A DNA stretch of 64,000 nt from Eutreptiella sp. 'Long Island Sound 2002' (GCA_964036045.1 OZ038378.1:42842001-42906000); one strand, 5' to 3'; shown: positions 1 through 64,000, counted from the first letter of the stretch. Notes: generated from the sequence alone by a model not told the origin. Made by a program: numbers and translations.

Positions 1-300
1 ATCTGCCCCTTTGCCTACTGTGTTGGTTTCCTACAAGTAAAGCAAATTGGGAAAGCCCCGATCAGTAGCTCTCACCAGAACTTGATTTTAGGCCATTTGC
101 TCACACCAACACAGAGATTTGGAGGCTCGAAATGTGCTCGACTATCTGCCCCTGTCTATGGGCCCAGTGTTTTAGTTTCTTGCAAATAAGGGATTTATGC
201 AAAGCCCCGAGCAGTAGCTCTCACCAGAACTTGATTTCAGGCTTTGTGCACACAGGAGCACAGAGATCTGAAGGCTCCAAGGGTGCTCGACTATCCGCCC
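1..300. repeat. Degenerate ~143-149 bp tandem repeat (about 2 copies)
   Basis: Blocks aaagccccga.cagtagctctcaccagaacttgatt and gtgctcgactatc.gccc recur. atc(t/c)gccc starts at 1, 144 and 293. Confidence 0.7.
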
Positions 301-713
301 CCGTCCACACGTAGGCACACAAGCACAAACAGGGCACATGGAACATTTTGTTGGTAGGCTTTGTGCAAGCCACTTGCTTTAGTATCAGGGGAGACAATGA
401 GGAGGAGCAGTGCCCCCTTAGCTGGTGTCCCATCCAGCAAGGAGAACGGCGCCATCCAAGTCTTGGAGCGATGACTTGTACCCGTGACATAGTGCAGCAC
501 TCTGCGGACAAATGTCACTATCCAAAGGGGGAGGGAACGCTCCAACCTCCCCTCCTTGCCCCCCCCCCTCCCTATCCCACTCCACAAAGAGTAGGGGCCA
601 GGGGCGGTCTTCTTCTTCCTGTTCCCCCCGGCAGAGGCTGCCACCCTCTTCTTGTTGCCCTTCACCCCTATAAAGGCCACGGGGGAATCGGGGTCAGACG
701 CACACCACTCAGT

Positions 714-1560
714 CTAAGGTTCAGGCACAGGGGAGGGGGGGGCTCCCTTCCTCTTCCCCTTCACCCCTGTGGAGGACACAGACACACCCGGGTCGGACTC
801 CGACTCACACTCAGCCTGTTTGGATGTCGTGATCTGGTGAAGCATCACCGCGGGGACATTGTTGCCCGTGAGGGGGGCAAAAGGGACTGGCCCTTTGCCC
901 ACACAGCCGGGCAACTCCCCAGCCACCTTCGTGATATCCTTCACCACACTGGGGGCCCACCCTGTGCGCCGGAGGCTAAGGTTCCTTGGTGTTTGCACCC
1001 ACGCTGTTACCATGTCAAACATGGCCCTACACTCCCTCCGCAGCATGGCAACATTTTTAAGGGGGGGGGTTGCTCGGGCCACTCCCACGGCGGATGTTGT
1101 AGGCCAGAGCAACACCCGCACTGCAATATATAAACAATTTTTTTGATTGCACTGCGGGGAGCCGGTATGCAAGGTGACTGCAACCCCCCCTTTCCGCAAC
1201 TGCTCACAATATGACTTGGAGGCATTGTCGCCAGCCAAGTGATAAACTTCAACCACAACAACGACCCCATTGAGCAACTCTTCCGACCCCCCCCTGGTCA
1301 CCTCCCATACCCCAAAGGGGGCGAGGGTGGAGGGTGGCGTTTTGGGGAGCGCCTTAAGGAGCTGGCGCTTTTTGGGCCGCCCCCATGGAGCAGGCATGTG
1401 CTCCGGCAGCCCCGATGCCTTTTTGCTTAGGGCAGAGGCAGCGTGCCGGAGCTTGCGCTCCTTCTCCCTAAGGCCAGCACCCCCTCCTTCTTCCCCCCAA
1501 ACGCCTCCCGCACCCGCTGCTCTGCCCCCTCAGACTTTTTAACCTCCTGGTCCAAAATAT
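714..1560 (-). pseudogene. Decayed TE-derived ORF, possibly Ulp1/C48-protease-like
   Basis: ORF 714-1397(-) has APWGRPKK (compare APWGRKK in the Ulp1-like ORF near 28.65 kb), VEVYHL and SPQCNQKNC, which resembles the Q-x-N-x-x-D-C motif. No clear His-Trp. Frameshifted upstream. Confidence 0.3.
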
Positions 1561-2118
1561 CCCTTAGCACCCTAACCTAGCTACCACTAGACCTTTTCCA
1601 ATCTGTTAAAAGGGGAAAGGCAATGGGAAAAAAGGACATCCGAGGCAATGACACACATTTCAAGCACACCCCTTTGGAGGTTTTGCACGTCAATATACCT
1701 GATGCCTTTGACAAGTACACTACGCACAAAGACAAGCACGAACACAATGATATACCCAATGTCCTTACACAAGCTTGGGTACTTCATGTTACACTTTTCT
1801 TCCACCCTGCTAGGCGTCATGCAAAGTGGGCACCAAGATTGCAGACAACATTCCTGTACTTTATGCCTCCAAGATGGCGACCAAAATGTCTTCCAAGGCA
1901 TCTTGGCCGGGAAGATCCTAGTACATGGGTACCAGTATTGGTTGCGGTTTTCGGGCCGCTCTCGCGACCAAAACTTCCAGGCGTTTTAAGAGGGGTCCAA
2001 CGGTACCCATTTCAAAGACCCAGTACCAACGCTACCGGACCGGATTGCACGCCCATCACTAGGTATGTCCAAAAATTGCCCCTGATGACGAGAGGATATC
2101 ACTCTCTGTTCCTATGTT

Positions 2119-3900
2119 CTACGTTGTGCACATGTGCCACATGTGGAAGAAAAAGGTAAAATTGGAAGTCCGCCCCCCCCCCTGCTTCTGGCCAATCGCC
2201 TGTGGGTCGGGGCCACCGTGTGGGGGATCCATCCCATGTCTTCTGCGATGCGCACGGCCGCAATAGTTCCCCGCATGGAGAATGCGGAGGCCCAATCCCT
2301 GGACTATTGCAACAAAAACACGGAGAACACCTCCTCTTTCCCCTTCCCCGAGCTCCTCATGGCGTACTTCCATAACTTCCCCAATGCTACTCCTTGAGGT
2401 GCGGTTAGCAACGGATTGTACTGCCAGAGCCTCCGGGCTATCCCCCAGCTCCGAGCACCCCAGAGTCGCGCCCAGGCGGACCTATACCCGTCCCCCAGCC
2501 ATTCCACCGCACCGTCTTTACCGCCCCCCTTGCGTGCCCTCGTCCCCCCACCAAAGGGATCCTCAACAGCGCTTCATCCCGTCCAATTAGGACAATACAC
2601 CAGCCAATGGAGGGCGTGCTCTCGGCTCACCCCATTCGGATGCAACGCCGGCAAGGCTAGGTGGGCTTGCCTAACGGCGGAACCCATTTGTGGTTGTTCC
2701 CCATGGTCTTGACACACATTATCCCCTGATGCAACGCAACCTCAACCCCCGTACAAAACCTAGGTTGTGTGATGGCCGCCACTCCCCGTCCCTCCGCCCC
2801 CATGCCGTGTGCCTCCGATGGTTGACCTGAAGCAGCTTTCTTAAATCCCCCCCATTTGGCCCTATAATCGCGCTGAATCCGGACCATTCCGACCGAAATC
2901 CCCCACGCAAAATTGTCCCAAGGGGTCCCCCGATCCTCAAGATCCGTGATGACGTTGTCGAAATCCACGGCATTGTTCCCTGAACCCCATCCACCCCCTC
3001 CATGTCCTCAGCCACCCAGTGCTCCCCCAACGCACTCAAAAGCTCCTACAAGAGCTTACGCTGCCACGACATCCACCGGCGCAGATGCGGGGCACTCTCC
3101 ATCGTCTCCACGTTGGCCAGCTAAAGCCGGATGGTGTCCTCCTTGTTCTCGCGCTCTTGCTCCTTCCCCTTGCCGCTCTTCAAGTCCTCCACCTCCTTCC
3201 GCAAGCCACTTGTACTTTTGCCCAGGATCTGCAGCTGCTCCTCCTGCAGCCTCATGATCTCCATCATCCTCTGGAGCGTCTGGCCTGCTCCCCCCTCACC
3301 GCTGTGCGCTCCCCGTTGTGCTCCCCCATGAGCGGCGCCATAGTCCCCCCCTCCCCTCGATCCACAAAATCACACATGAGCATCGTCTCCTTGGGCCAAC
3401 CCAGACTGGCCCGTATCCAGCACCCTCCCCCCCTTTAGTAGCCACCATTCGTCCTCTGTTTCCCCCAATTGATCCAGCACCGCGAGCTGCAGCTCCCCCA
3501 CGTCCCTCGCTTGCCTCTATGCCCACCCTGTCGGTGCCTAGATCCAAACCTCAATCAGCCGTGCACGCCCCGCGCGCCGGTTCAGAGGCGCCACACGGTA
3601 AAGCCTTGCGCTTCTGCTCCCATCGGCTGCGGCGGCATGCCCACCGGCGTGGTTGTTTGGCTCACAGCCAGGGTAACTTCCGCGCCGGACCAATCCCCCA
3701 TGGTACCCGTCCCCTCCGCAGGTGGTGAGTAGCCAACCCCATTCAGGATCCGCACACGTACCCCTGTCTCTAGCATCCTCCCCCTCGCGTCACCCATCCA
3801 CGTTCTTGTCGTCCCGCATGCCGCGGTAGACGGACTCCACTCGTAACCCGTACTCGCTGTTGGCAAGGGACTCCACAAGCTCTTCTCCTTCACGTCCATC
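2119..3900 (-). pseudogene. Frameshifted GC-rich ORF remnant with coiled coil (gag/ORF1-like, unclassified TE)
   Basis: Minus-frame segments such as QTLQRMMEIMRLQEEQLQILGKSTSGLRKEVEDLK and DFDNVITDLEDRGTPWDNFAWGISVGMVRIQRDY are separated by stops and frameshifts. Confidence 0.3.
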
Positions 3901-4449
3901 CAGTCTTCCTCCGGCAGCCCGGCTCGTAAGAAACGCAGCCGCGGCGCTGGTTACGTAGGGGCCCCGCAGGCCTTGGGCCTTGTCGATTCGCCCCGTGCCA
4001 ATCACCGCACTAGGATGCCACACAACGTGCTGGGACTTGAGCCTCGGGCGTACCCCAAAAGCACACAATGCGCAAAATAGCAACTCACAGGTTACAAAAC
4101 TTAACACCAAGCAACAAAGGTCCCCCAGTCCCCCGCCGGAAAACAAGAGTTCATCGAGAGCCAAACTGCCGCTCCCGTCCATTGGCAAAACTGCTTCATA
4201 GGCATAAGTTGGGAGGGGGGCCTCAAAGAGTCAATTGCAATGTCAGCATTAGGCATGGGGTGCGCCTGCCCCACTCCATCACACAGTCATACGGTGTTTT
4301 CACAATACGAAGTGTGATCTCATGTTCAACCCTCATCCTTGTGTCCGCTTGCTATATTCGCACTCAAGTCTCTACACAGTTATGCGTGCATCCTGGTCAG
4401 AGGTCACTTCCTCTCCATGCTGAAATAGTTGCTGGCCCCATTGGGCTAC

Positions 4450-7400
4450 ACCGAGATGGACAAAGATAGGTCCTTAGGTTGAGAGACCCCGTGGATACAT
4501 GTGCAGTAAAAATTCGAAACATTCAATGTACAACATCTAAGGGATGAAGCAGCGGATCCTTCGGTGCTGCATGACACGATTGAAGCCATAGAGGGGGAGT
4601 CCGGTGCGGACATGTCCGAGCAAGGCCTCTGTGACAATGCCTGAAAATGTAAAGTTTGCCGGAGGAAGGGGGGTGCATCACCCTCCATTGCCAATAGCTC
4701 CAACAACGCTAGCAGTTGTACGGTGGCTTATGAGGACAAGGGAGACTGGGGATGTAGTGTACAAAAAGTGGTGCGCACCGTCCCTACCCGGTATAGCGTA
4801 GATGAAGCGTCACACGTGGCAGGTGTTCATTCCAAGTCTCTTGTGTCGGCTCGGGCTAGATTCTCTGCGAGGTACAGCTACAAAGGATGGCTCAAACACA
4901 CACTCTCCAAAACTTGGAAAGAATACCACTGCCCATAAACCACGGGCCAGCCAACGAATCAAGTTCTCACCAAGAAGGGTATCTTCATGACAGATAAAGA
5001 CTGCCTATTCCTTCAAAGCAGCATCCTTTGTGTGGCATGCACTAGAGAAGGGCTACCCAGCCTCAACAGTCACAATGTGCAGCAATACACCCTTGCCATT
5101 CAGTGTGACCAGATGAAACCCACGGACCCCTCCAACAGGAGATATGACTTGCGCCAGCTCGACCAAAATGACTTCCAAGAAGTGGCGAACGCATGCTCCG
5201 TCCTCTTCTCATGGGCCAACATCTCTAAATGGCACCCCACTGCCGTCATGCACCTGTACTTCACGGCCACGGACAACATCATACCCCGCCGCCGATCGAA
5301 AATGTCCCTCTCATCAACACATACCAAAATCCTAGCCGCGGCCCGGCATTCCCACAGTGGAAGACGCTTAGCTGAAATTGCCCGATGGTGGGAGAACAGA
5401 AACAACAAGGCCATGGCAGCAAAGCTCCACTTCCCTCTGGAAAAAGTGAAAAGTGTCTCCATCACATCATCCACAACCCACACCATAAAACTAAAAAAGA
5501 ACAAGTTGCAGGTTGTGGATGAGATCAGCGCCGATGGAAAAGACTTCCCCAAAGAAAAAGCTGTCGTCCTCCGAAGCCACATCGCTGGAACAACTACCCC
5601 ATGCTCTAATCAGCCGACAAGACGAATTCAGCCTCCACCTGTTTACCTCCCTCGTGCAAGCCTTTGCACATGGTGCCCACGACCAACTGCTTTGTGCACT
5701 ACTCCACCTGTGCCTAATCAAGAAACAACTGAAATGGCCCATTCCCAACAATTGCCCCATCCTCCTAGAACCGTACCTTCGTCAGCTAGAGTCCAGCAAT
5801 GTCTTTCTTCACCATCAGCAATGCTCGAATTTGGACTGCCTAGGTTCCCCCCGATCATTATGCCTACAAAAAGCAGCTGTCACCGCAGATGTGCGCCATC
5901 ACATGCTGATGGCTGGTATGCTGGTTCGCCCACTTTTATGGCAAAGTCTTCATCATCGATTGGCACGAAAGTAACACATTCTGCAACACCATCAGGAAGC
6001 ACATGGAGTGCCTCTTCCCGTCCGATGCACTCCGCGTAGAAGAATGGGCCCCCGCTCTGAGCAACACAAGTACAGAAGCCTGGCAGCACCTTGGAACCCA
6101 TACATCCAAGTACTCGAGATCGTGTACAGCAATGACCATAGAGGCTTTGCCACCAGTCCCCAAGACATGGCTCACATGTACAACACGTTCAGCCACGGCT
6201 GCTGGTCGACAGGAGGATCGTCACAATGTAAGAAGATTAAAATGTATAGAGCAGAACCAAAGAATGGCACACTAGAGTACATGGATGGCGAAGTGGAGAC
6301 AATGCGGGACATGTTCACCCTCCAGAAATCGGACCTCAAGATGACCGGAATCCCACTCAACCGTGGAGAGATCCCCAAAGAACCCACTCTGAAGTTCGCC
6401 CAACGCCTCTCTGTCCTTCAAGGAACGCTCGCATGCGTGCAACCCTCCTTTGTTCTCATACTGCGCATCCTGATCACGGACACCCTGTCCGTGGTAGACT
6501 ACGTGTTCTCAGCCATCCGAGTGCGAGCAGAATGGGTTCAACCGCAACAGACACAAATAAAGACGATAGTCTGCAAAGCACGATGCATCCCGGTTCACAC
6601 CTCGAACAAGATGCTTTGGGCAGCTCTCGACGACATGGGCTTCGCAGTCCCTCACGTATTCTCTCGCCTATAGTGCCAATACATCAAAGGCCTCTTCCTT
6701 GCTTGCAACAGCAGAAGCACGTATACCAGGGAGACCAGCACAACGCTCATGCTGTATCCCAAGCCCAATGTACCCCCCCACCCGGATTGGATCGTTGCGC
6801 AACAATGGATGGCCCAGCACGACGTCTCCTTCCACCTTCCAGCAGACCTTACACAATGCCCCATCCAGGTTGACGTACTGCACACCCCTAAAGGTGACCT
6901 TATCCTCATGTCCGACAGTTCTAAAGAAATCGATGACCATGCATGGTCTGCAATTGTGATCGACAGCAACCGGACTCGCCCTAAAAGCCAGCTCCGCAGT
7001 GAGATGCACAGGAGGCAGCAGTTGCATTGCCGAATGGTGTGGAAAATTTTTTAACATGCTGCTCATCCATCGCTTCCACATCGATCCAAGCCAAATCACA
7101 GGTGCCATCTCGGACAACCTGGGAGCCATGCATGGTGGTGACGGAGGCAAACTATCCAAATGCATCTGGGTTGACGCATACTGCATGTCATACGCGCAGT
7201 TCCTATGTAGACACGGTATCCCGGAAGTATACATTCCGGCACAGCATAACACCAAGAGCAACACCGGAGCGGCGTTGTGGCGGGGTAGCTTGTGGCCGTT
7301 AGAGTGGTGTTATATTGTGAGCATCCAATGCACGTACCATGTCGGCAACCAGTACTCCATTGTGAAGGCACATCATCATGTCATCGAGGGTCTCTGGCAT

Positions 7401-9336
7401 GGGTATTTGGCCCTCCGCTGCATGCTGAAGTGTTGACTTTGCTGTGTCATCGCTTTCCTTCTGCTCAACAGTTTCTTTAGGTAGTTCATCAGCCGCAGCT
7501 TTGAGGAAACCAAATCCAACCGAAATTTCCGACTTGAGACGAATGTGAAGCTGAACAGCCGGATTTGGAGAGCAAGACCCCACCAGCACCCAGTTTGTAA
7601 GATTCATCGGGACTTTAAGAATCTCCAGCACCCATTGAATAGCCTCAGGACACAGGATACTGGGTAATGGGCCTTCACCGAACGTAATGTACAACGGCAG
7701 CTAAACAGATGGTGCAAATTGGACAAAATGACGGGAGTGGCGAAATTTCGCTCGATTGTGAGATTTTGCTATTTTGGGGGTTCAATTCACAGGGGGCAAT
7801 GTACCTTCCTTGGAATTGGAGTCAACGTGACAATTGCCAGCACTGATTGCATCATAGTGAAACTCGGACTGCGGCTGCCAGTGTTGTACACCATGACACT
7901 CACCTGATTCACTCCCTCCTTAGCTAGGTCAGTCTGCAGCTGGCTCATGATGATTCGAACGTCCGCCAATTCACCAGCAACCACCAATGGTTTCCCCAAT
8001 GAAACATGTCGCACATCAAGAGGCCTTTTGGAACCTCAATAACAGCTAGTATGAACAGCAACCCAACAACAATAGCATTCAAAATGGTAGTAGGATTAAC
8101 AAGACAAAGCTGAAAAGGGGACTCACCGCCAGTAGCATTAGCACCAGAACCAGAAATTGTCTTCAAGTGAACTACATTGACATTCCCTTCGGAGCTGGCA
8201 ATGTCAAAGGAATTACGAGGTCTGGCCAGGTGGCTCCTGAAATCTATATATTTTGAAGATGTCCAGAATTCGGCCCTGCACACAGAGTCCCAAAGAGGCA
8301 TAGGCAAGTCGGGTGTACACCCGGCGACACCAAATGCAACGTTGTCTGGCGCAGAGGACTCACATAAGGCAAGTATACCATTGCCGGACTCACAGCAGTG
8401 TACTGGATCCGTACAATCCCTCACTGCCATGAAGGAACCAAAGACGAATTCTCATGCCCCTTCTGCCGCACAATGGCCACCGGCTGGGGTGTCCACATGC
8501 AATCTGCCTGCATCATGCACCCACTCCTATGCTTGTGGTCGTTCGCCAACGCAGCAAACTGTCTAGCCATTCAAGGATACTCCATCGAATGGCAATCACC
8601 AGCTGCTTTGTCCACCACCAAAGAAGACGAAAAGCATGCATGGAGACTAATCCCGAATTTCTCGCTCGAATCCCACACCCAATGGTCTCCTCTCGGCGTA
8701 TGCATCACCTGGTCAGGAGTAGTCCTTCGTTCCAAAAGAAATCCCCTCTCCACGGTTGACGCCATAACCATCTCCTCAGAGTACCCAAACTGCCGGGGCT
8801 CCATGAGAACATGGCCACGTGCTGTACGCACAGAGCACCTGATCACGGAACCAAACTCGCAAGGATGGTCCACGCTCAAGACAGAATGGAAGTATCATGC
8901 AATCACTGCGGCGTTCAACTTCGTTGGGCGTCAGAACAACTCACTGATGTGCGACACCAGCCCGGTCCCACTGAGCCTCCTCCCCTCGGCCGTCACCCCT
9001 CTCTCGTTTCAAGCTAGAGCAGAATGCCCCACCTCTGATCCCGAACCAAGCACAGTATACGTATCATCAGTTTCACCTGCTGTTATCCATGGTCAGTCAC
9101 ACGCTGTGACGTTCAGAGTATCTCAAGAGCTGCACATCAGCTTTGACAGAGAACTGACACTCACTACTGCTGGCAAGCTTACACAAGTTCTGTTGCAGGA
9201 CGAGTGGCCAAGCGCTCCACGAGATCAGGCTCACCATCTTGAACCTCCCGCATTGGACTGGGACAGTATCTCCGCATCTACAAGTGAATCCTCCCTAGAA
9301 CCTGCTCACGATTCCGAGAATGACATTGACTACTAG
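4450..9336 (+). mobile_element. Degenerate non-LTR retrotransposon (LINE): RT, RNase H, C-terminal CCHC finger
   Basis: RT-like LIKKQLKWPIPNNCPILLEPYLRQLES (~5720), YSND at 6125-6136 (YxDD box), LKMTGIPL and a thumb region. RNase H-like ILMSDSS...GSSCIAE...GAISDN...VYIPAQH (6900-7250). CPFCRTMATGWGVHMQSAC at 8455-8511. Many stops and frameshifts. The 5' boundary is approximate. Confidence 0.8.
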
Positions 9337-9819
9337 AACTCAGACTGCAAGTTCGAATGAATGCCGAATGCTTTCGTGCTGTGTGTCGCCCTTTTTTCTC
9401 CTAAACTTACCCAACATCCCTGTGCTCAAGAACCAAGAATGGCAGACTCTCACAAGAATAGAAAATGACAATTCGAGAGAGGGAGAGACCGCACTGATCA
9501 TCACCGCACAGCACCAGAAGCCCATACCCATGGAAGAACACACACTTTTACGCCAGCTCATGGAAGAAAATTCAAGCCACTTCGCTCCCCTGCCTCCCCT
9601 AATCAATCCCTATCAACCAAACCCAATCCTTATCCCACCCATGAATTTCATCACCATGAATCTCATCCTTCGCCGTCCAAAGGTTTTTATCACTCTTCTC
9701 AAGGTTGTTTGTGGCCCACTGGTTGACGGGGGCCAGGGCATGATTCCGACTCATCCTGCTCGTCGTTCCACAACAAGTCGTACTGAAAAGGGGGGGGGGG
9801 TGGCATGATGCCGGGATGA

Positions 9820-10660
9820 TTACTGCCTAAAGCTGGTGGCGCCTATTGGCCTCTCACCACTTACCCTTGTCCTGCCATTGAACTCCTTTCCTCCGGAGGT
9901 GGCAGTGCCCATCAGCCTCTCACCAGCTAGTGCCCTTGCTTGCTTAAGTAAGGATGGGCCGACAATTGTGTAGGGAGGGTTTACCACCATGTACTCCCGT
10001 CCTTTCCCTTGGTAGGTTATGCCACCGACGCGCCCAGACTGTCGCTGTTTCACTGCTCTGTGTTGGGTCCACTCAGAGGAGGGCAACAGCCCTTGCCATT
10101 GGCTCCTGGGGTCGTGGGGGGTCATAGAGCCTCCAACAGTTCTGAAGGCTCATGTGGGCCGTGGAGGATTTGTGATGCACACACATGGGGGGGTGAACAG
10201 CTTCTCTGACACTGCTGCCAACAAAAACGGTGACAGACTATCCATTAATTACCGTCTGCTATTGTTCGACCGTTGGTGGCCCTCCAACCAGCCCCCTCCG
10301 AGTGCAGTTGGCTTCCATCCTAAAATCCACACACAAAAATTAAGGAAAAATGGCATGGCTCTCGAAAGAGGCGGGCCAGCCCACAGTCACTTGTGCAGTC
10401 ATCTGTTTGAGCTGTCAATGACCGAATAACCAAATTCCATCTGCACTGCACCATGCCAACACAATCCGAGTGTTCTTCGCCTGAGCAAAGCACCCACACT
10501 GCACTCATTGGATGGGGCCACACACACTTTGAGTAAATTTTTGTGCCGGAGGAACCCAGAATGAGGGAGAAATAGTACCAACACTGCTGAACACCTGTCC
10601 AATGTAATGGTCACAGGATGCTCTAGAGTTCAAGACCCCCTGACGTAGATGCTGGTAGAC
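9820..10660 (-). mobile_element. DIRS-like retroelement fragment (RNase H end plus adenine-methyltransferase-like domain)
   Basis: VVNPPYTIVGPSLLK with VNPPY at 9970-9984. It follows an RNase H-like tail (WLEGHQRSNNSRR*LMDSLS). RT-RH-MT is the established DIRS pol layout. Heavily degraded. Confidence 0.5.
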
Positions 10661-10968
10661 TTTAAGTTTACCTTCTGAACCTAAATGTAATTTTCGAGGG
10701 TGTTGTACAGGTTTGATTAGTTGACTTGCTCAAACGGGTTGATTCCCCCCTTTTTTACAAGGAAACCAGCCAGGGCTGAACTCACTACCATGGACCTGTG
10801 ACCTCTTAGGCTCCTTTGAATTTCCAGTGTTGCCACCTTGGGCCGCCACTGTTTACAGGATGCGCCATCTGCCGGACTCCACCAGCATTACTGGTCATCA
10901 AACACATGGTTTCCCGTGCTCCCATGATACCTGAACACTAACCTCCCAAAATGCACGAAACTGCACAC

Positions 10969-11110
10969 CTGCTCGTACATGCAATTGTACAGCTGCCACT
11001 TCCCCGTCCTCAGATATTCTAGAACAGGCTGAAAAGACTCAAAGTCCTTATCGATGAAATAATACCCCTCATCATCAACGCATGCAGGGATATCTCCTTT
11101 CAGCAAGCCG
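10969..11110 (-). CDS. BTB/POZ (KCTD/T1-type) protein, exon encoding the C-terminal half of the domain
   Basis: Acceptor tgcag| then C GGC TTG CTG AAA..., giving (S)GLLKGDIPACVDDEGYYFIDKDFESFQPVLEYLRTGKWQLYNCMYEQ, followed by |gtgtgc. FIDxD...F..VLEYLRTG is the BTB_2 signature. Further 3' exons were not located. Confidence 0.85.
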
Positions 11111-11199
11111 CTGCACATGCACAGAACCACATGAACATGAGACACAAAGTAGCAGGAGTGCAGGGGTGACAGTGCATACAGCACATGCAGCGTCACACG

Positions 11200-11410
11200 T
11201 GACAATCAGAACAGAAATTGTCTCACGACATTTGAAACTCGGAACTGATGAGTTCTCACACACTAAAATGGCTCAGCACCACTGCATCCAACAAGAAAAA
11301 TCACACATGACATTCAGAACAGAATTGTCTCATGACATTCGATACTTGGAAGTGATCAATCAGCACACACAAAAATGGTTTAGCACCACTGCATCCAACA
11401 AAAGAAAGAT
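11200..11410. repeat. ~108 bp tandem duplication
   Basis: cagaacaga(a)attgtctca.gacatt and agcaccactgcatccaaca each occur twice, ~108-110 bp apart. Confidence 0.6.
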
Positions 11411-12511
11411 TCTCATTGCCCTAAGTCCTCACAACATGAAATGGTGAGCTGACATGTTTTCAGGGTTTCTTTGGAAGGAAAGGAGAGGGGAGGAGTGGTT
11501 AGGGCGTGAGATGGGGAGCTTTAGAAGGAGTTGTTGCACCGCGTGTGCACCATGCACATACTGTGGCAACCTTTAAGGGCCAAACACCAGCGAACCATCC
11601 CAAAAAGCCCATAGAACACCACCAAACCGCAGTTGCTAGCACAAAATCATTCTTGCGAGAGGCTTTTTGATGGTTGCCAGTAAAGCCTGGAGGCTTCTGG
11701 GCAGTTGTTGTTATTTCCAAGTGGGTTTTGGATGCTAGTTTCTTGGTTTCTTGGTTTCTTTGGCAGAGTGGGGTGTTCCAAGGGATGAAGGCAATGGGGT
11801 GTGGATGCGAAATTCCAACCGGTGAAATGCACAATCACGTGCAATTGTCCTACTATGCACCTCGCACTGGATGCTAAAAAAATTGCATCTCTGATGGGCC
11901 CACAACCACCACAAGGAGAAGTCTCTCCATTGTGCTTTCACCATGATCAGTGACATTGGTGCCAGGGACAACCAAAAACAAGGGCATGTTGTTTCAGAGC
12001 TGTGAAGAGAAAAATAGTATAGTATCTACACCACCTCATCCTGCCCCCGGCACCCGCGAGCAGGGCGGCGGGAGTTCACGTGTGCTACTGGCCCTCCCAC
12101 CCCTCCCTAGGGAGGATCATTGCGTGAGGGGCCATGCACTACGCCGCGTCCGACACTAGAGCCGTCGTCTGATCACACAGCTCAGGTGTGATAAGTCGCC
12201 ACAAGGAACGGATACTGCGGTCGATGTTCCTCACTACCCGTACAGTACATCCGCTTCAAAGAATCACGCAACTCCTAGGGCGGCGGGGAGGCATCTGTGC
12301 GCTCTCAAAGCCATCGGAGCCCCGCTGGGAGATGCCTACCAATAGTGGCAGGCCAGATGGCAGCCCGCTAGGAAGGGATGTCCCTCCGCATCACCCAAGC
12401 CAACAGGTCGTGCCACGGCTGCAGCTGGGCTGAGCCCCACTGGAGGGCAGCTCGCACATCCGAGACTACTACCATGCCGCGCGGGGCTGCGAACACGGCC
12501 ACGGGCATTTG

Positions 12512-12670
12512 GTAAAACCTAGTATGCGCCGTAGTAAAACCGAGTAAAACGTAGTAAAACCTAGTAAAATGTAGTAAAACCTAGTAAAAATTTTTTTTAA
12601 AAAGTTTTTTTTTACTAGGTAAAAAGAGCAAAATTTTTCAAAAATTTTCCTTGCTAGGTTACTAGGTAGT
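12512..12670 (+). repeat. Left terminal array of (G/C)TAGTAAAA(C) 10-mers; candidate left TIR of a large composite element
   Basis: Six tandem 10-mers at 12531-12590 followed by ttttactagg copies. 12570-12590 (tgtagtaaaacctagtaaaaa) is the exact reverse complement of 32441-32461. Confidence 0.65.
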
Positions 12671-12892
12671 TACAATTTTGACTTGAATTTGAACAAAAAA
12701 CACAAAGTTTATGGGGGGGGGGGGGGGTCAACGGTAGGTGGTATTTGTGTTTAAGGGCATGGTGCCCCCTGGTCGATTCTAGGACACTTGTGTAAGTGGC
12801 GCCCCACCCGGGCCAAACCGTGTATTGTAAGGTCAGCAAAAACAAAATGAGGCTCAAGAAAAGAAGGAGCTTTTATATCATAAATATCTACA

Positions 12893-12926
<34 letters not shown>

Positions 12927-14243
12927 CTACACCCCTCTCCCCAACTCTAGGTGGCTCCACCATACGGCTCTAAGGTGCGTGCGAAGGGAACAACTTGGTG
13001 CATACATGTGGGGGAAGGGGCTAAAATCGATCAAAAGGGGCTCAAAATGGGCTCAAAACACTTGTTCGTGCACCCCCAATGGTCGAGGATCACTTTTGGA
13101 AAAACGCGTTTTTGACTCATTTTTCACCCATTTTTGCTCCCAAAATGGCCCTTTTTCAAGGCATTTTGGGATTTTCCAGGGCCAAAACCTGTCCCAATGG
13201 GCTCAAAATGGGCTAAAAACACTTGTCGGAGCATCCGAAATGGTTCAAAATCACTTTTGGAAAAACGCGTTTTTGACCCATTTTTGACCCATTTTTGGTC
13301 CCAAAAAGGCCCATTTTCAAGGCATTTTGGGATTTTCCATGGGCCAAAACGCGTCACCACGGGCTCAAAATGGGCTAAAAACACTTGTTTGAGCATCCCA
13401 AATGGTCCACGATCACTTTTGGAAAAACACATTTTTGACCCATTTTCGACCCATTTTTGGTTCCAAACGGCCCATTTTCAAGGCATTTTGGGATTTTCCA
13501 TGGCCCAAAACGCGCCACCACGGGCTCAAAACGAGCTGAAAACGCCTGTTTGAGCATCCCAAGTGGTCTGGGAACAACTTTGGAAAAAATGAGTTTTTTC
13601 GCCCCGGGGACCCTGGTGGACCCACCGTTGGCCCCCGCCGTGCGCGGGCCTGGCTGCCCTCCGGCTGTACCAAGTGACCACTGGTACGGGTGTCTAGGCG
13701 TCCATTAGTGGGGGGTTGCGGGTGGACTAGGTGCCCTCGGAATCAGATTTTGAGCCACGTAGCCCAAGATACGGCGCGTGCTTGGTTTCAGGGTGTTAAC
13801 TGGTGCACATTGCGCAGATTTTGGGGCTTTTTGGCGCCTTTTTGGGCTGTTTCTCGGACATATTGTGGAGTTGAAGGGCACTAGAGGGCTCTCTAACACG
13901 GCGAAGTCAAGCCGCACATGTAGTGTAGGCACCGTTTCCCTTCGTTTGGGCGTTTCGCCCGGGTTTGGGGGCTATTTTGGACGAAAAATGGCTGTTGTTG
14001 GCCCAAAACTGCGCAGATTTGGGAGGGCACCCCCAGACTTGGCGCCACCGCCCCGGGCCACCACCGGTGAGTTTCTGGCTCAAAACTTGGATTTGGCACG
14101 GCCACCACCTAGGCTCCAAGATGGCTACATGGGCAGAAGATCCGAAGCGTTGGGACGGAGCAATGGCCAAAACGGCATGGAGACGTCCTTGTTGTTGCTT
14201 GTTGTTGTTGTTGTTAGCTAAATTTAAGGGGAGAGGGGTGTAG
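12927..14243 (+). mobile_element. Non-autonomous TIR element, copy 1 (~1317 bp, subfamily A)
   Basis: 15-bp TIR CTACACCCCTCTCCC...GGGAGAGGGGTGTAG, internal 161-bp subrepeats and no credible ORF. Preceded by (CT)n and followed by (TA)n. Confidence 0.85.
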
Positions 14244-14287
<44 letters not shown>

Positions 14288-14293
14288 TCCAAT

Positions 14294-14354
14294 CTACACC
14301 CCTCTCCCCTTAAATTTAGCTAACAACAACAACAACAAGGGGAGAGGGGTGTAG
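14294..14354. repeat. 61-bp mini-element: TIR + inverted right-end segment + TIR
   Basis: ctacacccctctccc-cttaaatttagctaacaacaacaacaacaag-gggagaggggtgtag, flanked by (TA)n. Confidence 0.85.
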
Positions 14355-14454
<100 letters not shown>

Positions 14455-14460
14455 TCCAAT

Positions 14461-15773
14461 CTACACCCCTCTCCCAACTCTAGGTGGCTCCACACGGCTC
14501 TAAGGTACGGGTGAAGGGCACAAAGTGGTGCATACATGTGGTGGAAGGGGCTAAAATCGATCAAAAGGGGCTCAAAATGGGCTCAAAACACTTGTTCGTG
14601 CACCCCCAATGGTCGAGGATCACTTTTGGAAAAACGCGTTTTTGACTCATTTTTCACCCATTTTTGCTCCCAAAATGGCCCTTTTTCAAGGCATTTTGGG
14701 ATTTTCCAGGGCCAAAACCTGTCCCAATGGGCTCAAAATGGGCTAAAAACACTTGTCGGAGCATCCGAAATGGTTCAAAATCACTTTTGGAAAAACGCGT
14801 TTTTGACCCATTTTTGACCCATTTTTGGTCCCAAAAAGGCCCATTTTCAAGGCATTTTGGGATTTTCCATGGGCCAAAACGCGTCACCACGGGCTCAAAA
14901 TGGGCTAAAAACACTTGTTTGAGCATCCCAAATGGTCCACGATCACTTTTGGAAAAACACATTTTTGACCCATTTTCGACCCATTTTTGGTTCCAAACGG
15001 CCCATTTTCAAGGCATTTTGGGATTTTCCATGGCCCAAAACGCGCCACCACGGGCTCAAAACGAGCTGAAAACGCCTGTTTGAGCATCCCAAGTGGTCTG
15101 GGAACAACTTTGGAAAAAATGAGTTTTTTCGCCCCGGGGACCCTGGTGGACCCACCGTTGGCCCCCGCCGTGCGCGGGCCTGGCTGCCCTCCGGCTGTAC
15201 CAAGTGACCACTGGTACGGGTGTCTAGGCGTCCGTTAGTGGGGGGTTGCGGATGGACCAGGTGCCCTCGGAATCAGATTTTGAGCCACGTAGCCCAAGAT
15301 ACGGCGCGTGCTTGGTTTCAGGGTGTTAACTGGTGCACATTGCGCAGATTTTGGGGCTTTTTGGCGCCTTTTTGGGCTGTTTCTCGGACATATTGTGGAG
15401 TTGAAGGGCACTAGAGGGCTCTCTAACACGGCGAAGTCAAGCCGCACGTGTAGTGTAGGCACCGTTTCCCTTCGTTTGGGCGTTTCGCCCGGGTTTGGGG
15501 GCTATTTTGGACGAAAAATGGCTGTTGTTGGCCCAAAACTGCGCAGATTTGGGAGGGCACCCCCCGACTTGGCGCCACCGCCCCGGGCCACCACCGGTGA
15601 GTTTCTGGCTCAAAACTTGGATTTGGCACGGCCACCACCTAGGCTCCAAGATGGCTACATGGGCAGAAGATCCGAAGCGTTGGGACGGAGCAATGGCCAA
15701 AACGGCGTGGAGACGTCCTTGTTGTTGCTTGTTGTTGTTGTCGTTAGCTAAATTTAAGGGGAGAGGGGTGTCG
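14461..15773 (+). mobile_element. Non-autonomous TIR element, copy 2 (1313 bp, subfamily A)
   Basis: Near-identical to copy 1, (TA)n on both sides, right TIR ends gtgtcg. Confidence 0.85.
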
Positions 15774-15843
<70 letters not shown>

Positions 15844-15849
15844 TCCAAT

Positions 15850-17162
15850 CTACACCCCTCTCCCAACTCTAGGTGGCTCCACACGGCTCTAAGGTACGGG
15901 TGAAGGGCACAAAGTGGTGCATACATGTGGTGGAAGGGGCTAAACTCGGTCAAAACGGGCTCAAAACGGGCTAAAAACACTTGTTTGAGCATCCCAAATG
16001 GTCCGGGATCACTTTTGGAAAAACGCGTTTTTGACTCATTTTTCACCCATTTTTGCTCCCAAAATGGCCCTTTTTCAAGGCATTTTGGGATTTTCCAGGG
16101 CCAAAACCTGTCCCAATGGGCTCAAAATGGGCTAAAAACACTTGTCGGAGCATCCGAAATGGTTCAAAATCACTTTTGGAAAAACGCGTTTTTGACCCAT
16201 TTTTGACCCATTTTTGGTCCCAAAACGGCCCATTTTCAAGGCATTTTGGGATTTTCCATGGGCCAAAACGCGTCACCACGGGCTCAAAATGGGCTAAAAA
16301 CACTTGTTTGAGCATCCCAAATGGTCCACGATCACTTTTGGAAAAACACATTTTTGACCCATTTTCGACCCATTTTTGGTTCCAAACGGCCCATTTTCAA
16401 GGCATTTTGGGATTTTCCATGGCCCAAAACGCGCCACCACGGGCTCAAAACGAGCTGAAAACGCCTGTTTGAGCATCCCAAGTGGTCTGGGAACAACTTT
16501 GGAAAAAATGAGTTTTTTCGCCCCGGGGACCCTGGTGGACCCACCGTTGGCCCCCGCCGTGCGCGGGCCTGGCTGCCCTCCGGCTGTACCAAGTGACCAC
16601 TGGTACGGGTGTCTAGGCGTCCGTTAGTGGGGGGTTGCGGGTGGACTAGGTGCCCTCGGAATCAGATTTTGAGCCACGTAGCCCAAGATACGGCGCGTGC
16701 TTGGTTTCAGGGTGTTAACTGGTGCACATTGCGCAGATTTTGGGGCTTTTTGGCGCCTTTTTGGGCTGTTTCTCGGACATATTGTGGAGTTGAAGGGCAC
16801 TAGAGGGCTCTCTAACACGGCGAAGTCAAGCCGCACGTGTAGTGTAGGCACCGTTTCCCTTCGTTTGGGCGTTTCGCCCGGGTTTGGGGGCTATTTTGGA
16901 CGAAAAATGGCTGTTGTTGGCCCAAAACTGCGCAGATTTGGGAGGGCACCCCCCGACTTGGCGCCACCGCCCCGGGCCACCACCGGTGAGTTTCTGGCTC
17001 AAAACTTGGATTTGGCACGGCCACCACCTAGGCTCCAAGATGGCTACATGGGCAGAAGATCCGAAGCGTTGGGACGGAGCAATGGCCAAAACGGCATGGA
17101 GACGTCCTTGTTGTTGCTTGTTGTTGTTGTTGTTAGCTAAATTTAAGGGGAGAGGGGTGTAG
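15850..17162 (+). mobile_element. Non-autonomous TIR element, copy 3 (1313 bp)
   Basis: Same TIRs. The 5' segment has the aactcggtcaaaacggg variant shared with copies 4-6, while the body is like copies 1-2. Confidence 0.85.
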
Positions 17163-17208
<46 letters not shown>

Positions 17209-17214
17209 TCCAAT

Positions 17215-17275
17215 CTACACCCCTCTCCCCTTAAATTTAGCTAACAACAACAACAACAAGGGGAGAGGGGTGTAG
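17215..17275. repeat. Second 61-bp mini-element
   Basis: Identical to 14294-14354 and flanked by (TA)n. Confidence 0.85.
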
Positions 17276-17277
17276 TA

Positions 17278-17327
<50 letters not shown>

Positions 17328-17333
17328 TCCAAT

Positions 17334-18646
17334 CTACACCCCTCTCCCAACTCTAGGTGGCTCCACACGGCTCTAAGGTACGGGTGAAGGGCACAAAGTG
17401 GTGCATACATGTCGTGGAAGGGGCTAAACTCGGTCAAAACGGGCTCAAAACGGGCTAAAAACACTTGTTTGAGGATCCCAAATGGTCCGGGATCACTTTT
17501 GGAAAAACGCGTTTTTGACTCATTTTTCACCCATTTTTGCTCCCAAAATGGCCCTTTTTCAAGGCATTTTGGGATTTTCCAGGGCCAAAACCTGTCCCAA
17601 TGGGCTCAAAATGGGCTAAAAACACTTGTCGGAGCATCCGAAATGGTTCAAAATCACTTTTGGAAAAACGCGTTTTTGACCCATTTTTGACCCATTTTTG
17701 GTCCCAAAACGGCCCATTTTCAAGGCATTTTGGGATTTTCCATGGGCCAAAACGCGTCACCACGGGCTCAAAATGGGCTAAAAACACTTGTTTGAGCATC
17801 CCAAATGGTCCACGATCACTTTTGGAAAAACACATTTTTGACCCATTTTCGACCCATTTTTGGTTCCAAACGGCCCATTTTCAAGGCATTTTGGGATTTT
17901 CCATGGCCCAAAACGCGCCACCACGGGCTCAAAACGAGCTGAAAACGCCTGTTTGAGCATCCCAAGTGGTCTGGGAACAACTTTGGAAAAAATGAGTTTT
18001 TTCGCCCCGGGGACCCTGGTGGACCCACCGTTGGCCCCCGCCGTGCGCGGGCCTGGCTGCCCTCCGGCTGTACCAAGTGACCACTGGTACGGGTGTCTAG
18101 GCGTCCGTTAGTGGGGGGTTGCGGGTGGACTAGGTGCCCTCGGAATCAGATTTTGAGCCACGTAGCCCAAGATACGGCGCGTGCTTGGTTTCAGGGTGTT
18201 AACTGGTGCACATTGCGCAGATTTTGGGGCTTTTTGGCGCCTTTTTGGGCTGTTTCTCGGACATATTGTGGAGTTGAAGGGCACTAGAGGGCTCTCTAAC
18301 ACGGCGAAGTCAAGCCGCACGTGTAGTGTAGGCACCGTTTCCCTTCGTTTGGGCGTTTCGCCCGGGTTTGGGGGCTATTTTGGACGAAAAATGGCTGTTG
18401 TTGGCCCAAAACTGCGCAGATTTGGGAGGGCACCCCCCGACTTGGCGCCACCGCCCCGGGCCACCACCGGTGAGTTTCTGGCTCAAAACTTGGATTTGGC
18501 ACGGCCACCACCTAGGCTCCAAGATGGCTACATGGGCAGAAGATCCGAAGCGTTGGGACGGAGCAATGGCCAAAACGGCATGGAGACGTCCTTGTTGTTG
18601 CTTGTTGTTGTTGTTGTTAGCTAAATTTAAGGGGAGAGGGGTGTAG
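17334..18646 (+). mobile_element. Non-autonomous TIR element, copy 4 (1313 bp)
   Basis: Near-identical to copy 3, with (TA)n flanks. Confidence 0.85.
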
Positions 18647-18763
<117 letters not shown>

Positions 18764-18772
18764 TCCTCCAAT

Positions 18773-19954
18773 CTACACCCCTCTCCCAACTCTAGATGGC
18801 TCCACCACACCACTCTAAGGTACGTGCGAAGGGCACAAAGTGGTGCATACATGTGGTGGAAGGGGCTAAACTCGGTCAAAACGGGCTCAAAACGGGCAAA
18901 AAACACTTGTTTGAGCACCCCAAATGGTCCGGGATCACTTTTGGAAAAACGCGTTTTTCACCCATTTTTGACCCATTTTTGGTCCCAAAATGGCCCATTT
19001 TCAAGGCATTTTGGGATTTTCCATGAGCCAAAACCCGTCGCCACGGGCTCAAAATGGGCTAGAACCACTTGTTTGAGCATCATAAATGGTTCGGGATCAT
19101 TTTTGGAAAAACCCGTTTTGGACCCATTTTGGACCCATTTTTGGTCTTGAAACGGCCCATTTTGAAGGCATTTTGGGATTTTCCATGGCCCAAAAGGCGC
19201 CACCACAGGCTCTAAACGGCCTAAAAACACTTGTTTGAGCATCCCAAGTGGTCTGGGAACAACTTTGGAAAAAAATGTTTTTTTCGCCCCGGGGACCCTC
19301 GTGGACCCACCGTTGGCCCACACTCTGCGTGGGCTGGCCGGCCCTCCGGCTGCACCAAGTGACCACTGGTACGGGGTTCTACGTGTCTCGTTGGGCGATT
19401 CTGAGGCTTGGAAACCATGAAAAGTGGGGGGGTTGCAGGTGGACTAGGTGCCCTCGGAATTGGGTTTTGAGCCACGTAGCCCAAGATACGGCCCATTCTT
19501 GGTTTCGGGGTGCTGGTGCACGTTGCGCAGTTTTTGGGGCTTTTTGGCGCCTTTTGGGGCCGTTTCTCGGACATATCGTGGAGTTAGAGGGCACCAAAGG
19601 TCCCTTGGTCGCGAGAAAGTCAAGCCGCACGTGGAGTGTAGCAGCCGTTTGCCTTCGTTTGGCTGCTTTGAACCCTTACCAGGGCTGTTTTGGGCGAAAA
19701 ATGGCTGTTTTTGGCCCGAAGCTGCGCAGTTTTGGGAGGGCACCTCCCGACTTGGCGCCACCGCCCCGGGCCGCCACCGGTGAGTTTTTGGCTCAAAACT
19801 TGGATTTGGCAAGGCCACCCACCACCTAGGCTCTAGGATGGCTAAAGTAGAGTCAGGCCCGAGGCGTTGGGAAGGTGCAATGGCCAAAACAGCACGGAGA
19901 CGTGTTGTTGTTGTTGCTTGCTTGTTAGCTAAATTTAAGGGGAGAGGGGTGTAG
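18773..19954 (+). mobile_element. Non-autonomous TIR element, copy 5 (1182 bp, subfamily B)
   Basis: Same TIRs, one fewer 161-bp subrepeat and a diverged 3' half (aaccatgaaaagtgggggg, gaacccttaccaggg). Confidence 0.8.
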
Positions 19955-20004
<50 letters not shown>

Positions 20005-20010
20005 TCCAAT

Positions 20011-21186
20011 CTACACCCCTCTCCCAACTCTAGGTGGCTCCACACGGCTCTAAGGTACGGGTGAAGGGCACAAAGTGGTGCATACATGTCGTGGAAGGGG
20101 CTAAACTCGGTCAAAACGGGCTCAAAACGGGCTAAAAACACTTGTTTGAGCATCCCAAATGGTCCGGGATCACTTTTGGAAAAACGCGTTTTGACCCATT
20201 TTTGACCCATTTTTGGTCCCAAAATGGCTCATTTTCAAGGCATTTTGGGAGTTTCCAGGAGCCAAAACCCGTCCCCATGGGCTCAAAATGGGCTAAAAAC
20301 ACTTGTTTGAGCATCCAAAATGGTCTAGGATCACTTTTGGAAAAACGCGTTTTTGACCCATTTTTGACGCATTTTTGGTCTTGAAACGGCCCATTTTCAA
20401 GGCATTTTGGGATTTTCCGTGGCCCAAAACGCACCACCACGGGCTCAAAACGGGCCAAAAACACGTGTTTGAGCATCCCAAGTGGTCCGGGAACAACTTG
20501 GGAAAAAAATGTTTTTTTCGCCCCGGGGACCCTGGTGGACCCACCGTTGGCCCCCACCGTGCGTGGGCTGGCCGGCCCTCCGGCTGCACCAAGTGACCAC
20601 TGGTACGGGGGTCTACGTGTCTCGTTGGGCGAGTCTGAGGCTTGGAAACCACAAAATGTGGGGGGTTGCGGGTGGACTAGGTGCCCTCGGAATTCGTTGT
20701 TGAGCCACGTAGCCCAAGATACGGCCCATTCTTGGTTTCGGGGTGCTGGTGCACATTGCGCAGTTTTTGGGGCTTTTTGGCGCCTTTTTGGGCCGTTTCT
20801 CGGACATATCGTGGAGTTAGAGGGCACCAAAAGTCCCTTGGTCGCGAGAAAGTCAAGCCGCACGTGCAGTGTAGCAACCGATTGCCTTCGTTTGGCTGTT
20901 TTGAACCCTTACTAGGGCTGTTTTGGGCGAAAAATGGCTGTTTTTGGCCCAAAACTGCGCAGTTTTGGGAGGGCACCTCCCGACTTGGCGCCCCCGCCCC
21001 GGGCCGCCACCGGTGAGTTTTTGGCTCAAAACTTGGATTTGGCAAGGGCACCACCTAGGCTCTAGGATGGCTAAAGTAGAGTTAGGCCCGAGGCGTTGGG
21101 AAGGTGCAATGGCTGAAACGGCACGGAGACGTGTTGCTTGTTGTTGTTGCTTGTTGTTAGCTAAATTTAAGGGGAGAGGGGTGTAG
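20011..21186 (+). mobile_element. Non-autonomous TIR element, copy 6 (1176 bp, subfamily B)
   Basis: Same TIRs, 3' half similar to copy 5, followed by short atatatacatatat. Confidence 0.8.
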
Positions 21187-21238
21187 TAATATATATACAT
21201 ATATGAGGTGCACACACGTGTGGTGCACACACATGTGC

Positions 21239-22250
21239 TTTATGTGAAGTCGCAAAACACACGCTTGTAGATGAGGTCTGCCTTCTTATCTTTGTAGGTG
21301 GGTTGTGCTCAGGGAGGATTGTGCTTGCACATGTTGCGAAGCACGTCCGTGGTCTTTGTATCCAACTCTTCAATCAATTTTTTGTCATACTACAATTTAC
21401 CACAGGCATCTTTGGGGTAATGCTCTGGAACAAAATTCCTTACCACGGATCACCACCTTTGGACGGACCTCATCTACAGAAGGCGGCTGGTCAAACAGAA
21501 GCCGGTCACCCAATGCGAATGCCAATACAATGCATGCTAGTGTGGCAGTAAATTGCACTCTCCAGTTGCGCAATGCCATGCATATCTCCAAGGGACACAA
21601 AACGGAAGCATGCAGGCACACTGATAAACTCCACATTCATGGCACATGATGTGGGCTGTGTCGTCACAAAAAAAGCACGACGAACGGCTGGGTGAACAAT
21701 AGGGCCTAGCATACATCCGTGCCAAGGCCCAATTGGGTGTGGTCTCAATAGGGGGGGCATGTGCAGAATCATGATAGTGCAAAGCTGCCTGTGCAATCTC
21801 ACGCAACAACCACAGTCTGTCTTGTGGAAGTTGGATGCTACCGTGGACAACACGCCTAGACAAAAGGCAATGTAGCATCAAAAGGCGGGATGGTAGCTCA
21901 CACCGTCTTCTTGATGTAGAAAGGTGGAGTAGAGGGGGGCTATAGCAAAAGCTACACTGCCAAACTCAGCCAAGAACCTGTCCCACCTCTTTTGTGGCCT
22001 TGGCTCAATGCCTTCTTGTTCGGCAATGAGGTTGACTATGGCCAATGTACCCTTTGCGAATTGCCGTTAAGGGAACTTTTGAATGAGAGAGCGAATATGG
22101 GTACCCAAAACAACTATTTTGTCCGAAAAAGGTCTTTTTCAATGGGTTGGAATGGAGGACATGGTTTCAAACATTCTAAAAAAATAAAATACAGGTCCCT
22201 GCGAGAACAAACCACCCCTTTTCCATACACTGCGTGGCCATGGTAGCCGT
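21239..22250 (-). pseudogene. Cassette gene D: Cys-rich Zn finger plus C-terminal SAP/HEH-like motif (disrupted)
   Basis: CFFCDDTAHIMCHECGVYQCAC at 21612-21677 and terminal LIEELDTKTTDVLRNMCKHNPP*AQPTYKDKKADLIYKRVF* at 21239-21385. Stops and frameshifts. The start is uncertain. Confidence 0.5.
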
Positions 22251-22306
22251 TTAATGCCCTATTCGTATTGTGCCGTTCGCCTGTGTCTGCTGCGACACTT
22301 GCGAAT

Positions 22307-22381
22307 GCGAATCTAGGACAAATTCGCGCGAACTTCGCGCGAACTTGGCGCGAAGTTCGCGCGAATTTGTCCCAGATTCGC
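22307..22381. promoter_or_regulatory. 75-bp near-perfect palindrome containing four TT(C/G)GCGCGAA 10-mers at 11-bp spacing
   Basis: 34-bp arms (22307-22340 and 22348-22381) with one mismatch and a 7-nt loop. The 10-mers start at 22323, 22334, 22345 and 22356. It lies upstream of gene D. The regulatory role is inferred. Confidence 0.6.
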
Positions 22382-22453
22382 GTACAGGTATGCACATCTT
22401 AATTCACAATAACACGCACGTCCACTTCGCCGGCCATGAACTGTCCAAACGTA

Positions 22454-24247
22454 CTATGCTCGTTGTTTGCGCTGTTTGCGGCGTCTGAAACGTTGCGTAA
22501 GGGTATGTACATAGTTGAGGTCACTAAGGGCCCTCTTGCAGGCCCGCCTAGCCAATTGTTGTACGGTCACTGGGCCTTGCCCACGCATGGACCTCTTTGT
22601 CACGTCCCACCCCTCCGCACGGAGGCTGTCGTCTATGGTGTGGTTGTCAACGACAACCTGCACACCTAGCCGCCAACGCAGAAGGCTTAGGCCCCCGCTG
22701 TTGCGCAACATGCGCTTGAGCCTACGGTGGCTGCCTTCCATGGCGAAGCATGAAAATTGGGAGAGATTTCTCCGATGGCTGGCAAAAAAAGACATGTGGT
22801 CAATCCACAAATGTGACCACAATAGCTTAGGCCATTCCAAGAGTTAGTGGGCTTTGCCCGTTGCTATGCTACAGTCACGTAACCTTCCTAGGTCTGCCCC
22901 GGACAGCCAAGATGTCCGCCATGCATATATACACATCTTGGCAAAATTGTCCCACCACTGCCTACAAACATCCCCCCATGGTTTCCCCCCCACCCGCTTG
23001 TTGTTCATTCCCCCCTCTTCAAGGCACACGGCAATGAGTGCCTCCCACCTCCGGGTGCGCATGAGTTGCACAGCCGCGGCACACTCTAGCCTAACGTTTC
23101 CCTTCGCGTTGGCGGTGTCGTTGCCCTTTGCCATCCTACCCTTTGTTACCGTCTTGGCTGCCATGCGGGCAACATCTAGGATCGGTTGGAAAAAATTGCG
23201 GACAACGACCGCCGCGGACTTGCCAGTGTCAGCCGACACCGCATCCCTCATGCCGGAAATACCACAAATAGTTACCCGCAGCATCCCGTGCAACCCGTAG
23301 TCAGGAATGCGACGTTTGGCTGGGATGTGTCTATATATGGCTCCCATGGGGAGCACAACCTCCCACCACCCATCAATGGTGGCTTCCAAGCCAAAATTGG
23401 CAAGGCAGTCTGGCCTATTGCGGCCGCAAACCCAACAAACCATGGCTCGCGGAGCCTCGGCTTTAAAATTTTTACAATTGGCCATTAAAATTTGTGCCTT
23501 GCCATCGGCACAGAGGAAGAAAAGTGTCTCCCGGTCGGCACCGGAAGTATCTTGGAAGACAACCTTACCAGCATTCCACAACTGTTGGTCGAAGTCAACC
23601 TCTTGAGCAGCCGCGTACAAGGTCGACCACTCCTCACTACCCCCCAATAGCCACCAACTTGCTAGTTGATCGGGGCTACGGGTACCCCCGAGGGTGCAAT
23701 GCACGAAGGACGCCTCGTGCCGCGACGTGCCGTCCACTGCTAGTGGCATCCAATGCAGCCTTGGATTGCCCGGTTGTTGGACGTGGGCGGGTTCAACCGG
23801 TCGGCAACGGTACAAGTGTTGCAACCGCGCCGGTAACGGGCAGAAGGCTCCGTATAGCTCCGTGTCATCCCCCGTCTTGGCTACAAACCCCTCCGATGCG
23901 GGCTGCGCAAGCTGCTGCATGGTGACCCACACGTCCTCCGATGGTACTCCCTCCACTAAATGGGGAGTGAGGTACTGCGCCTCCGTCCTGGACAGGTGCA
24001 GCAATCGGATGCGCCACACCGCTGCGACGGTCTTCTCCCACATGGATGGTGCAGTGGGTAGAGCACCACTCCCCCCCCCCCTGTCTACTGGCGTGAGGAC
24101 AAGCTGCCCTGTGTCCGGAAGGTGCCTCACCAGATATTCCTGCAATGTCCTCAAGCGGCGGGCCCGGTACTGCCTGGACTTGACATGGGCAAAGGCCTTC
24201 TTCCCCTTGTCGCCACTCCCACGTCCCATGACAAAAAACACTGACAA
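22454..24247 (-). pseudogene. Cassette gene C: RAG1/Transib-like DDE transposase (~597 codons, one in-frame TAA at 22844-22846)
   Basis: ORFs 22844-24247 and 22454-22840 are in the same frame. Motifs are LAVDGT (D ~23733), LCADGK (D ~23505), CWVC (23426-23437), DYGLHGMLR, H-x4-H (HLWIDH, 22796-22813) and E (22736-22738). The E lies exactly 20 residues after the second His, as for RAG1 H937/H942/E962. Confidence 0.75.
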
Positions 24248-24398
24248 TAGGCAAAAGGCAATGCATGTTGATTATGAAAGTCAAGAAAGTCAGACAAAGT
24301 CAGCCCCATTGGCATCCACCGCACAACAAAAAATTTGTACAACACATTCGTACACCCCATGTATTGGGAACCACTATTAAAGACAAATACTGTATAAA

Positions 24399-24512
24399 TT
24401 CGCACGAAGTTCGCGCGAAGTTCGCAAACAACCCCGGACGGTAGTCGGCTGGGTCGTTCGCGCATTTGCAAGGAATCGCGCGAAGTTCGCGCCAAGTGCG
24501 CGCGAAGTTCGC
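24399..24512. promoter_or_regulatory. Cluster of TTCGCGCGAA-like 10-mers upstream of gene C
   Basis: Copies or variants at 24399, 24410, 24421 and at 24475, 24486, 24497, 24508, with 11-bp spacing in each run. Confidence 0.6.
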
Positions 24513-24582
24513 AGCATGTTCAGGACAGTGGTTGGCCCCGGTGTAATTTACAATGGTTAAAAGGGCCGTTCGCAGGGTGACA

Positions 24583-26039
24583 CTACGGGCTTGCAGTGCC
24601 TATGGAGCTCCCAGAGCCATGGGCCTCGGGGGGTGTGGGGGGCTTGAAGGCAGGGTTAGTGGCGGCCTCCACCAGGGCGTCCCCCGGGTAACGCTTCTCA
24701 ACAGCGTCATGGCTGTCCAAGGCAGTTTTATACCCCGGCACCACTAACTCGAAGGACAGCCCCCCCTCCTTTTGGCCAAGCAGCAGGCGCGCGGTGGCGG
24801 CCACTGCTGAGAGCTCCCCCTTCACCTTCTCTGCCTGGGACTTCCCGGCCTGGCTCCCCGCCATAAGGTACTTCACACCGTCGCTCACCCCCCCCCCCGC
24901 CGCCGCTACCCCCCCCCCCTCTTCCGCTCCCCCCACCTCCTGCTGCTGCCCCGGCTTGGGCTTGGGTTTGCAGGCCTGCGCCCGCAGCAGGTCCCGCTCC
25001 CGCTCCGCTGCCGTTGCCCGCCGCTCCGCCTCCTACGCCCGCTGCTCTGCCTCCTGGAGCTTGCCCCGCAGGAGGAGAACCTCCCCCTCTGCCGCCACCG
25101 CCCGCTTTTGCCACTCGGGCATGGCCCCCGCCTGCGCCGCCACCCACGCGTCCACGTGCGCTGCCGGCGGGGGCTTTGCAGCCGAGGGCTGGCCCCCGAC
25201 TTGGCGGGCAGTTTGGGGGCCTTGCGGGGCCGGCCCACCTTGCCCCTGGACCCGCCGCTCCTGGAGCTTCGCATGGAGGAGGCATCGTCCCCCTCCCCCT
25301 CCCCCTCCTCCGCATCCACGTCCACCACTCCCCCCACCTCCCCCAAATGCCGGCGTTGCTCCTCCTTTGCTCGGGTGAGCATTTGGAGCCAGGCGTAGCT
25401 CATGTGCTCCTCCACCCGGTCCCCCCATCCCCTCACCCCCGTCACCGCCAACACTGCCAACCGCCTCAACTGTCCCTCTGGCACCCCCGCCTCACCCTGC
25501 ACGCAACAATCCATCCTCCAATGCCCTCCAGGAAGCCAGTATGCGTAGAGGGCAATAATCCTCTCCCCCTCCTTCCAACCTCCCCCGGGGTTGGGGTAGG
25601 TGATGGCGCAGGGGAAGGACATTTTGAGGGGCGGCTCCCGCGCCCCATCCTGCGTCTCCACCTCGATCTCCCACGTCGTCGCCACGAACTCCTCCCTTGC
25701 CCGCTTCCGTCCCGGGAGGTCCAGCTTCCATCCGAACGGGGGCTGGGACCGCACCATGGAGAGGGTGGTGATGGGGGGGAGGTCCGACGGGTAGGCCGTG
25801 GCACCGGTTCCTGCCACCGGGTTTGCGACGACCACGGGGTCGGGGCCCGGGGCTGGAGGGGGGGCCGCGGGAACGGCCGGTCGGATGTCTGCGGGCGGGC
25901 GCCGGCCGAACTCGAGGGCACGTCGAAGGACAAGTGGCCGCCCGTGCCCGGCTGTGCAGGAGCACTGGTGTGCCCGGCCGGGCGGAATCGCTTCTGGGCG
26001 GCCACGGCCGCTCGGGGGTCGGGCAGCCAGCAGTGCCAT
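24583..26039 (-). pseudogene. Cassette gene B: unknown protein with AT-hook-like motif, acidic tract and coiled coil (frameshift plus TAG)
   Basis: ORF 24906-26039 (...FPCAITYPNPGGGWKEGERIIALYAYW..., DAEEGEGEGDD, VGRPRK) shifts into ...EVLLLRGKLQEAEQRA*EAERRATAAERERDLLRAQ..., which continues as 24583-24936. Confidence 0.6.
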
Positions 26040-26088
26040 GGCTCCTGAGAATGAGATGAAATGGAAAAATGTAAATATTCATGTGAAA

Positions 26089-26164
26089 TTCGCGCGAACT
26101 TCGCGAGAAATTCGTGAATGAGCATATTCGAATGCGAAGCACACGGTTGCGAACTTCGCGCGAA
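26089..26164. promoter_or_regulatory. Cluster of TTCGCGCGAA-like 10-mers upstream of gene B
   Basis: Exact copies at 26089 and 26155, variant TTCGCGAGAA at 26100, in an AT-rich intergenic gap. Confidence 0.6.
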
Positions 26165-26189
26165 TACGGGGTAGAAAACAATGCATACC

Positions 26190-28099
26190 TCACATTCACA
26201 CGGGCAAGTCACAGTCCACGTCCCCCTCTTGGACTCCTTCGCCCGCTTCCACTCTGGCACAGCGTGGAGCAGCCGCCACGCGCGGGCCGGGCGCGTGGGG
26301 GGCAGCGTAGCCCCAAGTGCCCATGTCACCTCCGCGTCCCCGTCGGTCGAGTCCGCCTTCACCACCTCCATCTCATACGCCCCGTTCCACATAAGGATTT
26401 CCCCCTCGCGCACGGTGACGGGGGAGATGCCGTGCGCGGAGGGCGAGAGGAACAGGGGATGGTGTGTGCACACCGGGGGGCCTGGCTACACCTCGGGGGG
26501 GGCTGAAGACTTCGTCCACCACCTCCCGGCTGGCCAGCCCCACCCGAGCCTCCAATCCAACACCCAACAGCAACAGTTGCCCGAACGTGGGCACGTCCTC
26601 CCCCACCCCCCTTTCCAGCAGGCCGAGGCAGTCCTTGAGCTCCAGGGGGGTGGGGGGGTCCAGATGCGTCGTATTTGGCTTAACCCCCGAATGACGCCGA
26701 TCGGGGGTCCACTGCGTAAACAATGCCCCCTGCATCTTTTGCCCGGGGGGAGAGGGGAGCCCGTGGTGCCGGGCAGTGCTGACCATGACGAGGACCTCCC
26801 CCTGCTCGAGGAGGACCTTGTCCCACCTCTCCTCCGTGGCCTCCCCCGGCGCCTTTCCCGCCTGGATGTTGAGGCGGTACTGGGGGGAGAGGGCCACGAA
26901 GGTGGAGATGTGGCAGTTGGAGGGGTGGCGGTCAGGGGGGGGGAGCATGTCGGGGGCGGTGGAGACATCCGTGTGCGGGAGCTGGTCCCCCGACTCAGCA
27001 TCCGGCACGATGACCGAACACGGCATCTGAAACAAGTCCTCGAACGGATCGGGGACACGGTCCTGCAAGGAGTCAATAAACTTTTGAATAAGGGCACCAG
27101 CCAGCCCCCCGGTTTTGGAGGGCTTGGACTGGTACCGCTGGGGGAGGGTGGGGTCCTTCCTCTGCTCCTCCACCGGTTTCACATTGAACACCGGGTCAAA
27201 ATGTTGAGGAACTTGGTTCCCCCCCCCCCAATTTTTTTCCACCTTCCCCTAGGTGGTCTTGCAGTCCTCCGCGAGAAGAATATCGCGGTGGACTCTGTAG
27301 CCAAGGCCGTCCACGGAGTTGCGAGCCATCGGGGGGGCTGGGCGGTCAGCCTTCACGGAGGGGTTAGCGGTGGCATACGAGGGGGGGTCCTGCAGGGGTG
27401 CCGTGCGCAAGGGGGGCTCGGGCGTAATGAAGGGGGGGGGGTCCGCGATTCCCCGATACCAACCGAGCCCCTTCATCCTATGGAGAGTGGGCACAGTGAT
27501 ATCGGGGATGTGGTGGAGAGGGGGCACGGTCGGGTGGCTGGGCAAGATGCCCATATCGTCCCACCACTGGGCCTGCACTCCCTGCCATTGAAAAGGAAGG
27601 TTAGAATGGTTAGCCTGCGGCTCACCGGCAGGAAAATAGTTATTGATGGCAATCATGTCCATCCTCATGGGGCAGTGAACGAGGCCAGTGGTGGGGTAGA
27701 TGGCACAAGGCCAGGCTTGGGCTTGCCCACGGTGTGCGTGGCCATGATTCCCAAAAGGCTCTCCGCCGTGTCGCGGGTGGGAATGAGCCGGACGGCCCGC
27801 AACCCCGGGAGGGCCACCTGCAACTCCGGGAAAAGGCGAGTGGCCCAACCTTTTTTCCCAAACCATCCCGCCCTTTCGGGGGTGCGCATGTCCACATGGA
27901 TGAAGTGGGGGGGGGTGGCCAACCCTTTCGCCCAACCCACCACCTCCTCCACTGCCAGGGCCCCCGTGTACGTGGCCTCCTCCAACGTGCCGGCGCGAAG
28001 GGAAAGGCCCTGGTAGCGGCGGCCTAGGGTGCCGTCGGCCGGGTCGGGGAGGGAGAGGGACCCGATCTGGGACATGGGGATCGACTGCAGGGTGGACAT
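26190..28099 (-). pseudogene. Cassette gene A: multidomain protein with a 2OG-Fe(II) dioxygenase-like (DSBH) domain (two frameshifts, one TAG)
   Basis: Starts MSTLQSIP (28099). The core reads GYRVHRDILLAEDC...QRYQ...SVIVPDAESGDQLPHTD (H-x-D at 26967-26975)...ISTFVALS...GEVLVMVSTARHHG (His at 26763-26768)...QGALFTQW. In-frame TAG at 27249-27251. Confidence 0.65.
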
Positions 28100-28162
28100 G
28101 GTCACAGAAAAAGCGAAAGTGAGGTCTGAACAAAAAACATACGACAAGAACAACATGCTGAC

Positions 28163-28270
28163 GCGAAAAGCAAAGGATATTCGCGCGAATGTGAAGGCAC
28201 ATATGAATGCGAATTTAGTGGCAAATTTGGGTTGGGAATGCGAACGCGAATTCGAATTTTATTTGCGAAT
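28163..28270. promoter_or_regulatory. TTCGCGCGAA plus multiple GCGAA(T) half-sites upstream of gene A
   Basis: Exact copy at 28180-28189 and about six gcgaa half-sites within ~100 bp. Confidence 0.5.
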
Positions 28271-28412
28271 TTAAGCTACATTATGACCTATTCAAGCTAC
28301 AAATTGTGCGGTACGAATTTTTATGAATTTTAAGTGAAGTAAGCACCGCAAACAGGCACAAAGACAGGGCACAACAGGCAAAACGGGCTGAAAATCAGCA
28401 AAGTGAGCGTAC

Positions 28413-29466
28413 TCATTCAAAAGTTCCGTTCACAGTGGGTACAAACTCCTCGGTGTTTGCACCCACTATGTACGGCTTGTTACACAGCGGATCGAACACG
28501 AGGCACAAGAAAGTGCGCGTTGGGGAAACCAAACAACAAGCGCAGCACCCAATGTTCATTGCGCACATTATATATTTGCGCCGCAAGCAAGGGAGGCACA
28601 TAGACCATATCAATGGACGCTGCTTCCAAGGTACGCAGAACCCATGACTCAGACAACACCTTCTTACGACCCCACGGCGCAGATGACGCATTCCACAACG
28701 AGTCACGCACGACCCACGCCACACCCATAACAACCCAGTCCACACTCAAAGCTGTCCGAGTGAGCCACCAGTAATACACAACAATCTCCGCACTATCTGT
28801 GACGTAAGATTCTGAGTAAACATCCCTCAAATGGCATGCCTCCAACCTATATTGTTGAGACCCCGACATTGGAGCGATCACGTCAAGTGGTCGTTCCCAT
28901 TCGTCATGGAGAGATGACTCAACATGTTGCAATTGGGCCGTAGGGCTGCCTGGGCCATTAGTTAGCGCATGGCACACTGCGGCCAAGACGTCATCTCCAC
29001 AAACAGGCCTCGTATTAACCATTCCAGTCTGTGACGGCTGGGTGGTATTAGAGCACGGGGGTGGGGGGACAGTCTCCGTCGGAGCATTGGGATGGTCGTC
29101 CAATTTCTCCATGGCTAGAGGCGGGCTAGTAGGAGAGGCATTTGCGGACGTAATCGCGGGGAGGCTGCCATCGCCACCCGGGTGTGGGGAGGGTTGGGGA
29201 CAGGGCACACGGGGAGGAGGGGGTATTTTCAGCATGGGATTGCGTGGGATGCAAGATCTTCCCAACCTCAACCTCCTCCTCCCACTTTTGCAAGACCCAT
29301 CACGACTCATCTCTGCCTTTAAACTTGCGAGCAACGCACTCCTCACCTTCCAAACACCACATGCACCCCTCGCAATAGACACACCAAAAGAAAACTTTCT
29401 GATGGCACTGCCCACAAGTGAAGGGGGGGCGGTACAGGTGCACGGAATGCCACCGCTTGCTTCCAC
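28413..29466 (-). pseudogene. Ulp1/SENP (C48) protease-like segment, frameshifted and probably truncated
   Basis: IYNVRNEHWVLRLL (HW at 28549-28554), then CLVFDPL in the +1 frame. The catalytic Q..C motif was not seen. It lies directly downstream of the MULE transposase. Confidence 0.5.
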
Positions 29467-31380
29467 AGTCCAATTCCCGCTTCACAAGGGGTGCAACGGC
29501 AAGGGTCTCACCGTCACAGCTACCATCCGATGAGGAATCAGAAACAGAATCACAATCAGAATTGGAGTCTGATAATTCTTGGCTCCTCTTGGCTGCTTTC
29601 TTTTTTTTGGGGCCTCCTTGTGACTTCACAGCACGCAAATGAGGCGCTTCAACGCGGGTTACAACGGTGCGTCTCACACGACCAAACTTAAAGGGACGGG
29701 AACCAACAAACTTCCAGGAGTAGCGCAAAAGCACCTTGAAGCCGGGTTCCACAAGAAGCCACAACAAACACCTTCCCAAACACCTAATGTGCAACATGTG
29801 GCACATGTGCAAGCCTCGGCTGTGACACGGTGAACCCTCAAGAAGTCCACAAACTGGGGCCATGTGACAGCCTCCGTTAGATATGGTGGCCAAGGTTTTC
29901 TTCTACTGGGGCACTTGCATGCCATCAATGGGGGGGTACTCCCGGACAGGCTTGCCGCTGGCAGCCCGCTTTCGTGATGCAACACCTTGATGGAAGAAGA
30001 TTGCATCTCCATCATCGAACAAGATTGCATCATGAAGTATGCATTGGGCCTCTTGCCACATCCAAGGAGCAGGCTGCATAGCTTTACCCCCTAGTTGTTC
30101 GCGGCCTTTTGTCCATTGTTCACCCATTCGAGGCATAGCGTCTTGCAGAAACTCACGCAGCCCGTGCAACTTGTGCCCACTAAGAAGTTTCATACAAAAA
30201 GCTCTTGACTCTGCAGGTGTGCTACACTGGACACCGGGGTCGGAGTGGCCCACATGCCACCCTTGGCGTTTGTCGATATATTCTTTTTGGGCATGCTCCA
30301 AATAATGGGGAGTTGCCGCATAATGGTCACTTAACGCGACCCAACCACCTTTGAAAACGGATGTGCTCCAACTGAGATGCACGTCCCCGATGGCTGCGTG
30401 GACTTCTACCCGGGTGGAGCGGTCCGAGATAACCTTCTTCAAAGCCTTCAGCATTGCTCTTTGTGCGTGCCAGTAGCACACAAGCCACACAATTGCAACC
30501 CACACTCGCTTTGCTGCATTATACATGGTGGGGTCACCATTGCTCATGAACTTTCCCACGCTCCAAATGAAGCGTGGATAGCGGGTGGATATGGCACGGC
30601 TCGTGCACTCCAGAATGAAGTGCAAAGCATAAGTGTTCTCCTTTTCTGCAAGACTAAAGGAAAAAAGTGCGGTGGTGTCGTTCATGGTGAGGCCCCCCAA
30701 AAGCAGAATGCGGAGGCGTTGCCATATCACCTTGCCAGTACCGTCCAACCAACACCATGGCACCTGGCCTGATCGCTGGCATTCTTCAAAGATTAGTCTA
30801 GCAGTTTCCAAGAAACGGTTCGTACCAAAAACAATGGCCACGAAAGGGTCAAGCTTGTAATAAAAAAAATGACCTCATCTGGCAGTTGACTGCCCATGGG
30901 CCATGCGTCCAATATGGCGCAGAACTCCTGATATGTCATGTTCATGCCATGACCGTACCTTTTGCGACGCCATCCCTGCAGGAATGTGCGTATCTTCTCC
31001 TGTAGGCGGGTGTTGCTCATTTGGTGGCATACTTTTTTTTCATTTTGCAACTTATATGCAATCTCATTGGGAGACTGCCGATATTCAAAATATTGCTGCT
31101 CGATAAGATTGCGGCCAGCCTCTTGTGACCAGACGCCTCGCCTTATGCCCATTGTGCGATGGGCGCAGTCATCGCAGTCAGGTGTAGTAACTTCAACGAA
31201 CCACATCCCAGCTGAGGCAGCATCTCTCCGCACTTTCGCAACAGCAGCACAACCCTGCCAAGATCCCTTACCGGTAGGACGGGTGAGACAACACAACGCA
31301 TCACAATCGTTGCTCTGTGTGTACCTGTACTTGAACCCATTCACACGAAATGCATGCAACACATCCTTTTTTTTTTTCAT
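29300..31380 (-). mobile_element. Mutator-like (MULE) transposase, frameshifted, with degenerate SWIM and Cys-rich tail
   Basis: N-terminal WRKY/FLYWCH-like KYRYTQ...C..C...H (30793-31380). Core LDGTGK...FMSNGDPTMYNAAKRVW...CYWH (30467-30478)...STPAES (29903-30841). SWIM-like ACTCATCC (~29800) and CGQCHQKVFFWCVYCEGC. Confidence 0.85.
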
Positions 31381-31464
31381 ACTCCTTCATTTCATCTGAT
31401 GAAGAACCCTCCTCCTATGTCCCATCCTCCGTGTGTGTGTCAACATCCATCTGAACAGAGCGTT

Positions 31465-31800
31465 GATTGTGAGTCCCTAACCCCAACTCGAGGGGCCATG
31501 CAACAAAGCGTGGATTGTGAGTCCCTAACCCCAACTCGAGGGGCCATGCAATAGAGCGTGGATTGTGAGTCCCTAACCCCAACTCGAGGGGCCACGCAAA
31601 AAAGCGTGGATTGTGAGTCCCTAACCCCAACTCAAAGGGCCACGCAAAAAAGTGTGGATTGTGAGTCCCTAACCCCAACTCGAGGGGCCACGCAACAAAG
31701 TGTGGATTGGGAGTCCCTAACCCCAACTCAAGGGGCCACGCAACAAAGCGTGGATTGTGAGTCCCTAACCCCAACTCGAGGGGCCACGCAACAAAGCGTG
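31465..31800. repeat. 48-bp minisatellite x7 containing CCCTAA
   Basis: Unit gattgtgagtccctaaccccaactcgaggggcca(c/t)gcaacaaagcgtg, starting at 31465, 31513, 31561, 31609, 31657, 31705 and 31753. Confidence 0.95.
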
Positions 31801-31839
31801 GGAAAAAAAAAGAAGGGAAAGAAAGTGGGAGGCAAAATT

Positions 31840-32330
31840 GCATTCTCGGGGATCCCCAACAAAGGGGAGCAAAATCAGAAGTGGCCGCCTCTCGGGGGCC
31901 CAAAAGAGGGCGGAAATGCTACATCACCCCTGCATTCTCGGGGATCCCCAACATAGGGGAACAAAATCAGAAGTGGCTGCCTCACCCCTACCTTCTCGGG
32001 GTCCCAAAAGAGGGCGGAAGTGCAACATCACCCCTGCGTTCTCGGGGGTCCCCTACATAAGGGGACGGAAACAAAAGTGGCCCACAAGTGGGCGGAAGTG
32101 CTACGTAACACCTATGTTCTTGGGGGTCCCCAAAAAGGGGTTCAAAAGTGGCCCGCGCCGGGCTCCTGGAAAAAATCCCATACTGGGGGTCCTTAAGGGC
32201 GGTCCTTAACCAAAAAAAGTGTTGGACCACCCTGCCTCACCAGGCCAGTGGAAAAAAGCCCCTCAGAGCGGGGGGCAAGATCAGAAGTGGCCAACAAGTG
32301 GCCCGCAAGTCCTAAAGCCTAGTTCTTTTG
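31840..32330. repeat. Degenerate subterminal repeats
   Basis: Recurring ttctcgggg(at)cccc, aaaatcagaagtggc and gagggcggaa.tgc.acatcacccctgc. Confidence 0.6.
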
Positions 32331-32344
32331 TTTTTGGAGGTTCT

Positions 32345-32461
32345 GAAACCTAGTAAGAAAAAATACTTTTTTTTTACTAGGTTCCCGATACCTAGTAAAA
32401 ACTAGTGAACCTAGTAAACTGTTACCTAGTAAAAAAATTTTTTTTACTAGGTTTTACTACA
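32345..32461 (-). repeat. Right terminal CCTAGTAAAA/TTTTACTAGG array; candidate right TIR
   Basis: The reverse complement begins tgtagtaaaacctagtaaaaa, identical to 12570-12590. Internal palindrome cctagtaaaaaaattttttttactagg at 32425-32451. Confidence 0.65.
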
Positions 32462-33256
32462 GACCCCACGTGGCCCCCTGGGCTGCGGATTGCCACCCAA
32501 CCCCAGAGCACCACGAAGGTCCCCAACCGTGTGTCGGGGCCCATGTGCCGCGGCCAAGAGGTCCGGCAGCCGAACCACTTGGAGCTGCAGCCCCGGTCCC
32601 ACCTTGTACCCCGGCTTGCCCTGCAGCACCCGGACTTCCGGGTCAACCGCCGCGAGCTGGGCCGCCACCGTGGGCAGGTGGAGGGACAGGGTCCAGGGCC
32701 GGAAGAGCCCAGGACAGTTAGGACACTACCACCCGGGCTTGCCACAGCTGCAGGTCCATACCCGTGGGTGTGGGTATGCCAGCTGCACACCCACCCAAGG
32801 GAGGCTTCTTGTAGGGGTGCCAGGTCCCTCCAAGGAACTACCGGGAAGGGGGTGAGCAAGGCTGCCACCCCGCACAGCAGTGCCACCGCCCACACCACCT
32901 TGGCAGCGGCGACCACGGCCAGCAGCCCTCCACTCTGTGCCGCCTCCACCACGTCGCGCAGCAGAACGGCTTGGTCACCAGAGCGGGCAAGGCGCACTGC
33001 ACCCACCTTGGCGACCGTCTGCAGATGCAGAAGCAGCTCCTGGTGGACACCTGACGGGACATGTGTCCTCCACACATGACATGGGGATTGTGGCAAGTGG
33101 TACCCAGGAAAGCAAACCCGTGGCATTTGGATTTGCAGACGACAGGATGCCAAAGCCAGTGTGTCTAAATCTGGACATACTGTTGGTGCTGCACTTCAAC
33201 AATGTTGAGCGTTAGTTGCAGTCGTCTATCACTTACCCTGTTCACATGACAGACAC

Positions 33257-33413
33257 CTGAAGAAATTCGCCCCTCGCGCAAGCAGTGTGGACCGCAGGGC
33301 CATCACTCTGGTGCCCCCGACGTTGAGCCGTACAATCTCGTCATCAAGCTCATCCTTGTTGAGACGCTCCGAACGCTTCTGGCGGCGGCCCGCACGAGGT
33401 CGGTAGTTGTAGT
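33257..33413 (-). CDS. BTB/POZ protein, exon encoding the N-terminal half of the domain
   Basis: cttgcag|AC TAC AAC... gives YNYRPRAGRRQKRSERLNKDELDDEIVRLNVGGTRVMALRSTLLARGANFF-AG|gt. VRLNVGG...RSTL is the BTB_2 start. Upstream exons were not firmly located. Confidence 0.85.
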
Positions 33414-34329
33414 CTGCAAGAAGCCACACGGTCTCGCAACGCAGCGATCCAACATCCCACATTGCGCCTGCCCTATTTTAGGTGTTGGATTGCAAGGATG
33501 CCATTGCAAGGGCTCTACTCGCTGTTGTTTGCAAAGATGTGCAGGCACATTGGCCGCTTGAAAAAATAATCCACAACTTGGGGGGCCACACGCCTGTGAC
33601 CATTGCATGTCCAAACAGTCACAGCATCGCACCAATGACCAAGATCATCTGTGCCATCTTGAGCAGCACCGCCAGGTACTGCACGGGTGCTCTTGGGTTT
33701 TGCACCAATGCCGGCGTGAACGCACAACGCACAACTGTTTTTGTCCACTGCCAGCAGCGGCCAAACGCTTAGTACTTTCGAAACTCATCGAGTTTGGAGG
33801 TGCTGCTATCTCACATCCCGAACCTGAAATGTTGTTTGTGCTCAGTCAATTCCACCACTGCAACCTGCGCACTGCAACTTACACGACTTGCTCTTCTTAT
33901 CACTGTGCCAGCAGATCTCAATTTCGGAATGGGTGGAAAAAGCGACACCAGGACTCCCCTGGGTGCCAGCCTCGTTTTTTCCATTTTCTGCCCAATCTAT
34001 TCGTCAACTTGTCAAAGCGAACCACGAGTCTTTCAGACCAAGGCCCCAGACTCTACTTTGGGGAACGAGAACATCACCCTGCACCCAACATATCAGGACC
34101 ATCCAACGCAAAGACGATGCCTTTGGTCCAATCCTTGGCAAACTTGGAATTTCAGGAGCACAATGCTTCCATCACACTGACTGAGCTTGTTTGAAAACTG
34201 AGGCGTCCCTCCACCGGAAACAGAGGTTTGTGGCTGAGCAGTGGTGCGGCAACAGTTGCAAATACTCATCTCAGATCACATTGATGTTGACCATTTTTCA
34301 GTAATAATGCGAACTGAATATCTCTCGGC

Positions 34330-35750
34330 ATCAGTGGGGATTGTGCCAACTTTGTGCGTTTTTGGAGGTTGCAGCCCTTGTTGCCTCATTTGTGCCCACT
34401 GAGTGTCCCGAAGGGGGGGGGGTATCCAGGGTATATCCGGAAAGCCCTTGAAAAGGGCTGTTTGGAACACCCGGGTGCTGTACTGACGACATATTTGACA
34501 ATTTCCTCCGTTTGGACAGTGCGCGTGCTGCCTTCTGCCCCTTTTTGTCAACAGGCACGCACCATGTCTGCCTGCAAATTCACGCGACGGGCTGTTGCCT
34601 GATGCACCACAGAAACCTTTGGTTCGTAAAAGAGCACGCTCTGGGGGTGTGAAGTGGGTGGTCCTGGCTATGTATGGTTAAAATCAGGGTACAGTGAGGC
34701 CATTCCATGGCGCAAGGTCCGGTTGACCAAACAACGAAACGTGGAGCTCACAACTGATGGCCTGTGGGCTATGCCTCTTAAGACAGGGTGGGTGCCAGCG
34801 AAGGAACGCAGGCTGCAGGATTGGGAAAAATTGAAGAAAAATGTCCCTGTCCACAACAGGGCAATGTTTGTCCCAATTCTATCCCAGCCCTGCCTGAAAA
34901 AGGCAACGCAAATGATGATGATGATTCAGAATAAATGTGATGGAACTATGCAGTGCATGTGTATGTTTCTGAAACGGACTTTGCTCACAGATTTCAAAAA
35001 GTATCCCCCCCCCCCCTGCATGGTGACATGTTTGCACATAGGAGCAGGACTTTTAAAAAAACTTGGCACATTATGAATGAGGCTGAGATATTGGAAGGCA
35101 CTGACATTGGTCAGTGTCTCATGGTGCTCGAGGGCAGTTTGACTGCTGGACATCAGCGGTGTTGGTGGGCAGTCAAGTGTTGGCGGTGGGCAGTGCATAT
35201 TCAATCCCCAAGTGCAGATTCAATCCCCAGAGGCTGTCAACTTTTTGTCGTGGAAAATGTTGCATTACGTCAGAGAAGCTTGCCGATTTCCTCCGCCTGA
35301 AGTTGCGGGCACTGGAGATCGGGTCTGCATGTTTGTGAAAAAATTGGGGGCCAGACCTCGGGATGCCCCCTCTCTGAGCCCCTGCCCGTCACATGGGGAG
35401 ACCCAAAGACCAAGACGTCGGTGTGTCTTCTCCTTGCAGAAAAGGTCTCTGGTTGGCATCTGGTTGACGTTTCCACTTGTTGTCTGGACCAACATTCCCG
35501 GTGCCCCAGGTTATCGGTCCCTGCGGCTCTGTGGCTACCCCGTCTTTAGCAAATGATTTTTTTTTCATCTCGGACGAACACAAGCCACTCAATATGTCAT
35601 TTGCAGCCTTACTTACCAGACTGAGATGCAAACGCACTTGTCAGGGAAGAAGTGACCTTGGCCCAGAGGCTTGCGCTTGAAGTCGACCGGATCGCCACCC
35701 TCCAATGGCTGCTGTGGTGGCACTGGGACCTGAAATGAACATTCCCACAA
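34330..35750 (+). mobile_element. Degenerate LINE fragment (same family as 48.1-50.6 kb)
   Basis: Nucleotide homology to 48530-49100, for example ggaaagcccttgaaaagggct.tttggaacac, aaatcagggtacagtgag and caggctgcaggattgggaaaaa. Confidence 0.7.
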
Positions 35751-37439
35751 GTGAGGATGAAGGCCTGGCCGCTGCACCAGCACCAGCAACGACAACAATC
35801 ACGTGCTGACCACGACAACCAGTAAACAGGCCACAACAACCCATTAAAGCGACACATGAGTACGTTCCCGAGCAGCAAAGCACCAAATCAGCACGGATAG
35901 GCAATCAACATGGTGCTGTACTGGGTTGTGAGGACTTTCCTTGCTTGTATGCGCCTCGTGGTGTGTAAGCAAAACAGGCTTTTGTGGTTTGCAAGGCTTG
36001 CAAGGACCTGCAACGATTTTAGAGACTTTACTCTGGGATAGCTTGCTTTCTTGCTTGGAACTATTGTGTCACGGTGCAAGGCGGGAACTGGTGGATCAAG
36101 GTCCAGTACAGACCACTTGTCCAAGCAACCGCCACCAGCGTGTTTAGCGTGGCACTGGCCATTTCAAGGTAATACATCACGTTTTGGGACATCAAAGAGC
36201 CGTGTTGTGCGGGCAACCATTCATAGACAACGAAAGCCGTACCCCAACCACCCATTATGCGCGGTACAAAAGCAGACCTTGGGAAGAGCTTCATATCGCC
36301 TTGGTGCACTAGGAGAAGGGTTTCGAACGCCTCGTCGAGACCCAATGTACGAGCCAATTGGAGCCGCTGATAGTGTTGACATCAAAAATCATCGTTTCAT
36401 TGTTCGCTGAAAAAAGGACGCCACAAACTGTTGACTAGCGCCAACTACGGGTTTCCATGTCTGTTTTATATTGTGGGTAGTTATGTGGTTTCCGAAACAG
36501 ATTAAACACCTACGAGAACCATACGCGACAATCAATCTCCTCCTATGCCTCACAGAAATTTGCAAGATAACCACTGAAGGTTCAAAGCAGATCACCTATC
36601 TATCTTTGACGAATCCGAAACAAATCCCCAATGCCCAACAAAAGTTGTAGCCAACATAACCGTTGAAACGTTGTAAGCGCACTTGTCTACATGTCACAAG
36701 AATCCTGAAAAGATTTCTTGAGAGCGTGCAAAGCCACTCAAGGTTGAACCGATAAGATACATGGATAGGAGCGACACGCGAAAAAAAAACAAACCACCGC
36801 TCGTGCTAAACCGGCAGTTGCCGACTACTCAGGGGCCGTAGAAATCCGTACACACGAAAAAGGAAAGCAAATTCACTGCTCTCCCATGTCATTCCACATT
36901 GTTGGCCGCCATTGAGGACCCACCGCTTCATGGATCATGGACCACACTCGTCATTTCCGAGGATTTATGAGCGCGGTGTGTTCAAGTAATGGGGGACTGC
37001 ACAAACCGTCTTGGTATCTTCTCTGATCTGTCTCTGCGTTAACGAAGGCTCAAATTATCCACTCCAGTTTGTAGCAAAGCAAAGAGACATGCAAAGCACA
37101 AAACCAGGGTGGCCTGAGCTGTAGCTTTCTGCAGAGAAACAGACAGTCCGTATTGTGCAGGTATTGTGAGTCACAACAACAGACAACACTAGACTTCGAA
37201 AATCCAAAATCGTAAAGTCAACAGACAACACTAGACTTCGAAAATCCAAAATCGTAAAGTCAGAATGGCAGGTGGATAGACCTTCTTCTGACTCTTGGTC
37301 ACAGTGTAAACCATCACCAAGGCACACATTGCGCGGCTAGGAAGGGAGACAGGGATCTATGGGGGGGGGGGGGGGGGCTGAAGTGTGGGCAGGTGGCACA
37401 AGGCAGGGGTCGGACCCAGCAAATCAACCAGACGTGTTA

Positions 37440-40150
37440 CCAAACAGTCAACAGTTTGTCACAGACCACAGGTCAACAATTGGCGTCTGGTAGTCTGCCA
37501 TTAAGTGTGGCATCTGGCTGGCTGTGGTTTTCATCTGGATGCATTGTAGGCAGGAGGTACAGGATACAAGTTGGACCCAGAATGTCACCAGGCTGTCACC
37601 AAACCGTCACAGACCACAGGCCTTCAATTGGTGTCTGGTAACTTCCCCATTTAGTAAGGCATCTGGCTAATTGTGGTTTCCATCTGGATGTCGCATAGCC
37701 TTTGCGCACCATTTCCTGACAGATCACCTGGATGTTGTGCTGCAGGTCTGATGGCATGATTCGAAAGTACGTTGCCCATTTAGCCTGGGATGGTATCACC
37801 GCAAGATACGCAGAGCCTTAGCACAATGGCGGTCTGGATACTGATAGAGGCGCTGGTGATCCTTCGGAAATTTTTTGCTTTTGTCCGCAAGGGTCAAGGA
37901 AATTACAGGGACCTGTTGTACGGACTGAATATCCATATGGCACTGCAAGGAGTCCCAGGATGTGCCCTCACCTTCATCCTGCAGGTCTAAGTTATACATT
38001 CCCTCAAACGAGTGCTGCAAAGTACAGATATCCTGGCCCTCAAATTTCAAGCCCTGTAAATTATCACGGAACCGTACCGGCTGTGCAGGGAGGTGCAGAG
38101 GGTGCAGGCCTGTGTCAGGATTCAGTGCATATGGCCGCACCGTTTGATAAAACTTGTTTTCACGTTCTATACAGTACCCACAGGCCAGCGGTGCAGAGCA
38201 CGTGCCTCCAATGGCAACTCCGCGTAATTGGCGCACCAGGGTTGAACCCAGCAAGAAAACGTCATTGGCTTCTAAATCAAAACGCACAAATTGTTTCACA
38301 TCCTTGAAGGTGATGCGATGGAAGAGTTTAGGGTCTCCCCCCCTGCCCACCCGGTTGACATAGAACACCATGCTGTCACCTCTGGCTTTGCGTGTTTTGG
38401 TCATGGTTTCCCAGATGGAGTCATGGATAAATACAATCGCATCAAAAACAGAGGTTCTATTTAGTGAGGGAAACATATCCTTAACATCTAACTCCCAAAA
38501 CGATACGGCGAGGTCAGCGAAGCACTTGTGCTGGGAATGGGCTTGCAGCCGGACATTCCAATAGCGCACTGCGGACAACAAGTCTTTAGTGTGCGGCATT
38601 TCTAAACTACGCAAATACATAGGGCACAGGTTCACGAGCATCGTGAGGCAGTGGCCTATCAGTCTGCCACCGCATGGGGTGTCTGTAGTGGCTAAATAGG
38701 ATCCGCCACTTGAGTAAGTTGAGAAACTCATCACTCTTGTTCTTTGGTAGGCAGAACTGTGTAAAGTGCTTGATGCAATTAACCATGCAAACATGTAATT
38801 CTCAAAATTGACACACATACACGTGTGCACCAACGCGTCACTGCGAAATCAATCCGCAAGTTGTGGACTAGAATATTGGTGTCGAGTGGTTGTTGCACAT
38901 GTACCCGCTCATTAGTGGACCCACCAACCAAAGGCACTTTAAGAGACCCACCCCCATGTTTGGAGCCGGACCCAAGTCATAATAAGAGACCCACTTAGAA
39001 AAGTACACTTTAAGATGGGAAGAAAACGAAATGGCAAGAGAGCGGGGACGGAAAGTTGTTTTTGAGGAATGGGCTTCAACATGGACTATTGGCGCAAAGC
39101 GGTGGTTGTACATGTACCCGCTCAATAGTGGACCCACCAACCAAAGGCACTTTAGAAGACCCACCCCCATATTTAAGTTATGGATTCCAGTGTGGCTACT
39201 CCAGCAAGAATATGGATTTAAGAAGATCTAGGCTGGAAACGTTTCCGAAAAATTAAGAATGCAACTGTAGGTGAGGTTAGAGAACATCTAGGAATATAGG
39301 AGATCACAATATACCAAACAATTGTGAACATTTTGCCATTTGTGTTGAATTTGCACGCCAATGAGGGCTATCTATGACCACCAACATCGCCGTCGTTTTG
39401 TCTTCCCCATTCCCCATAACGTGTCATGCAAAGGACCATGTTGAAGCCTATTCTTCAAAAACAACTTTCTATCCCCACTCTCTTGTTCTTGCAGTTGCAA
39501 CTTTGTTGACGAGATCTAGCCAGACCCAAATGGAGCCGGACCAAATCATAATAAGAGACAACTTGGAAAAATACACTTCAAGATTTGAAAATCCATTGGA
39601 AAACCCTTTTTGTGGGTGATGGCGGCATCACTCGGTGACAACAGTCACCTTTGAAATACTGAAGAATGAAAGGCACAAGCATCAAGGTGGTTCTCTCCGG
39701 TTCATGTCTCGGAAGTGTGTGAGACGACACCATCCAAATTCAAAGTTGGAGTATCCGGTTGCAAATGTCAACGTGACCACCCTATTTCTTTGCCCCGTGA
39801 AAGGCTTGGCCTTCAAACCAGGAAGCTCGACTCACAAAACTCCCATATCACAGCTCTGCAGCCCGCACAAAACACGGCCCTCCGGCTGGGGCCTCCAACT
39901 TGACCTTCATGGCCCTCCGGCTGGGGCCTCCAACTTGACCTTCATGGCGTCCGTCTTTGGGCTGCGTCCGTCACTGGTGGACTTGAAGTTGTGCATGGCA
40001 AGCACAAGAGAGCGGTGTGTTCGTGGACATTTCTGAGTGAGTTTGAAGTGCGTAAAGCAATGGTGTTCACGCAACTGTGACAACTGTTTCTCTTGTGCCC
40101 TCACTGCTCCTCGCCCCCCAAGGGTTGACCCAGGTCTCTTAAATTACTGG
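37440..40150 (-). mobile_element. Penelope-like element (PLE): RT ORF 37796-38833 with flanking direct and inverted partial repeats
   Basis: ELDVKDMFPSL (38466-38488), RQLRGVAIGGTCSAPLA and RFRDN (38060-38073) match PLE RT motifs. The thumb continues at 37596-37799. There is a ~148-bp duplication at 37465-37700 and a repeat mosaic at 38870-39590. The boundaries are approximate. Confidence 0.8.
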
Positions 40151-40850
40151 CCCTGGATCTGGAAAAGTGCACTAGGTCTCCCTTGAACTTTTTGAGACCG
40201 ATTGTCGAACGGAGACAGTCTGCACCCAACGAGCCGACCTTGTTTTATTTTGATTTGCCTTGAAAGGGCACGCAAGAGAACAAAGTTAACCTTGACCAGC
40301 CAAAGCCCAAGCCAGAATGGTTGTCGTCATGATGTCCTGATGCAACAACACGGGTGCATTTGTTTTCCCAGAAATAATCGCACCTTCAATATTCCCACAA
40401 ATAATGCACTTCAAAAAAAATCAACACTTATCTGCGCGTGCGGCAAGCGCAGTTAGCGTAATGTTTGCCAACCGAAAGGCAACCACAAATGCCACACTTC
40501 CATAGCTGTCCAGGAACATCAATTGCAGTACCGTCACAATCTTGAAAATTCAAAATGTTTAGATACAGAAAATAACTTTCAATGGTGAAATCGCTCGGCG
40601 GAATGGGGTATGAAGTGTCATTGATTGAGCTGCATGCCGTACAAAAACATTATGCCGTTGTGGATAGTCCAACTGTTTCTTTGTGCTATTTTGAGCACGA
40701 TCGACATGCATGAAAAAAACACGGTAGCGCACCAACCGATGCCAACTCGGTTCGCGGATGCGGTGTAAACCTTGTAACCCATTTTGTCGAACCGCGACTA
40801 CTCCTTGTATCACTCGTCTCATAACCTCCAAAGGTGCCTTATGTGATGAC

Positions 40851-41150
40851 ATGGCGACCGGCGACAAAAAGAATGCAATTGAAAAACTCAAGCATGAGTT
40901 AGTGTCCATCAAATTTGATATTGAGAAGTCTTGGGATGTTGAAGCCGTGGCGTGTGGCGACCCGAGCACTTATATGATGTTTGCGCGATATGCCGTGCTC
41001 GGATTTTCTCGGTCTGTCTCTACGTATCTCACGATAAATAATTTAGTTGTCGATGCCCAAGCGGATTACGCGTTCATGAGCAACATCTTCCAGCTCTTAC
41101 GACGCGAGTTCAAAGTAAACATTTCGCTAAGTGCTGAGCAATTCTTCCAG
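40851..41150 (+). CDS. CEP44: CEP44-like centriolar protein, exon 1
   Basis: MATGDKKNAIEKLKHELVSIKFDIEKSWDVEAVACGDPSTYMMFARYAVLGFSRSV...DYAFMSNIFQLLRREFKVNISLSAEQFFQ|gt aligns by eye with the CEP44 N-terminal domain (MATGD...GDP...F...YKLLRDQF...QF). Confidence 0.88.
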
Positions 41151-42166
41151 GTTTCTCCCGTCTGCGCTTGCTTGACCCACAACTGCAAACGGATTGAGGC
41201 TAATCGTCTGCGATTCTTTCCTTGTGTGACATGGAGCGGCTACATTTGAATACAATGCGTATTAATGTGCGTCCCTTGCTCCATCATCAAGGCATTGTGT
41301 TGTGGCTTGTGACTTTGAATCTTCCGCGCTCTTTTTGAAGGCACTCGCGGCAACGCGTTCCGCTAATATATCATCACAGAAAATACGAGTGGCCAACTTG
41401 GTTCCACCACCGCATTCCCGACAAGCAAAAACATTGGGCCTAGGCGTGCATGACGTGAAGAAGTAGTGTACCACGAAGTTTTGTGAAGTCGAAGGCCGAC
41501 ACAGTCGCGCATGAGCCGAACTAAATGCCCAAACGAATAAGGCAAGCACATCGTCTGGGTTGTGTTTGGCATTTCTTGTGAGAAATTTTGACCATCGCTT
41601 GCACTGATGGTGCATGCCGCATTAGGCCTCAAGCATTTGTTCAGGGGGTAAACAATCACGGCAACACCCATGCGAAGGGGGCTTCCAATGTTGCACGTGG
41701 TTTGTTGGTGGCGTGCTCGTCGAGTGCCTTGGGTTTCCGCCAATTTGTCCCACATTGTTGTATTGGTTTTGTGAGTCGCGTGACGCTAACGAGGGCAATC
41801 TCAAAGGGATGATTGTCCGTTGGGATGGGATAAAAGTCATTGCGGGCCGCGTTTGTTGTGGACCCCCCTCCTAACCCTGCTCATTCCTTTTCTTCTCATC
41901 AGTTCTCAACTCATTAGGTCTTAACCCCCCCTCCTCCTCCCAGGCTTGTAAGCAACGGATCGGAAGGAAAGCGACCCCCCCCCCCCGCCCTGGAAGCACC
42001 CCCCCCCATTCCGTGCAACAATTGGTTGTGCTACCCTCAAATTGAGCAAGCAATATTTGAGCTATCTGCCTTCAGGCTTCGAGCGTGGGAACGACTTTGC
42101 TTGTCACATGTTGCTCCTCCTCCGTGGTTGCCCAGGATCGGGAGCCACCCTTTTGCTTTGTGGCAG

Positions 42167-42409
42167 GCCGGTTTCGTCGAGCATAAGGCACTTTTATGCC
42201 GAGACCTCATCAAAAATTGCAAGCGATTACACAACGAGTTGTACAAAAAGCGCAAGCAAGAGAGGGAGAAAGAGAAGGTCAAATCCGAAGGCAACATGGA
42301 GTCCCGTGAAATGGCATCCATTACGATGGGGGAGGTTCCGGTGGGGAGTGTCACGCGAGATCAAATCGCGATGCGCTCAAGCTACGACGGAGCCGACACG
42401 TTTCAACAA
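42167..42409 (+). CDS. CEP44: CEP44-like protein, exon 2
   Basis: tggcag|AGFVEHKALLCRDLIKNCKRLHNELYKKRK continues the domain in phase 0 (compare GFAEWKIQIVCDIL...KHKEL). The donor at 42410 is tentative. Confidence 0.8.
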
Positions 42410-43376
42410 GTATTGTTGTGCCATCCTACTTTTGCCGACTCCAACCGCCATTCCAACAACTTGTAGAGATACGCCACAAAGTGGGCTCTTTTCATAAGCT
42501 TGATGAATGAGTTTACACACTTTGGACTCTCCCTTGGTGCCTCATCATGGGTGGTATTGGTGGAGCAAAAGCCCATATGTCCGGTAGCATTCTGGGTTAC
42601 CATTTGATTTCCATGTCACCAACCCGCCATCATGGCGTTAAAACCGTCGCGTGCGCCTCAATGAAAGGTGGCCGAATCGTAGTCTTGTGCAATGTCCATG
42701 TGTGCTTGCCCGAAAATGCAACACATTTGGTGCATGTTAGTTGTCTTCGATCAAACCGACATTGATAGCCCTTGCGTCTGTGTTGCGCAATCTCAAACGG
42801 GGAGAGGCGTCATTGGCCATCATGTAACGGTTCAATCTCAACACACCACACGTGTGGTGCATCATGTGGTTTCTAGCAACCCGAGGCTTGCGCAGACCTG
42901 TGTGCTAGCCTGTGGGATTTTGGGCTTGCCCGGCAGCCCGATGGGATGTTGCTAGTTCTTGCTGCCGTGTTTCGCTTCGCTTGACCTCCGGCGGTGAGAT
43001 CAATGAGGCGGGGGGGGGGGGGGAGGAGGAGGAGCTGCCGGCGATCAGCGCGGGGCCCGTGCCAGCGGATAGCCGGGAAAGGGTGCCCACTCCCCGTGTC
43101 TCCACCACACGGATTGGGATGCAAGAGCACAGACTAGACTAGCCATGTCCATCCCGGGCGTAGGATGAATTGGGCGTGGTCTATTAGTCTCCAAACCAAC
43201 ACCCCTGCTGAACCGGGATACCTCGGCGACAGACCCAACCTGGGGCTGGAACCCTGGTCGAGCGGACGCATAGAGGCCCCCGCCCAGCATGGCGTCTCCA
43301 GGCGACTTGTCTGATCGTCGGACGCCGACGGTAGCTTGGTGACAGCTAGAGTCGCGCAAAACGGAGCTAAGCGTGC

Positions 43377-43760
43377 GTGTACCAAAGCGGGTCCCCACCG
43401 GATAGGTGTTGATGGGACGACTGCCCCATCTCCCGCTTGTAGATAGAGAGCAAAGCGTGCAAAGCGCAGGTGGTGTACCAAAGCGGGTCCCCACCGGATA
43501 GGTGTTCACGGGATGCCCGCCCAGCACCTGCTTGTAGATAGAGAGCAAAGCATGCTAAGTGCAGGTGGTGTACCAAAGCGGGTCCCCACCGGACAGGTGT
43601 TCACAGGATGCCCACCCCACCACCCGCTTGTAGATAGAGAGCAAAACGGGCAAAGCGCAGATGGTGTACCAAAGCGGGTCCCCACCGGCTAGGTGTTCAC
43701 GGGATGCCCACCCCACCATCCGCTCGTAGACAGACAAGAGCAAAGCTTGCAAAGCGCAGA
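43377..43760. repeat. ~96-bp tandem repeat x4 inside a GC-rich unclassified insertion (~43050-44200)
   Basis: gtgtaccaaagcgggtccccaccgg at 43377, 43473, 43568 and 43664. Confidence 0.9.
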
Positions 43761-44216
43761 TACCTGGGAAAGGGGACAACGTTCCCGCTTGCTGAGCTGA
43801 GGTGGACACGGGCTATCCACCGCCAGATCCCCGGTACGTAACGGGGGGGCAGCCTTGCTGCCGCGGCTTCGCTATGCTCAGCAGATCTTCATTCCCGGTA
43901 GGCCACCCGCCACGCCGTGATGCTGGGCACTAGAGCGATCGGGTCGCGGGCACGGGGGCTCTCTCCATCCGCTCCGTTCGCGCTGGGGAGACCCCACCAT
44001 GCCTCCACACCACGTCAAGGTGCCCGGCCCCGGGTTGGAGGGGGTGGAGGAGGGGGGGTTGGAGGTTGCCGGGCACCGGGCTCGACGTGTGGGTGTCGGC
44101 CCTAGTGCCTCCGTTCTGCATCCCTTGAGCTGCCCGTCTTGCGACCGCCTGTCTCCGAGGGCACCAAAGGACCCAAAAAGTGGGAAACAAACAAAGCTGC
44201 AATTTTAGGAATCAGT

Positions 44217-44452
44217 GCGTCCAGGGGAATCCGTCAGCCCATTTTGACGGTTTCCCCCAATAAAGTTGCCATGAAAAGGGGCTAGTCTATATTGCTGTAC
44301 CTGCGGTGGGCTCGAGTGATCCAACCCAAAACTGCGTCCTGGGGAATCCGTCATCCTGTCTTGCCGGTCCCCCCCCCCAATAAAGTTGCAATGAAAAGGG
44401 GCTAGTCTATGTTGCTGTACCTGCGGTGGGCTCGAGTGATCCAACCCAAAAC
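44217..44452. repeat. ~117-bp tandem duplication
   Basis: gcgtcc.ggggaatccgtca...ccaataaagttgc.atgaaaaggggctagtctat.ttgctgtacctgcggtgggctcgagtgatccaacccaaaac occurs twice. Confidence 0.9.
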
Positions 44453-44978
44453 GACAAGCACACCCCGTGCCCAAACACGGCAACTGCCAGTGTAATCCAG
44501 CTTTTGGTGCGGTTAATGGTTAACCAAGTGGAGTTGTGAAACACTAATTCTAGGATCCCGCCGAGCGGAGCAACGAGATGCCACTGGGGGCCAAACATCA
44601 GTATAATTGTATTACATCAGTATATAATCATGCAACGTTCACTTGACAGGCTTACCACGAGTCACAGAATTCATTGCTTCTTCTTTCGTATATCATCGGC
44701 ACCCAGAAAACATAATACAAACAAGGGACACAATATGCAGTCTCAAGCATTAGTTTAGGCCGACATAATACACCCACTCCCCATGGTCCTGAGCTTAGGA
44801 GGCCCATCCCCTGTATGAATGCTCGGCGTGCTGGTGACCATTGTCTGTGCATGATGCTGTCAGTTTGCTCCAGAAATCTGTCGTTGTCATCTGGCGGGTA
44901 GTTGTGAAAACCCTATCCATTGATGCGTGCGGTAGCAACCCACCCACACCATTTTCCGCTGCTGTCTTGGCCCTGCAG

Positions 44979-45329
44979 CAAACCCCGCAGAAGTCGTCAA
45001 TGCGGCACCACAACTTGTCACAGAGGCCGGCGTCTGTGGGCACCTCTGCAAGGTCTGGGGACTCCTCTGCAAGGGCCACGATGCCCATTGCCCACCAGCA
45101 TGGCCCGGCCGCCGCTCCGCCCCAAGGGACAGACGATGCACCCGCAAAGCCTCTGCATCAGAGCACACCGCAGACGGTTCCTGTGGCCCTCCAAACATCC
45201 CCCCCTGCAGCCGCGCCAGTGGTGCAGGGGGTGGACCCCAAGGAGTACCAACGCATGCTGATGCTCATTGACAGCCTGCAGCAGCGGGTGTCCACCCTGG
45301 AGCAAGTGGTTGAGACCCTGACGCAAGAA
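44979..45329 (+). CDS. CEP44: CEP44-like protein, probable exon 3 (linker plus coiled coil)
   Basis: ctgcag|QTPQKSS...VDPKEYQRMLMLIDSLQQRVSTLEQVVETLTQE|gtgagg, phase 0 at both ends, with coiled-coil periodicity. Confidence 0.65.
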
Positions 45330-45468
45330 GTGAGGCGGCAAGAACGGCCGCCGAGTTTGATTGCAGGTGCTGATAGTCACGTGTGCATGGAGTTGAACTT
45401 GCATGTCTTCCCAGAACCTGCCTGTCAGTATCAAGACTTTAGCAGCAAAGGGCCTGGTCAAGGAATGG

Positions 45469-45545
45469 GACGGGATGGGATGTGATGGGAGATGGAATGG
45501 GAATGGGAATGGGACTGGGAATGGGAATGGATGGATGGGATGGGA
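45469..45545. repeat. (GGGAT/GGGAAT)n microsatellite
   Basis: Direct reading. Confidence 0.85.
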
Positions 45546-47299
45546 TTTGGCGGGTGGAGGGGGTGGCGGGTTACTACGCAATTCAGTATCCCCAAAGAAT
45601 GTTTCACAAAATAAGTGAATAGCTTTGTTCTAATGTGCAGGTGGTGTGGGGAGGGCTCTTGGCAGAATACACAGGCGGCAACATGGCGACTGGGTACCCC
45701 TACTAGAGAGCATGGCAGAGATTTACCCAGCAAGACGTAATTTTAGAGAGGGTGGGCCAACATTCCAGAGATGCGTCCGGGGAAGAGGGGGGCCTGGGTG
45801 CTTGCCACCCTACTAATGTGCATGGTTAGTTGTATCCTTGCATTTGCTGCCGTGTGAGACATGGTGTGCCTGCAGACAGATTTTTCATAGACACTCACCC
45901 ACCCACGCAGATCCTGGAAAGTTCCAGCATGTATATAGGCTTGTATCACAGGGAAGTTCCACCTTCCCGCCCTGTCCGAGTATTTGGCTTAAACTGTGCG
46001 CCTCATTATACAAGGCACCAATCAGGCACCAGACCTCCCCCCCTCATGCGCCTCGTAAGCGCCAAACCCGGCCCCTTTGTGCGCCTCGGTAGCCCCCCCC
46101 CCTCTACCCCTGTTGTGCACCTCGTTAGCACTAAGCCCTCCCGCGTGCCAAACCTCCCAAATTGCGCTAAGCCCTCGCCCCTGCCCCTGTGCAGCTTCCT
46201 CTCTCGCTTCGCTCACTCGACGCCTGCCCACATGCGGCTTCCTCGGTTGCTTCGCTCGCTCGAGACCTGCCCCCATGCACCTTTCTCGCCCGCTTCGCTC
46301 GCTCGAGCGCCATGCCCATGTGCATGGGTAAACGACTTGGTGAACCTTTTTGGGCGGCCCCCGCTTCCCAAATATTGTCACTTCACGTCTACAGCATGCA
46401 AACAGTGTCTACAAATAGCAGATCGCGTCTAAAATGCGCGTCGACTGCGTCTACAGATTTCAGACTGCCATGCCCGTGTGCCAAACTCCCCCCCGCCCCC
46501 CCCCCCCCCCTCCTTTGTGCCCTGTGCCTCGGTAGCGCCGAACCCGGCCCCCATGTACTCCCTGGTAGTGCCAAACCCGGCCCCTGTGCGCGCCTTGTGA
46601 GTGCCGACCCCCCCCCCCCAACCTGCGTGAAACGAGGCGCGTAGTCTTGGCTGAACTATGCCCTATCCAGACCAGCACCAAAACAGAAAAAAGGTAGTAA
46701 GTGTGCGAGTGGGTGGGTGATTGCGTGGGTGAGCAGGCATGCCTCCTCACAGAGAGGTGCTGCAAGCCTTATTCTTCGATACTATGGAGGAATGCTGCCT
46801 GTAGCCACACCATCTATGATGACAAATCTAGCTGGTGCGATTTGATCTGATATGCAATGAATGCACAACAAGTAACTCATGATTGCCCCTGTACACTCTT
46901 AGTGCTTGTGAACATGGGAGTTTTCACGCGGAGGGTGCCCCCCCCAAAAAAAAAATGCCCACGAGCGGTCCGACCTTGGGGTGTCACTGGTCAACAACCC
47001 ATGCCCGCCTTGCCACTATTTTTTTTTGGTGGGAATACATTTTTCAAGGTTTTAGGACCCATCTTGGCCACAATTCCTCTAAACTTTCAAAACAAGGGCC
47101 ACAAAAGCAGGGTTCCAGCCTACTGTCCAGGCTGCTGCATAAAGGGACAGGTCTTGCTGGTCGTGCTGCAACAGGTCATCACTTTGAACACAAGTGAAAA
47201 CAGGCAGCATTGTGCATTTTAATACGGAGAAATCAAATATGCAAGAGGCACACCTCAACAAAACGATGCATTGAAGACATTGTCCAATTCGTGTCGTAG

Positions 47300-47386
47300 A
47301 TTATGAACCATCCCCCAAAACAAGCCAGATGCAACCCGTGGACCAACCGCCCCAAGGGGGTCAAGGCCCACCCTGCCCTGGACAAG
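47300..47386 (+). CDS. Tentative CEP44-like micro-exon (87 nt)
   Basis: tcgtag|IMNHPPKQARCNPWTNRPKGVKAHPALDK|gtgagt. Consensus donor and phase 0/0, but no homology support. Confidence 0.3.
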
Positions 47387-47439
47387 GTGAGTTCAATTCT
47401 GCCCTGTTTTCCATTTTTGCTCATCCGCCCGCTCACTCA

Positions 47440-47680
47440 GGCACCCACTCACTGACACACGGACTCACGCAATCAGTCGTTCACTCACCCACCCACACAC
47501 ACTCACGCACGCACCCATTCACTCACCCACCCACTGACCCATCCACTCACTCACAAACTCGCTCGCTCACTCAGTGACGCACCCAACCACTCACCCACTG
47601 ACTCATTCACTCAGTCGCACTCACTCACTCAATCACGCACCCGATTACCCGCTCAGTCATTCCCCGCGCGCACACACACA
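47440..47680. repeat. Degenerate (CACT)n low-complexity tract
   Basis: Direct reading. Confidence 0.75.
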
Positions 47681-47858
47681 GGCCAAATCCAGGCGAAGGC
47701 TCAATTTTTGGTGACTCTCCCACTTACGGAGCGAACAAAATTTCAGGTGCTGCATCTATAGGCGTACCCAGTCCTAAGACATGTGGCTATGCAGGTTTTA
47801 TCATCAGTCACAATTGTCTGACGGGCTAACATGGCCATGAGAACGGCAGTGCACGCAC

Positions 47859-48069
47859 GCAACTGGGACCTGCCAGTGGCGTGTTGGCAACAACCACGGG
47901 ACTTGGGGGGTTATTATCTGGGCACCACAGGAGATTATATGCTCTAGGTGCAATCCCAACACACACGCAACTGGAACCTGCCAGTGGCGTGTTGGCAACA
48001 ACCACGGGACTAGGGGGGTTATTATCTGGGAACCACAGGAGATTATATGCTCTAGGTGCAATCCCAACA
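47859..48069. repeat. 108-bp tandem duplication
   Basis: gcaactgg.acctgccagtggcgtgttggcaacaaccacgggact...ctctaggtgcaatcccaaca at 47859 and 47967. Confidence 0.9.
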
Positions 48070-48099
48070 TTTTTGTGCGCCTCCTAAAGCTAGGAGTGA

Positions 48100-50600
48100 A
48101 CCACCCACGCTCGGTAGACACCTTTCGGGCATTGCATGCCTGGATATCACAACAGTCAGACATTCTACTCACAAGGTTGCAGCTACAATTTTATCGTGGA
48201 GTGCTATCCCACAGGACAATTGGCCACTAGCAGCGACTTCTTCGGTGGCGTTTTCATGCTTTAAGAAGGGGTCACCGGGTACATGACTGGCGGGCGACAG
48301 GTTACTAGACAAGCCTGTGTGGCGCACAATTGTTTTCACTAAGTCTATCAAATCACGAGTGAGAGAGATGAGAGAAAGATCGTTTACATACCCGAAGTTG
48401 CGCTGCAAAGGCATTTGCATAGGACTTTATTGCACCGGAAGGGCAGATTCACGTGGATCTGATTCCGGTTCTACAAAAACAATACGAGCCGCACTTCTCT
48501 AGGGGACGGTAACATTTGATCCAACGCGGTGGGTTTTCAAGGGTCGGTGCCATTGTTGCCTCATTTGAGTTCACTGGGTGTCCCGTAGGTAGGGGTGTGT
48601 GGGGTATATTCGGAAAGCCCTTGAAAAGGGCTATTTGGAACACTCTGGGTCTGCATGCATACTGACAATGTGTTTGAGATTTTCGTCCGTTTTGGACGGT
48701 GCCTCTGTTGCTTGCTGCCTCCTTTGTCGAAATGGTTGCGTGGTGCCATAAGTCTTCATCTAGCTATCTGGACCACCTGCAGAACCGTGTTTTGATAAGA
48801 GATGACAAAATAAAATGGGTGGATTTTGGTATAACACCTGACCCTAAGAACCCCATCCAGCAGCCCCATCCTGGCTTTGTCTGGGTGAAATCAGGGTACA
48901 GTGAGACCATTGGCGCAAGGTCCGGCAGACCAAGCAGCGCAACGTGGACCTGACAACTGACGGCCTGTGGACCATGCCTCTCAACACGGGGTGGGTGCCA
49001 GTCAAGGCACACAGGCTGCAGGATTGGGAAAAACTGAAAAATATGTTCCAATTCACAAGCAGGGAGATGTGTGCCCAAATGGGTTCCCTGCCCTTGTGGA
49101 AGGGGGCAACAATGAGGACGATTCAGGTTCCGAATAATCAGTGGTCCCTCGAGCATTGCCCCGTCCTATGCATTGTCCAATTTGCAGCTATGTTTGCTCA
49201 AAAATGTGACCTCCTACCCGCCCCCTCCCCAACCCATACATTTCTGAAACGGCCTTTTCTCACATATTTCAAAAAGAATACACATACCCCCCCCCCCCAA
49301 AGGGACGAAATTTGGGCGCATTGGACCAACAGTTTACAAAACCCTGCAAAAGTGCCAAAACCCACCGTGATGGCGCACTATGAATGTCCCTGAGAGATAT
49401 ACCAAGCGAATAATCGACATTTCAGACCATGCACGGAAGGGAAAATGGGATGTCAACAGATCAAACCCCCCCATTGGACATGTTGTCCTTCAAAGCGATT
49501 CGTCGGGCAAGTGCGTCGCTCTGCTACATTGAAGACAGGCAATCGGATGAAGTGTGGTCCACATTGTCCGAATTCAATGTGCCACCATGATTGCACCACT
49601 TCGTCCTACGAGCACTATGGCGCAAGTTGCGGGTAGTCACACGTATGTTCACATTTAAAATGACGTCAACGGACGCTTGTCCGCTGTGCTGTAATTCAGA
49701 AGACCATTCACATGCACTGAGGAAGTGCCCCTACCTTTCGTTGCTGTTTTCCATAATCAGGCGCCTGTGGGGCGCGATAGTGGAGAGTAATAGGTGGTTG
49801 GAGCCATCCCGCATTTGCCTTGAACATTGTGTTGTTTCTTTGACTTCGGTTCAGGGCTGGCCGTGTTGGGCGGCCATATATGCGCGTTGGCTTATTTGGT
49901 GTAAGTGATTAAGTCTGCAAAGGGATAATGCGCCCACAGCCATATTGAGGCATTGGTATTCCATCGTTAAACAATGGGGGACGCTGGGGCACTGCCAGCA
50001 GGATCCGTGCGGATCACCATTTCGGCCATTTCTAGTTTCTTGCAAGTCTAGAGATCTAATGCTATCACCCCCCCCCCCCCACCCCCACGGGCAATGGCAT
50101 TTTAGGGTAGGTTTTCTAGATCCATGCCGGGACGCTAAGCACAAGCGACCGTCGTAGCTGCTGTCGGCGGCCTCACCCACGCGTGCAAGTGTGGACAACA
50201 GCAGCCAAAGCGCCTGCTAGCCTGGCGGCTGGTGGCGCCACTTTTGGGCTCGACAGGCAAGAGTATTTTCAGAGGGTGTTTATGAGTCCTATAACCACAT
50301 TGCAAGGGGAGTGCGCAGCGGTGGTACAGGTTCTAAGAGACACGCCAGGGGACGTTCCTTTGCTCATCTCTTGTACAACGAGAGAATTGTAGGCATACAT
50401 ACCGGAGAGGGTATAAGAGGGCACCTCCTCACAATGGTACTCTAGGGTGCACGAAGCATAGCCCTTACTGGAGCACATTTGGGAGCAGTGCGTAGCATGA
50501 CATGCAGTGGTCCAGGGTGGTCAAAGGGCCCGTCGAACACGTAGGCAAGAGCAGAACTCGAAATGTTTTTACGAAAAGTTAGTGAAGCGGCGGGGACCCC
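48100..50600 (+). mobile_element. Degenerate L1/Tx1-like LINE: RT remnant, zf-RVT CCHC, C-terminal RNase H-like region
   Basis: CPLCCNSEDHSHALRKC at 49678-49728, W..RC-type tail (AAIYARWLIWCK), and downstream TLQGECAAVVQVL...VPLLISC. Homologous to 34330-35750. Intronic in the CEP44-like gene. Confidence 0.7.
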
Positions 50601-50911
50601 CTCGGGGGGGGGGCTCCAGCGTCGCCTGTGACACATCGCGACACACAGGAAGAGTAGGAGGAGCAAGGCCCCGACATGGTTTTGCCAGACCCAGAGTCGC
50701 TGCTCTGCTTCAGTGGAGCGTCAATATGCAGTCAGGGCGGGACCACAGTTTAGTTTGAATACTCGCCCCCTTTTGTGCGCTGGCAGGCCTTACACGAGCC
50801 CTTGGGGTCACCTAGAGTCTATATTCCACCCCCACGACCGCGGACCCCAGCATTCGGTCCTCTTCCATATACACCGCTGAGCAGTGCAGAGGTAGAACGT
50901 ATGGTAAACAG

Positions 50912-51110
50912 ATCCAGGACAGACACAGCTACAACACGCCGTCTGTTTCGCTGACCCCAGCTCCACCCCCAACCCCTGGACGCCCTGCACAAGAGCTCCA
51001 GCGAGCCTCGTGGGTACAAGCCCCCGCGGTCGCCGACAGCACAGTGGACTCGCCCAGTGGGGCCTCCACCAGGGAAGCACGGGGACAGCACCAGTGGGAT
51101 GTAGGACGCG
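50912..51110 (+). CDS. Tentative CEP44-like penultimate exon
   Basis: aaacag|IQDRHSYNTPSVSLTPAPPPTPG...QWDVGR-G|gtagga. The phase-1 end fits the acceptor at 51764/51765. Confidence 0.4.
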
Positions 51111-51286
51111 GTAGGAGCACTACGCCACCCCCTCTTGTTGCCTGCTTGCCAGTGTCTCTCAAGCTAGTTCCCAACAGCCTGTCAACGGGGCACCACAACT
51201 TCTGAACTCAGGGTTCGGTCGCTTAGAAGAAGCAGGATTTAGTTGTTGAAACTTGCAGTTTGAGCATCATTTAAATTGGTTGGGTG

Positions 51287-51612
<326 letters not shown>

Positions 51613-51764
51613 CACATAGCATGCTGCAAGGAAAAAGAGGGGCATCCTACCGTACCGGCATTTTCGGACGGATGGCGAACTGGACAGATGGGACGAATGA
51701 TAAGCCTGCCCTGCATATTGGCGAGAATGGTATACTCCTTTCCGCGCGGCACTCCCCCAACCAG

Positions 51765-52342
51765 GTGACACATTGCACGGGGGCCAGGCCGTGGCCCTGC
51801 CCCCAACGGTGCCCCCCCTCACGGCCGCGCTCTCCACCTCCGTGCCGCACATCCCCGCCGCGCACATGCCGAACGCAAGCATGTCCGCCTTTGTGGGGCG
51901 GCCCCCCAGCCCCGGGCCCCGCATTGCCACTGCGGACCCCCAGCCCCACAACCACAGCCACCCTAGCCCCCGTGCGTCCTATGCACTGAGCATGAGCAAG
52001 TTCAGCGCGGCGGACCCTTCCGGAGACCGACGGCCCCCCGGCAGCGCCTTCACCGCGACCGGGGCGCAGCAATCCCTCCCCAATGGCTGCTCCCCCGGGT
52101 CCCCCTCCGCCGCCCCTATCACGGGGGCTGTGCACGCGACGGACAAGATCAGACGGACGCAGGAGCTCCTGAAAGGCCACGGCATTGACCTCAGCACCCT
52201 GACGCTCAACAAACCTCGGGACATGTCGCAGAACCCGCTGCTGGCGTCATACAACGCGGCGGCTACGTCGGTCAACACCCTGGCCGCCAGCGCCGTGAAC
52301 CCCCTGGCGGCGACGGCGGTGAACCCCCTCGCGGCCCCGTAA
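51765..52342 (+). CDS. CEP44: CEP44-like protein, probable terminal exon
   Basis: caaccag|GT GAC ACA TTG..., open to TAA at 52340-52342. Pro/Ser-rich with HATDKIRRTQELLKG, reminiscent of the CEP44 C-terminal ..EETAELLK. GC3-rich coding-like composition. Confidence 0.55.
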
Positions 52343-54578
52343 TCGGCGGGCGACGGGGGCGCAGGATGAAGTTGGTGCCCCTGCGCTCCCCGTCACCCCC
52401 CCCCCCCCGTAGCGGCACGCCATACCCTTGCCTTGCCCCAGGGAATCGCCGAAGAGGGGAAGTGGGGGCAGGGGGCAACTCCGTTGCCTTTACACAGCCA
52501 CTTGCGCCCTCCAAAACGGCATCTTTCGAAACTCCCAATCTCCCCCAACCACTTTTGTAACCGCCACAAACTGCGTCCCACCGCTTTCCTGCTCAGTAAC
52601 CCCTTCTGTAGCTACCCCTGCACAGCCCTTTCAGAGCCCCTTCTCTTCATGTGATTTACCGCTGCACTCCTTCCCGCGACTCATCAAACTTGGCGAAGGA
52701 CAACCCGACCCTGAAGCCCCCGAAACCGAAACCAGATACTCTGTCGGTTTTTCCCACTCCCATTCCAGGTCCAAAGCGCGTCAGATATCTCCACACGACC
52801 AAGTTTTGTCTCACGAACAGGAGCCGGGGGTAGTGCCACAAGCTGAAAGGACTTTCTTCTGCGGTGCGGACAGAGAAAAAATTCTAGATCACGCCGGATT
52901 GGCTGCACAAAGGTCAAGGGCAGCTCCATTGAAGGAGGCGCACGTTGCTGCTCCTCACTGTGCTCTCCTTCACTCCACCCAACACACCTTGGTGCAGTGT
53001 GCATCTGGGCTGCTGGGCTAAGACTGCACTCGCCTAAGGCACCGGCACCCTTTGGGGCAAGAGCGTGGAGCGTCCCAGAAGGCCGACCCATATGCTTTGC
53101 CCAATGGGGGGAATGCTACACTTCCGTTGTGCACAACCAAAGCAAGTGAGTGAAAGATTGACACCTTTCTCAACAATGTCAAAGTCACCACAGCATGACA
53201 CGACATGTTTTATCATTTTTTTGCAGGTTTGCATTTATGCCTGTCTGCCCAGCATTTCCCCATGCCCGCCCAACACCACCCATGCTGCTTCCTGGACCAT
53301 GAGGGTTTGTTCATCTTGCCAACCTCACGGGGCGAGGGGGCTCGCACATTCTGCCTCATGGATTGTATGCACCTTGGTCGGTTGTCAGTCTCGTCTGTGG
53401 ACCCAGGCCCACGAGAGCATCGTGTCTCCGGCAGTGGTCGCTCTGGAACAAGTGGTGTTGGGCTTGTGTGGCTTCCTGCTTGAGCATTGCCATTGTGCAC
53501 ACCCTGTCTGGTGGCAGAACAGCATCCCGGACACAATCTATACACCTGGTTTGACCCATCCAAAAGTACGATAACAGATGGAAAGATGAAAAATCAGCCT
53601 CCAAGGCTCTAGGAATGGATTGCACAAGAGTTGACGGCCTGCCCCGAGATCGTCCCTGGCATTATTTCGCCTTGTGGGACCCATGAAGTAATATGCTGCT
53701 CGCATTGCATGAACTAGAGCCGCATATCACGACTTTCTTTCAACATCAGTATTCCCACTGCTTGACCACGCATGCGTGCATACTCCGTTGACGGTGTTAT
53801 GGACCGTGGGTTTCAGACAACCACAACACACAGATTAGCATCGGACACCGAGATGCGACAGGGCCCTGGGGTTGCGGTCCACAGTGAACACCATCATCGC
53901 AGGATCATCAACCGCCACCTTCATACCGCAATTGCAAGAATGTGAGCAATGCGATCCTGCAGCCAACGACTTGGAGTTGGCATGGAACACACATGAGGAC
54001 ATCCCTCATCGTATTGTCCCTTCCATGTACACCACACACAAAGAAACAGGTAGCAGAACTGCCAAACACAAATGCACCGATTCTTGTGCTGTCTGCAGCC
54101 GTTACAATGGGTCCATTTGTCTATTTTTGAGGGATACCCAACGAGTGTCACCAAACTTGCCGTGACCCTCGCAGACTCACTTGACGGTCAGTCGCTTGGC
54201 AGGACTATTTGGTTGCTGTAGGGTCAGGTGCTGGGGCACTCAGGGCAGGCAAATGCTTGCGTTTTCTCTGTGGAGGTTCCTGCGCATCACTATCCTCAGG
54301 GCGGAATGTAGCACTGGAGGGTTACCAATGAGGGTCCGTGCGATGTGAGTCACTGTCCTATTTCAGATGCCCCGCTTTCGGAAGATGACCCTGACGATAG
54401 CTTTTTATTACTCTTTCTTGCATTGGTCCGTCTTAACCTTTTCAGCGTTTGTTCTAGACCATGTTATGGCACGGCATGTCTACGTCTGGGTCGGGTGTCC
54501 CCCCCCCCCCCCTTGCACACCCCGTCCTGCGGACACAAAGGCCCACAGTGCCCGGGGTCGGGATCATGCGTTGTCATG

Positions 54579-54579
54579 G

Positions 54580-54643
<64 letters not shown>

Positions 54644-54767
54644 GTCCAGCACCAGTCTTCATGCTGTCTGTTCCACCCTCCATCCCCTAGGCAGACGAGA
54701 GCGTTGCAGGTTCCCTGTTGGACTCAAGGCTCCGCCGAACCTCTCTGAGATAGACTCAGTGATGCCT

Positions 54768-54826
<59 letters not shown>

Positions 54827-54840
54827 ACACACACACACAC

Positions 54841-54904
<64 letters not shown>

Positions 54905-54960
54905 CGGGGAGGGAGGGAGGGAGCGAGGGAGGGAGAGGGAGAGAGGCTGAGAGGGAGAGA
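54579..54960. repeat. (CT)n, (CA)n and (GA)n microsatellite cluster
   Basis: Direct reading. Confidence 0.95.
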
Positions 54961-56696
54961 CAGACGGACAGATGGACGGGCAGTCAGACAGACAGACATT
55001 CCCACCCCAGTACACACCCGTTACCCAACACCTCCACATTCCCACTTCTGCTCGAAACTTGGGAAGTGGGGCGGTAGACAAGCTTCTGTAGTCACACCGG
55101 CGAGCCCCCCAATTCCAGAACTTGCCCATTTTTTTGCGCCCGTGGGTTCCGTCACTTATGGCTAGCTGCCCCCACGGCGCGCCAACTTTGGGTGCGGTCC
55201 GCGGTTCACCAATTGTCTGTGTAATGCAACGGAAAATTTGCTGGCGGTTGGGGGACAGCAGCTGCCCTCTCTCGATTCAGCCAAGTCTTCAATTTTCTAA
55301 AAGTGACATTTTCTAGAGGTGACGCTCACGGGCGATTCGGGGACGAACGACATTTTCAAGCTCCATGATGAGTGAAAACCTGGCAAAGCCCCCTCCTATT
55401 CCTGGAGCGCCTGTCCCCAGACCTACTGCCCCCCACCCCCAAAGCAACCGGGTATCCCAAAAGATTTGTACCCCTCCCCGCTTTGCCCAAGAACCGCCGC
55501 ACGTCAGAGAAGGATCAGAACTCGAGCTCGGGATTCACCACAAATGTCAGTGACACCTGGCGGTACAATGTGTGGGCTACAGGGTGCTTTGAGTCGGGGG
55601 ATCAGACTGCAGCACGGATGTGAGTGACACACGCCGTGGCAAGTCTCGGAGGCACGGAGGGCAGGGATAATCAAGAGTGAATCGATAGACCTAAAGCGGA
55701 CAACGCATTGAAAAATCTGTGACGGCGCCTCATGGCGCCATATTCGTGACAATGCACTGTGAGAGTTTCCGGAGAGATTCTGCAGGGTGACAACCATCGT
55801 CGTTTATGGCCAAATACCCTTGTGCGCAAGAACCACCCCCTGATTCTGCGGCACTTTTTCTGACACCTTTTTTTGCACAAAATTGGGTTTTTATGGCTGT
55901 GGTGGATGTCGGGCAACAATTCAGGCATGCAGGACGGGGTTTGATGTGTGTTACATGACAATACATGAATGCCTGTCCTTCGGTGTTCATTTGTCCATGT
56001 GTTTCACTGTAAGAAAGGAAAGGGCATACATCCCCCGGTGCACCACCCCGGAATTGTTTTTTCACGTGGTATGGGTCTGCTCATGGACGTGCGCTGATTC
56101 CACGCCACTTTTTGGCTTGCAAACACTGTCCAAGAACCACCCGCTGGCCACACACCAAAACATTGCTGGTTCCTTGGCAAGAAGGGGGGAAGCTACCAAG
56201 GCCATGTCATGGATGCAACACTGCGACCCTCCTGAGTGCAGCCCTGAGAATGGTGCACCCCTGGGGCTGGGTGACCACCGGAGTATATTTTCGGAGGGGT
56301 ACGCCGCGGGGCTCTACCTGACGCTGTATGGCACGACTATTGGATTCTGTGGCAAAATTTTCGACCAACGCGGGTCACTGTCCTGGGCCCTTGCACGTCT
56401 ACCGAGACGAACCATCATACAGTCTGTCCGTGTGTGTGTCCGTATGTGCGTGCGTGCGTGTGTGCGTGCGCGTGCGCGCATGTGCATTTGCGTGTGGCGA
56501 TGTGCTGTCCAGTTTAAAGTGCAGAGAGCAAGTAGGCTCTTCCTTCTCCCTCTGGACCAGTTTGCAGAATGAGCAGCGTAACCCGACTCTAGATCAGGGT
56601 AAGGAGTGCGCAGCTTTCTGGGAATAATGGGACCAGCTTGCACAATACCGAGCAGAGCTGCTGAACTGCAGTCGAGTCCTCTGGGGTGAAGTGACC

Positions 56697-57094
56697 TAAA
56701 CCCCTGCCCCAAAAATAAGAACTGGCCCCAAACTAAGAACCGCCCCAAAAATAAGAACCGCCTGGGGCTTTCCACCGAGCGGGTCAAAAATAAGAACCAC
56801 CTTGGACACAAGCAAGACAAAAGCGGGGAACACTGAATGCCAGATCAGCCTCCGCAGGCTCAATCAACTGCTCAATCACCTCCATATCCGAGTCCTCAGA
56901 TGAGTCTGATTTTTCCACGTCAATGGAGTCCGCACACTGTGGGTGCAAGCCATCAAAAATGTCCATTTTTTCTGAAGGCAGGAGGAGGTGTCAAACGCAA
57001 TAGGAACCGCCCCCAAAAATAAGAACCCCCCCTGCTACCGCCACCAACTGGGTCAAAAATAAGAACCGGTTCCTATTTTTGGGGCGGGGGTTTA
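56697..57094. mobile_element. ~400-bp MITE with 26-bp TIRs and AAAAATAAGAACC subrepeats
   Basis: taaacccctgccccaaaaataagaac (56697-56722) versus the reverse complement of 57069-57094 (2 mismatches). The terminal TA could be a TSD (Tc1/mariner-pogo style). About seven internal motif copies. Confidence 0.75.
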
Positions 57095-58870
57095 CCCATT
57101 GTAGGTATGATGGGGGCCGCACGCAGCATAAATGAGACAGTTGGCGACCATGAGGTCGTGATCTGGTGTTAATGAAGCCAGTCTGGAAATTCTCCTAAGT
57201 TTACGATCCGGTGAACTGGAAAGTAGGATGTCCGCTTCTTTAAGAGAAGGAGCCCGCGCTCCCCTGCCTGCTGCTCCTGCCTCGCTGGTGCTTCTTGCTC
57301 TGTGCCTGTCGTGGCGCGTTCGTGCGTGCATGCGTGCATGCGTGCGTGCGTGCGTGTGGGTGTGTGTATGAATGCTATACATTGCATGTATTTGGACGGC
57401 ATCCCCGAGGAAATCTCTTGTGGCTGTGGCACGTCCTGTGACACAGCATATGCCACAGAACCTTCATCAGAGAAAACAGAGTGCAGTGCCGCGCAACAGG
57501 TATGTGTGTAGTATGTGGGAGAGACGCGGGTGGGATCGGTGATGTTGTGCACTCTATCTATTGTGCAGCTCAATCTGGCCCTAAGAATGCGCAGCACAGT
57601 TGTTTCGTTTTTTGGTGAGACGCTCAGTGATTTCGCAGAGAGGCCGGGGGGGGGGGGTCACCGTCTGGGCAGGCACTGAAGCAGGGAGGCAATCTGGGGG
57701 TGTCCGCACATCTAGGGGGTCAGGGCGAGTCCATGCGCACCCAGGCGGGGTGAGGTGTGGAAGGGGCAGTCGAAGCGCGTCCCAGCAGAGGGTTGGCAGG
57801 TCCTTGGGCGTGATGTTTTTAGCATAAAAATAAAGGTTTTGAGCTGCTGTTGGAATGTCGTTGCAGGCAGGTGTGTGAACAGTCATTGCTGGGTTGGTGG
57901 GGATGCACGGGTTGGTGGGGATGTAGTGTGCATACTGTGTTTTTGCTAGTCTATAATGTTCTACTTCCGAGCAGTATCGTCGTGAACCGTGTTTTGCAAT
58001 GGCTTTTTGATGTCCGCATTTACATTGATACACCGCAAAACAAACATTTCAAAATGATTGAAAACAGGAAGAATAGTAAAAAAACACAAAGCCTTTGTTG
58101 ACTTTTTCAATAACCATGCCTGATATAGGGACCGGTCCACAAAGGTTCTACTCGCGCAGTGCGGTGGCAACAAGCGATCTCACGATTTCACGTACATTCA
58201 CATTCGGGGCGAATGTAGCTACAACCTTTCATGTTGCGTCCAATTAGATGCACTTGTGCGCCTGAAAATTCAAATCGGTGCCATTGCTCCAGTGCGCACA
58301 ATGTTGGATACTTTGCGAGTTGAATTACCCTATACTATCTCTTTTTCCAGGATTTCTTCAGCTTTTTCTTTTCATGAGGCGCGCTCCTTTCTTATTTCTC
58401 TTTTTTTCAATTGGGATTTTGCCTTTGCCTTTTGTAACTGTTGCCGCCGTAAAATATTTTTTACCTCTCTCATCACAATGCAAAAAGACTTTCCACATTT
58501 TCAACTCCTCTATGCCGAGCACTGTTATTGCCACTCCCGCACTTGCCATCTGTCTCGTCAAGCGAGCGAACTCCCGGACATACATGGGCACCCTAGGTGT
58601 TTTGCGCAGCAGCTTCAAGGTCTTCATGGGCAGGACTCTTGCGGACCGCACGTCTTCATCGCCACGGCTCAAGGTCGCATGACCCTTTTTGTCCTCAACC
58701 ATGGCCTCATCTCCGCTTGGCACCGTTGTCCCACACTTGAAACCGTCCACTGCTGCTCTAAGTTTGGGTTTCGGGTTGAGAGGTTTTCATGCTGTGTACT
58801 CTTTCTAGAAATCCACTCTTGTCCTATTGGAGCCGCAATGCCCAACCATTCTCAATCATACGCATGAGAC

Positions 58871-60940
58871 TAGGGTTTAGAACCGGTTATCTTGATTAAC
58901 AAATCAATTAGATTCATTGGAATTAATCGGCAGCAAAAAAACCTATTATTCGAATCGAACCGGTTATTTTTTGAAAAATTCTTTTGCCCTGGTAACTGTC
59001 GCCGCGCGCGCCGCACGATATACGAAAGCCGCACAATAGACAGAATGCAACGTACAATCAATAACCACTGCCCACAAAAGATGAAATCAAAAGTAAGAAA
59101 AATAATACTACGTATGTACAGTGGTCAGACCTGCACGAACATATGTAACTGATAATTATATGCGGCCATCAACCTCGCTTAACAGCGTCTCTTCCTCCAT
59201 TGCTTTTGCCAGTTCGCAGGAGGTGAGACCGGCAGCGCTGAAGAAGCGTTCGACACCGGTTGAGGTCGCTAGACAACCCAAGTATTGCCGGGCTAGCTCG
59301 TTAAGACTAGGGAACACGTTTCCGTGCGTACGCCACCACGTGATCACACCCGTGTGCATGTTTGTCACCGGCAAGGCCAAGTTGTCATGCAACTCATCGG
59401 GCGATCCGCGTTTATTCTTGTTCATCTGTTCCTTGTCGTCATGGCTTGCAACATTTCCGCGGAACTCGTTGACTAGAAGCGGTATCAAACCTTGTCTCTG
59501 CTCGACACGTACATCGGCTGGCTTCGTTGATGGACATTTCTCAGGCAGATTTTAGCCGGCAGTTGTTCTCCCATTCTTCCCGCAGTGCTTCGTATGCGTC
59601 GGCTTTATCTTGGTCTATCATGAAACCGAAGTTGTCAAACCAAGGAGCAAGTAAAGTGGTAATCCGATAAAGACCAAGAATATGGGCTGGCAAAGAATGC
59701 AGGCATTTTCCAACTGCTGATGTGCTACATGATCCTCAGTTATCAATTCTGGTGCTATGATCACCGTTCCTTCATCCGTGAGAAAGGTTACATCCTTTTT
59801 GCGTGCTTTTTGATTTAGCATGTTGTAGAGGGTAGAACCAAAGATAAAGTTACACACTTTGTGCTTTGAACATCGTAGCACACTTTTGCCAATGGGAACA
59901 AGATTGCCACCGAGTGTTCGTTTAACTTTTAGTTTGGTATTGTCCATGTGCCTATGACCATATGGACCATCCTCATGTCGAGCTTCAGCCCCGTAGTTCG
60001 TGTCATAATTTTGCACCACGCGTTTCTGGTCTTGAAACCATTCCATGTTGTCTTTGGTGAACTGCCATCGCACTGTGTTCCCCGTTGTCGGTGGCTGCCT
60101 CTTTGGTATTTCCAAGTGCTCTTGCAAAGCCTCCACCGGTTACAGAGGATGACTTGACCGATGGAAATATGAAGTCATGCCCTTGGTGTTGCTCACAACA
60201 TCTTGGACGCCATCAGCCTACACGAACCCCTTGACAGCCAATTGGAGAGTATGGGCAGCGCAGTATCCACCACGCTGACCTCCTCATGCTTTTTTGATGT
60301 TGCGGCCGTGTTCAGATCTCTTTGCACGAATGTTATTCAATGTTAAACCCATTAACTGCAAATCGTTCACTGTGTCTTGCCGAATGTTGTCCCCACTATA
60401 ACGTTCACCCCAAAAACTACTAGCCCCGATGAGCATTTGATGTAGGCCGGTCCACTCACCGTCAATGTAATGCAAAATAGATCTCATTGAAGAAACATCG
60501 GTGTCGCTGAAAATATCACTTGCCATCACTCTATCACTTTTCAGCAGAGGAATCAGAGCCTTGTTTTTATGGTTCTTTGAAGGGACGAGGCCGTGCTTTA
60601 GGATTTCCTTCGATGAACAGGAACGAAAATTTCCATTTGATATCTCCATACAAAAGTCCTGACACTCTGCGTCAGTAACGGAGTGTCGTGGCCTCATGCC
60701 GCGACACAGCCAGTATGCGGGAGGGTTTGCATTTTTCGCACCACATTTTTCTATTTTGCAAGAGTTGAAATAAAGTGAAGGGGGTATGCCACGGTCAACA
60801 AAAGCACGAATGGGTCTCCAAAAAATCAAGCCGTGCCTCCTTTGATGGCCCGCAACAGATAGGTGAAGTAGGCAAACCACGGACTGTAGATCCCAGCACG
60901 GTTGTGACGGCTTGGCCCTGAACGTTGCTGTTGTGTCCAA
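58871..60940 (-). mobile_element. hAT transposase (frameshifted) with one terminal end
   Basis: Dimerization domain WWRTHGNVFPSLNELARQYLGCLATSTGVERFFSAAG (59156-59488), CAAHTLQL (60251-60262) and an N-terminal Cys/Trp BED-like region (60284-60940). The end at 58871 begins TAGGG with AACCGGTTAT subterminal repeats. Confidence 0.9.
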
Positions 60941-63900
60941 ACTTCAAAATGCAGCAATGCCGTCAGAATGAGGACGTCGCAGACTGTTGCATGATGACAT
61001 GGTGTCATGCTCTCATGCTAACATGGTGCAGTCGTATATTGACAAAAAACTTTCAGAAAAAAATTTACCAAAAAGATAGTTCAGTATTTGACTCCGTTCA
61101 CTTTGCCAAAAGAACAACGGAGCATCAATAGCGTTGTGACGCGTTCCCGTGGGGGGCCGGCCACGGGACGCTGCGGTGACACGCACAAGCAAGCAGGCAG
61201 GCAAAGCACTGCGCTCACAGGGGCATCAATTACGCTCGTGTCATGAGACAAAGCGTTTCAGAATCCTTGCCACTCTGAAATGAGGGAACGAAGGTATGTA
61301 CAGCAACACATCAGGATATGTACACATGGGGTTAAGACTGGACTTGGGTAAGGGCATCACAGGACAATAGATACTCTATCCCAACTCGTATCCCAATCCC
61401 AGGTCCGACCCTCTCAGTGGCTGGTGGGGGCGGGGGCTCAAACACAACCCATGCCCTGCTCAGTCCGGACCCTGAAACCCTGCCAATAGGGGGGGTGTCC
61501 CGCCCGGCCACAGGCGAGTTCCTGGGAACCAAGGGGCTCCAAGACCAACCGACAGTGGCTCCCTATGCTCCCTTAACGGCAGGTCCTAACTCCTCTGTGA
61601 GCCAGAGATATGGCCCCGCCATTATCCCCTGGGAGTTGGTAGCTGAAAATGGGCTGTTTCAGCCCAAACTGATATTGGCTCAAAAATCTCCAAAATTGAC
61701 CCCTCGTCCGGACCCGCCAGAGGTAGGGACGAGGCAACTGACCCTATGCCCTTCGCATACGAACTCCCTGGAACCCTCACCCAACCTGGTTCCCTCTGAG
61801 GTCCCGGCATCAGGGCATCACGGGTTCGTCAAGTGGGGTCATAATGGCCAAAATGGCAAAATCGGCCGTCTCGGGCGACCGTCCAGGGTAGGAAATCTTG
61901 GCGATATTGACGCGCCAAGCCTTGATTCACAACCCTTGATATCCCCTTTGGTCCCATGCCCTGGGTTATCGCTTGCTGTCACGCTGGCTGCTTACTGTTC
62001 ACCGAGGGGATGACCACACGGACGGGGCAGAAAGCAACATGCGGTGCAAAGGGGGGGATCGTGGATCGCACCAAAAGTTGAAAACCTCCGGATGAGCCGG
62101 AGGAGCAAATACGAAACTCAGTGGCGTTCAACCCTTGGTCATATGCTACAATAATCGCCCTTCCTTCCTGGCTAGATCCCGTACCCCATGGAGATATGGT
62201 AATTCCAATATGGCACACAATGGCAAAAACAGCGAAATTTGGCCAAAATGGCCCGCACTCATGATTCCATATTTCCATGTCCACGGCGAGGATCCTTTCA
62301 ACCAAAGATGCTATAGACATATGGGACTTAGGTCCCAATAGGTGCCACTTGCCAACCCTCATGGTCGCCTCTAGCTATTTTTCCCATTGGAGGGAAAATG
62401 ACACACAAATGGGGTAGAATGGCAACTGAAGCCGGTTCGGACCCCCGTGGCCATCTTGGGGTCACTTGGGGTGTGTATCTATGTGCCGGCAAGCCGCCAT
62501 TTGCTGATATCATACTCTCCCGTCCACCTGAACTAACCTGATGTGATAGTGTGATAGGTTTGGCCATTCCGGCTATGAGCGGCCATATTCAGAACCGAGG
62601 CACCGCCAGCGGAGATTTATATATCGGAATATCAGGAATCAACAGGGTTTTATTATCACGATGTTTCCGTAATTTTTCAGCCTTTCGTTCTGATGGTCAA
62701 TGTATCGGCGACTGTCAGTTGGCTCGCGATTTTGCGGTAACCGATTGGTTAACTGTTATTTCCAGATATTTTGGCGGATACTCCGTTGAAGGGTCAGATT
62801 TCATCAGCAAAGGGTTCGTTGCTTCCGCAATTCTCTAAATAAGCACTCGAAATTTTAATCTGAATTTTTCGCGATGTCGAAATCGGATTTTCGACTTCGA
62901 CATCGCCGCACTTGATTTTGTCGTCTTCGAGTGATCATACTCTCTTCCCTATGCCCGAATCAGGTTTCCCTTATACTTGCCACCCATTTGACTTGGAGAT
63001 ATAAGGGAAACAAAAGTGAATCGTGGGACCACTTTGAAGAGACATATCTACGCGCGAGTGTGAGGAAAGAGAATAAGGAAGGTTGGGTTGCAAGCGCCTT
63101 AGTCTCAAGTTAATTTAGGAAGCATCAAACGCCTTTGGTGCGCACACATGCCCGGTGTAGCAAGGGAAAAGGGTCAAGAGGGTATAAATTGATATATAAC
63201 TCTTGGACCGTGCAACCGAATATTTTAATGCGACTTTCGAGTGTGCCGCATGAGTGTTGGGGTTGCATAGCAACTCTCCTTGGGTTCCTACGCATTTTTA
63301 ACGTGAAGTTATGTCCATGGAGGGACATGGCATATCATGGTGGGAGCCACTTTTGAGGGTATATTTTATATGCATGGTATATGTCTTGATATGCTCACGC
63401 CCATGTTATATATCTTCGTGTGGCCCAAGAGATGGAGAGCCATACGTGACAAGGGTTTGGCCCATGTCTCAATTGTGGAATTCGAAGCGCTAGACCAAGT
63501 CTACCGCGTATGTATTGCTCATGGTATGTTTGACAAAGAGATCCATGGGTGCACTCCCATTTTCATGGGGCATGTAGATATTAGTGGCGAAGGTATCTCC
63601 ATGCGCCCGCTTGGGGATCCAAGTGGGGGAATTTCTTCGCAAATGGTTCCAATCATTTGTGTATTGAACCATGAGCGGATATCATGGGTGAGCATAGAGA
63701 TATAGTATCATGACAACTTGGTATTTGGACATATTTTCATGTTTTTGACCTCATTTTATGCTCATTTTTGTGTTTTATGTGCTCAACTGGTCGGCTAACA
63801 GCAAAGTGCCTAGAGATCCGTGAACTATGGTATGTTGCTTATATGTTGGCATATGCTTCGGTGTTGTACCTCACCATATGCCGGATCACGTGGTCACTTT

Positions 63901-64000
63901 GGCTTGGCGCACGAGGCCTCACAAAATTAGGTCTCATACTCATGAGCTGACTTGTGAAACATGCCATGTACATAACCGGAGGAGTTTCGGAGCCACTGAT

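Follow-up and report, generated by a model that had tools for sequence, protein, structure and literature searches.

Positions 22046-28443 of the 64,000-nucleotide stretch of DNA analysed here (the window) are probably a defunct copy of a DNA transposon of the cut-and-paste type, 6398 bp long and oriented on the minus strand, that represents an unnamed lineage of the clade comprising EnSpm/CACTA, Mirage, Chapaev, Transib/RAG1 and Plavaka. A preliminary description of this DNA had proposed a cassette of four genes at 21239-28300. The cassette is real, with three genes in place of four and with the limits given above, and shared ends, 2-bp duplications and the linkage of the same genes in other copies bear out its interpretation as a multi-gene DNA transposon whose copy here has decayed.

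The limits of the window copy are the homology limits common to two other loci, L002 and L015, and its termini are homologous to those of a sister subfamily (L011 9606-16635, L001, L012 and L014). The element thus begins at 28443 and not, as previously drawn, at 28300. Ends, terminal inverted repeats and target-site duplications, which had been left to be defined, were all found. The 5′ inverted repeat, TGTACCCACTGTGAACGGAACTTTTGAATGAG (28412-28443, minus strand), matches the reverse complement of the 3′ end over TGTACCC and then over GGAACTTTTGAATGAG past an indel, making the repeat an imperfect one of the form TGTACCC...GGGTACA; both ends of the sister subfamily begin TGTACCCTTCGTGAAC. The 3′ inverted repeat (22046-22085, minus strand) ends in TTCGCAAAGGGTACA, and the identical 40 nt terminates L015 and recurs with one mismatch in L002, with unrelated flanks beyond. 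Comparison of the flanks revealed a duplicated TT at 28444-28445 (left) and 22044-22045 (right). Duplications of 2 bp, a length within the range of 2-5 bp for target-site duplications, occur in all four copies that retain both tips (TT/TT in the window, AA/AA in L011, TG/TG in L001 and TA/TA in L012).

The 3′ end at 22046 falls inside the proposed fourth gene, D (~22250-21239). The stretch from 21239 to 22045 lies beyond the terminus and is unique flanking DNA, with no similarity to any of the 15 loci that we compared with the window, and six other copies of the element run into unrelated flanks past their 3′ ends. D matched nothing in a Pfam scan. Situated outside the element and missing beside six other copies, D is ruled out as part of the unit.

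Three co-oriented, head-to-tail genes are present on the minus strand at the positions previously assigned to A, B and C, and stops and frameshifts had been reported in all of them as well as in D. Gene A (26075-28099) shows 45-47% identity to the intact 677-aa P0081 over most of its length and 33% over the C-terminal part; it is broken by frame changes near 27701-27704 and 26470-26502 and by an in-frame stop at 27249-27251. Gene B (24583-26039), aligned with the intact B proteins of L011 (505 aa) and L005 (535 aa), is interrupted by one or more frame changes and, at 25033-25035, by an in-frame stop. Gene C (22454-24229) aligns in a single frame with an intact 587-aa relative, P0006 (58% identity), and has one in-frame stop (22844-22846), its catalytic and zinc motifs being intact. 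The report of damage therefore holds for A and B in full and for C as a single stop, and the window copy has lost the ability to produce any of its three proteins.

The element is multicopy, with hundreds of sequence variants in one eukaryotic genome (clusters of 203 variants for C and 193 for A), intact copies among them, and the transposase family numbers at least 663 clusters in public metagenomes. The preliminary description had made its case depend on linkage of the genes in other genomic copies, and the order A-B-C is kept there: intact 7.0-kb copies of the sister subfamily preserve it, between subfamilies 47-58% identical in protein; L011 and L014 have A-B-C intact, and L001, L013 and the window copy share that order. 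In L002 and L015 the three genes are all still present but a stretch of the A/B region is inverted, B adjoins C in L005, an element from a different assembly or sample, and L012 is an internal-deletion derivative. The more distant C relatives (L003, L004 and L006-L010) are on short metagenome contigs that span neither neighbouring genes nor ends. Other elements are often nested in these loci (L001 3605-7971; L002 11767-18306).

The identity of C comes from its predicted structure. An AF2 model of P0006 (pLDDT 84, pTM 0.77) gave 49 Foldseek matches to the PDB at E<=1e-5, all of them RAG1, BbRAGL or HzTransib (E 6e-11 to 1e-5, with ~520-610 aligned columns for most). The modelled protein has an RNase H core, in which one D lies on strand 1, a second D follows strand 4 and the E is part of a helix, and a CxxC...Hx4H zinc site, giving the order D, D, CxxC, Hx4H, E. 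Residues D167, D243, C266/C269, H472/H477 and E497 are conserved across C relatives as low as 27% identical, and C266-x2-C269 and H472-x4-H477, between D243 and E497, are conserved in 16-19 relatives. Measured against RAG1 (residues H937, H942, E962, D708 and C727; PMC4914335), the C spacings equal H937-H942 and H942-E962, and D243-C266 is close to D708-C727. On the strength of the model, gene C encodes a DDE transposase whose domains are arranged as in RAG1. It shares with RAG1/Transib structures (4WWX, 6PQN and others) the overall fold, DDE placement, zinc site and near-identical spacing, but at 11-14% identity and with no profile match: a Pfam scan of C and 18 diverse relatives matched no family, the C family profile found no RAG1 or Transib among all PDB sequences, and a PDB sequence search with C alone returned nothing relevant. 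The earlier statement that a RAG1/Transib core was established thus stands for the fold and the zinc and catalytic layout, and was too strong for a protein without any sequence-profile link to RAG1. Nor did profile searches assign C to a described multi-gene family. To our knowledge, RAG1 and Transib are the only members of the EnSpm/Mirage/Chapaev/Transib/Plavaka clade with solved structures, and so the fold match cannot place C within the clade.

Gene A is a putative 2OG-Fe(II) oxygenase. The motif H375-x-D377...H444 is conserved between subfamilies with an HxD...H spacing of 69 aa, and in the window the HxD codons start at 26975 and the distal His codon at 26768. In a 680-aa protein encoded by a related nested element the spacing is 68, and sub-threshold matches to PhyH (E 0.034) and 2OG-FeII_Oxy_3 (E 0.07) span exactly the HxD...H stretch; this protein matched nothing relevant among PDB sequences, and neither BLASTP nor hhalign detected similarity between it and A. 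Neither A nor its profile had a match in Pfam or the PDB, leaving the oxygenase assignment with no profile or pairwise support, and a structure model from a 16-row alignment was unusable (pLDDT 34). Searches with a 495-aa relative from L001 and with the P0081 core (residues 290-480) found relatives in one assembly only. The dioxygenase had likewise been called established; its motif is present and conserved, the fold is not confirmed. Gene B consists of a conserved N-domain, a basic GRPRK patch, a coiled coil and a conserved C-domain, and Pfam gave weak coiled-coil matches only, none above threshold. An AT-hook-like GRP core is present in the window (VGRPRKAP) and in L011 (RKGRPEG), and L005 has RKRGRK, with no proline. 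Pfam detected neither a methylase nor a SET domain in A or B, and none of the three proteins yielded an identifiable DNA-binding domain.

The preliminary description did not recognise this architecture, but transposons with accessory genes have already been described (PMC12730594; bioRxiv 10.1101/2025.02.11.637652). In fungi, accessory genes for dioxygenases are found on transposons of the EnSpm/Mirage/Chapaev/Transib (CMCT) clade (Kojima 2025, PMC12730594), and the published TET-carrying Plavaka families are PlavakaB and fungal (PMC12730594). PlavakaA has 2-bp duplications and 5′-TGT..ACA-3′ termini (PMC12730594), like the element described here, and dioxygenase accessory genes occur in related Plavaka lineages. 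In red algae, giant Plavaka elements of 17-19 kb carry the accessory genes PAG1-3, including a methylase + SET protein; for one of the accessory proteins, a putative 2OG oxygenase, the best remote match is an enzyme of the phytanoyl-CoA-dioxygenase type, tandem inverted-repeat arrays adjoin its gene, and self-binding and self-modification have been proposed (bioRxiv 10.1101/2025.02.11.637652). The element described here is likewise multi-gene, with a putative 2OG oxygenase (A, likened to PAG3 by description) and inverted-repeat arrays. It differs in its size of 6.4-7.0 kb, in having two accessory genes instead of three, in the methylase/SET gene, none being detected here, and in its arrays, which flank every gene and sit near both ends. 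Outside one genome assembly, no relatives of the accessory genes A and B were detected. Pfam probably contains a Plavaka model; C matched no Pfam family, and the element is provisionally placed beside Plavaka by its ends and by published descriptions.

Could the element instead be, strictly speaking, a member of the Transib superfamily or a RAG-like element that carries additional cargo, as first proposed? The best structural matches are indeed RAG1, BbRAGL and HzTransib, the Hx4H and H-to-E spacings are those of RAG1, and the CxxC is similarly distant from the second D. However, C(2)C and H(3-4)H motifs are common to the whole CMCT clade (PMC12730594). RAG1/Transib elements have 5-bp duplications and CACAGTG-like heptamer termini in contrast to the 2 bp and TGTACCC found here, the sequence of C resembles neither the RAG1 core nor Transib, and no RAG2-like partner was detected, which makes membership in Transib proper improbable. 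In its 2-bp duplications and TGT..ACA ends the element is consistent with the EnSpm/Mirage/Chapaev/Transib clade and resembles PlavakaA. We consider it very unlikely that the genes arose as separate nested insertions or form a cluster of host genes next to a transposase: nesting is common in these loci, but in every complete copy one inverted-repeat pair and one 2-bp duplication enclose all three genes, in an order kept between the divergent subfamilies. That one motif recurs ahead of every gene is reminiscent of promoters in large DNA viruses, and a virus-like unit had also been suggested. The unit has transposon ends and duplications, however, and no capsid, polymerase or packaging gene, and the viral structure library gave no meaningful match, the only one at E<=0.001 being a pandoravirus hAT-type transposase (TM 0.26); a fragment of an integrated virus is accordingly hardly credible. 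Pfam scans covering all A, B, C and D pieces, the corresponding intact relatives and the adjacent ORFs yielded no match above threshold, and within the window no tRNA or Rfam match and no relic of a dinoflagellate spliced leader was found. Going by the literature, the host may plausibly be a red or other alga.

The probable transposon also carries CpG-containing 10-bp palindromes in tandem arrays, spaced 11 bp. As stated in the preliminary description, the exact 10-mer is confined to its clusters: TTCGCGCGAA occurs seven times in the window (0.02 expected), at 28180, 26089-26164, 24410 and 22323-22365, all within four clusters that also contain all 13 sites found when one mismatch is allowed. 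Cluster 1 (28180-28270), 5′ subterminal and upstream of A, has one TTCGCGCGAA plus ATTCGC half-sites, and its homologue in the intact L011 has five units (9879-9932). Cluster 2 (26089-26164; L011 11982-12121) lies between A and B, and cluster 3 (24399-24506; L011 14117-14289) between B and C. Cluster 4 (22323-22365; L011 16317-16348), previously assigned to the upstream region of D, is the 3′ subterminal cluster of the element and follows C, and its L011 equivalent has no gene downstream inside the element. Half-sites are concentrated in the non-coding parts. The sister subfamily has TTCGTACGAA at the same four positions with 11-bp spacing, a related element carries ATCGCGCGAT as its array core, and subfamilies with different cores coexist in one assembly. 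No arrays were seen upstream of P0160-lineage genes, which are on short contigs. Other transposons of the same genome bear palindrome arrays of their own, and for this reason the arrays could reflect a host-wide feature.

The clusters had been described as a shared promoter motif, and they might be mere promoters or enhancers through which a host transcription factor co-expresses the genes. Three of the four do lie 70-290 bp upstream of a start codon, but the fourth follows the last gene, the outer two are ~250-330 bp from the element ends, and the cores differ among subfamilies of one genome, a pattern that a private, element-encoded binder fits better than one host factor; we regard a purely promoter role as rather unlikely. 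There is precedent for element-encoded recognition in En/Spm (CACTA), a multi-protein element of the same clade in which short subterminal repeats at both ends are bound by TNPA, an element-encoded protein that uses them for regulation and transposition. Compared with En/Spm, the sites predicted here form tandem arrays of perfect 10-bp palindromes with an 11-bp period and are present between genes too.

On the transposon interpretation, C would cut at the TGTACCC tips and then reinsert the element, and A may act on the DNA or chromatin of the element itself, as a 2OG-Fe(II) oxygenase of the phytanoyl-CoA-dioxygenase type. The arrays are predicted to be binding sites of an element-encoded dimeric protein, at a guess A, B or the N-terminus of C, and could have a dual role, as subterminal ‘self’ marks near the ends and as regulatory sites upstream of genes. 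A more speculative extension, which we put forward with considerable reservation, is that each subfamily has a private palindromic operator (TTCGCGCGAA, TTCGTACGAA or ATCGCGCGAT) that co-evolves with an element-encoded binder tethered to, or working with, the oxygenase, such that the element would identify its ends and promoters as its own and remove silencing marks from its own CpG-rich arrays, with no cross-talk with sister subfamilies in the same genome. If true, this would be a self-addressed anti-silencing system inside a RAG1-fold transposon.

The lineage would constitute a new branch of RAG1-fold transposases, one that current profile libraries miss, and would add to the diversity known around the V(D)J recombinase's ancestor. 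That the array core changes from one subfamily to another within a single genome yields a direct prediction on binding specificity, and a 7-kb, three-gene element with intact copies may provide a compact model for the idea raised by the red-algal Plavaka, that of a transposon-encoded oxygenase targeted to the transposon's own inverted-repeat arrays.

Three co-oriented reading frames, here called A, B and C, lie on the minus strand of the window where the preliminary description had placed them, and mapping intact relatives onto the window located the damage in each. Gene A (28099-26075) is spread over three frame segments, with frame changes near 27701-27704 and 26470-26502 and an in-frame stop at 27249-27251. 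In gene B (26039-24583) the frame shifts at least once and a stop interrupts it at 25033-25035; gene C (24229-22454) can be read in one frame throughout, broken by a lone stop at 22844-22846. The earlier view that these genes are decayed thus holds for all three.

Separation of the genes in other copies had been named beforehand as the refuting outcome, and A, B and C instead stay linked there. In a sister subfamily, the order A-B-C is held in two intact loci, L011 and L014, and in L001 and L013, each of which carries one nested insertion. Within the window's own subfamily, the window copy has this same order, and L002 and L015 have all three genes with part of the A/B region inverted. These inversions (L002 5672-7245/7246-8607; L015 4298-5295) could be genuine rearrangement or assembly artefact; at one of them the junction is palindromic and carries a 159-bp duplication. 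Between the two subfamilies the A proteins are ~47% identical, the B proteins 28-33% and the C proteins 58%, and at L005, a locus from another assembly whose C is 42% identical, a B homologue lies immediately upstream of C.

The limits of the unit were defined by comparing copies. In L011 the intact sister copy has its three genes arranged head to tail, coding for proteins of 677 aa (A), 505 aa (B) and 587 aa (C), and L011 9606-16635 is 97-98% identical to L001, L012, L013 and L014 in most segments and 93% identical in one. Similarity among these loci ends at two common points, both of which are inverted repeats (TGTACCCTTCGTGAAC...GTTCACGAAGGGTACA). Homologous tips lie at 28443 and 22046 in the window copy. 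L015 shares its 3′ tip and the preceding 40 nt, as does L002 with a single mismatch, and in both unrelated DNA lies beyond. The flanking dinucleotide is duplicated in all four copies in which both tips are intact (TT in the window, AA in L011, TG in L001 and TA in L012), a result with a chance probability of ~1.5e-5. The TA-flanked copy, L012 3506-8227, derives from the sister subfamily by an internal deletion of ~2.3 kb that fuses A to downstream sequence; both ends and the duplication are retained. The common end points, inverted repeats, duplicated dinucleotides and deletion derivative together reveal that the unit is a cut-and-paste transposon of 6.4-7.0 kb that duplicates 2 bp of its target. 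Sequence-variant clusters of 203 members for C and 193 for A indicate a high copy number. A word search returned 80 relatives of C, nearly all in one ENA assembly whose contigs are of megabase size, and an exhaustive HMMER search returned 663 representative clusters for the C family; the distant full-length relatives looked up are on short contigs from aquatic metagenomes. Relatives of A were found in one assembly only.

A fourth gene, D, had been proposed at 21239 to ~22250. The element stops at 22046, leaving the rest of D as flank; the interval 21239-22045 matched none of the other fetched loci, its ORFs had no Pfam match, and six other element copies have differing flanks past their 3′ ends. 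Gene D as part of the element is ruled out by this terminus, the unmatched flank and the differing flanks. Inside the flank, unlinked to the element, is a Cys/His-rich minus-strand ORF of 114 aa (21537-21881; CFFCDDTAHIMCHECGVYQCAC), also with no Pfam match. The window is repeat-rich eukaryotic DNA, and tRNA and Rfam searches of it gave no matches. A tandem satellite at ~12857-21230 ends ~800 bp from the transposon’s 3′ end and comprises at least six units of ~1.2-1.5 kb, each containing 161-162-bp sub-repeats and simple-sequence tracts. An ORF at 29903-30841 (minus strand, 312 aa), with a sub-threshold match to a MULE transposase domain (E 0.0013), is probably a second decayed DNA transposon adjoining the element. 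In L002, a 6.5-kb insertion (11767-18306) separates C from that copy’s 3′ end; it has inverted repeats beginning ACTTAGGCGTCACAAG and probably a 3-bp duplication, and its four ORFs drew no Pfam matches. A palindrome of its own, CGAAATTTCG, forms clusters in the insertion and also occurs in L015.

Neither Pfam nor the PDB sequences yielded a match to gene C or its family profile, and its fold was examined using a confident AlphaFold model (pLDDT 84, pTM 0.77) of P0006, an intact 587-aa relative, made from a 19-row alignment. When the model was searched against the PDB with Foldseek, the first 49 matches were all RAG1, amphioxus RAG-like or Helicoverpa Transib chains (E 6e-11 to 1e-5, most over ~520-610 columns, TM mostly ~0.45-0.55), and the next was P-element transposase at 2e-3. 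In the model, D167 sits on the first RNase H core strand, D243 after strand 4, and E497 on a helix past an all-helical insertion. These three residues, together with C266, C269, H472 and H477, are kept in relatives down to 27% identity, and all seven catalytic and zinc residues are retained in the window copy. Set against mouse RAG1 (D708, C727, C730, H937, H942 and E962; PMC4914335), the spacing from the second D to the first C is 23 in the C family and 19 in RAG1, and the spacings from C to C (3), H to H (5) and second H to E (20) are the same in both. The modeled fold, the conserved residues and the RAG1-like spacings bear out, for the fold and the arrangement of the active site, the earlier reading of C as RAG1/Transib-like.

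That likeness could be taken to make the element a Transib. Foldseek is unable to place C within the EnSpm/Mirage/Chapaev/Transib (CMCT) clade, which includes RAG1-type and Plavaka elements, because the solved structures there are limited to RAG1 and Transib. We looked for the Transib hallmarks of a 5-bp duplication, ends resembling the heptamer and similarity in sequence and found none of them, and on these three counts Transib proper is unlikely. CMCT elements make 2-5-bp target duplications, and elements of the PlavakaA lineage duplicate 2 bp and end in TGT..ACA (PMC12730594), exactly as the window element does. Since the Transib-defining features are missing and Foldseek is blind within the clade, we file the element in the wider CMCT clade, nearest to PlavakaA by its ends.

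The accessory genes are less readily classified. Gene A has a conserved H375-x-D377...H444 with RGDMLLMV before it, an arrangement typical of 2OG oxygenases that makes A a putative oxygenase; Pfam, a PDB-sequence search and structure prediction did not confirm this identity. A related 4.4-kb element with perfect 33-bp inverted repeats (GGGATGCAGCGTTCTAGGGCGTGGTGCGGAACCCC), nested in gene B of the sister copy in L001 (3605-7971), encodes a 339-aa protein that is a distant, shorter relative of C and a 680-aa protein with H353-R-D355...H421, a spacing almost that of A. The latter has sub-threshold PhyH and 2OG-FeII_Oxy_3 matches confined to the H353-H421 stretch. Gene B has conserved N- and C-domains, between which are an acidic linker, a basic GRP(R)K patch and a ~60-aa coiled coil.

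This architecture had been described as unrecognised, yet it has close published analogues. Giant Plavaka transposons of red algae, described in a preprint on Bostrychia, carry three accessory genes. One of these, PAG3, joins a ParB-like domain to a putative 2OG oxygenase (best remote match PHYHD1) and adjoins tandem inverted-repeat arrays; the authors proposed that PAG3 binds and modifies its own transposon (10.1101/2025.02.11.637652). TET/JBP dioxygenases are carried by fungal transposons of several superfamilies (PMC12730594), and Plavaka-like elements have now been reported across Archaeplastida (PMC13519894). The alternative suggestion of a virus-like unit found no link to viruses.

The non-coding parts of the element bear arrays of short palindromes. 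The window subfamily’s 10-bp palindrome, TTCGCGCGAA, occurs seven times in 64 kb (0.02 expected), confined to four clusters, and allowing one mismatch gives 13 sites, again all within those clusters; 15 of the window’s 21 ATTCGC half-sites are inside the element, all 15 non-coding. The clusters occupy four places homologous to those of the sister subfamily’s counterpart, TTCGTACGAA, in intact L011, where the units have an exact 11-bp spacing: five at 9879-9932, 70-120 bp upstream of A and ~270-330 bp from the left end; nine at 11982-12121, between A and B; 12 at 14117-14289, between B and C; and three at 16317-16348, after C and ~290-320 bp from the right end. In L005, TTCGTACGAA arrays lie upstream of B as well as C, and L004, a JGI metagenome contig with a distant relative of C, has dense GGCGCGCGCC-type sites upstream of that gene at 50-330, after which comes a long (CA)n tract. 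The nested element in L001 has palindromes of its own (ATCGCGCGAT and TAACTAGTTA). Because no gene follows the fourth cluster, the outer clusters are similarly far from the ends, and the cores differ among subfamilies of one genome, we infer that the arrays would be binding sites for an element-encoded dimeric protein, with a predicted dual role in end recognition and regulation. No DNA-binding domain was identified in A, B or C.

Each element also has 6-8 occurrences of a second palindrome, TTCACGTGAA, which lie next to the main arrays and close to the ends (L011 9801, 12026, 16286-16360 and 16575, with equivalent places in L001 and L012-L014). Its sequence equals the middle 10 bp of parS, the bacterial site bound by ParB, a likeness that offers a lead because red-algal PAG3 is reported to have a ParB-like domain. 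More repeated 10-bp palindromes (CGCGTACGCG, TGAGCGCTCA and GCACTAGTGC) were seen outside the element, at L011 678-855 and 5343-5409, L015 1221-1349 and 3552-3606, and L013 9433-12703. We regard the window element as a real transposon, now decayed, that has three genes and a RAG1-fold transposase and is best placed as a new variant inside a known clade; palindrome arrays may be a general trait of this genome’s mobile elements.
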